Positions 1-20,000 of a stretch of DNA of 20,000 bases are shown here, one piece after another. The position numbers were made by a program, and so were the translations under genes. Origin of the DNA: an uncultured virus (IMG/VR IMGVR_UViG_3300044998_000523) (taxonomy: Duplodnaviria > Heunggongvirae > Uroviricota > Caudoviricetes); the IMG/VR virus record IMGVR_UViG_3300044998_000523, one strand, 5' to 3'. Numbering within the stretch: position 1 is the first letter of the stretch; each line of letters starts with the position of its first letter. The notes beneath the pieces were generated by a model. The model was given only the letters and a program-made list of their open reading frames with translations. It had not been told where the DNA came from and did no database searches.

Positions 1-1
1 G

Positions 2-133
2 AAGGCGGCCAACGCTTTTTATGTCAAGACGCTGCAGGCTCAGATCGATTCTGCCATGAAAGCAGGAGTACCGGCGGATAATCCGCTTCTTCAAGGTTAC
101 AAAAAAGTGATGAGTATGATAAGATCGTCTTGA
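2..133 (+). CDS. 3' end of a hypothetical protein (5'-truncated by window edge)
   Basis: Open frame KAANAFYVKTLQAQIDSAMKAG...MIRSS ending in TGA 131-133, which overlaps the next ATG (TGATG). Confidence 0.7.
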   Translation, partial: KAANAFYVKTLQAQIDSAMKAGVPADNPLLQGYKKVMSMIRSS

Positions 134-746
134 TGCACTGTGTGTACGTCATTCAGAACACTCTGAATGGTAAGTGTTGCGTCGGATACTCTTTTAGTCC
201 CGATGATCGATGGAAAGAGCATGTTCGACTCTCAAAAAAGCTGAACCCTCCGTGTCACATTCATCGAGCCATGAAAAAAGATGGCCTCTCGAATTTTGAT
301 TTTCAAGTTGTAGAAACGTTTGAAACTAAAGAAGCTAGATTTTTGGCAGAAGTCAAATTGATTTCTCAATTTGGTCCTTACGGAGACGGTGGTTATAACG
401 AAACTCGAGGAGGAGATGGATATTCTCATTCGTGGAGTTCTGAACAAAATTGGCTCAGTCAATTCGTCTTAAAAAGAAGTATGAGTCATATGAGATTCCC
501 CTTGAAACGAGAGAGAAGCTAAGTGCTATTTGGAAAGGTCGCTTCCATTCCGAAGAGTCAAAACTTTTGATGGCAGAGAAAGCCAGAGGGAAGAAATACA
601 CTTTAGAAACTCGAGCTAAAATGTCTAAGAAAGCTAAAGGACGACCTTCTCCGAATAAGGGGAAAGTGATGTCCGAAGAGCAAAAGCTAAAGATTAGCGA
701 GACTAAGAGGAAAAATGGAAAACGCAAAGAACTACAACACGGCTGA
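133..746 (+). pseudogene. GIY-YIG homing endonuclease with NUMOD3-type repeats, frameshifted (pseudogene or sequencing error)
   Basis: N-terminal CVYVIQNTLNGKCCVG...RWKEH...GYN in 133-522. HSEESK/YTLETRAKMS/MSEEQKLKIS repeats lie in the other frame (450-746). One extra A in the AAAA run at 446-449 would join them. Confidence 0.8.
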
Positions 747-990
747 GATGCAACCCGATGAACTCAACGCGCTCAAAGCGCTGGTCGAAGAATTTCTTGG
801 CAAAGTTCAGAACATCGACAACGAGATTCAGCTGCTGAAAGACGATCGCAAAGAGCTGTTCGAGGAGTACTCGGATCGTCTAGATATGAAGACGCTCAAA
901 GCCGCTCTGAGCATCATTAAGATCCAAAAGGGAGTCGCGCATGCGGACACTTTTGAAATGTTTATGGAAGTTCTAGATAAGCAGATATGA
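715..990 (+). CDS. small dsDNA-binding protein, T4 DsbA / GapR (DUF2312)-like
   Basis: 91 aa helical protein with pattern LKALVEEF..IDNEIQLLKDDRKELFEEY...DMKTLKAAL. Preceded by the SD-like AAGAGG. Family assigned from recall of the motif. Confidence 0.6.
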   Translation: MENAKNYNTAEMQPDELNALKALVEEFLGKVQNIDNEIQLLKDDRKELFEEYSDRLDMKTLKAALSIIKIQKGVAHADTFEMFMEVLDKQI

Positions 991-1565
991 ATTTCGTATA
1001 CGTCATTTCAAACAACCAAACGAAGAAAAGATATGTTGGATTGTCGAACAACGTAGCTAAGCGCTGGAAAGAACACGTCCGTCATGCCTTTGATAACTGC
1101 ACGACGAAATATCTCTTGCATCAAGCGTTGGTGAAATACGGTGTTGATTCGTTTTCTCTAAGCGTTTTAGAAGAATATGAATTGAGAGATGACGCTTTAC
1201 GAGCTGAAGCGCGTCTTATTAAAGAGCTTGATACGTTTGGGCCTAACGGATACAATATGACCGGTGGGTGGGAAGGTGCGCTCATTGTTAGCGAAAACAC
1301 GCGGACAGTGATTTCTGAATCCCAAAAAAGAAGATTTGCTTCCGTTAAAGAGAGAGAAAAACATAGCAATGCTTGCAAAGGTTCTCTTCGAAGTGAAGAA
1401 ACTAAGAAAAGAATAAGTGAATGTCAAAAGGGACGTAAACATACTACTCATTCAAAAATGAAAATGAGCCTTTCGAGAAAAGGAATTAAGTTTTCCGAAG
1501 AGCGTAAACAAAAGATGAGAGATGGCTGGGCGCGCAAGAAAGTCCTCGAAAAAGAAGGACTTTAA
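987..1565 (+). CDS. GIY-YIG homing endonuclease with NUMOD3-type repeats
   Basis: FVYVISN...RYVG...RWKEH...GYNMTGG followed by RSEETKKRIS and FSEERKQKM repeats. AT-rich, with ATGA overlap with the upstream gene. Confidence 0.9.
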   Translation: MNFVYVISNNQTKKRYVGLSNNVAKRWKEHVRHAFDNCTTKYLLHQALVKYGVDSFSLSVLEEYELRDDALRAEARLIKELDTFGPNGYNMTGGWEGALIVSENTRTVISESQKRRFASVKEREKHSNACKGSLRSEETKKRISECQKGRKHTTHSKMKMSLSRKGIKFSEERKQKMRDGWARKKVLEKEGL

Positions 1566-1596
1566 CCCCTAGCCCGATTCGGGTTAGTTTCATTCC

Positions 1597-2100
1597 ATGA
1601 GCAACGAAAAGAGACTCGCGAAGTTCGATCTGAGGTTGACAAGAGCCGAGCTCCTTCATCTCAGAGATCTGATGGGAGTCAGCGTCCCGAACGAGGGAGG
1701 ACCCCGCACGGTCTCTTCGACTTTGGCTGCTATCGAGGGTAGAGAGCATGCTGATGAATCCCTTTGGGAAAAGATCAGCTCCGCATGTCAGGTAGCGCAG
1801 ATTGCTCTGGAGGACGACGCTCCGGACTATATCATCGCACCGATCGCCTCGCCGCCCATGGCCGTATTTAGATTGCAGGACGACGAGGATCTCGTCGAGG
1901 TTCCGGTCGAAGAATCGGAGGAAAAGGACGATGGAGAAGAAGTACAGAGTGGGTCAGATCCTGTACGTGGTGCTGAACAAGCAGATGAAAGTGTTCCCCT
2001 GCCAGATAGTGGAGGAACTGACAAAAAAGACGATGAACGGCAACAGCGTCGTTTATCGGGTGGCAATCGGAAAAGGAAGCGAACCAAGAGATCTGAGTGA
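1597..2100 (+). CDS. hypothetical protein
   Basis: 167 aa ORF with protein-like N-terminal ~110 aa. The C-terminal ~56 aa overlap the next gene. Confidence 0.65.
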   Translation: MSNEKRLAKFDLRLTRAELLHLRDLMGVSVPNEGGPRTVSSTLAAIEGREHADESLWEKISSACQVAQIALEDDAPDYIIAPIASPPMAVFRLQDDEDLVEVPVEESEEKDDGEEVQSGSDPVRGAEQADESVPLPDSGGTDKKDDERQQRRLSGGNRKRKRTKRSE

Positions 2101-2401
2101 GCTCGATGGCGAGGTCTTTGACGATCCCGAGGTCGTCAAAAAGACTCTTACTGCCAGAGCCAGCAAGATGATCGAAAAGATGGTCTCCGCGGCGACCAAA
2201 GCATCATCCGAATGGTATGCCGCCTCTTCTGTCGCTCCCGAAGTCCAGGGCTTGAGCCTCGAGGACATCACACCAGATCCGACGCCTGTCGACGATCCGA
2301 CGGAATCTGATGAATCGGACAAACCCGTCGTTGAATTGCCCGACGGCCGCGTCGCCAAAGTCAACATCAAAATCCCGCCCAACTTCAAGACTGGGTCATG
2401 A
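1931..2401 (+). CDS. hypothetical protein (SH3-like N-terminus)
   Basis: ATG 1931 behind a GGAGG/AAGGA SD. Starts MEKKYRVGQILYVV, a typical phage beta-rich start, and has an acidic tail. Confidence 0.7.
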   Translation: MEKKYRVGQILYVVLNKQMKVFPCQIVEELTKKTMNGNSVVYRVAIGKGSEPRDLSELDGEVFDDPEVVKKTLTARASKMIEKMVSAATKASSEWYAASSVAPEVQGLSLEDITPDPTPVDDPTESDESDKPVVELPDGRVAKVNIKIPPNFKTGS

Positions 2402-2413
2402 TACATATTGACG

Positions 2414-2689
2414 ATGTCTGTTAAGTTCCTCAAGAGCTTTATCAAGGAAGCTATCAAGGGTAAGGTTGCGGCTTCTCCTTCGTATATGAAAAAGGAAGCC
2501 ATCAGGGAAAAGTTGCAAGGCATCATCGCCGACGCCGTTGCTAACGGAGAAGTCGTCGATCAGCCCTCATTAGAGCAGTTTTTGGTTGATATCAATACAT
2601 CGATGACGGCCCTCAAAATGATTCCTTTCAAAGTCTGGACTAAGCTGGCGGGCGCGTCCGCGCCACTTCCCAAAAAGAAGGTCAAGTAG
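2414..2689 (+). CDS. hypothetical protein
   Basis: ORF starting MSVKFLKSFIKEAI, in operon context. Confidence 0.7.
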   Translation: MSVKFLKSFIKEAIKGKVAASPSYMKKEAIREKLQGIIADAVANGEVVDQPSLEQFLVDINTSMTALKMIPFKVWTKLAGASAPLPKKKVK

Positions 2690-2701
2690 CCTAGTTCGTT
2701 A

Positions 2702-2730
2702 TGTAATCGGGCCTCCATCCATGATAAAAT
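2702..2730 (+). promoter_or_regulatory. putative sigma70-type phage promoter
   Basis: TGTAAT-N17-TAAAAT with extended -10 TG. The same architecture recurs at 11526. Confidence 0.55.
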
Positions 2731-2736
2731 GGATGC

Positions 2737-3153
2737 ATGGGTCGTCCATTTACCATACGTATGCCCAATTGGGCTGCCGAGAATCCTGACCTCGACGAGC
2801 TTGAGTTGAGACACAAGCATATGCTGTGTATGCCGAGTTTCGACGCTCTTCGCCAGTACGAATGGGTGCGTCTCAGCGGTAAATTCAACATGCTGACCGA
2901 CGGTCGCAAAGTCGTCGAGGAGATGAAGAAGCTAGGCTTCTTCGACGCCCTGGGTTGGCTTCTTCTTTGCCAAGAAGAAAAGGTTTTCTTCGGGACAGTC
3001 TATTCGACTGGCATGGAACACTACAAAAAGGAGAATCCCGGCAACTGGTTCGATGCGGATTTTCTGAAGGACATCCAGAGGTCGAAAAAGAGGGATCTCA
3101 AGGAGCAGCTACGACAGCTCCAGGCTGAGATCGACGAATTGGAGAACGAATGA
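2737..3153 (+). CDS. hypothetical protein
   Basis: 138 aa ORF with a C-terminal coiled coil and ATGA coupling to the next gene. Confidence 0.7.
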   Translation: MGRPFTIRMPNWAAENPDLDELELRHKHMLCMPSFDALRQYEWVRLSGKFNMLTDGRKVVEEMKKLGFFDALGWLLLCQEEKVFFGTVYSTGMEHYKKENPGNWFDADFLKDIQRSKKRDLKEQLRQLQAEIDELENE

Positions 3154-3971
3154 AGCATCTCATCATCGACGGTATGAATTTTGCCTGGAGATCCAAAGTC
3201 TGGGGACCCGCGCGTGACGCGCCCGGTTTCATTTTCTTTCGCAACCTGAAGGCTCTCGTTGAGATGCACCAGCCCGATTACGTCTGGTATGTTTTGGAGG
3301 GTCGCCCGCAGGCGCGTCATGACATCGCGCCGACGTACAAGGCCAACCGCATCCTGGCTCCGGACGATCCGAAGCTGCAGGAGCGCAAGGATTTCATGTC
3401 CGAGATCCGATCTGCCGTGGGTATCATGGCGACGTATCTTCCCATCTCGACCGTGCGGCATCCGCATTGGGAGTGTGACGATACGATTTTCAATCTCGTC
3501 AAGAAAGCCTTGCAACACGAATCAGAAGTGATCGTGTCGTCGAGCGATTCCGATTTCATCCAGCTCATCCAGGATTTTCCCAAAGCTAAGCTGTGGAATC
3601 ATACCAAGAAAGTCTATGTCGAGGCTCCGGAGTATGATTACGTGACGTGGAAGGCCCTCCGCGGCGACGGATCCGACAACATCAAGGGAGTCAAGGGAGT
3701 TGGCGACAAGACGGCGCAGAAGCTGATGGCCGATCAGGATTCGTTGATCGAGTTCCTGACTGAGGATTCGAATCGGGCTCAGTTCGAGAGAAACGTCTCT
3801 CTCATTCGCTTTCACGAGTTCTCGGACGAAGAGCGGGCCCAAATCGAGCATTCTCGTGGCATGTTTGATCCCGATTTCATGCGTAATTATTTCGAGAGCT
3901 GCGGCTATCCGTCCATGCTGTCTGAGACGTATTGGCCCACGTTCGTCGCGACTTTCGAAAGGCTGAAATGA
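3150..3971 (+). CDS. 5'-3' exonuclease / flap endonuclease (T4 RNase H / T5 FEN family)
   Basis: LIIDGMN, YKANR, ECDD and SSDSDFIQL acidic motifs, plus the H3TH motif ALRGDGSDNIKGVKGVGDKTAQKL. Confidence 0.93.
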   Translation: MKHLIIDGMNFAWRSKVWGPARDAPGFIFFRNLKALVEMHQPDYVWYVLEGRPQARHDIAPTYKANRILAPDDPKLQERKDFMSEIRSAVGIMATYLPISTVRHPHWECDDTIFNLVKKALQHESEVIVSSSDSDFIQLIQDFPKAKLWNHTKKVYVEAPEYDYVTWKALRGDGSDNIKGVKGVGDKTAQKLMADQDSLIEFLTEDSNRAQFERNVSLIRFHEFSDEERAQIEHSRGMFDPDFMRNYFESCGYPSMLSETYWPTFVATFERLK

Positions 3972-5011
3972 ACGATCCCCTCGTTCGAACGACTTTACCT
4001 GCCGGCTGGATTGATTTGGGTATCGGAGATGCCAAAGCCGTCCGTCGAGCGTTCGAGCGCACCTTTGGTTTCGGTTTCGATATGTTTCGAAGCGCCGATC
4101 GAGACACGCTTTTCGATTATCAGCCTCCTTCGGGCTTGCGACCGCTTGTTTCCTATCTCGAAGCTCGTCACAACCAGCCCGTCGTAATCACGTCAGGAGC
4201 CAAGCAAGGGCTCTGCGCCGCTTTTTCGGCGTTGAAGTCTTTAGGCCATCGCAAGCTTGGTTTGCGAGTTCCTTATTGGTGCCAGCTGCCGCCCGCCATC
4301 AAGAGCGAGGGACTGAATCCTGTGTTCGTTAAGGGCAGCTATCGATTTAGTTTCAATCCTCGCGAACCGAGCGCTTTTGATTCGTATCTGCTTGTAAGTC
4401 CGGGCAATCCGGACGCGTACGTCGAGAATCCGGATTACATAGAGAAGCTCAAGCTAGCTCGTATTCCCGTCATTCACGACGCTGCGTATAACACACGAGC
4501 TTATACGGGATTCTTGCACTCGCACGATAAGTTCGACGCTGATGTCGAAATTTACAGCTTCTCCAAGATGTTTGGATTGAGTGGGCTACGAGTGGGTTAC
4601 TGCGTCGTTCGTAACGACGCCATCTATAAACATATGCTCGATTATGTCGAAACGAAGACGGTGGGTGTCAGCAGCCTTTCCCAAAACTTCGTCCTATCGG
4701 CGCTCGAGCGCGGCGACTATCCGGTCGGCGTCAACAAGAAATTGGTGCACGTCTTTGAGGACGCTGCCAAACTCGAGCTCAGAGCTTCAGCTGAGCAGTT
4801 TAAGCGACTCGATAAACTGAAGCCGCATCACATGATGATTGGTCCCATGTTCGGATGGTTCCGAAACGATGGAATCGATTTTGAAAAGCATCGAATCCAC
4901 GTCATGGACGGCAAACACTTCGGTGCCCCGGGTTATGTGCGTATCAATTTCGCCGCCGGTTCGGAAGTCTGCCGAGAGGCCGTCGATCGGATTCTATCTG
5001 AGACGGTGTAA
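3968..5011 (+). CDS. PLP-dependent aminotransferase class I/II
   Basis: IDLGIGD, ITSGAKQGL, PGNP, HDAAY, SFSKMFGLSGLRVGY (PLP lysine) and GYVRIN. ATG 3968 overlaps the upstream TGA. Confidence 0.9.
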   Translation: MNDPLVRTTLPAGWIDLGIGDAKAVRRAFERTFGFGFDMFRSADRDTLFDYQPPSGLRPLVSYLEARHNQPVVITSGAKQGLCAAFSALKSLGHRKLGLRVPYWCQLPPAIKSEGLNPVFVKGSYRFSFNPREPSAFDSYLLVSPGNPDAYVENPDYIEKLKLARIPVIHDAAYNTRAYTGFLHSHDKFDADVEIYSFSKMFGLSGLRVGYCVVRNDAIYKHMLDYVETKTVGVSSLSQNFVLSALERGDYPVGVNKKLVHVFEDAAKLELRASAEQFKRLDKLKPHHMMIGPMFGWFRNDGIDFEKHRIHVMDGKHFGAPGYVRINFAAGSEVCREAVDRILSETV

Positions 5012-5019
5012 TTAAAGTC

Positions 5020-5466
5020 ATGAAAAAGTTGTCTTTGACCCTGGGCATGATCTGGGCGTCTCCTATTACGCTCGTTTGCTTCATCTTCTATGTGCTGCCT
5101 TTTTGGCTTTTGGGATGGTACGAGTACATCGGTTGGTATGAGAATTGCTGGGCCTGGAAACTAAGAATAGAAGCACCCGAATTCGTCCATAGGTTGTGGA
5201 AAGGATGGACCGGACACTGCGTCGGTAACATGATCGTCATGGTCGAACGACCCGACATGTCCAAGAGATTTCAGGTCATATTGGCGCACGAGCAACAGCA
5301 CGTTCTTCAGTGCATGAAACTGGGAATCTTCCAGCCTATCCTCTATTACGCCAATCGCCTGGTCATCAAGTGGGCCTGCAAGAATTCTCATTCGTATTAC
5401 GACAATCCGTTCGAAATCGACGCTCGTCGCGGCGCAGGCCAATATATCAACTATAAGCAGCGCTAA
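5020..5466 (+). CDS. membrane-anchored HExxH zincin-like protein
   Basis: N-terminal hydrophobic segment, LAHEQQHVLQ and YYDNPFEIDAR (third ligand Glu). Confidence 0.7.
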   Translation: MKKLSLTLGMIWASPITLVCFIFYVLPFWLLGWYEYIGWYENCWAWKLRIEAPEFVHRLWKGWTGHCVGNMIVMVERPDMSKRFQVILAHEQQHVLQCMKLGIFQPILYYANRLVIKWACKNSHSYYDNPFEIDARRGAGQYINYKQR

Positions 5467-5495
5467 CTTTCTACTTAAACGTTGGGAGGTGCGCG

Positions 5496-6614
5496 ATGCC
5501 GATCAACGTTTCACAAGTCAAGTGGTCAGCTTACGCCGGATTCGAGGGTCCGGTCTTTTACGGTAGCAAGTCATTCAAGATTCCTGAGAATCCCACCTTC
5601 CTACATAAATGCATGGCGATCATCTCGGCCGTCGAAGGGCATATTGACGCCGTCAACATGTACGACTCGGGTATCGTCTCAGTTGGCACCGTGCAGTGGA
5701 TCGAAAGAGGCGTGAGCTCCGTTTCTGACATGATCGGAAAAGTGGCCGATGAGCTCGGACTTTATTACGTCAACACGGTTCTAGCGCCGGCTCTGAAGAT
5801 GTCCAATGCCGTCTTTAAGAAGAATTCCAAAGGTAAGTGGAGGTTCTTCATGACAAAGGATGGCAAGGAGATCGAAGTCAATACGGTCGCTACGCAGCAG
5901 CAATGCTTCCTTTCTTGCGACGGTAAGAAAGGATCCTGGAAGCCCGAAAACGTCCTGCATGCCAAGACATGGTGCGCGGCTATAGCTTCATTGTGGGATT
6001 CGGAAGAGGCGTGTCGAACCCAAATCGAATTTTCGGCTGGGAGATTGCTGCCTTGGTTCGTGACACCCAACGCAAAGAAGATTCTCTTTTCCGATCCCGA
6101 TGAAACGGGTTGGAAAGGTCTGCTAAAGGCCGTCTACATCCAATACGCCGTCAACATTCCGGCTTTGGCCGATCGCAATCTGGTTATCGGAGATCGAGAG
6201 TCCAAGTTTCCGAAATGGTCTCGAGAGTATTGCCTGGATGTCATCGTGCAACTGGCCTTCGGATCAGGTGTGACTCTTTGGCCCATTCGTTACTCGGGCC
6301 TCATCAAGCGAGCCGAGGCCCTCTTTGGAGTGACTCTTCCTGCTTCGGCCAAAGAATTGTCTCAGAAAAAGTGGAGAGTTCAGAGCCCGGCACCCGCGCC
6401 CGAACCCTCTCCCATTGTGCCCGACCCGATCGTACCATCGCCCACGCCTGTTGTTGTCGAGCCTGAACCCGAACCGATCAAGCCGATTCCGCCTGCCCCG
6501 CCGACGCCTCCTCCCGTTGAGGAGAACAATTCGTCTCGAAAGATGCTTATAATCATGCTAGCAGCCGGTGGTCTTCTGACGATCCTGACGAGACTCATTG
6601 ACTCATGCAGGTGA
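5496..6614 (+). CDS. putative lysozyme-fold peptidoglycan hydrolase with Pro-rich linker and C-terminal transmembrane anchor
   Basis: ISAVEGHIDAVNMYDSGIVSVGTVQW resembles the Glu...GxxQ lysozyme-superfamily motif. P/E-rich linker and hydrophobic C-terminus MLIIMLAAGGLLTIL. SD GGAGG. The function call is inference. Confidence 0.55.
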   Translation: MPINVSQVKWSAYAGFEGPVFYGSKSFKIPENPTFLHKCMAIISAVEGHIDAVNMYDSGIVSVGTVQWIERGVSSVSDMIGKVADELGLYYVNTVLAPALKMSNAVFKKNSKGKWRFFMTKDGKEIEVNTVATQQQCFLSCDGKKGSWKPENVLHAKTWCAAIASLWDSEEACRTQIEFSAGRLLPWFVTPNAKKILFSDPDETGWKGLLKAVYIQYAVNIPALADRNLVIGDRESKFPKWSREYCLDVIVQLAFGSGVTLWPIRYSGLIKRAEALFGVTLPASAKELSQKKWRVQSPAPAPEPSPIVPDPIVPSPTPVVVEPEPEPIKPIPPAPPTPPPVEENNSSRKMLIIMLAAGGLLTILTRLIDSCR

Positions 6615-7055
6615 ATGATGAAAAACGTACTCAAACAATACATCAGGGAGGCTCTAGCCTCTATGGAACCTGAGCCTCCGATCAAGGAGAAGGTGGCGGC
6701 GTGCGTCCTCGTCATCTCTTCTGACGGTAGGATTTTAGCCGTCTCTCGTAAGCACGATCCTACCGATTTCGGTTTGCCGGGTGGCAAGGTCGATCCTGGG
6801 GAGGAGCCTTGGGAAGCGGCGCGCCGCGAATGTCGAGAAGAGACGGGACTTGAAGTGACGAACATGATTCGTACTCCCTTTCATGATGAACTCGACGACA
6901 ACGGCTATCGCTGCCTTACGTTCAAGGCTGTCGTCAACGGAGACATCAATACAGACGAAGCGGGTGTCGTGCGTTGGGTCGACCCCGGGACGTTGATGGC
7001 CGGGTCATTTGGACCTTACAACACTAAAGTTCTGAGGAAAGCGGGCTTGATATGA
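6615..7055 (+). CDS. Nudix hydrolase
   Basis: Nudix box GGKVDPGEEPWEAARRECREETGL. Confidence 0.93.
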   Translation: MMKNVLKQYIREALASMEPEPPIKEKVAACVLVISSDGRILAVSRKHDPTDFGLPGGKVDPGEEPWEAARRECREETGLEVTNMIRTPFHDELDDNGYRCLTFKAVVNGDINTDEAGVVRWVDPGTLMAGSFGPYNTKVLRKAGLI

Positions 7056-7843
7056 GAGTTTTGAGGAAGGGAATGGTCGGTGATGATGTCATCGCCTGGC
7101 AGAATTTTTTGAGAGGTCTTTTGCCCGATTCTTTGGTCGTCGTCACCGGAAATTTCGATGACGTTACGCACAATGAGACCGTTCGGTTTCAAAAGATGAG
7201 CGGTTTGCGGCCCGACGGCGTCGTCGGTCCCAATACGGCAGGATCAGCTCTCAAATTGGGCTATCACGCCATGACAGACGATTCTTCCGACGACACGGGT
7301 CCCAATTGGCCAGCTAAACCAGCGGGAGTCTCATCCCTCTCCGCCGCGGATAGAGAAAAGTTGTTTGGCAAGTTTTCCTATGTGCCCGCGCCCAGTCAGT
7401 GGAATCCCGAAGGCATCAAAATCACGGACAACTGGGCTGCCAACAATATCACGACTGTCAGCGTCCCGCAGCTGATGCTTGTCAACGGCGGTCCCAAAGA
7501 CGGCAAAGTGAGCTTTCACGTCAAGGGAGCTAAACAGCTGCAGGATCTTTTTTCTGAGTGGGAATCGGCGGGTCTGATGAATCGAGTGCTGACGTGGGGC
7601 GGTTCGTGGGTCCCTCGTTACGTGAGAGGTTCTCGTACGTATCTTTCCAATCATTCGTGGGGTACGGCTTTCGATATCAACGCTCAGTGGAACGGATTGG
7701 GAGCCCGGCCGGCGACTAAGGGTCTGAAAGGCTCAGTCCGCGAATTGGTCACCATCGCTGACAAGCACGGTTTCTTTTGGGGCGGCTGGTGGGACGGACG
7801 ACCAGACGGGATGCATTTCGAGTGCTACAAAATCATTCCGTGA
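7052..7843 (+). CDS. endolysin: peptidoglycan-binding domain + M15-family metallopeptidase
   Basis: N-terminal LRKGMVGDDV...FQKMSGLRPDGVVGPNT (PG_binding_1). C-terminal SNHSWGTAFDIN and DGMHFE Zn motifs. Confidence 0.9.
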   Translation: MRVLRKGMVGDDVIAWQNFLRGLLPDSLVVVTGNFDDVTHNETVRFQKMSGLRPDGVVGPNTAGSALKLGYHAMTDDSSDDTGPNWPAKPAGVSSLSAADREKLFGKFSYVPAPSQWNPEGIKITDNWAANNITTVSVPQLMLVNGGPKDGKVSFHVKGAKQLQDLFSEWESAGLMNRVLTWGGSWVPRYVRGSRTYLSNHSWGTAFDINAQWNGLGARPATKGLKGSVRELVTIADKHGFFWGGWWDGRPDGMHFECYKIIP

Positions 7844-8430
7844 ATTCGTATGTGTACTGCATCACTAATTTAGTGAACGGTAAACGTTATGTTGGCAAGA
7901 CGAATCATCCTAATCGTCGATGGAAGGATCATTGCAATCCGGATCTAAAGTCTTCGGGAGGTATGATCATACCCTTCGCAATTATGAAATACGGCGCTCA
8001 GAATTTCAAATTTGAGATCGTTGCAGAATGTTCTTCTGAAGAAGAGGCTTTCGAACTTGAAAAGAAGTTCATCGTCGAATGGCAGACAACGGATCGGTCT
8101 AAGGGCTACAATATGAATGAAGGTGGTTGTGGAGGTATTAATCCGACTCCAGAAGTTCGAGAGAAAATTGGAGCTCGACACCGAGGTAAGAAAATTTCTG
8201 ACAAACAGAAAGAAATGATTTCGAAAGTTCATAAGGGCAAAGTGATGTCCGAAGAGTCTTGTCGAAAAATGTCTGCATCTCGTACGGGATCTGGAAACGG
8301 TCGTTACGGAATGATTGCTTCAGAAGAGACTAAAGCTAAAATGAAAAAGCCTCATCGATGTTCTCTTTGCGGACGAACGGGTCATATCAAACCAACCTGT
8401 AGAAAAACTCGTAGTATGATACTTCCCTAA
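7840..8430 (+). CDS. GIY-YIG homing endonuclease with NUMOD3-type repeats and C-terminal CCHC zinc knuckle
   Basis: GTG start overlapping the upstream TGA. YVYCITNLVNGKRYVGKT...GYNMNEGG, then KGKVMSEES and SEETKAKM repeats, then CSLCGRTGHIKPTC. Confidence 0.9.
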   Translation: MNSYVYCITNLVNGKRYVGKTNHPNRRWKDHCNPDLKSSGGMIIPFAIMKYGAQNFKFEIVAECSSEEEAFELEKKFIVEWQTTDRSKGYNMNEGGCGGINPTPEVREKIGARHRGKKISDKQKEMISKVHKGKVMSEESCRKMSASRTGSGNGRYGMIASEETKAKMKKPHRCSLCGRTGHIKPTCRKTRSMILP

Positions 8431-8451
8431 AAAACGCGATAAGATCTTCCC

Positions 8452-9720
8452 ATGTCGGAAGGTCGGATCGTTGTCGTTGGTTTGGGTTACGTCGGGCTGC
8501 CGCTAGCTGTTGAGCTGGCTAAGAAATTTGAGGTCGTCGGCGTCGACAAGGACCCCACCCGGATATCCCAGCTTAAAGCGGGATATGATCGAACGGGAGA
8601 GATCAGATCAGACGATCTGATCTCAACTACAGCCGCCTGGGAGACGTCCCTATCGGGAGTCACGGGTACGTTTTATATCGTGGCGGTTCCCACGCCTGTC
8701 GATAAGCGTAACGATCCGGACTTCCGACCGCTTGATTCGGCCAGCAAGTGGGTGGGAGAGCGTCTGAAGAGCGGTGACGTCGTTGTTTATGAGTCGACGG
8801 TCTACCCGGGTGCCACCGAAGAGCGCTGCTTGCCGATCCTGCTGAAGGAATCGAAGCTACAACGCAAGGATATCGGTCTGGGTTATTCTCCCGAACGAAT
8901 CAATCCCGGAGACAAGGAACACACCCTGACTCGAGTGACGAAAGTCATCTCGGCTGATTCTCCCGAAACGATGGAGAGGGTCGCTTTCGTCTATTCGGTC
9001 GTCGCCCCCATTTTCGAAGCCAAGAGCATTAAGGCGGCGGAGGCTGCTAAGGTCATCGAAAACACGCAGAGGGATCTTAATATCGCTCTGATGAATGAAC
9101 TGTCCCTCATCTTTGAAAAGATGGACCTGCGGACGGAGGATGTCCTCGCCGCGGCCCGGACCAAGTGGAATTTTCTCGACTTCAAACCGGGTCTCGTCGG
9201 TGGGCACTGCATCGGAGTAGATCCTTACTATCTGACGTATAAGGCTCGCGAGATGGGTCATCATCCTGAAGTCATCTTGTCGGGTCGTAGAGTCAATGAT
9301 TCGATGGCTAGCTGTGTCGCTCGAAAAACGGTGCAGCTTTTGCAAGGAGTCCCCAAGATTCAGCGCGGGTATCGTGTCCTCGTCCTCGGAGCGACCTTCA
9401 AAGAAAACTGCCCTGATACCCGCAATAGTAAGGTGCCTGATCTTGTTCGAGAGCTCGAGGCCTTAGGCGCGGCGGTCACCCTTGTCGATCCCTTTGCTCA
9501 TCCGGCCGAATTTTTCGAAGAATACGGAGTCGATGTCAGAAATGAGCTACCTGTATCGTCAAAATATGATGGAGTAATCCTGGCCGTGCCTCACAAGCAA
9601 TACCTTGATATCGTTTCGAAAATGGTTCCGACGTGGCTCACGGACTACTGTGTCTTGGTCGATGTCAAGAGCGTTCTAGACCCTCTCGACTATGTCAGGT
9701 ATACGTATTGGAGTCTATGA
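8452..9720 (+). CDS. UDP-N-acetyl-hexosamine dehydrogenase (TviB/WbpO/WecC family nucleotide-sugar dehydrogenase)
   Basis: GLGYVGLP Rossmann motif, ESTVYPG, YSPERINPGD, EAAKVIENTQRDLNIA, GGHCIGVDPYYL and FKENCPDTRNS. Confidence 0.95.
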   Translation: MSEGRIVVVGLGYVGLPLAVELAKKFEVVGVDKDPTRISQLKAGYDRTGEIRSDDLISTTAAWETSLSGVTGTFYIVAVPTPVDKRNDPDFRPLDSASKWVGERLKSGDVVVYESTVYPGATEERCLPILLKESKLQRKDIGLGYSPERINPGDKEHTLTRVTKVISADSPETMERVAFVYSVVAPIFEAKSIKAAEAAKVIENTQRDLNIALMNELSLIFEKMDLRTEDVLAAARTKWNFLDFKPGLVGGHCIGVDPYYLTYKAREMGHHPEVILSGRRVNDSMASCVARKTVQLLQGVPKIQRGYRVLVLGATFKENCPDTRNSKVPDLVRELEALGAAVTLVDPFAHPAEFFEEYGVDVRNELPVSSKYDGVILAVPHKQYLDIVSKMVPTWLTDYCVLVDVKSVLDPLDYVRYTYWSL

Positions 9721-9727
9721 GGTCCAC

Positions 9728-10501
9728 ATGAAGACTCCGAAGCTGGGTGGATGGCGGCCCGAAGCGCCAGATTCCGAAGATCATCTGCTAGCCGATCATC
9801 CCGCCAAGATGATTCTCAAAGAGAGTCCATCCAACGGCATCGTTGATCTACGTAAATGGTGCTCTCCTGTCGAAGATCAGAGGGATCTGGGATCGTGTGT
9901 CGGTAATGCCGTCGTTGGCGGTCTAGAGCTGCTACAGATTCGTAATGGACAGCCGCTCAAGGATCTGTCTCGTCTCTTCGTTTATTACAATTCCAGGCTG
10001 ATGCATCAACAGGCCGATGTCGACGAAGGCACGTATATCAGGTTGGCGATGGGCACTCTATCGGCTTTGGGTACATGTTCGGAGGCCAAGTGGCCGTATG
10101 ACACGTCCAAGGTCTTTTATCGACCCAGCTGGGGAGCCTATCGAGAGGCCTACGCTAATAAGATTCAGAGCTACTATCGTATCGACGGCACGGGCTCCTA
10201 TCGTCTGACTCTCATCAATAAGGCTTTGGAGGCGGGCAATCCTGTCGTCTTTGGCTGCATGGTCGACAATCATTTCATAAGCACAGGTGGCGACGGTAAG
10301 GTTTCTATGCCGCGGCCCGGGCGAGCAGTGCAGGGCAGTCACGCCATGCTCATCGTCGGTTATAAGGATTTCGGTCGAACATTGATCGTTCGCAACTCTT
10401 GGGGTACGGGTTGGGGAGATCACGGTTATTGTTACATCCCGGATACGTACCTCGATGCCACCGATGCCAACGATTTCTGGGTACCATTTCTTTCTATATA
10501 A
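9728..10501 (+). CDS. papain-like cysteine peptidase (family C1)
   Basis: VEDQRDLGSCVGNA (Gln/Cys), HAMLIVGY (His) and IVRNSWGTGWGDHGY (Asn). GAGGT SD before ATG 9728. Confidence 0.92.
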   Translation: MKTPKLGGWRPEAPDSEDHLLADHPAKMILKESPSNGIVDLRKWCSPVEDQRDLGSCVGNAVVGGLELLQIRNGQPLKDLSRLFVYYNSRLMHQQADVDEGTYIRLAMGTLSALGTCSEAKWPYDTSKVFYRPSWGAYREAYANKIQSYYRIDGTGSYRLTLINKALEAGNPVVFGCMVDNHFISTGGDGKVSMPRPGRAVQGSHAMLIVGYKDFGRTLIVRNSWGTGWGDHGYCYIPDTYLDATDANDFWVPFLSI

Positions 10502-11131
10502 AGAGATGATGCCAATCTTGGTTCAAGGCCTGCTTATCTGTGATTCGTTTTAGGTCTATATTTTGTTGTTTGCAAAATTCGTCTAAGAGTCTATCTCTAT
10601 CAAATTTTTGCGAATTCGTTCTTCAAGTTTGTCATAGGGTTGATCTAATCCGTGCCAATATGTTCCATCGACTTCAATGAATAAGTTTTGGCTTGGAATG
10701 TAAAGATCAATAGAGCAAAGCCCAAAAGGGGTTTGAAGATAATGCCATCTTTTAACTTCTCTAAATCGTTTTAGACATTCTTCATATACAAGATTTTCCG
10801 CGTTGGAAGTGAAATTTGCTTTTCCCTTTTTTAGTTTTGTTTCGTTAGCTTTTTGTCTGTTTTGCGGTTCATGAGCTATTGAGAGCGCTCTAAGACATTG
10901 GCCGCTTAATGCAGCGTTTTTTCCTGAGATCGGACCTCCAGCTTTTCCGCCCTTCGACGCTATAGCGGCGTTATGACATGGTTTACAACAATGTTTATTT
11001 GATGATAAGACTTTTTTGTTTCCTCTTCGAGACCATTCTTTGAGACATTTAGAGCTGACACCAAAATCACATTTAAATCGATAAAGCTTGTAAAGTCCTG
11101 CGTATTTTTCTTTTGATACACCAAGCAACAT
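10494..11131 (-). pseudogene. Vsr/DUF559-like PD-(D/E)XK endonuclease, frameshifted near the C-terminus
   Basis: SIDLYIPSQNLFIEVDGTYWHG motif. The in-frame stop is at 10583, but the -1 frame from the A run at 10605-10609 continues KFDRDRLLDEFCKQQNIDLKRITD to TAG 10494-10496, which is the expected family C-terminus. AT-rich and the only minus-strand gene. Confidence 0.75.
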
Positions 11132-11192
11132 GACTATTGGGTTCCCTATTGTATATCTATGCTAAATTCACTCTAGAATATTCGGAGATAGA

Positions 11193-11519
11193 ATGATGAA
11201 GAAGCTTGTATTGATGTGTCTCGCATTATTGGCGATGGCACCCGATTGCGGTCCTCCGACCGGTCCGACTCCGCCTCCCGTTCCTCCTCCGCCTGTTCCA
11301 CCCAATACCGAACAGTGCGTCGACGCATGCGCCAACTTGAAGAAACTCAAGTGTCCCGAGGCCGAACCGATCAAGATGTCAGACGGATCGGCTGTGACTT
11401 GCGAGCAATTCTGTCGTGATACGCAAGGACAGGGAGTCTATCTCAACCCGGCGTGTGTCGCGACCGTAACGACTTGCGGCGAAGTCGAAACGAAGTGTTA
11501 CGTGGGCAAGGCTCGCTAA
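11193..11519 (+). CDS. secreted/lipoprotein-like Cys- and Pro-rich protein
   Basis: Signal peptide MMKKLVLMCLALLAMAPDC, poly-Pro linker and 8 further Cys. SD GGAGA. Confidence 0.75.
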   Translation: MMKKLVLMCLALLAMAPDCGPPTGPTPPPVPPPPVPPNTEQCVDACANLKKLKCPEAEPIKMSDGSAVTCEQFCRDTQGQGVYLNPACVATVTTCGEVETKCYVGKAR

Positions 11520-11525
11520 AAAGCA

Positions 11526-11554
11526 TGTAATCCTGGTCCTCCTTAATATAGGAT
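11526..11554 (+). promoter_or_regulatory. putative phage promoter
   Basis: TGTAAT-N17-TAGGAT, the same layout as 2702-2730. Confidence 0.5.
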
Positions 11555-11560
11555 GGCACC

Positions 11561-11833
11561 ATGGACTTTGAGATCAAGTTTGGGACGGGGTCGGCCATCT
11601 TTGGGTTGTGCCTTGTCCTGGCCTTTCCCATTTACGCGATCGTGCAGGCTAGCCGTTATAATGACGAGGTGGATTACTGCTACATCCAGCAGCACTCCGA
11701 AGGAGCCCTTCCTTATTACACGGTCTACGGGCACCGACCCTGGCGCCAGGACGTGACGAAAGCCTCGTATCGGTCCTTGGAAGATGCAGTTTCGGCGACG
11801 AAAGAATTAAATTGCCCCCTCGAAAAAAAGTAG
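11561..11833 (+). CDS. hypothetical membrane protein
   Basis: N-terminal transmembrane segment SAIFGLCLVLAFPIYAIV, followed by a soluble domain. Confidence 0.7.
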   Translation: MDFEIKFGTGSAIFGLCLVLAFPIYAIVQASRYNDEVDYCYIQQHSEGALPYYTVYGHRPWRQDVTKASYRSLEDAVSATKELNCPLEKK

Positions 11834-11861
11834 TGTAAACGAGAAACCACTAAGATATAGT
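11833..11861 (+). promoter_or_regulatory. putative promoter of the tRNA island
   Basis: A-tract, then GTGTAAAC-N15-TATAGT. The motif recurs at 13981 and 14427. Confidence 0.6.
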
Positions 11862-11953
11862 ATAGACTACCAGCCATGCTGACCAAACGCACACAGCAAC
11901 GATTGCAAGGGACAAAGCGCACGCGCTAATGGCGCGCCTTTCCTCTTAGCTCT

Positions 11954-12026
11954 GCTGTCGTGATGTCAATGGCTAACATACCTCACTCGTAATGAGGTCA
12001 TCCGGGTTCGAATCCCGGCGACAGCT
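11954..12026 (+). tRNA. tRNA-Thr(CGT)
   Basis: GCTGTCG/CGACAGC acceptor, CCTCA-CTCGTAA-TGAGG anticodon arm, GGTTCGAATCC T arm. Confidence 0.92.
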
Positions 12027-12050
12027 CCGAATGATTCGATTCAATCTCAT

Positions 12051-12121
12051 TCAGGGGTCGTCTAACTGGTAGGACTCTTGGCTCTGAACCAAGCAATGGG
12101 GGTCGATTCCCTCGCCCTGAT
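12051..12121 (+). tRNA. tRNA-Gln(CTG)
   Basis: TCAGGG/CCCTGA acceptor and CTTGG-CTCTGAA-CCAAG arm. The T arm GGGGGTCGATTCCCTC is slightly aberrant. Confidence 0.8.
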
Positions 12122-12138
12122 CTAGGAAAGGTAAAGTC

Positions 12139-12396
12139 ATGATTTTCGCAAGATTGAAGGTCGGTGTCATGGATCCTAGTTCGAAAGAATTCGAGGAGAA
12201 TGATTCGTATGACCTCGAAGCCCACGAATCGGTCAATGGGTTGCTCGAGGCCAATCATTCTCACGAGGATGACGAGTGCAATCATGCCATCCTTGAGCTC
12301 GTCTTCCCGATGGGAGAAGTGACTCTTCTTTCTGTCAAGAAGATTCAAACTCGCAGCGCGCAGGGAAAGCTTAAGGTTCGCTGGCGTCTGACATAA
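12139..12396 (+). CDS. hypothetical protein
   Basis: 85 aa ORF with SD AAGG/AGGA that fills the gap between two tRNAs. Confidence 0.6.
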   Translation: MIFARLKVGVMDPSSKEFEENDSYDLEAHESVNGLLEANHSHEDDECNHAILELVFPMGEVTLLSVKKIQTRSAQGKLKVRWRLT

Positions 12397-12405
12397 TAGT
12401 TATTT

Positions 12406-12477
12406 TGGTCGTTCTTCCAACGGCTAGGAAAACCGGCTCCCGGGTAATGGGGGGTTCGAATCCCTCACGACCAACCA
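12406..12477 (+). tRNA. tRNA-like gene lacking most of the anticodon loop (undetermined)
   Basis: TGGTCGT/ACGACCA-A-CCA with normal D and T arms. The anticodon arm is CCGG-CTC-CCGG, a loop of only 3 nt. Confidence 0.7.
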
Positions 12478-12493
12478 AAGAAAAGAGATTATC

Positions 12494-12721
12494 ATGAGTC
12501 AAAAGACGACCGACCCGCCCATCGAATTGCTCGAGCAGCTTCTTTCTGCCACTCCCTTCGGAGAAAAGGTCAAGGTGCCCAATAAGCGATCCGAGCTGGT
12601 CGCTATGCGAGAGCGGCTCTTCATGATGGGTCGAGGCAACGGCCGCGATTTTGCTTATATCGATTCCCTGCTCGATTACGAGCGCCAAGGACGAATCGAA
12701 TTTCTTCCGGAGGATAGCTGA
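12494..12721 (+). CDS. hypothetical protein
   Basis: 75 aa ORF between a tRNA and the next ORF, with codon usage like its neighbours. Confidence 0.6.
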   Translation: MSQKTTDPPIELLEQLLSATPFGEKVKVPNKRSELVAMRERLFMMGRGNGRDFAYIDSLLDYERQGRIEFLPEDS

Positions 12722-12722
12722 A

Positions 12723-12878
12723 ATGGATCAAGAGACGATTAACAAGCTGGGATTGGCGACGAAGATCTTCGGAGCCGTCCTTTTTGTGGTCTGCGCAGGA
12801 GCCCTCGTCTGGTCACTCTTCAGACCCGCCGTAACGGAAGGCCCGATGCCTCCCGAGCCGGCTCCGATGCAACGATAA
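12723..12878 (+). CDS. small membrane protein
   Basis: MDQETINKLG... with SD GGAGG, one transmembrane segment (IFGAVLFVVCAGALVWSLF) and a Pro-rich tail. Confidence 0.65.
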   Translation: MDQETINKLGLATKIFGAVLFVVCAGALVWSLFRPAVTEGPMPPEPAPMQR

Positions 12879-12885
12879 TGAATTT

Positions 12886-12964
12886 CGGTCCGTGGTGTCA
12901 ACGGTATTAACATACTTGGCTCTTACCCAACGAGATGAGGGTTCGATTCCCTCCGAGCCCACCA
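12886..12964 (+). tRNA. tRNA-Lys(CTT), imperfect acceptor stem
   Basis: TTGG-CTCTTAC-CCAA arm, GAGGGTTCGATTCCCTC T arm and ACCA end. The acceptor stem has two mismatches. Confidence 0.7.
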
Positions 12965-12968
12965 CAAG

Positions 12969-13244
12969 ATGTTCAAAAGCAGCATATGCAAAATTTGCGG
13001 AAGAACGTTTCCTCATGGATATCGATGCCAATCATGCGGCCACGATACATGGATGAGAGATCCGATTCCGATCGAGATTGATCACATCGATAGAGATTCT
13101 AGAAACAATGAAAGAGAAAATCTCCGTTTGATTTGTCCTAATTGTCACGCGCAAACTGACACTTACAAGGGCCGAAACATCGGAAAGAATCCGGATACAA
13201 AGAGAGCAGAGACTCTCAAAAAGCATTATGGAAAGTATCGATAA
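12969..13244 (+). CDS. HNH endonuclease (short, possibly internally deleted)
   Basis: CQSC...IEIDHIDRDSRNNERENLRLICPNCHAQT, with an orphan N-terminal CKIC. Confidence 0.85.
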   Translation: MFKSSICKICGRTFPHGYRCQSCGHDTWMRDPIPIEIDHIDRDSRNNERENLRLICPNCHAQTDTYKGRNIGKNPDTKRAETLKKHYGKYR

Positions 13245-13522
13245 ATGAGAATTAGTCAACGAAATTGCGTTCTTGTCGAAGGCACGAATGGAGAAATGTA
13301 CATTCCTATCGATACCAACGAATCAACAGCGTTTTGCGTCAACCGAAAAGATATGCTTGATAAGGGCATTTTGAAAAGCAGACTCGCTCGCTCGAAATAA
13401 AGCCTCGAAATCGCTGCCTCTTCTTGAAAAAGAAAGGTATTCGAATCGAATCTATCAGACATGATTCTCGACGTCCGGTTAACCATCCCGATGGTCCGGT
13501 TTAGGTGAAATAACAGCAATTT

Positions 13523-13610
13523 GGACGCGTGAGAGTTAGTTGCGAATTTGGCACAGCACGCCTGCTCAAACCAGGTTCTTTTGTGGGTTCGAGTCCCACC
13601 GCGTCTACCA
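13523..13610 (+). tRNA. tRNA-Leu(CAA), atypical
   Basis: GGACGCG/CGCGTCT-A-CCA, GCCTG-CTCAAAC-CAGGT and a canonical T arm. About 10 extra nt lie between acceptor stem and D arm, and the variable region is short. Confidence 0.7.
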
Positions 13611-13619
13611 ACTCAAAAG

Positions 13620-13959
13620 ATGATCAAAAGCGAAATTTCCTTTCCTCAAGAGACTGTCGGAATCGGTCTCGAAGATCGATCATCCCAGCATCGATATCCA
13701 ACTCGTCGCTAACGAGGATGTATACGTCGAAAGCGACGCCTTCGAGCAGCTCTTAAAGCTGCGAGTCATCACTCCGATCTATCCCGAGTCCCCGCGCATC
13801 AAGTCACGTCGGGACATCATGACCTAGTATCGCAAGCGTGGCATGGAAAAGATGCCGTACGCTTACAAGGACATCGAGCCTGTCATCGATTCAGCCGAAG
13901 AGGCTCAGATTGCCAAGAAAGTGGTTCGTTTGGCTCCTCTGTGCATTGTCAAGGGCTAG
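13620..13959 (+). pseudogene. rtcB: RtcB RNA ligase remnant (large internal deletion, in-frame TAG, 5' frameshift)
   Basis: The frame from 13624 reads ...KIDHPSIDIQLVANEDVYVESDAFEQLLK|LRVITPIYPESPRIKSRRDIMT*YRKRGMEKMPYAYKDIEPVIDSAEEAQIAKKVVRLAPLCIVKG*. The PxAYKDI...V..L.P...KG* ending is the RtcB C-terminal signature. Confidence 0.85.
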
Positions 13960-13980
13960 GAGAAAAAAGTGACAGGGTGA

Positions 13981-14009
13981 GTGTAAACAGTCGACTACCA
14001 TGTTAGATT
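13981..14009 (+). promoter_or_regulatory. putative promoter
   Basis: A-tract, then GTGTAAAC-N15-TAGATT, about 20 nt upstream of tRNA-Glu. Confidence 0.6.
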
Positions 14010-14028
14010 TAGAATCCTAGTCAATCTG

Positions 14029-14103
14029 GCCCCCATCGACCACTGGCTAAGTCAGCTGGTTTTCACCCAGCAGAACCGGGATCGATACCCGGTGGGGTCA
14101 CCA
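14029..14103 (+). tRNA. tRNA-Glu(TTC)
   Basis: GCTGG-TTTTCAC-CCAGC arm, CCGGGATCGATACCCGG T arm and ACCA end. Confidence 0.88.
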
Positions 14104-14107
14104 GTTT

Positions 14108-14171
14108 GGTCCTGTCATGCTAACGGCTTAGGCGACTGCCCTCTCAAGGCAGGGATACGGGTTCGAATCCC
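14108..14171 (+). pseudogene. 3'-truncated tRNA-Glu(CTC)
   Basis: GGTCCTG 5' strand, D arm, CTGCC-CTCTCAA-GGCAG and ACGGGTTCGAATCCC, then unrelated sequence. No CAGGACC 3' strand follows. Confidence 0.75.
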
Positions 14172-14224
14172 TCCGCTATTAAGACACATGCACAAAGGAG
14201 AAGGAGTGAGACTAGAACCGCTCA

Positions 14225-14335
14225 ATGTGCAAGTTCTGCATGCTGGCTCAGCAGTTGTCGGGCCAACCGATGATGTGCAAGCCGTGCTGGCACAAGGCTT
14301 ATAAAAATCGTAAGCCGAAGAAGCGACAGAGTTGA
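14225..14335 (+). CDS. 36-aa CxxC..CxxC zinc-binding mini-protein (or remnant)
   Basis: MCKFCMLAQQLSGQPMMCKPCWHKAYKNRKPKKRQS*, ending just before a terminator. Confidence 0.45.
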   Translation: MCKFCMLAQQLSGQPMMCKPCWHKAYKNRKPKKRQS

Positions 14336-14340
14336 GTGAG

Positions 14341-14368
14341 AAGGACCCATTCGGGTCCTTTTCCTTTT
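14341..14368 (+). terminator. intrinsic terminator
   Basis: AAGGACCC-ATTC-GGGTCCTT hairpin followed by TTCCTTTT. Confidence 0.8.
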
Positions 14369-14426
14369 AATAGGAGCGGCTAGTTTTCAAGGCCTCCGAG
14401 CAAAAAAGAAAAAAGTGCTCGCGGAA

Positions 14427-14455
14427 GTGCAAACAGCCTGCAGATCTGGTATATC
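14427..14455 (+). promoter_or_regulatory. putative promoter
   Basis: A-tracts, then GTGCAAAC-N15-TATATC(T), directly after the terminator and upstream of a structured RNA. Confidence 0.5.
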
Positions 14456-14469
14456 TATAAAACACGACG

Positions 14470-14805
14470 AACTCAAGCGGTTCGGAGCAAGACAATGAAC
14501 TTCGTAGATTCACATAGCAGAATGGGGAGCCGAGATTCGGCGGACCTGTGCGTGTGGTCCGATGCTGTCCGCCCGAACGTCGCCGCCCTTATCAATCCCT
14601 TTCGGGGATGATAAGTCGCGGAGCCGGCCCGAATCCGGCAAAGAGTCACGAGTCCCCGATAGGGGACGGAAGCTTCATAAGATGTCGCTTCTTGGGTTTG
14701 TCGCCGCTCTAACGGAATACCGGATGAAGCGACTGGAGCGGATGCTTGAAGGCATCTGACGCCAACCAAGATGGAGATATGGGAATGACCGTATCTTCGA
14801 AAGCA
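14470..14805 (+). ncRNA. unclassified large structured RNA (~335 nt)
   Basis: No credible ORF. Many helices, including GTTCGG/CCGAAC, CTTATCA/TGATAAG, GTCCCC/GGGGAC, and the crossing pairs GTCGCTTC/GAAGCGAC and CCGCTCTA/TGGAGCGG. Ends are approximate. Confidence 0.6.
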
Positions 14806-14815
14806 CAATGTATTT

Positions 14816-14890
14816 GCCCGCGTAGTTCAGTGGATTTAGAACGCCTGTCTACGAAACAGGAGGTCGCAGGTTCGAGTCCTGCCGCGGGTA
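14816..14890 (+). tRNA. tRNA-Arg(ACG)
   Basis: Canonical cloverleaf with CCTGT-CTACGAA-ACAGG. Confidence 0.95.
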
Positions 14891-14929
14891 CTATTCTCCT
14901 TAATATACGTGCATACGCACGTTCAATTT

Positions 14930-15005
14930 GCCACCTAAGCTAATCTGGTGAAAGCGGCTGCCTGAAGAGCAGCAGAGCTCGGCTCGAAACCGAGAGGTGG
15001 CACCA
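14930..15005 (+). tRNA. tRNA-Phe(GAA)
   Basis: GCCACCT/AGGTGGC-A-CCA and GCTGC-CTGAAGA-GCAGC. Confidence 0.9.
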
Positions 15006-15076
15006 AACACGAAGTTTCGTCGATGAAACAAAGTGTTGTACAGGACATCCTACCTGGTTTAGGATGATCTTACTTT

Positions 15077-15153
15077 CAGCGTGTAGCTCAGCCTGGTATT
15101 AGAGCGCTACCTTGGGGTGGTAGAGGTCGCGGGTTCGAATCCCGCTTCGCTGA
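15077..15153 (+). tRNA. tRNA-Pro(GGG)
   Basis: CTACC-TTGGGGT-GGTAG with canonical D and T arms. One mismatch in the acceptor stem. Confidence 0.88.
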
Positions 15154-15155
15154 CT

Positions 15156-15463
15156 CGGTTGGTGGTCGTATCTGGTGGTCGAAACTTAACTCCCGCTCGG
15201 GGTAAGACACCGGCAACGGACACTGGTCGGATCTAACGTATCTAGGAAGCATAAAGCAGCGGCGAAGGGGATCAATGCAGTGGCCTATTCCTCTTCAAAG
15301 CATAACGCCGACACTAATCGGACCAGAGCTTGGGCGTTTGCGAGTAAAACCTCGCTCCGTCGCTAACGGTGAGATCGCTACTCACCTAGACGGATGGCTG
15401 AAGAATGCGACTTTGATAGGAAGGTAAAAGAGGTGGTTCTCTTTTCGGATCGATCATCAACCG
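15156..15463 (+). ncRNA. unclassified large structured RNA (308 nt)
   Basis: 13-bp terminal helix CGGTTGGTGGTCG/CGATCATCAACCG enclosing nested helices (CTGGTC/GACCAG, CGGCG/CGCCG, GCGAG/CTCGC, TCCGTC/GACGGA, GGTGAG/CTCACC, AAAAGAG/CTCTTTT). It fills the inter-tRNA gap almost exactly. Confidence 0.7.
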
Positions 15464-15467
15464 TAAC

Positions 15468-15542
15468 GGACGAGTAGCTCAGCAACAGAGCGACCGGATT
15501 TTAACCGGGAGGTCGGAGGTGTAAGTCCTCCCTCGTCCACCA
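15468..15542 (+). tRNA. tRNA-Lys(TTT), non-canonical elbow
   Basis: GGACGAG/CTCGTCC-A-CCA and CCGG-ATTTTAA-CCGG. The D loop lacks GG and the T loop is TGTAAGT. Confidence 0.75.
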
Positions 15543-15543
15543 T

Positions 15544-15621
15544 GGAGAAGTAGCTCAGGCTAGAAGAGCGCCAGAAATTTGATTCTGGAGGTCGGGTGTG
15601 CAAATCATCCCTTTTCCACCA
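15544..15621 (+). tRNA. tRNA-like, undetermined anticodon (8-nt loop AATTTGAT)
   Basis: GGAGAAG/CTTTTCC-A-CCA, GCTC/GAGC D stem, CCAGA/TCTGG stem and T loop TGCAAAT. Confidence 0.7.
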
Positions 15622-15699
15622 AGACAAGAGACTAGAAGCCCTCCCGGAACATTGGGCCTAGCACGGAATATTCAGGTACCGAGGGCCTGGTGTTCATTT

Positions 15700-15772
15700 G
15701 CCCGAGTAGCTCAGCAACAGAGCGTCCCCAGTTTAACGGGGAAGGTCGAAGGTGTAAGTCCTTCCTCGGGCT
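15700..15772 (+). tRNA. tRNA-like, undetermined anticodon (8-nt loop AGTTTAAC; TTT or TTA)
   Basis: GCCCGAG/CTCGGGC acceptor and TCCCC/GGGGA stem. D arm and T loop are identical to those of the 15468 tRNA. Confidence 0.7.
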
Positions 15773-15779
15773 CTAATTT

Positions 15780-15855
15780 CCCACTGTAGCTCAGACTCGA
15801 GAGCGCCTGGCAAGAAGGCCGGGAGGCGATGGCTCGTTGCCATCCGGTGGGACCA
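15780..15855 (+). tRNA. tRNA-like, undetermined anticodon (loop CAAGAAGG)
   Basis: CCCACTG/CGGTGGG-A-CCA, GCTC/GAGC, CCTGG/CCGGG and T arm GATGG-CTCGTTG-CCATC. Confidence 0.68.
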
Positions 15856-15860
15856 ATCTT

Positions 15861-15936
15861 GAGGTCCTCGTCTAACACTGAGGATAGCTCCCAGAATCGG
15901 GAGAAGATCGAGGTGTGAATCCTCGGGACCTCGCCA
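15861..15936 (+). tRNA. tRNA-like, undetermined anticodon (6-nt loop AGAATC)
   Basis: GAGGTCC/GGACCTC-G-CCA, CTCCC/GGGAG and T arm CGAGG-TGTGAAT-CCTCG. Confidence 0.68.
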
Positions 15937-15941
15937 ACTTC

Positions 15942-16013
15942 TCCCTCGTAGCTTAACAAGAGAGCCCGGCGCTTCAGCCGGAGATCCTGTCTCGAAGGCA
16001 GGCGAGGGAGCCA
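15942..16013 (+). tRNA. tRNA-like, undetermined anticodon (6-nt loop GCTTCA)
   Basis: TCCCTCG/CGAGGGA-G-CCA, GCTT/GAGC, CCGGC/GCCGG and T arm CCTGT-CTCGAAG-GCAGG. Confidence 0.68.
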
Positions 16014-16019
16014 ATTTCA

Positions 16020-16097
16020 GGGGACCTAGTTTAGTACCAGCAGAACAACAGCTAAGTTAGGCTGAAGGCCGAGGTGCAATTCCTCGGGTCCCCTCCA
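16020..16097 (+). tRNA. tRNA-like, undetermined anticodon (loop TAAGTTAG)
   Basis: GGGGACC/GGTCCCC-T-CCA, CAGC/GCTG and T arm CGAGG-TGCAATT-CCTCG. Confidence 0.68.
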
Positions 16098-16100
16098 TTT

Positions 16101-16177
16101 GCTCGAGTACGCCAAAAGTAGAGCGGGCCCCATAAAGGCGGGGCTGGTTGGTGGTTCGTATCCACCCTCGAGTACCA
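16101..16177 (+). tRNA. tRNA-like, undetermined anticodon (8-nt loop ATAAAGGC)
   Basis: GCTCGAG/CTCGAGT-A-CCA, GCCCC/GGGGC and T arm GGTGG-TTCGTAT-CCACC. Confidence 0.68.
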
Positions 16178-16185
16178 AATTCATC

Positions 16186-16614
16186 ATGGAACTTGTAAAG
16201 TGTCCTCATTGTGATAAGATGTGTCATCCCAAATTTGGGATCAAAACACACATTTGGAGAGTCCACGGTGGAGGTCAGATTCATGATCCTAATCGAGGAT
16301 TCATTGACGGTTCTCGTTCTCAATGGAACAGAGATAAATGGAGCAAATCTCCAGATGAAATTCTTGTAAAGAGTGATAAGAAACACGGATCGCTAGGTCT
16401 TTGGCTTAAAAGAAGTGGGCGGGAGCACAAATGTGAAGTCTGCGAACTCGGTCCGTTTTGGAACGGTCAGAAACTAAATCTCCAAGTTGACCATATCGAC
16501 GGTGACAACACAAATCACGTTCCAACGAATCTTCGATTTATCTGTCCGAATTGTCACACTCAAACTCCAACTTATGCTTGGAGAAATAGAAAACGTAAAA
16601 AGTCTGGGCTATGA
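16186..16614 (+). CDS. HNH homing endonuclease with N-terminal C2H2 zinc finger
   Basis: CPHC...HIWRVH, then CEVC...LQVDHIDGDNTNHVPTNLRFICPNCHTQT. The start is taken at ATG 16186, after the tRNA. Confidence 0.88.
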   Translation: MELVKCPHCDKMCHPKFGIKTHIWRVHGGGQIHDPNRGFIDGSRSQWNRDKWSKSPDEILVKSDKKHGSLGLWLKRSGREHKCEVCELGPFWNGQKLNLQVDHIDGDNTNHVPTNLRFICPNCHTQTPTYAWRNRKRKKSGL

Positions 16615-16677
16615 CGTGCTGGTTGCACTGAGAAACCTGATAAGTTTCTTGGACAGATTCGATTTCTGTATAGCCCA
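16606..16677 (+). tRNA. tRNA-Ile(GAT)
   Basis: GGGCTAT/ATAGCCC and GAAAC-CTGATAA-GTTTC, with an unusual D arm. The 5' end overlaps the HNH stop codon. Confidence 0.75.
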
Positions 16678-16681
16678 CTAT

Positions 16682-16929
16682 CCTCTCGTGGCGGAAAGGA
16701 AGACGCGCCGTTAAAAAGCGATGGTCAAATCCACGGTCTCCTTGAGTGGAGGCGTCCAAGCTGACCCTGACACAAGCACGATGTGGTGTTGCCTAGGCGT
16801 GACATCAGGGAAGGCTACAGCAGGTTTGCGGAGGCACCGAATGGCAGCGAGTAGCGGTCGCTAGGGAAGCACGCTTGTCCTAAAAAGCTGTGGACGCGGT
16901 TGAGGGTTCGAATCCCTCCGAGAGGACCA
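16682..16929 (+). ncRNA. 248-nt tRNA-shaped RNA with ~175-nt structured insertion
   Basis: CCTCTCG/CGAGAGG-A-CCA acceptor, Leu-type D arm GCG-GAAAGGAAGA-CGC and canonical T arm GAGGGTTCGAATCCCTC, with a multi-helix insert between them. Confidence 0.75.
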
Positions 16930-16931
16930 AC

Positions 16932-17020
16932 TTGGCGTGCGTTAGTAGCCCGCTCGATCCGTCGTTATGCGGCGGGTGCCTGATCAGCCGAGTAGTCGGG
17001 TGCAAATCCCGAGCGCCAAA
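16932..17020 (+). ncRNA. tRNA-like RNA with branched anticodon domain
   Basis: TTGGCGT/GCGCCAA stem stacked on T arm TCGGG-TGCAAAT-CCCGA. A GCTCG/CGAGT stem encloses the hairpin ATCCGTCG-TTATG-CGGCGGGT. Confidence 0.55.
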
Positions 17021-17026
17021 ACATTT

Positions 17027-17119
17027 TCTCCCCTGCCGGAATTGGCATACGGTGCCCTCGAGGTAGGACGCCTAGGCAACGAAAGCGCGTTACGGGTTCG
17101 AGTCTCGTGGGGAGAACCA
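17027..17119 (+). tRNA. tRNA-Leu(GAG)-like, aberrant anticodon arm
   Basis: TCTCCCC/GGGGAGA-A-CCA, Leu-type D arm and long variable region. The anticodon arm GCCCT-CGAGGT-AGGAC has a 6-nt loop. Confidence 0.6.
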
Positions 17120-17129
17120 ATTCATATTT

Positions 17130-17202
17130 GCCGGGTTATTTCAGCGGCTAGAATGTCTCTTTTACAAGGAGAAGGTCGGGGGTTCGAGTCCCTCACCCGG
17201 TA
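17130..17202 (+). tRNA. tRNA-Val(TAC)
   Basis: GCCGGGT/ACCCGGT, TCTCT-TTTACAA-GGAGA and a canonical T arm. Confidence 0.92.
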
Positions 17203-17212
17203 CTAGCAATTT

Positions 17213-17287
17213 GGGAGAGTAGCTTAAGAAACAGAGCACCGGCCGTAGGGGCCGGGCGTGGCGGTGTAAAGCCGTCCTCTTCCACCA
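17213..17287 (+). tRNA. tRNA-like, undetermined (loop CGTAGGG, no U33)
   Basis: GGGAGAG/CTCTTCC-A-CCA, CCGGC/GCCGG and T loop TGTAAAG. The D loop lacks GG. Confidence 0.65.
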
Positions 17288-17292
17288 AATTT

Positions 17293-17367
17293 GCTCCATG
17301 ATGCGATTGGTATCGCAGAACCGCTGTCTACGGTTTGAAACGGGTTCGATTCCCGTATGGGGCGCCA
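17293..17367 (+). tRNA. tRNA-Asp(GTC)
   Basis: GCTCCAT/ATGGGGC-G-CCA and AACCG-CTGTCTA-CGGTT. Confidence 0.9.
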
Positions 17368-17371
17368 AATT

Positions 17372-17485
17372 CGTCGTGCCAGGGATAGCGAGCCCAGGAT
17401 CGGACCAACGTCTCGTCGCGTCCGAGGGAGTCAACCGGTCAACACGCACGTCTATTCGCGACATGCGATCAGGACTCACACGACG
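17372..17485 (+). ncRNA. unclassified structured RNA (~114 nt)
   Basis: Closed by CGTCGTG/CACGACG, with internal GGG/CCC, GACC/GGTC, CTCG/CGAG and GCA.GTC/GAC.TGC helices. Confidence 0.45.
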
Positions 17486-17494
17486 CACAATTTC

Positions 17495-17607
17495 TGTTCT
17501 ATCTTTGCTCAGGCGAAAGCCCTTGGACCGCCTCTATACACATAAGCGGGCAGCGGACGTTCGTGGGACTTTGAATCCCAAAATGAAGGAAACGGCGAAG
17601 ATAAACA
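17495..17607 (+). ncRNA. unclassified structured RNA (~113 nt) carrying an anticodon-like hairpin
   Basis: Closed by TGTT.TATCTTTGC/GCGAAGATA.AACA. Contains a GGC-GAAA-GCC GNRA hairpin and TGGGA-CTTTGAA-TCCCA. Confidence 0.45.
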
Positions 17608-17628
17608 TTAATCCCGCAAGGGATACAT

Positions 17629-17701
17629 TCACCGATAGCTCAGTGGTAGCAGCGTTCGCCTGTTAAGCGATTGGTCGTAGGTTCAAATCCTGCCCGGTGA
17701 G
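17629..17701 (+). tRNA. tRNA-Asn(GTT)
   Basis: TCACCG/CGGTGA-G, TCGC-CTGTTAA-GCGA and T arm GTAGGTTCAAATCCTGC. Confidence 0.88.
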
Positions 17702-17708
17702 CAAATTT

Positions 17709-18239
17709 ATGAGTACGTGTCGTTATTGTAGACTTGAATTTGAGCCCAGAAAGTTGGGTGGTCATACGATTCGTTGCGCTTCAAATCCAAAGCGTCAAGA
17801 ATTGATTGATAAGATTGCTCAAAATCAGGTTGGAAAGTCACTGTCTCAAAAGCATCGAGACGCTCTGTCAGAGACTATTCTGAAACGAATCCAAGCTGGT
17901 ACGTGGCACAATTCATTTGCTCGTTGTCGTCGTCATTTCTATAAGGAACAGTCCTTCGACGGTTCTTGGGAAGTGTTTCTGGCGAAATGGTTCGATGAAC
18001 ACAGCATCGATTGGGTTCGAAACCAAGAAAAGTTTCCTTACGTCCTTGACAAGCAGAGAAGCTACGTTCCCGATTTCTACCTTCCTGATATCGATTGTTA
18101 CGTCGAAGTCAAAGGCTGGAAGACGCCAAAGGACGAAGCCAAATGGAGTCAATTTCCTCGCAGATTAGTCGTGCTTTCGGGCTCTGATTTGCAAGCTTTG
18201 GGATTGCCTATTACAGTCAGAAAAGACTGGAAAATATAA
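17709..18239 (+). CDS. PD-(D/E)XK endonuclease (TnsA-N-like) with N-terminal zinc finger and NUMOD3-like segment
   Basis: CRYC...HTIRC and LSQKHRDALSE, then GSWEVFLAKWFD...YVPDFYLPDIDCYVEVKGW. Confidence 0.82.
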   Translation: MSTCRYCRLEFEPRKLGGHTIRCASNPKRQELIDKIAQNQVGKSLSQKHRDALSETILKRIQAGTWHNSFARCRRHFYKEQSFDGSWEVFLAKWFDEHSIDWVRNQEKFPYVLDKQRSYVPDFYLPDIDCYVEVKGWKTPKDEAKWSQFPRRLVVLSGSDLQALGLPITVRKDWKI

Positions 18240-18355
18240 GTTTTGCCGACACACGCTCCCATACCTCACTCACGAGGTATGGTCAAGTCCCTGTGCTGGC
18301 CAATATGCCCGGATGTGACGTCATAATCGGTGTGCAACCGAGTTCGGGCTCCAAT

Positions 18356-18432
18356 GTGAGCGAAGTGTTTTCGGCATTGCACGGACGGTTGTGGCCCGTC
18401 AAGAGTGGGTTCGACTCCCACCGCGCACACCA
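18356..18432 (+). tRNA. tRNA-His(GTG)
   Basis: GACGG-TTGTGGC-CCGTC, canonical T arm and ACCA end. Confidence 0.85.
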
Positions 18433-18449
18433 TCTCGTAGATGAGATAT

Positions 18450-18525
18450 TGTAGGGTAGATCAATTGGTAGAGCGTCTAGCTGTTAACTAGAAAGATGCA
18501 GGTTCGACTCCTGCCCCTACAGCCA
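18450..18525 (+). tRNA. tRNA-Asn(GTT), second copy
   Basis: TGTAGGG/CCCTACA-G-CCA and TCTAG-CTGTTAA-CTAGA. Confidence 0.9.
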
Positions 18526-18619
18526 AAAACGTTATGTTATACACTCTCAGATAATGGATAATGATGTAGTCCGGTAACGGACAGTGGCGTCCGATCCTAC
18601 CAATAAGCAATAAGGAGAA

Positions 18620-19711
18620 ATGATGAGAAACGTTCTTAAGAAGGCCGGAGCGGCCCTGCTCGGAGCACTGCTTCTGGCATCCGCGACGGAAGCGCGGGCG
18701 GAAGGTCCCAGCCTCCAGCTGCAAGGCGGAGTGGCTGTTCCGACCAACGATCCTCAATCAACGCGGTTCGATCCCGGCTTCTCGGGCATGGTCAGACCCT
18801 ACATCGGTCTTCATCCCATTCTGGATATCGGTCCGAGCTTGTCTTATCTGGCGCTGCCTTCGGCCGTTCCGGGTGTCGACACGGGCACCGCACTGGGAGT
18901 GGGTGGAGGCGTAAGGGTCAAGCGCCCGCACAATCACAAGGACAACCCGGGAACGGGCCTGAGCGCCCTCTCTCCCTACGCGGCGGGCGATCTGCAGTTC
19001 ATTCGAACTGGCGGTCTCAACCGCCCGGGTGTCATTCTTCAGGTCGGCGTCGCCGTCCCGACGAGCGATGCACGAACCGTCTGGGTGGGTCCCTACCTGG
19101 CTTTCCAGCAGGTGACGACCGATCCCCGATCGGGTTTCGATAGCACCGACGGTCGCTTCTTCGGCGGCGGTCTGAGCATCGAGTTCGATCCTTTCGCCAG
19201 CAAGCGAGAGAAGAAGGTCGAAACTCCTCTGCCGCAAGAGGAACCCAAGCGGGTCGAACCACCGAAGAAGGTGGAGAAGCCGACGAAGACCATCGAGCAG
19301 CGCAAGAACATGACCCGTCGATTCGAAGGACGAGTCCAATTCCTGGTCGATTCGGCAGTCATTCAGGCTTCTCAAAAGCCCATCCTCGACGAAGTTATCT
19401 CTAGTCTCAAGGAGAGCATGGAGACTTTGAGCAAAGCTGAGACCTGGACTGTCACCGTCGAGGGACACGCCTCCTCGGAAGGACCGCCCGAGCCGTATAA
19501 TCAGAAGCTTTCTGAGCGTCGAGCTGAGGCCGTCGTCGCCTATCTCAGGGCGGCAGGCATTCCGGCTGAGCACCTGAAGTCTGAGGGTCACAGCTATCGA
19601 GATCCGGTAGCCGACAATAAGACGCAGGCCGGCCGAGTCGCAAACAGACGAGTAGAGCTTGTTCTTGATTTTACGATCGTTCATAAGGTGAAAGTCGAAG
19701 GTGACCAATGA
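18620..19711 (+). CDS. OmpA-family outer membrane protein (N-terminal beta-barrel, C-terminal peptidoglycan-binding OmpA domain)
   Basis: SD TAAGGAG, signal peptide ending ARA and amphipathic strands. C-terminal VEGHAS...YNQKLSERRAEAV..YL...GRVANRRVE. Confidence 0.92.
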   Translation: MMRNVLKKAGAALLGALLLASATEARAEGPSLQLQGGVAVPTNDPQSTRFDPGFSGMVRPYIGLHPILDIGPSLSYLALPSAVPGVDTGTALGVGGGVRVKRPHNHKDNPGTGLSALSPYAAGDLQFIRTGGLNRPGVILQVGVAVPTSDARTVWVGPYLAFQQVTTDPRSGFDSTDGRFFGGGLSIEFDPFASKREKKVETPLPQEEPKRVEPPKKVEKPTKTIEQRKNMTRRFEGRVQFLVDSAVIQASQKPILDEVISSLKESMETLSKAETWTVTVEGHASSEGPPEPYNQKLSERRAEAVVAYLRAAGIPAEHLKSEGHSYRDPVADNKTQAGRVANRRVELVLDFTIVHKVKVEGDQ

Positions 19712-20000
19712 AGACTCTTTCCAAGATCAGCATCGCGGCAGCAGCTGCGATCTTCGTAGCCTGCGGCTCGCAGGTCGTCGAATTCCCGGAGTGCGATTGT
19801 CCGGTGGATACCTCTCCGCCCAGCAGCGTCGCTCCTCCGGGATCGAAAACCCCGCCCGTTCCGACGGGTTCTTCGACGGAAGAGCCCCCGCCCCCTCCGC
19901 CCCCTGTGGATGAGGAGGGTCAGCCCCCTGTCGATGAAGATGCGGGCCAGCCCCCTGTCGATGAAGATGCGGGCCAGCCCCCTGTCGATGAAGATGCGGG
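19708..20000 (+). CDS. lipoprotein with Pro-rich and QPPVDEDAG repeats (3'-truncated)
   Basis: Not in the ORF track. ATG overlaps the OmpA stop. Starts MKTLSKISIAAAAAIFVAC (lipobox FVAC) and is open to the window end. Confidence 0.85.
   Translation, partial: MKTLSKISIAAAAAIFVACGSQVVEFPECDCPVDTSPPSSVAPPGSKTPPVPTGSSTEEPPPPPPPVDEEGQPPVDEDAGQPPVDEDAGQPPVDEDA
19921..20000 (+). repeat. 27-bp tandem repeat, at least 3 copies
   Basis: CAGCCCCCTGTCGATGAAGATGCGGGC at 19921, 19948 and 19975 (the last cut by the window edge). Confidence 0.95.

What the first reader, a model, noticed from the sequence alone, without database searches (positions are those of the whole stretch)
15156..15463. 308-nt ornate ncRNA punctuated by two tRNAs
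Seen: it starts 2 nt after tRNA-Pro and ends 4 nt before tRNA-Lys. It is closed by a 13-bp helix containing G-U pairs and has at least seven nested helices plus a GCAA tetraloop, with no ORF. The segment CTAGACGGATGGCTG (15386-15400) recalls an RNase P junction, but the GAGGAAAGTCC and ACAGAA.CCGGC cores are absent. Known: large ncRNAs such as GOLLD and ROOL sit in phage tRNA clusters. Inference: a new or highly diverged large ncRNA released by processing of the flanking tRNAs.
Basis: partly seen in the sequence, partly recalled or inferred. Interest (0 to 1): 0.78.

Follow-up and report, generated by a model that had tools for sequence, protein, structure and literature searches.

The report
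New folded RNA beside phage tRNAs
A 310-base stretch between two tRNA genes of an uncultured large phage encodes a conserved, intricately folded RNA of a family that is in no catalogue; its job is unknown, and it adds a smaller member to the puzzling 'ornate' RNAs that phages keep next to their tRNA genes.

Summary
Window 15155-15467 (+) encodes a ~310-nt RNA closed by an 18-bp helix. It lies flush between tRNA-Pro(GGG) and tRNA-Lys(UUU).

- **Family:** twelve distinct homologues, all in uncultured phage or metagenome contigs.
- **Fold:** 77 of 97 predicted pairs show compensatory changes. A loop-loop pseudoknot is kept in 12 of 12 by five different complementary words.
- **Known families:** no Rfam 15 family matches. 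It is not RNase P RNA, tmRNA, Y RNA, GOLLD or ROOL. Two sister phages carry a canonical type A RNase P RNA elsewhere in the same tRNA array.
- **Coding:** the 50-codon ORF inside is not conserved.
- **Context:** eleven of 12 copies lie among tRNA genes on the tRNA strand, and 7 of 11 start right after a tRNA. One stands alone behind a promoter-like site.
- **Expression:** contigs of three RNA libraries cover it.

Best reading: a new family of stable, trans-acting ornate phage RNA, cut out of the tRNA precursor by tRNA-processing enzymes. A palindromic hairpin loop in 10 of 12 copies (not the window's) suggests self-association. The function is unknown.

The scan has noted other uncatalogued folded RNAs in phage tRNA clusters before. 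None shares sequence words with this one.

The parts
15077..15154 (+). tRNA-Pro(GGG), directly upstream; no CCA is encoded in this copy
   Evidence: ARAGORN; Rfam tRNA 56.4 bits, 15077-15153; junction read
15155..15467 (+). the structured RNA as modelled (313 nt with the unpaired first U and the 4-nt tail)
   Evidence: Covariance models R1 and R2: 388.8 and 328.4 bits. 12 distinct homologues. Pair counts.
15156..15174 (+). closing helix, 5' strand (pairs with 15446-15463; 18 bp, one bulge at 15169)
   Evidence: 18 of 18 pairs change on both sides somewhere in the family; 93.2% of cells pair. Coordinates checked.
15189..15203 (+). hairpin whose loop (GCUC, 15195-15198) forms the pseudoknot
   Evidence: Stem 98.3% paired; loop-partner complementarity in 12 of 12
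15210..15230 (+).
   Evidence: 100% of cells pair in 8 sequences. The second pair occurs as C-G, U-G, U-A and G-C.
15231..15257 (+). 5' strand of the long irregular central stem, with the conserved internal-loop word GGAAGCAUAAAG (15245-15256)
   Evidence: Helices 5-8 (helix 7: 100% paired, 6 of 10 pairs doubly changed). The conserved word was used as a search pattern for 5 members, so its invariance there is by selection.
15259..15301 (+). hairpin A (branch of the inner junction)
   Evidence: Helices 9-11; 8 of 8 pairs of helix 10 doubly changed; the tip (helix 11) is poorly supported (60.6%)
15304..15338 (+). hairpin B; its interior holds the pseudoknot partner GAGC (15326-15329)
   Evidence: Helix 12 (7 of 7 pairs doubly changed); partner lies 1-3 nt before the 3' strand in 12 of 12
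15340..15355 (+). hairpin C with an A-rich loop (GUAAAAC)
   Evidence: Helix 14: 100% paired, 4 of 5 pairs doubly changed
15356..15394 (+). hairpin D. Its 7-nt loop (15374-15380, AUCGCUA) is a 6-nt palindrome in most relatives but not here.
   Evidence: Helices 15-16; loop palindromes
15397..15425 (+). 3' strand of the central stem, with the conserved word GAAGAAUGCGACU (15400-15412)
   Evidence: same selection caveat as for the 5' word
15426..15445 (+). hairpin E, directly before the 3' strand of the closing helix
   Evidence: Helix 17: 90.6% paired, 6 of 8 pairs doubly changed
15446..15463 (+). closing helix, 3' strand
15464..15467 (+). 4-nt unpaired tail (UAAC) up to the next tRNA
   Evidence: RNA contigs of runs X16 and X19 end at 15464 and 15462.
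15468..15542 (+). tRNA-Lys(UUU), directly downstream
   Evidence: ARAGORN; Rfam tRNA 55 bits

Best explanation
The stretch is a gene for a ~310-nt non-coding RNA of a family that is not in Rfam 15. So far the family is found only in large uncultured phages.

**Shown**
- The RNA has a conserved fold on the tRNA strand:
  - an 18-bp closing helix;
  - two 5' hairpins;
  - a long irregular central stem with two conserved purine-rich internal loops;
  - an inner junction with four hairpins;
  - a last hairpin next to the 3' strand of the closing helix;
  - a 4-6-bp pseudoknot that ties the loop of the first hairpin to the interior of hairpin B.
- It lies among tRNA genes on their strand in 11 of 12 members.
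- It is present in contigs of RNA libraries.

**Inferred: how it is made**
- It is transcribed as part of the polycistronic tRNA precursor.
- It is cut free by the enzymes that mature tRNAs.
- RNase P cutting at the 5' end of the next tRNA would set its 3' end, leaving a 4-7-nt tail.
- A cut at the foot of its own closing helix would set its 5' end. That site is preceded by an invariant U and, in three members, directly by the encoded CCA of the upstream tRNA. The cut would most simply also be made by RNase P, acting on a long helix with a short 3' tail as it does on the 4.5S RNA precursor (recalled knowledge). The same cut would make the 3' end of the upstream tRNA.
- The long closing helix then shields both ends.

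**Inferred: what it does**
- The mature RNA acts in trans as an abundant, compact scaffold. This is the same way of life as the ROOL and GOLLD RNAs of phage tRNA islands.
- In most members it probably self-associates through a palindromic hairpin loop.
- Its molecular target is not known. I lean towards the tRNA and translation machinery, from context only.
For: **Homologues**
- Covariance models built from the window find full-length copies in 12 distinct sequences, 52-91% identical among the first seven.
- L025 and L034 duplicate L022 and L031. L030 was an 11.7-bit stray hit. These three were dropped before counting. L074 and L090 are identical and count once.

**Covariation**
- Against the 91%-identical copy, 18 of 27 substitutions fall in predicted pairs and all keep pairing. 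Six pairs changed on both sides and none broke.
- With 12 sequences, 91.5% of 1125 cells pair and 77 of 97 pairs change on both sides. 0 of 500 shuffles reach this. Slid controls give 36-44% paired and 20-35 pairs.
- G-U pairs outnumber A-C mismatches 93 to 16 in 759 cells, so the + strand is the functional one.

**Pseudoknot**
- A complementary word sits 1-3 nt before the 3' strand of hairpin B in 12 of 12.
- Five versions occur: GCUC/GAGC (8 members), ACCU/AGGU, CCGUUC/GAACGG, UCUAC/GUAGA, CCUUC/GAAGG.

**Not a known family**
- Rfam 15 gives no hit in the element at gathering scores or at E<=10.
- ARAGORN finds no tmRNA.

**Not coding**.

**Context**
- The upstream tRNA is flush in 7 of 11 members, and the base after it is U in all 7. 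CCA is followed directly by UCG in L022, L031 and L033.
- A downstream tRNA lies within 10 nt in 7 of 12.
- The element is on the same strand as the tRNAs in 11 of 11.
- The stand-alone copy in a complete 112.6-kb phage has a promoter-like site (TTTAAA, 17 nt, TATAAT with TG) ending 13 nt before it. This speaks for a gene in its own right.

**RNA libraries**
- Three RNA libraries from three studies hold contigs on the element: X16 at 15133-15464 with 0 differences, X19 at 15170-15462, and X15 at 15137-15287 and 15321-15576.
- The X16 and X19 contigs stop within 5 nt of the predicted 3' end, while a probable DNA run continues. The tool rates this a weak hint.

**Self-association**
- The loop of hairpin D holds a perfect 6-nt palindrome in 8 of 12 (UAGCUA in 7, UAAUUA in 1) and a 4-nt one in 2 of 12 (GGCC).
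- The changes keep self-complementarity.
- Chance of a 6-nt palindrome in such a loop is 3-5%. No other hairpin loop of the RNA shows this.

**Precedent**
- ROOL and GOLLD are phage and prophage RNAs of unknown function, often near tRNA islands. They assemble through kissing loops (passages of 10.1101/2024.12.08.627333).
Against: - **Ends not mapped.** All runs were contigs, which cannot show ends, strand or level.
- **Unprocessed form or DNA carry-over.** One RNA-library contig (X15, 15321-15576) bridges the 3' border into the next two tRNAs, so unprocessed RNA or contaminating DNA is present.
- **tRNA punctuation is not universal.** Four of 11 members have no tRNA flush upstream. Five of 12 have none close downstream. 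One has none within 8 kb.
- **The window's own copy lacks the palindrome.** Together with its close relative it reads UCGCUA. Any self-association through that loop would be weak exactly in the copy under study.
- **Another pairing for that loop.** An intramolecular pairing of the loop (GCUA or GCCA) with the conserved UGGY at 15176-15179 fits 11 of 12 members and cannot be excluded.
- **Alignment bias.** The alignments were fitted to the model's structure, which favours it.
- **Selection bias.** Five members were found with a pattern made of the two conserved internal-loop words, so the invariance of those words is partly by selection.
- **No direct evidence for function.** Nothing here bears on a target or an activity.
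Confidence: 0.6

Rival explanations
1. It is a ribozyme: a catalytic RNA that acts on the tRNA precursor or on tRNAs. Examples would be cutting at its own 5' border to release the tRNA 3' end, or some other tRNA-directed reaction. Two sister phages carry it next to their own RNase P RNA.
For: - It is large and pseudoknotted, with invariant unpaired purine-rich internal loops.
- An invariant U follows the upstream tRNA in 7 of 7 flush copies, and in three copies it sits directly after an encoded CCA.
- Two sister phages carry a full RNase P RNA in the same array, so these phages do import RNA catalysts for tRNA work.
- No conserved protein partner was seen: no Ro60 and no rnpA in 0 of 5 records.
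Against: - No resemblance to any ribozyme family of Rfam.
- Self-cleaving ribozymes known to cut at their own 5' end leave a cyclic phosphate (recalled). That end would be useless for a tRNA 3' terminus.
- Four of 11 copies have no tRNA flush upstream, and one has no tRNA within 8 kb.
- No activity was tested.
Confidence: 0.1
2. It is a cis-acting part of the tRNA precursor, such as a folding insulator, a processing platform or a decay barrier. On this reading it helps neighbouring tRNAs mature and has no role once released.
For: It is flush with tRNAs on one or both sides in most copies and lies on the tRNA strand. The RNase P RNA of the sister phages is embedded in the same flush way, which shows that the arrays are processed as one unit.
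Against: - A 310-nt fold with a conserved pseudoknot, conserved loops and conserved internal loops is far more than a spacer needs.
- Only one copy is present per array of 26-35 tRNAs found in the 20-kb stretches read.
- One member stands alone behind its own promoter-like site, with no tRNA within 8 kb.
- The identity of the neighbouring tRNAs changes between members: Pro, Val, Lys, Met, Tyr.
Confidence: 0.12
3. It is a highly diverged copy of a known housekeeping RNA: RNase P RNA, tmRNA, SRP RNA, 6S or Y RNA.
For: - Its size and its closing helix are in the range of such RNAs.
- Sister phages do carry a host-type RNase P RNA.
Against: - No Rfam hit at E<=10 for any of these families in five copies.
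- The two helices that would stand for P4 are nested, not a long-range pseudoknot.
- The element coexists with a canonical RNase P RNA in G007 and G008 and has no similarity to it above shuffles.
- ARAGORN finds no tmRNA. The last hairpin has no T-loop, and the third pair of the closing helix is never G-U.
- No Ro60 gene in 0 of 5 records, 2 of them near complete.
Confidence: 0.03
4. It is not an RNA gene: either a decayed protein gene or tRNA remnants, or a chance fold.
For: A 50-aa ORF lies inside. The region is rich in homing endonuclease genes that come and go.
Against: - The ORF is broken in all 7 other copies tested.
- Substitutions are compensatory in helices.
- No tRNA-like hit inside the element at E<=10.
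- 0 of 500 shuffles reach the observed covariation.
Confidence: 0.01

Closest known systems
ROOL (RF03087) and GOLLD (RF01998) RNAs
   Same: They are large, ornate, pseudoknotted non-coding RNAs of phages and prophages, of unknown function and often next to tRNA islands. They self-assemble through kissing loops and A-minor contacts (passages of 10.1101/2024.12.08.627333). This RNA shares the habitat, the elaborate fold and, in 10 of 12 members, a palindromic loop that could make such a contact.
   Different: There is no sequence or structure match to either Rfam model at E<=10. It is about 310 nt against roughly 580 and 800 nt. It is closed by one long terminal helix and set flush between tRNAs. 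Assembly is only inferred, and the window's own copy lacks the palindrome.
Phage T4 RNA C and RNA D (small stable RNAs of the T4 tRNA region)
   Same: They are non-coding RNAs transcribed from a phage tRNA gene cluster, with biological roles still unknown (one passage of PMC3014915). That they are released by tRNA-type processing is recalled.
   Different: They are much smaller (about 130-140 nt, recalled). Homology was not tested because no T4 sequence was compared. blastn of this RNA against 50,697 phage records, T4-like phages included, found nothing.
Bacterial type A RNase P RNA (RF00010)
   Same: It is a ~350-nt structured RNA closed by a terminal helix. In sister phages G007 and G008 it is embedded flush between tRNAs in the very same arrays, 2.6-2.8 kb downstream of this element.
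   Different: It is a different molecule. There is no model match and no similarity above shuffles. The helix topology is nested where RNase P has its P4 pseudoknot. The two RNAs coexist in G007 and G008, while the element also occurs without RNase P RNA in the other records searched.
RNAs released from a precursor by tRNA-processing enzymes (4.5S RNA precursor and tmRNA cut by RNase P; tRNA-linked viral and nuclear RNAs cut by RNase P or Z)
   Same: The ends would be defined by neighbouring tRNAs or by a tRNA-like helix. RNase P is known to separate polycistronic tRNA transcripts in E. coli (PMC7049720: title and start of abstract in a search listing only). The other examples are recalled.
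   Different: Processing is not shown here, and four of 11 members lack the flush upstream tRNA.

Membership tests
RNase P RNA (Rfam RF00010, RF00011 and relatives) | Match to a family covariance model | tested here: not met
   No RNase P family hit at E<=10 in the window copy or in four homologues. The same model scores 276.6 and 267 bits on real RNase P RNAs of sister phages.
RNase P RNA (Rfam RF00010, RF00011 and relatives) | P4 formed as a long-range pseudoknot flanked by the conserved core words | tested here: not met
   The candidate strands (15249-15252 with 15405-15408) form part of one nested irregular stem supported by covariation. Local similarity to phage RNase P RNAs is at chance level.
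RNase P RNA (Rfam RF00010, RF00011 and relatives) | Cleaves pre-tRNA 5' leaders | not testable with these tools
   Needs a cleavage assay
tmRNA | tRNA-like domain (T arm, acceptor stem with G3-U70, CCA end) and a tag reading frame | tested here: not met
   ARAGORN finds no tmRNA in the window and Rfam gives no hit in the element. The third pair of the closing helix is A-U, G-C, C-G or U-A, never G-U. The loops of the last hairpin (UGGU, UGAC, UGAU and others) are not T loops.
GOLLD (RF01998) / ROOL (RF03087) | Match to the family covariance model | tested here: not met
   No hit at E<=10
GOLLD (RF01998) / ROOL (RF03087) | Phage or prophage RNA near tRNA islands | tested here: met
   11 of 12 members lie among tRNA genes of phage contigs. 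Terminase is present in the two near-complete carriers tested.
GOLLD (RF01998) / ROOL (RF03087) | RNA-only multimer held by kissing loops | tested here: inconclusive
   Palindromic loop in 10 of 12 members with three different palindromes, absent in the window copy. No physical test was possible.
Y RNA / YrlA (RF02553) | Model match and a Ro60 (TROVE) gene in the same genome | tested here: not met
   The only YrlA hits are weak (18-25 bits against a 69-bit gathering score) and lie on neighbouring tRNAs, not on the element. TROVE was found in 0 of 5 records, 2 of them at least 91% complete.
Group I intron | Model match; interrupts a gene (in bacteria often a tRNA anticodon loop) | tested here: not met
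   No Rfam hit. Both flanking tRNAs are complete on their own.
T4 RNA C / RNA D | Sequence or structure homology | not tested
   No T4 sequence was compared directly. blastn against the phage collection found nothing.

The most novel reading that the evidence does not exclude
The RNA is a new class of large catalytic or tRNA-binding RNA. Big phages would carry it in their tRNA arrays, in two lineages side by side with a phage-borne RNase P RNA, to process, protect or repair tRNAs during infection.
Probability: 0.08. Interest if true: 0.95.

Novelty: new variant of a known kind. Interest (0 to 1): 0.72.

Why it matters
New large RNAs with a fold this well supported are rare. Those known are ribozymes, cores of ribonucleoproteins or, as found recently for ROOL and GOLLD, self-assembling cages.

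- **A tractable size.** At ~310 nt this RNA has a defined pseudoknot and a candidate self-pairing loop, so it is small enough for probing and cryo-EM.
- **A recurring habitat.** It sits in the same puzzling place, the phage tRNA island. A third unrelated family there makes the question of why phages keep ornate RNAs beside their tRNAs more pressing and more testable.
- **A side finding.** Two sister phages carry a full bacterial-type RNase P RNA inside their tRNA arrays, without an rnpA gene. My searches found no report of a phage-borne RNase P RNA.

Tried and rejected
**Identity and structure**
- **RNase P, tmRNA, SRP, 6S, Y RNA, group I intron, GOLLD, ROOL.** No Rfam hit in the element at E<=10.
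- **GCAA tetraloop hairpin and RNAalifold helices 2 and 4.** Replaced by a covarying 5-bp hairpin.
Dropped in favour of the pseudoknot. In alignment A6 the pseudoknot of L064 looks unpaired only because the model placed a gap one base off.
- **Intramolecular pairing of the hairpin D loop with UGGY (15176-15179).** It fits 11 of 12 members, fails in L073, and does not explain two of the four loop changes. Not excluded.
- **tRNA with a giant intron, or a gene on the other strand.** Rejected on the G-U to A-C ratio and on the 18-bp continuous closing helix.

**Searches for more copies**
- **Cultured phages.** blastn of two family members against 50,697 phage records found no match.
- **Bacterial and archaeal genomes.** One pattern scan returned 15 loci, and 0 are real by the model. 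This is one 18-base pattern only, so prophage copies may have been missed.
- **Metagenome pattern scan.** 8 loci, 3 real (L025, L028, L031), 5 not.
- **Relaxed viral pattern scan.** 35 loci. 29 of them were not yet known, and 5 of these are real and 24 are not.
- **First exact 26-mer scan.** 0 loci.
- **Neighbour-gene searches.** The OmpA-like gene and the papain-like peptidase gene gave L004 and led to G003. L005-L007 have no tRNA within 10 kb of the peptidase gene.

**RNA runs**
- X19 covers only the element, and the three RNA runs show no cover over 14500-14670 and 15982-16200. With contigs, a part without cover proves nothing.
- The depth figures cannot rank expression.
- X16's contig begins at 15133 behind 23 letters that I recognise from memory as a sequencing adapter. 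It has only 22 letters on the tRNA side, too few to count as bridging the 5' border.

**Other checks**
- **Microcystis phage MaAM05.** Its partial RNase P-like match sits between fabI, engB and mtgA, so that stretch looks bacterial and is no evidence for a phage RNase P RNA.
- **Promoter scan around L064.** Nothing found.
- **The search of earlier findings by sequence.** No look-alike.
- **Literature.** Searches found no description of this RNA. I did not read the supplements of the motif catalogues (PMC5737381, PMC2864571, PMC8040213). A motif listed only there and not in Rfam 15 could be this RNA.
Full report
**What is there**

The window is a fragment of a large uncultured phage.
- It carries GIY-YIG and HNH homing endonuclease genes, a 5'-3' exonuclease, a NUDIX hydrolase, an endolysin-like peptidase and a UDP-glucose dehydrogenase.
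- From 11954 to 18525 it carries a tRNA array on the + strand, with 15 genes by ARAGORN and further ones by Rfam.

The finding lies between tRNA-Pro(GGG) at 15077-15154 and tRNA-Lys(UUU) at 15468-15542.
- The + strand folds to -109.7 kcal/mol (z = -3.34; 0 of 100 shuffles as good).
- The - strand folds less well (z = -2.07).

**Relatives and fold**

blastn found a 91.4%-identical copy without indels in a second phage contig, again between tRNA-Pro(GGG) and tRNA-Lys(UUU).
- Of its 27 substitutions, 18 lie in predicted pairs and all keep pairing.
- Six pairs changed on both sides and none broke.

Two covariance models built from this, pattern scans of public collections and searches of whole phage records then brought the family to 12 distinct sequences.
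- Duplicates L025 and L034, the stray L030 and the identical L090 were set aside.
- The carriers are phage contigs of 21 to 369 kb, plus short metagenome contigs that hold L028 and L031. They include records rated 91%, 99%, 100% and 100% complete.
- A large terminase gene is present in the two near-complete records tested for it.

On the 12 sequences the covariation is strong.
- 91.5% of 1125 cells pair.
- 77 of 97 pairs show a change on both sides.
- 0 of 500 shuffles reach these values.
- Sliding the partners by 1-3 columns drops pairing to 36-44%.

The alignment was fitted to the model, which favours it. However, the first two-sequence result came from plain alignment. G-U pairs outnumber A-C mismatches 93 to 16, which fixes the strand as that of the tRNAs.

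**Refinements**

Its second pair occurs as C-G, U-G, U-A and G-C.

The loop of the first hairpin (GCUC, 15195-15198) pairs with GAGC (15326-15329) inside hairpin B.
- In the divergent members the two words change together to ACCU/AGGU, CCGUUC/GAACGG, UCUAC/GUAGA and CCUUC/GAAGG.
- The partner always lies 1-3 nt before the 3' strand of hairpin B, in 12 of 12 members.

This long-range pseudoknot is the best-supported tertiary contact.

**What it is not**

- **Known RNA families.** Rfam 15 has no match in the element at gathering scores or at E<=10, in the window copy and in four relatives. ARAGORN finds no tmRNA.
- **Protein gene.** The 50-codon ORF inside is broken in every other copy.
- **RNase P RNA.**
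  - Two sister phages, G007 and the complete 369-kb G008, carry a canonical full-length type A RNase P RNA (276.6 and 267 bits).
  - It lies in the same tRNA arrays, 2.6-2.8 kb downstream of their copy of this element. In G007 it is itself set flush between two tRNAs.
  - The element and those RNase P RNAs share nothing above shuffles.
  - The element's would-be P4 strands are part of a nested stem.
  - G003 keeps only a 21-bit, 89-nt remnant of RNase P RNA. The other nine records searched (G001, G002, G009-G014) and the window itself have none.
- **Partner proteins.** No Ro60 and no rnpA gene was found in 5 records.

**Context**

Eleven of 12 members lie among tRNA genes and on their strand.
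- In 7 of 11 with upstream sequence, the element begins 0-1 nt after the tRNA as called by ARAGORN. The tRNA is Pro-GGG five times and Val-CAC twice.
- In L022, L031 and L033 an encoded CCA is followed at once by the U-C-G that opens the element.
- In 7 of 12 a tRNA follows within 10 nt.
- The identity of the neighbours varies.
- One member, in a complete 112.6-kb phage, has no tRNA within 8 kb. It is preceded by a promoter-like site that ends 13 nt upstream. That scan found 6 such sites in 1.5 kb against 1.8 expected, so this is a hint only.

The RNA is therefore a gene in its own right that usually rides in the tRNA operon.

**Expression**

Words of the stretch occur in public runs labelled hot spring, microbial mat, sludge, wastewater, soil and aquatic. 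All four runs laid were contigs.
- In three RNA libraries from three studies, contigs cover the element: 15133-15464 without a difference, 15170-15462, and 15137-15287 plus 15321-15576.
- Two of them stop at 15464 and 15462, next to the predicted 3' end, while a probable DNA run goes on. The tool rates that a weak hint.
- The third crosses the border into the next tRNAs, so precursor or DNA is also present.

Ends, strand and level cannot be read from contigs.

**How it most likely works**

Shown: a conserved compact fold, and its place in tRNA arrays.

Inferred: it is co-transcribed with the tRNAs and released by tRNA-processing enzymes.
- RNase P at the next tRNA sets the 3' end.
- A cut at the foot of the closing helix sets the 5' end. 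That site is preceded by an invariant U and, in three members, directly by CCA.
- This cut would also finish the upstream tRNA. It would suit RNase P, which is known to accept long helices with a short 3' tail (recalled) and to separate polycistronic tRNA transcripts (PMC7049720, listing only).

The mature RNA, with both ends locked in an 18-bp helix, would act in trans.

The loop of hairpin D suggests self-association.
- It is a perfect 6-nt palindrome in 8 of 12 members (UAGCUA seven times, UAAUUA once) and holds GGCC in two more.
- The changes keep self-complementarity.
- This is the signature of a kissing-loop self-contact, as in ROOL, GOLLD and OLE.
- The window's own copy and its close relative have lost the palindrome.
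- An intramolecular partner for the loop is not excluded.

I therefore put self-association at about even odds for the family and lower for this copy. The target is unknown.

**Comparison and novelty**

- In way of life it is closest to ROOL and GOLLD, which are ornate phage RNAs at tRNA islands.
- It is also close to the T4 RNAs C and D, which are small RNAs of the T4 tRNA region with unknown roles (PMC3014915, one passage).
- It is a member of none of them.
- Seven literature searches found no description. Supplements of the motif catalogues were not read.
- Earlier notes of this scan list three other uncatalogued folded RNAs in phage tRNA clusters on other genomes. None shares sequence words with this one, and I did not test whether any is related.

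I file it as a new family within a known kind of thing.

**Scores**

| Question | Value |
|---|---|
| Real conserved structured RNA gene | about 0.97 |
| Full explanation, including processing and a trans-acting scaffold role | 0.6 |
| Interest | 0.72 |

Noticed in passing
L039:1501-1855 (-) = G007:C1:39985-40339; L040:1501-1858 (-) = G008:C1:11028-11385: Two sister phages carry a full-length bacterial type A RNase P RNA (276.6 and 267 bits, model positions 1-367) inside their tRNA arrays. One of them is a complete 369-kb record with terminal repeats and a terminase gene. In G007 the RNase P RNA is flush between tRNA-Leu(CAG) and tRNA-Arg(TCG). No rnpA gene was found in these records. My searches found no report of a phage-borne RNase P RNA.
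   Followed up: partly
L041:1501-1589 (-) = G003:C1:262137-262225: In the 309-kb sister phage G003 only a 21-bit, 89-nt match to the RNase P model remains, in a ~200-nt gap between tRNA-Leu(CAA) and tRNA-Arg(ACG). It looks like a decayed or drastically shortened RNase P RNA.
   Followed up: no
window 15544-15621 and 16101-16177; L019:1892-1987: ARAGORN calls tRNAs with abnormal anticodon loops. One has a 2-base 'anticodon' tt (Rfam tRNA 45.4 bits). One has a 4-base anticodon aaag and overlaps the start of an HNH endonuclease ORF. In G003 a 96-nt tRNA has a 4-base anticodon gttc. They may be frameshift-type or degenerate tRNAs.
   Followed up: no
window 15622-15695: Contigs of three runs (two RNA libraries and one probable DNA run) join 15621 directly to 15696. 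A variant without these 74 bases therefore exists in nature.
   Followed up: no
window 15700-15772 and 12051-12121: Rfam finds tRNAs here (46.5 and 43 bits) that ARAGORN does not list, so the array holds more tRNA genes than the 15 called.
   Followed up: no
window 13523-13610: Weak match to the tmRNA model (16.7 bits, E 0.0013, far below the 47-bit gathering score). It is probably a tRNA-like remnant.
   Followed up: no
window 987-1565, 7777-8430, 16099-16614, 17697-18239: Two GIY-YIG, one HNH and one further endonuclease gene are scattered through the region and the tRNA array. This fits homing endonucleases reshuffling the array. The order of tRNAs around the element differs between sister phages.
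   Followed up: partly
L070 (MW495066.1 112823-117978): A public record named as a 274-kb Microcystis phage has a partial RNase P-like match between fabI, engB and mtgA. That stretch looks like bacterial DNA.
   Followed up: partly

Follow-up and report, generated by a model that had tools for sequence, protein, structure and literature searches.

The seven consecutive tRNA-shaped units that follow a tRNA-Lys(UUU) gene in the DNA of an uncultured Caudoviricetes virus are very probably selected, functional RNAs, since a relative as distant as the phage contig G002 has preserved them. The units, called mimics in the following, are not ordinary decoders: their anticodon loops are all of 6 or 8 nt, U33 is mostly absent and canonical isoacceptors are present. 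The array was analysed in a window of 20,000 nucleotides, the term denoting here the whole stretch of DNA under study (IMG/VR record IMGVR_UViG_3300044998_000523), and its members are described in Table 1. Why tRNA genes occur in phages has been a matter of debate for fifty years, and escape from tRNA-cutting defences is the answer now preferred. If the present reading is true, the array would represent a second, RNA-only phage strategy in which tRNA is imitated instead of being replaced.

Table 1. Units of the array and associated features, with their positions in the window and their comparison with the relative contig G002
Feature	Position	Strand	Anticodon loop and 3' end	Compared with G002	Other properties
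tRNA-Lys(UUU), canonical, array head	15468..15542	+		2 compensatory acceptor pairs	Called by ARAGORN; Rfam 55 bits; structural parse; scaffold unusual and common to several mimics (D loop without GG, T loop TGTAAGT)
Mimic 1	15544..15621	+	8-nt loop AATTTGAT, or 6-bp stem with 6-nt loop; CCA encoded	Loop 8/8 identical; 2 compensatory T-stem pairs; 1 broken pair	Nearest paralog Lys(TTT), 72%
Insertion of 74 nt between mimics 1 and 2, outside the mimics	15622..15695	+		Similar 66-nt piece elsewhere in G002	One copy per record; 4/4 other runs join 15621 to 15696
Mimic 2	15700..15775	+	8-nt loop AGTTTAAC; tail TCTA	Loop 8/8 and stem pairs 21/21 identical; tail TCCA in G002	Lys(TTT) paralog (83%); minimum-energy fold is the cloverleaf, z -3.8; Rfam 46.5 bits
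Mimic 3	15780..15855	+	T-free 8-nt loop CAAGAAGG, or 6-bp stem with 6-nt loop; CCA encoded	Loop 8/8 identical; 1 compensatory acceptor pair	T loop CTCGTTG; without RF00005 match
Mimic 4, fast-evolving	15861..15936	+	Loop CAGAATCG, or 6 nt AGAATC; CCA encoded	Loop 2/8 identical; 6 double-compensatory pairs (4 acceptor), 4 one-sided, 0 broken	
Mimic 5, compact, without nucleotide 26	15942..16013	+	6-nt loop GCTTCA; CCA encoded	Loop 5/6 identical (GTTTCA in G002); pairs 20/21 unchanged, 1 one-sided change	
Mimic 6	16020..16097	+	Loop TAAGTTAG, or 6 nt; CCA encoded	Entire anticodon arm different, both flanking gene halves identical; 7-nt loop ATATCGC in G002, called Asp 'atc' by ARAGORN	
Mimic 7	16101..16177	+	8-nt loop ATAAAGGC; CCA encoded	Loop 8 nt in both, 1/8 identical; 2 compensatory acceptor pairs	ARAGORN '???' with 'aaag'
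Related scaffold member outside the array	17213..17287	+	7-nt loop CGTAGGG, G at 33; CCA encoded		z -3.3; 72% to Lys(TTT); missing with tRNA-Asp in X5, X8 and X9 contigs (joint 17210->17370)

The sequence-only reading of the window had described seven consecutive cloverleafs after Lys(TTT) with paired acceptor and T stems, six with CCA, and anticodon loops of 6 or 8 nt throughout, most without U33; a cloverleaf scan and the sequence itself bear out this description, including the individual loops listed. All seven units lie on the + strand directly 3' of the tRNA-Lys gene, and in each of them a 7-bp acceptor stem and a 5-bp T stem are fully paired, G-U pairs being allowed, and are joined by D and anticodon stems into the cloverleaf of RF00005, mimic 5 pairing like the other six. 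Only mimic 2 lacks an encoded CCA in the window, and the tail is encoded by 13 of the 14 mimic copies of the window and G002 as against 7 of the 13 canonical tRNAs of the window. The anticodon loops are of 8 nt, or of 6 nt when the first and last loop bases pair, and the canonical combination of a 7-nt loop with U33 and a purine at position 37 is found in none. The spacers between the units are of 1-10 nt, except for the lineage-specific insertion of 74 nt.

A strict cloverleaf scan of positions 15401-16250 found seven structures, six of them with CCA, a count that takes in Lys(TTT) and leaves out mimic 5; in 200 dinucleotide shuffles the mean was 0.01 strict cloverleafs and the maximum 1. The minimum-energy fold is the full cloverleaf for mimics 2, 3, 5 and 6, while the acceptor, anticodon and T hairpins are kept in the remaining three, with a differently folded D region in mimics 1 and 7 and refolding around the anticodon hairpin in mimic 4. 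Folding z-scores of the mimics range from -2.2 to -3.8 (Lys(TTT), -2.9). As the G-U pairs of the array are present only in the + strand reading, its structure is RNA structure.

The elbow of the mimics is of an unusual kind, without the canonical pairing of a GG-containing D loop and a T-Psi-C T loop. A standard TTCG-type T loop is seen only in mimic 7 (TTCGTAT), the others being TGCAAAT, TGTAAGT, CTCGTTG, TGTGAAT, CTCGAAG and TGCAATT, and G18-G19 is at its usual place in none of the seven D loops, the sole GG dinucleotide occupying loop positions 2-3 of mimic 1. In the parsed alignment of the window and G002, a different but matched contact between the D and T loops is preserved, with A before position 19 and G at 55; the alternative elbow pair 19-56 is A-T in Lys and mimic 2 and G-C in mimics 1 and 16020 (mimic 6).

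The array was compared base by base between the window and one full relative, the syntenic phage contig G002. The ORFs of the two are 79.4% identical in nucleotides and their four-fold degenerate sites 51.2% identical (846 sites in nine ORFs; a tenth ORF gave no match), and G002 nevertheless keeps all seven mimics, the bodies of which are 85-96% identical against the 51% at silent sites. Among 147 stem pairs of the mimics, 119 are unchanged, 11 are changed on one side and still paired, 13 are changed on both sides and still paired, 2 have lost pairing in one of the genomes and 2 pair in neither, so that 24 of the 26 changed pairs still pair; the same parse of five canonical tRNAs gave 89, 4, 9, 0 and 3 of 105 pairs for these classes. 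The comparison shows that the seven genes have been kept by purifying selection in two or more phage lineages whose silent sites are close to saturation. The earlier proposition that the bodies are selected while decoding is not thus holds for the bodies and fails in part for the loops, four of the seven being conserved: over mimics 1, 2, 3 and 5, 29 of 30 loop nucleotides are identical, for which the chance at 51% per site is about 6e-8. The loops of mimics 4, 6 and 7 are not conserved, that of mimic 6 being of 8 nt in the window and of 7 nt in G002; no donor copy for its swapped anticodon arm was found in G001-G005.

An indel artefact had been named as the finding that would overturn the sequence-only reading, and the loops of G002 are of the same length in six of the seven mimics, the ortholog of mimic 6 alone having 7 nt. 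Contigs of X5, X6, X8 and X9, which come from four studies of other metagenomes, span 15544-15621 without gaps, and run X6 spans 15696-15864 with three differences and no gap. With loop lengths found again in G002 and in the contigs from other studies, the mimics are not assembly artefacts. The contig G001 is identical to the window over 13900-17199; one T-run indel separates the two at 10605, pointing to homopolymer noise in these assemblies.

Standard gene finders recover little of the array. The expected undetermined or pseudogene calls were obtained from ARAGORN for mimics 1 and 7 only (tRNA-??? with 'tt' and 'aaag', respectively), the other five being passed over entirely. With RF00005, mimic 2 (46.5 bits) and mimic 1 (45.4 bits) are the two that reach the 29-bit level, and the other five gave no match at E<=10 even when 761 nt only were searched. 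Because five of the seven mimics are missed by the standard gene finders, counts of such genes in phage genomes are probably too low. Judged from their identity, mimics 1 and 2 would have originated from the adjacent Lys(TTT) gene (72% and 83%), while in the search for parent isoacceptors of mimics 3, 5 and 6 no paralog stood out, all being at about 0.6 identity.

Pattern and protein scans of IMG/VR identified G002 as the only close relative, and in addition L002, which has the same scaffold but belongs to an unrelated phage; a metagenome scan yielded only unrelated phages carrying CTA-anticodon tRNAs on that scaffold (L006 and L007). The scaffold pattern had no match in 185,579 prokaryote genomes and megablast none among isolate phages, where two proteins of the window gave no match or remote matches only, and distant blastn found ordinary tRNAs only among the best 30 of 701 records. 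The more distant relative G003, a 309-kb phage, has 56 RF00005 matches, including two tRNAs without U33, and the strict scan found in it no cloverleaf whose loop is of 6 or 8 nt, 34 of 35 having 7 nt and one being a misparsed Tyr. Among the papers listed by the literature searches, none describes an array of this kind, conserved in phages and made up of tRNA look-alikes whose loops are of 6 or 8 nt.

A conserved structured RNA of 313 nt (15155-15467) lies directly upstream of the array. It matched no Rfam family, and its identification as RNase P was dropped as RF00010 was unmatched in G001 and G002. The promoter and terminator scan gave nothing notable inside the array, with counts near the shuffle expectation. 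Loop-to-loop complementarity among the mimics was also considered; an 8-nt match between mimics 4 and 1 seen by eye in the window is of 6 nt in G002 and is not repeated by other mimic pairs, and it was judged to be at chance level.

The mimics could be unorthodox decoders, acting as spare tRNAs that escape nucleases, as quadruplet or frameshift readers or, with mimic 2 read as TTA, as an ochre-type suppressor, an explanation that appears unlikely. The conservation of four loops would agree with decoding, and mimic 1 can be read as an extra A followed by A-T-TTG-A-T and mimic 7 as A-T-AAA-G-G followed by an extra C, each with U33 and purine 37 kept; a regular loop with one extra nucleotide nevertheless fits only these two, and mimic 2 if read as TTA, but not mimics 3, 4, 5 and 6, and U33 is missing in mimic 3, the loop of which is free of T, and replaced by G or C in mimics 2 and 5. 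Regular 7-nt loops do occur in the G002 ortholog of mimic 6 and on the same scaffold elsewhere (Phe in L002, CTA suppressors in L006 and L007), and a yeast mitochondrial tRNA with an 8-nt loop decodes (PMC7609411; PMC3113583), contrary to the earlier description of such loops as non-decodable (PMC7609411). Evasion of nucleases has been proposed for phage tRNAs in which the anticodon loop is changed (PMC10264068). For 6-nt loops, however, no decoding precedent was found in the literature, and five of the seven mimics are below any RF00005 threshold. There is also no decoding gap to be filled, because the same cluster holds canonical Lys(TTT), two Glu(TTC) and Phe(GAA) genes. The 18 ORFs checked in the window, which represents 20 kb of a genome of about 340 kb, are uninterrupted when read in the standard code; nine of them end in TAA and none needs quadruplet reading. 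Neither quadruplet sites nor ochre read-through is therefore needed.

It is likewise improbable that the mimics are former tRNA genes retained as modules of processing or stability, where a misfolded unit would spoil the maturation of a multi-tRNA transcript and selection would act on shape, leaving the loop free. Such an origin is made plausible by the decay of tRNA genes in the lineage of the window, which is visibly losing them. The unit at 12406, previously taken to be similar to the mimics, is in fact a tRNA-Gln(CTG) with a 4-nt deletion in its anticodon loop in this lineage only, intact in G002 and X9; a 1-nt T-loop deletion at 12051 is likewise absent from G002 and X9, and G002 has intact genes where the window shows an acceptor stem with one C too many (14108) and Glu(CTC) fused to Met(CAT) (about 14185-14260). 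The unit at 17213, also put forward as similar, does share the scaffold and differs in its 7-nt loop. Three of the seven loops drift, and mimics 6 and 7, being absent from one X8 contig that joins 16013 to 16198, may be dispensable. A freely drifting loop is, however, at odds with the four loops held at 29 of 30 nt, and RNase P does not require the anticodon or D stems, which are also kept here by compensatory changes. Further, there is no cargo between the units, the spacers being of 1-10 nt, and seven consecutive units have no obvious role as punctuation.

Far less probable is the view that the mimics are charged by synthetases, either to donate the aminoacyl group to a non-ribosomal transferase or to tie up the amino acid or the enzyme. 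The non-standard T and D loops of the mimics may resemble those of tRNAs excluded from the ribosome; 13 of 14 copies have preserved the acceptor stem, the discriminator and CCA, and the anticodon-like triplets with the following purine are conserved in four mimics, but no transferase gene was found in the 20-kb window (Pfam, 21 ORFs) and known identity sets such as G3:U70 are absent from the window/G002 parse. That the mimics are plain pseudogenes or sequencing indels without function, as their rejection by gene finders in most cases and homopolymer noise of the kind seen at 10605 might suggest, is scarcely credible in view of the recurrent loop lengths, the excess of body identity over silent sites and the 13 double compensatory changes.

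Regarding their role, the likeliest reading, tentatively proposed, is that the mimics act in trans as look-alikes of tRNA, directed at proteins of the host that bind tRNA and above all at anticodon nucleases. The mimics would be co-transcribed with the neighbouring tRNA genes, as the shared strand and the spacing of 1-10 nt suggest, and would then be excised by the host tRNA-processing enzymes. Host proteins that read the anticodon arm would meet one of the wrong shape, carried by an otherwise correct tRNA body, the anticodon nucleases of anti-phage defence being the prime candidate targets, and the mimics might serve as baits or as uncleavable competitors. The earlier idea of decoys would be compatible with the data, while the large cellular pool of tRNA with which a bait has to compete speaks against the bait reading. 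In a post hoc reading, the four conserved loops (mimics 1, 2, 3 and 5) contain the anticodon-like triplets TTG, TTT/TTA, GAA and TTC, with an altered 5' side and a purine after each; overall similarity names a parent only for mimics 1 and 2 (Lys), which bears against this reading of the triplets. A more specific and rather doubtful form of the proposal is an RNA counter-defence, in which doubles of the tRNA body, with the triplets of often attacked tRNAs (Lys, Gln, Glu and Phe types) and a deliberately spoiled turn at position 33, would be bound by host anticodon nucleases or by other defence proteins that read the anticodon, and neither cut nor released. Under such a counter-defence, the arms race would be fought out in the three loops that change fast, and the upstream 313-nt RNA may belong to the same module. 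The mimics would also be well-defined substrates with which the binding and cleavage of anticodon nucleases could be assayed.

Several known systems share features with the array. The tRNA cluster of phage T4 includes the stable 'species 1 and 2' RNAs, which are not known to be full cloverleafs with CCA; they resemble the mimics as stable non-tRNA RNAs inside a phage tRNA operon. A paper on Cluster M mycobacteriophages reportedly discusses odd tRNAs. Murine gammaherpesvirus 68 has tandem tRNA-like RNAs that are processed, are not known to be charged and provide the promoter and the processing signal for hairpin RNAs downstream of them. The likeness lies in the tandem viral RNAs of tRNA shape, whereas the phage array has spacers of 1-10 nt, a bacterial host and no cargo hairpin after its units; herpesvirus tRNAs are treated in two papers (PMC12239594, PMC12680231). 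The YrlA or Y RNA-like family (RF02553) is a tRNA-like module of bacterial and phage RNAs, while the mimics are without the long Ro-binding stem and reach 20.9 bits where the gathering threshold of the family is 69.

Yeast mitochondrial tRNA-Thr(UAG) and the suppressors SufB2 and SufJ retain U33. The yeast tRNA-Thr(UAG) has a natural 8-nt anticodon loop (PMC7609411, PMC3113583) and SufB2 and SufJ are +1 frameshift suppressors with 8-nt anticodon loops (PMC8324841, PMC4238358); the mimics share with them a tRNA body that is complete except for its loop of 8 nt, but each of these is encoded by a single gene and has a defined codon to read, as opposed to seven in tandem, some with 6-nt loops and without target sites in the 18 ORFs checked. 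The long tRNA gene arrays of cyanobacteria are likewise dense operons of extra tRNA genes, some treated as pseudogenes, of which 23 of 26 are charged and regarded as decoders and 3 of 26 are undetected; non-canonical roles are raised, and the available portion of the paper describes no family with altered loops such as that of the phage array (PMC8421152). A further comparison is offered by phage tRNAs with altered anticodon loops that are proposed to evade nucleases, which have 7-nt loops and are presumed to decode (PMC10264068). The mimics share with these the setting in a phage tRNA cluster, the concentration of changes in the anticodon loop and Lys(UUU)-type genes, and they depart from such nuclease-insensitive regular decoders, the loop of which differs from that of the host at the cleavage site, in the altered size of the loop, the loss of U33 in most of them and the presence of canonical copies nearby.

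Comparison of the window with related phage records and independent sequencing runs shows the seven cloverleaf units that follow tRNA-Lys(UUU) to be RNA genes that are conserved, have the shape of tRNAs, end in CCA and carry non-standard loops. The window covers part of the genome of a large uncultured phage and encodes GIY-YIG and HNH homing endonucleases, a 5'-3' exonuclease, a NUDIX protein and a cell-wall peptidase. Its + strand tRNA island spans 11.9-18.5 kb, in which ARAGORN identified 13 tRNAs with anticodons and made two '???' calls (15544 and 16101). The nearest record, G001 (21.3 kb, rated 6% complete), shows no difference from the window over 13900-17199; over 15.9 kb the sole difference is one T within a T run at 10605, which suggests that homopolymer lengths are uncertain in these assemblies. 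The stop codons of 18 ORFs between 987 and 19711 are TAA (9) and TGA (9), with no TAG. Two long + strand ORFs (167 and 199 aa), both kept in the syntenic relative G002, overlap in different frames at 1597-2401; this may be an ordinary overlap, since the second ORF clearly starts at an internal ATG.

Coordinates of the features (window positions unless a contig is named)
Feature	Position	Strand	Remark
tRNA-Lys(UUU)	15468-15542	+	directly precedes the seven units
Cloverleaf units 1-7 (starts)	15544, 15700, 15780, 15861, 15942, 16020, 16101	+	
313-nt stretch	15155-15467	+	between tRNA-Pro(GGG) and tRNA-Lys(UUU)
tRNA-Gln(CTG)	12406-12477		anticodon loop shorter by 4 nt than in G002
Second Gln(CTG)	12051-12125		one T lost from T loop relative to G002
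Second Glu(UUC)	14108-14181		extra C in acceptor stem relative to G002
Glu(CUC)/Met(CAU)	about 14185-14260		fused through deletion relative to G002
Scaffold members, window	15468-15542, 15700-15775, 17213-17287		
Scaffold members, unrelated phage contigs	L002:2453-2525(-); L006:1761-1835; L007:2176-2250(-)		

The sequence-only reading had described the array accurately: all seven units have acceptor stems of 7 and T stems of 5 paired positions, six encode CCA in the window, and the anticodon loops measure 8 nt, or 6 nt when their outermost bases are taken as paired. A strict cloverleaf scan of 15401-16250 found 7 cloverleafs, a count that includes Lys(UUU) and omits 15942; 200 shuffles gave 0.01 on average and never more than 1. 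The Rfam tRNA model accepted two of the units, 15700 with 46.5 bits and 15544 with 45.4 bits, which are 83% and 72% identical, respectively, to the adjacent Lys(UUU); the other five gave no match at E<=10, a 761-nt search included, and no canonical parent stands out for them by identity.

All seven units are present in unchanged order in G002, a 55-kb IMG/VR contig that shares synteny with at least 17 kb of the window. Nucleotide identity in nine shared ORFs is 79.4% (one further ORF gave no match) and falls to 51.2% at their 846 four-fold degenerate sites, so that about half of any unconstrained sequence is expected to have changed. When orthologous units were parsed by coordinates, 119 of 147 stem pairs were unchanged, 11 one-sided and 13 two-sided changes still paired, 2 pairs were broken in one genome and 2 mismatched in both. 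The same parse of five canonical tRNAs (Thr, Arg, Phe, Lys-UUU and Ile; Lys-CUU, Glu-UUC and Pro were excluded for want of a clean parse) gave 89, 4, 9, 0 and 3 of 105 pairs for these classes. Four double changes fall in the 7-bp acceptor stem of 15861 alone. G-U pairs occur only in the + strand reading, and thus the constraint acts on RNA. The array is also covered by Logan contigs from four runs of four studies (sludge, soil, aquatic and wastewater); 15544-15621 is gap-free in all four, 15696-15864 is gap-free with 3 differences in run X6, and 31 and 64 differences were counted in X5 (15696-16172) and X9 (15696-16298). On this comparative evidence, the units are neither artefact nor decay, and the explanation as plain pseudogenes or artefacts is highly improbable.

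The loops had also been taken to be unselected. This does not hold for 15544, 15700 and 15780 (8/8 nt identical to G002 in each) and 15942 (5/6), in which 29 of 30 nt are kept against a per-site expectation of 51% (chance about 6e-8, by our own arithmetic); it stands to the extent that the remaining three do vary. The 8-nt loops of 15861 and 16101 retain their length in G002 with 2/8 and 1/8 identities, and the entire anticodon arm of 16020 is exchanged there for an arm with a 7-nt loop (ARAGORN call Asp 'atc') between identical gene halves. One X8 contig (depth 4.4) joins 16013 to 16198 and hence lacks units 6 and 7; 18 nt replace 16014-16197 in it. Units 1-3 and 5 thus form a conserved core, unit 4 evolves fast, and units 6 and 7 are variable and perhaps dispensable. 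The four conserved loops can be read, post hoc, as an anticodon-like triplet (TTG, TTT or TTA, GAA, TTC) with an altered 5' side, followed by a purine.

Lys(UUU) and most units share a scaffold without the D-loop GG and the T-loop T-Psi-C; the members listed in the table have a 7-nt D loop and the T loop TGTAAGT. Aligned window and G002 rows show a matched alternative elbow, with G at 55 and A just before position 19. Positions 19 and 56 form A-T in Lys and 15700 but G-C in 15544 and 16020, and the G002 counterpart of 15700 has G-T. In unrelated phage contigs the scaffold bears regular 7-nt loops for Phe (L002) and the CTA amber suppressor (L006, L007), its anticodons across phage contigs being Lys, Phe and CTA. 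The pattern had no match among 185,579 prokaryote genomes and appears to be phage-only.

Several ordinary tRNA genes of the island are damaged in the window lineage. The 12406 element, earlier considered similar to the units, is one of these; its counterparts in X9 and G002 are intact, as are those of 12051, so that 12406 is a recent lesion and falls outside the conserved family. Since genes are lost in this island, the survival of the seven units is more telling. Presence and absence vary elsewhere too: about 89 nt replace the HNH gene region (16187-16614) in an X5 contig, and 17213 with tRNA-Asp (17211-17369) is missing in X5, X8 and X9. A 74-nt insertion (15622-15695) separating units 1 and 2 is missing from all four runs; a similar 66-nt piece lies one gene further upstream in G002, and each record has a single copy. 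The insertion is possibly a mobile or hairpin element of small size.

The 313-nt stretch upstream is about 92% identical to G002, against 51% at silent sites, with no ORF above 50 aa. RNAalifold predicted 97 pairs, including a long terminal helix joining both ends, and all 12 changes at paired positions (six two-sided, six one-sided) still pair, none being broken. It matched no Rfam family and was not found in the related records G003-G005 or elsewhere in IMG/VR; the stretch is thus a probable new structured RNA, presumably freed by processing of the tRNAs on either side. At L035:2976-3127(-) and L034:3778-4023(-), the more distant G003 (309 kb) has two adjoining CCA-ended tRNAs whose 7-nt loops lack U33 (AGAATAA, GATTATC), and three successive tRNA-like genes that score low and combine regular Arg-type loops with a rearranged D-arm region. 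A weak match of only 89 nt to bacterial RNase P RNA (RF00010; 21.2 bits, E 1.4e-5) lies in the tRNA cluster of G003 at G003:C1:262137-262225(-), on stretch L036.

As regards function, we tentatively prefer, while giving it less than even weight, that the units, presumably co-transcribed and processed together with neighbouring tRNAs, would act in trans as tRNA mimics, in which host proteins that read the anticodon arm meet a changed arm attached to a correct tRNA body, with the anticodon nucleases of anti-phage defence as first candidates. This fits the conservation of loops despite the loss of U33, the presence of canonical isoacceptors alongside and the fast turnover of some loops. Unorthodox decoding by the units is unlikely, though decoding with 8-nt loops is possible (PMC7609411); a role as processing or stability modules is similarly doubtful, and one as charged non-ribosomal donors quite improbable.

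Conserved phage arrays of tRNA look-alikes with 6- or 8-nt loops were not found described in the literature searched. XacN1 is reported to carry 58 tRNA-like sequences, among which are two suppressors and one pseudogene per terminal repeat (PMC5852040), and a jumbo-phage review covers tRNA repair systems (PMC7824862). The mimics proposed here may be compared with the phage tRNAs for which van den Berg et al. (PMC10264068) proposed evasion of anticodon nucleases via substitutions in the loop. Loop length stays at 7 nt in those tRNAs, whereas the loops of the window units are of 6 or 8 nt.

What the first reader, a model, noticed from the sequence alone, without database searches (positions are those of the whole stretch)
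16682..16929. 248-nt giant tRNA carrying a ~175-nt pseudoknotted domain
Seen: a perfect acceptor stem with A-CCA, a Leu-like D arm and a canonical T arm bracket a large insert. The best manual fold has a pseudo-anticodon arm CCGTT-AAAAAGC-GATGG (16708-16724) and a hairpin TCCAC/GTGGA. A domain closed by GCGTCCA(16752-58)/TGGACGC(16891-97) follows, containing CCCTGA/TCAGGG and a crossing pair ACAAGC(16772-77)/GCTTGT(16873-78). It lacks the G3-U70 Ala identity and ALAA-type tag of tmRNA, and I see no group I P7 core. Inference: either a new tRNA-scaffolded ncRNA, using host tRNA processing to mature and stabilise a cargo domain, or an unusual tRNA intron.
Basis: partly seen in the sequence, partly recalled or inferred. 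Interest (0 to 1): 0.85.

Follow-up and report, generated by a model that had tools for sequence, protein, structure and literature searches.

The report
Conserved giant tRNA-derived phage RNA
A large uncultured phage keeps a 248-base RNA gene built on a leucine-tRNA frame whose anticodon region has been rebuilt into a conserved branched domain, so it is probably a tRNA mimic that cannot read codons, not a broken tRNA, a tmRNA or a self-splicing intron.

Summary
The feature is real. Positions 16682-16929 (+) carry a 7-bp acceptor stem, A73-CCA, a D arm and a T arm around about 175 nt of extra RNA.

A relative about 90% identical (L008/G002, with L026) differs at 23 positions. Sixteen lie in 8 compensated base pairs, 3 keep their pair, 4 are unpaired and none breaks a pair. 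The whole fold is therefore under selection, including helices that join the "insert" to the 3' part.

Rfam gives no tmRNA or group I hit, even at E<=10. The supported helices are nested, not arranged as in group I.

New points:
- The real anticodon-arm homologue (ACAGC / CU-N-AAAA / GCUGU) lies inside the "cargo". A 58-nt arm is inserted at position 31/32.

ARAGORN's intron calls disagree between the two homologues.

Best reading: a non-decoding RNA derived from tRNA-Leu and matured like a tRNA. It sits among other odd tRNA-like genes and, in the sister phage, next to rtcB. I suggest a role in the conflict over tRNA cleavage; this function is inferred. Splicing to a Phe-anticodon tRNA is not excluded.

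The parts
16682..16688 (+). acceptor stem, 5' strand (CCTCTCG)
   Evidence: Pairs with 16919-25. T16686:A16921 becomes C:G in L008.
16691..16706 (+). D arm (GCG / GAAAGGAAGA / CGC) of tRNA-Leu type
   Evidence: The 19-nt string 16688-16706 is identical in 3 phage tRNA-Leu genes (L005-L007). It also occurs in one tRNA-Cys-like gene found on two contigs (L003/L004).
   Evidence: Present and invariant in all 3 sequences, so its pairing cannot be tested. It lies at the junction with the internal duplicate.
16713..16758 (+). decayed internal copy of the tRNA's own 3' part: A5GC, a T-arm-like GATGG-TCAAAT-CCAC, GAGTGGA and CCA
   Evidence: Global alignment of 16710-58 with 16879-16929 scores 33.5. 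Shuffles give 23.6 +/- 3.8, and 29 of 2000 reach the observed score. The comparison was made post hoc.
16738..16751 (+). hairpin CTCC-TTGAGT-GGAG
   Evidence: Its 4 pairs are intact in 3 of 3 sequences. Position 16746 in the loop varies G/T here, and an A variant was seen in a laid contig.
16752..16757 (+). closing helix, 5' strand (GCGTCC), pairs with 16892-16897
   Evidence: Two compensated pairs: CG>TA at 16753/54 with CG>TA at 16895/96. The same changes appear in contigs of runs X9 and X17.
16759..16816 (+). arm A of the three-way junction (AGCT/GGCT, CCCTGA/TCAGGG, invariant distal part)
   Evidence: Two compensated pairs (16761:16814 and 16768:16807) and 2 one-sided changes that keep the pair.
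16817..16821 (+). ACAGC, homologue of the anticodon stem 5' strand, pairs with 16887-91
   Evidence: A16817:T16891 becomes T:A in L008. The central CAG/CTG is shared with the tRNA-Leu anticodon stems of L006/L007.
16822..16879 (+). arm B, a 58-nt insertion at anticodon-loop position 31/32. Its base AGG pairs with CCT 16879-81.
   Evidence: Compensated pairs 16838:16864 and 16847:16855, plus A16822>G, which keeps the pair with T16881.
16880..16886 (+). remnant of the anticodon loop: C-T-A-A-A-A-A here, C-T-G-A-A-A-A in L008
   Evidence: MAFFT aligns it to the CT-T/C-AAAA anticodon loops of the tRNA-Leu genes. Its first two bases are paired into arm B.
16887..16897 (+). GCTGT (anticodon stem 3' strand homologue) followed by GGACGC (closing helix 3' strand)
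   Evidence: Both covary with the upstream strands 16817-21 and 16752-57.
16898..16918 (+). linker GGTT and the T arm GAGGG-TTCGAAT-CCCTC
   Evidence: The Rfam tRNA model aligns positions 44-63 here. The 17-nt T arm is identical to that of the tRNA-Leu(UAA) gene in L006.
16919..16929 (+). acceptor stem 3' strand CGAGAGG, discriminator A, encoded CCA

Best explanation
The locus encodes one 248-nt structured RNA derived from a tRNA-Leu-type gene. It keeps every module that tRNA-handling enzymes read: a 7-bp acceptor stem, A73, encoded CCA, a Leu-type D arm and a T arm. Its anticodon region has been rebuilt in three ways. (1) A decayed copy of the tRNA's own 3' part now follows the 5' part. (2) The original anticodon stem survives but is lengthened by a new 6-bp helix and carries a side arm (arm A). 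(3) A 58-nt arm (arm B) sits in the anticodon loop and pairs with its first two bases. No contiguous 7-nt anticodon loop with U33 is left, so the RNA as encoded cannot decode. I read it as a tRNA mimic. It would be cut out of the tRNA-array transcript by the usual tRNA end-processing enzymes and perhaps charged. It would act through binding, as a decoy or platform for a tRNA-recognising factor in the conflict over tRNA cleavage and repair. Shown: the gene, its conservation, its fold and its tRNA-Leu ancestry. Inferred: maturation by tRNA enzymes, no splicing, and the decoy or platform role.
For: Fold under selection:
- 23 differences to L008: 16 in 8 compensated pairs, 3 one-sided changes that keep the pair, 4 unpaired, 0 breaking a pair.
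- In 0 of 500 shuffles were 8 compensated pairs reached; slid controls gave 0-1.
- G:U intermediates fit the + strand only.

Ancestry:
- D-arm string identical to 3 tRNA-Leu genes, and T arm identical to that of L006.
- Anticodon loop and stem aligned to 16880-91.
- An internal duplicate of the 3' part.

Not a known family:
- No tmRNA found by ARAGORN.
- No Rfam family at gathering score.
- No tmRNA or group I hit at E<=10.

Not a consistent intron:
- ARAGORN -i gives Phe(AAA) with a 168-nt intron in the window and Arg(CCU) with a 164-nt intron in G002.
- Its anticodon stem is 67% paired and loses a pair in the relatives.

Context:
- The gene lies 3 nt after tRNA-Ile, in a same-strand array.
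- The array holds about 8 further tRNA-like genes with 6- or 8-nt loops or no U33. Most of them are kept in G002.
- G002 carries an intact rtcB inside the array and an RlaP-family gene elsewhere on its contig.
- Passages of PMC7824862 describe such genes in jumbo phages as counter-measures to anticodon-loop cleavage.

Expression:
- A 229-nt contig of an RNA library covers 16698-16927 unspliced (X17 record 2). DNA carry-over in that library cannot be ruled out.
Against: - No direct proof exists of a stable 248-nt RNA, of its ends, of charging or of any partner.
- Only two diverged lineages are known (window; L008/L026), so 50 of the 69 proposed pairs never vary.
- The folding energy is not unusual (z = -0.85).
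- Looping out 16822-16879 would leave a perfect 5-bp stem and a 7-nt loop with U33. The one anticodon-position change between lineages (A>G at 16882) keeps a Phe anticodon. The sister phage has rtcB. All three points fit a spliced decoder.
- The decoy or platform function rests on gene neighbourhood alone.
Confidence: 0.55

Rival explanations
1. It is a pre-tRNA with two non-group-I intervening segments, about 16708-16816 and 16822-16879. These are cut out by a protein endonuclease and the ends are sealed by RtcB (phage or host). The product is an ~81-nt tRNA with a Leu-type body and a Phe anticodon (AAA or GAA).
For: - Without 16822-79 the arm reads ACAGC-CTAAAAA-GCTGT in the window and TCAGC-CTGAAAA-GCTGA in G002. 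The stem is perfect and covaries, and U33 and A37 are present.
- The change at 16882 is synonymous at the anticodon level.
- An intact rtcB lies inside the tRNA array of G002.
Against: - Two separate excisions would be needed.
- I could draw no bulge-helix-bulge motif at either pair of borders (by eye).
- The window's own rtcB is a remnant lacking residues ~45-415.
- The helix 16752-57/16892-97 covaries, which only matters if the long form folds.
- A canonical tRNA-Phe(GAA) already exists at 14930-15005.
- No bacterial or phage tRNA intron other than group I is described in the one paper I read on the subject (10.1101/2020.01.27.920355).
Confidence: 0.12
2. It is a Y-RNA-like or tmRNA-like working partner of a protein machine. 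One form would be a tRNA-like module that recruits an RNA-repair complex (Ro/RtcB type). The other would be a charged RNA that enters ribosomes without codon reading.
For: - Weak Rfam alignment to Deinococcus_Y_RNA over the T-arm region (19.5 bits, E 0.48).
- RNA-repair genes in the sister phage.
- PMC7824862 notes phage ROT/TROVE proteins that work with a tRNA-like partner.
- The overall layout (acceptor and T arm plus a large internal domain) recalls tmRNA.
Against: - The Y RNA score is far below the gathering score of 80 and covers only the generic T arm.
- The ends here form an open acceptor stem with CCA, not a Ro-binding stem.
- U3:A70 stands in place of G3:U70.
- ARAGORN found no tag frame and no Rfam tmRNA family matched.
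- No TROVE or SmpB gene was seen in the ~75 kb examined. That is only a fraction of the genome.
Confidence: 0.1
3. It is a recombination scar. A tRNA gene was scrambled by repair after homing-endonuclease cuts, is still transcribed, and has no function.
For: - The array is interspersed with HNH and GIY-YIG genes.
- There is an internal duplicate of the 3' part.
- rtcB nearby has suffered a ~1.2-kb deletion.
Against: - 8 compensated pairs and no pair-breaking change among 23 differences.
- The 5' 64 nt are invariant except for one compensated acceptor position.
Confidence: 0.07
4. It is a tRNA gene interrupted by a small self-splicing group I (or group-I-like) intron.
For: - The hairpin CCGTT/GATGG ends in a U:G pair, as P1 does at a 5' splice site.
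- tRNA-Leu genes are classic hosts of group I introns.
Against: - No Intron_gpI match even at E<=10 on 401 nt. The paper read uses 18-20 bits of this model as its working threshold.
- The covarying helices are nested, with no P3/P7-type crossing.
- There is no G at the 3' junction ARAGORN proposes.
- The ancestral anticodon loop is uninterrupted at the classic 34/35 site.
- At 164-168 nt the insert is short for a group I core (recalled, not tested).
Confidence: 0.03

Closest known systems
Phage T4 species 1 RNA (rnaC; also rnaD), the stable small RNAs of the T4 tRNA cluster
   Same: Both are encoded inside a phage tRNA gene cluster next to a homing endonuclease gene. rnaC has a canonical T arm near its 3' end, a terminal stem and long extra hairpins. 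It is annotated only as a 'small, stable RNA' (annotation; fold).
   Different: rnaC is 139 nt. Its annotated 3' end carries no CCA, and I saw no D arm in its fold. I did not test sequence homology. The RNA here keeps a complete tRNA-Leu-type frame and a traceable anticodon arm.
tmRNA (SsrA)
   Same: An acceptor stem, T arm and CCA frame a large structured internal domain.
   Different: U3:A70 stands in place of the G3:U70 alanine identity pair. A true D stem is present. ARAGORN found no tag frame, and no Rfam tmRNA family matched.
Bacterial tRNA genes with group I introns in the anticodon loop (e.g. tRNA-Leu(UAA), site CUU/AAAA)
   Same: A tRNA-Leu-type gene with extra RNA in and around the anticodon loop. 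ARAGORN's intron mode reports it.
   Different: There is no group I core by covariance model, the helices are nested, there is no omega-G, and the insertion site is 31/32 rather than 34/35. Source read: 10.1101/2020.01.27.920355, part 1 of 2 of its text.
Class II tRNA-Leu genes of uncultured phages (L005-L007)
   Same: Identical D-arm string. The T arm is identical to that of L006. They share A73-CCA and the anticodon stem core CAG/CTG with a CT-N-AAAA loop.
   Different: Those genes are 85-88 nt and have an ordinary anticodon arm and V arm. Here 167 nt more are present and the V-arm nucleotides pair with an upstream strand.
Bacterial Y RNAs (YrlA) with a tRNA-like module
   Same: A tRNA-like T-arm module joined to a second structured module. 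They are linked to RtcB-type repair operons (PMC4201824, listing and start of abstract only; PMC7824862, passages).
   Different: In Y RNAs the two ends form the protein-binding stem and the tRNA-like part is internal (recalled). Here the ends form the acceptor stem. The Rfam score is 19.5 against a gathering score of 80.

Membership tests
canonical decoding tRNA | 7-bp acceptor stem, discriminator, D arm and T arm | tested here: met
canonical decoding tRNA | Contiguous 5-bp anticodon stem with a 7-nt loop, U33 and a purine at 37; total length about 70-95 nt | tested here: not met
   Default ARAGORN and the Rfam tRNA model do not call it. The only 7-nt hairpin loop is AAAAAGC, with A at position 33. 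The ancestral loop is split from its stem by 58 nt.
tRNA with an anticodon-loop intron | One excision that gives the same canonical tRNA in all homologues | tested here: not met
   ARAGORN -i gives Phe(AAA), intron 168 nt, in the window and Arg(CCU), intron 164 nt, in G002. The proposed stem is 67% paired.
group I intron | Match to the Rfam Intron_gpI covariance model | tested here: not met
   No hit at gathering score or at E<=10 on 16600-17000.
group I intron | P3/P7 pseudoknot topology around a P4-P6 domain | tested here: not met
   All helices with covariation are nested. The partner of 16752-57 lies 3' of the partner of 16817-21.
group I intron | U:G pair at the 5' splice site and G at the last intron position | tested here: inconclusive
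   U16712:G16720 exists. At ARAGORN's 3' junction the intron ends in C. The true junctions, if there are any, are unknown.
group I intron | GTP-dependent self-splicing | not testable with these tools
   Needs an in vitro assay.
tmRNA | G3:U70 alanine identity pair | tested here: not met
   T16684:A16923, the same in L008.
tmRNA | Tag reading frame with a resume codon and stop; match to tmRNA models | tested here: not met
   No tmRNA found by ARAGORN. No Rfam tmRNA family matched.
bacterial Y RNA (YrlA) | Match to Y RNA models; the ends form the Ro-binding stem | tested here: not met
   19.5 bits against a gathering score of 80, over the T arm only. The ends form an acceptor stem with CCA.
archaeal-type (bulge-helix-bulge) tRNA intron | Two 3-nt bulges separated by a 4-bp helix at the splice sites | tested here: not met
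   Inspected by eye around 16707/16817 and 16821/16880. Only a 3-bp TTT/AAA pairing could be drawn, and it competes with the AGG/CCT helix. No program was run.
tRNA-Leu (aminoacylation identity) | Charging by leucyl-tRNA synthetase | not testable with these tools
   A73 and the Leu-type D arm are present. That the enzyme ignores the anticodon is recalled knowledge.

The most novel reading that the evidence does not exclude
A bacteriophage pre-tRNA matured by protein-dependent splicing of the archaeal or eukaryal kind. Two intervening segments that are not group I introns would be cut out and the ends sealed by RtcB. The product would put a Phe anticodon on a leucine-type body, that is, a tRNA the phage could switch on, or one that recodes.
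Probability: 0.1. Interest if true: 0.9.

Novelty: new variant of a known kind. Interest (0 to 1): 0.62.

Why it matters
Phage tRNA clusters have long been known to hold stable tRNA-like RNAs of unknown role; T4 rnaC and rnaD are still annotated only as stable RNAs.

This locus is an unusually readable case. The tRNA-Leu ancestry, the internal duplication and the added arms can each be traced base by base. The fold is backed by 8 compensated pairs from a single sister lineage.

It sits in an array with about eight other conserved tRNA-like genes that lack a normal anticodon loop. In the sister phage it also lies beside an RtcB ligase gene.

This suggests that some large phages carry a set of non-decoding tRNA mimics as part of the contest over tRNA cleavage and repair. 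If the RNA is charged, or is spliced by proteins, it would extend what tRNA-shaped RNAs are known to do in bacteria.

It also gives a natural design for a tRNA scaffold that carries a 170-nt cargo.

Tried and rejected
Searches for more homologues:
- blastn of 16600-17000 against 50,697 phage records found no match.
- Exact-pattern scans of viral contigs used a 34-mer of the T arm and acceptor (0 loci) and a 17-mer (3 loci: L009 and L010 are chance matches, L011 is G002 again).
- An 18-mer found G002 only.
- A 20-mer in metagenome contigs gave 2 loci: L026 is real and L025 is a coding-sequence chance match.
- The same 20-mer in genome contigs gave 5 loci, all unrelated coding matches.
- Relatives of the OmpA-like protein gave 2 loci, L013 and L014. 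Neither reaches the RNA.

Read laying:
- No contig joins across the insert in the 4 runs laid. Contigs cannot show absence, so this is no evidence against splicing.
- The joint 16706>16900 with 21 other letters (X17) is a different, normal-sized tRNA with a TAG anticodon that shares the D and T arms. It is not a spliced form.
- One X5 contig leaves the window sequence after 16765. I tried to find that junction in viral contigs and found nothing. It stays unexplained.

Other points:
- A test of 16759-16821 as a decayed copy of the tRNA 5' part was not significant (1125 of 2000 shuffles as good).
- Alternative pairing of the 5' acceptor strand with the internal copy (16743-49) loses two more pairs in L008, so I rejected it.
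- The shared motif GAGTAGCG in T4 rnaC (twice) and in this RNA is probably chance. It varies in L008 and L026.
- The promoter and terminator scan gave nothing specific next to the gene.
- Earlier-findings look-ups by place and by sequence returned nothing.

Full report
**Setting**

The window is a fragment of an uncultured virus. The nearest held record, G001, is the same sequence (100% over 16600-17000) and is rated 6% complete at 21 kb. A sister record, G002, is 54.9 kb and rated 16% complete. It is collinear with window 9000-16950 at 75-92% identity.

Pfam finds phage-type genes in both records:
- GIY-YIG and HNH endonucleases, a 5'-3' exonuclease, NUDIX, an M15 peptidase with a peptidoglycan-binding domain, and an OmpA-like protein.
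- In G002: a DnaB-like helicase, ribonucleotide reductase, ThyX, a Pol III alpha-like polymerase, RlaP and RtcB.

That the virus is a very large phage of a Gram-negative host is my inference from these results.

Positions 11.95-18.53 kb are a same-strand tRNA array. The candidate starts 3 nt after tRNA-Ile(GAU) (16606-16678) and ends 2 nt before the next tRNA-like gene.

**The observation**

Default ARAGORN and the Rfam tRNA model do not call a tRNA here. At E<=10 the tRNA model aligns only the T arm, at 14.7 bits. The minimum free energy of the single sequence is not unusual: -90.6 kcal/mol, z = -0.85, and 36 of 200 shuffles fold as well.

**Homologues**

- The 19-nt D-arm string found 6 loci in viral contigs.
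- One of them, L008, lies at the end of G002 and is a full-length homologue.
- Three loci (L005-L007) are ordinary 85-88-nt tRNA-Leu genes, one CAA and two UAA.
- Two loci (L003/L004) hold the same sequence, a tRNA-Cys-like gene.
- A 20-mer scan of metagenome contigs added L026. It resembles L008, carries two further changes, both at unpaired positions, and is cut at its contig end.
- All other pattern hits were chance matches.
- The phage genome collection holds nothing similar.

Sampled words of the stretch occur in 20 public runs of 17 studies. I laid four runs from three studies. Their contigs carry window-like and L008-like variants.

**Structure**

The window and L008 differ at 23 of 248 columns:
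- 16 differences form 8 pairs changed on both sides.
- 3 are one-sided changes that keep a standard pair.
- 4 are unpaired.
- None breaks a pair.

On the structure I wrote out (69 pairs, 15 helices) every one of 195 cells is paired. In 0 of 500 shuffles were 8 compensated pairs reached. Sliding the partners by 1-3 columns gave 0-1 compensated pairs and 38-47% pairing. RNAalifold found the same 8 pairs on its own.

Contigs in the laid runs repeat these paired changes. They also show an intermediate, G at 16807 with T kept at 16768, which is a G:U pair on the + strand only.

The supported helices are:
- the acceptor stem;
- a 6-bp closing helix, 16752-57/16892-97;
- arm A, 16759-16816;
- a 5-bp helix, 16817-21/16887-91;
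- arm B, 16822-16879.

Together these form a nested three-way junction.

The crossing pair ACAAGC/GCTTGT and a possible loop-loop pairing TGCCT/AGGCA never vary, so they cannot be judged. Fifty of the 69 pairs never vary, so the distal parts of both arms remain uncertain.

**What it is not**

- *tmRNA.* ARAGORN finds no tmRNA. No Rfam family reaches its gathering score. At E<=10 there is no tmRNA hit on 16600-17000. Position 3:70 is U:A.
- *Group I intron.* There is no Intron_gpI hit at E<=10. A preprint on tRNA group I introns, of which I read part 1 of 2, uses 18-20 bits of that model as a working threshold and finds all such introns within the anticodon loop. The covarying helices are nested, not crossed as P3/P7 would be.
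- *Y RNA.* The best other Rfam match is a Y RNA model at 19.5 bits against a gathering score of 80, over the T arm only.
- *Two separate decayed tRNAs.* The two ends belong together, because the acceptor pair 16686:16921 changes from T:A to C:G.

**New anatomy**

MAFFT, given the two giant RNAs and the three tRNA-Leu genes, aligns columns G7 to C25 without change. It puts the single large gap after the start of the anticodon stem. It aligns the Leu anticodon loop and 3' stem strand to 16880-16891.

The upstream partner of GCTGT is ACAGC (16817-21), and this helix covaries. So the ancestral anticodon arm is still present inside the supposed cargo:
- stem 16817-21/16887-91;
- loop C-T-A-A-A-A-A, which is C-T-G-A-A-A-A in L008.

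The 58-nt arm B is inserted between positions 31 and 32, and its base pairs with the first two loop bases.

Positions 16710-16758 align with 16879-16929. The shared blocks are A5GC, a T-arm-like GATGG-TCAAAT-CCAC, CTCC, GAG-N-GGA and CCA. The score is 33.5 against 23.6 +/- 3.8 for shuffles, and 29 of 2000 shuffles reach it. The comparison was chosen post hoc.

I read 16713-16758 as a decayed internal copy of the tRNA's 3' part. The closing helix pairs the CCA-end remnant of the copy with what were the variable-region nucleotides. A matching test for a decayed 5' part in arm A was negative.

**Intron or permanent domain?**

ARAGORN's intron mode reports Phe(AAA) with a 168-nt intron in the window and Arg(CCU) with a 164-nt intron in G002. 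Its anticodon stem has one pair that never forms and another that is lost in L008 and L026. No single excision therefore gives a conserved canonical tRNA.

Nucleotides 16887-97 covary with upstream strands of the long form. This implies that the long form must fold.

An RNA-library contig of 229 nt covers 16698-16927 without a break (X17 record 2). Another bridges 16856-17094. Both could be precursor RNA or carried-over DNA.

Three results point towards splicing:
- Looping out arm B alone leaves a perfect, covarying anticodon stem-loop.
- The A/G difference at 16882 keeps a Phe anticodon.
- G002 has an intact rtcB inside the array.

Three results weigh against it:
- A second excision (16708-16816) would also be needed.
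- I could draw no bulge-helix-bulge motif.
- The window's own rtcB lacks residues ~45-415.

**Mechanism I commit to**

The RNA is a non-decoding mimic derived from tRNA-Leu. It would be released from the array transcript by tRNA end-processing and perhaps charged. Both steps are inferred from the intact acceptor, T and D modules and A73-CCA. It would act by binding a tRNA-recognising factor.

The neighbourhood points to the conflict over tRNA cleavage:
- About eight neighbouring tRNA-like genes have 6- or 8-nt anticodon loops or lack U33. Most of them recur in G002, with compensated acceptor changes.
- G002 encodes RtcB and an RlaP-family protein.
- Passages of PMC7824862 describe such genes in jumbo phages as answers to anticodon-loop cleavage.
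- PMC10264068 and PMC11555353 (titles and starts of abstracts only) report that phage tRNAs evade tRNA-targeting defences.

I put about 0.55 on 'unspliced functional tRNA mimic'. Within that, the specific decoy or platform role is a guess.

**Comparison and novelty**

The nearest architectural analogue I could examine is T4 rnaC. It lies in the T4 tRNA cluster, has a canonical T arm, a terminal stem and long hairpins, and is annotated only as a stable RNA.

Five literature searches returned no description of a tRNA-Leu frame with an internal 3'-part duplicate and a branched anticodon region. Those searches cover open-access text only.

Earlier notes of this scan list other phage tRNA-shaped RNAs with inserted domains. 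They are leads, not support.

I rate this a new variant of a known kind: tRNA-derived stable RNAs of phage tRNA clusters.

Noticed in passing
window 15544-16177, 16932-17119 and 17213-17287: About eight further tRNA-like genes have good acceptor, D and T arms but odd anticodon regions. They show 6- or 8-nt anticodon loops (15544, 15700, 15780, 15942, 16020, 16101, 17027), G33 (17213-17287, called 'Leu-TAG' with a short variable loop) or a class-II body with a TAT anticodon (16932-17020). Most recur in G002, with compensated acceptor-stem changes.
   Followed up: partly
window 13633-13956; G002 49827-51335 (L030:9827-11335): G002 has an intact RtcB RNA ligase gene (Pfam 4.8e-88) inside the tRNA array. 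The window keeps only its first ~44 and last ~87 codons, an internal deletion of about 1.2 kb with an in-frame stop.
   Followed up: yes
window 987-1565, 7777-8430, 12969-13244, 16099-16614; also 10583-11131(-) and 17697-18239: Homing-endonuclease-type genes (GIY-YIG, HNH) are scattered through the region and the tRNA array. The two ORFs without a Pfam hit share a C-terminal motif that looks like a PD-(D/E)XK nuclease (by eye).
   Followed up: no
window 13523-13610: An 88-nt class-II tRNA that ARAGORN labels Val(CAC). Its loop reads CT-CAA-AC, and the G002 orthologue is called Leu(CAA). It is probably the array's tRNA-Leu(CAA).
   Followed up: no
window 14157-14175: A T-arm-like string (ACGGGTTCGAATCCCTCCG) for which ARAGORN calls no tRNA, even at the relaxed threshold. 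Long non-coding gaps in the array (13.25-13.5, 14.1-14.8 and 15.15-15.47 kb) were not examined.
   Followed up: no
window 19909-20000: 27-nt tandem repeats encoding a proline- and acidic-rich repeat at the start of an ORF that runs off the window.
   Followed up: no
run X17, contig joining 16706 to 16900 (table 5c): A normal-sized tRNA in a wastewater RNA library shares the D and T arms of the giant RNA. It has an ordinary anticodon arm with a TAG anticodon and a short variable loop. It may be an uninterrupted relative.
   Followed up: no
run X5, contig ending at 16765 (tables 7 and 8): A 620-nt DNA contig matches 16732-16765 exactly and then continues with unrelated sequence that resembles another tRNA's T-arm region. 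This could be a different arrangement of this segment in a relative, or an assembly branch.
   Followed up: partly
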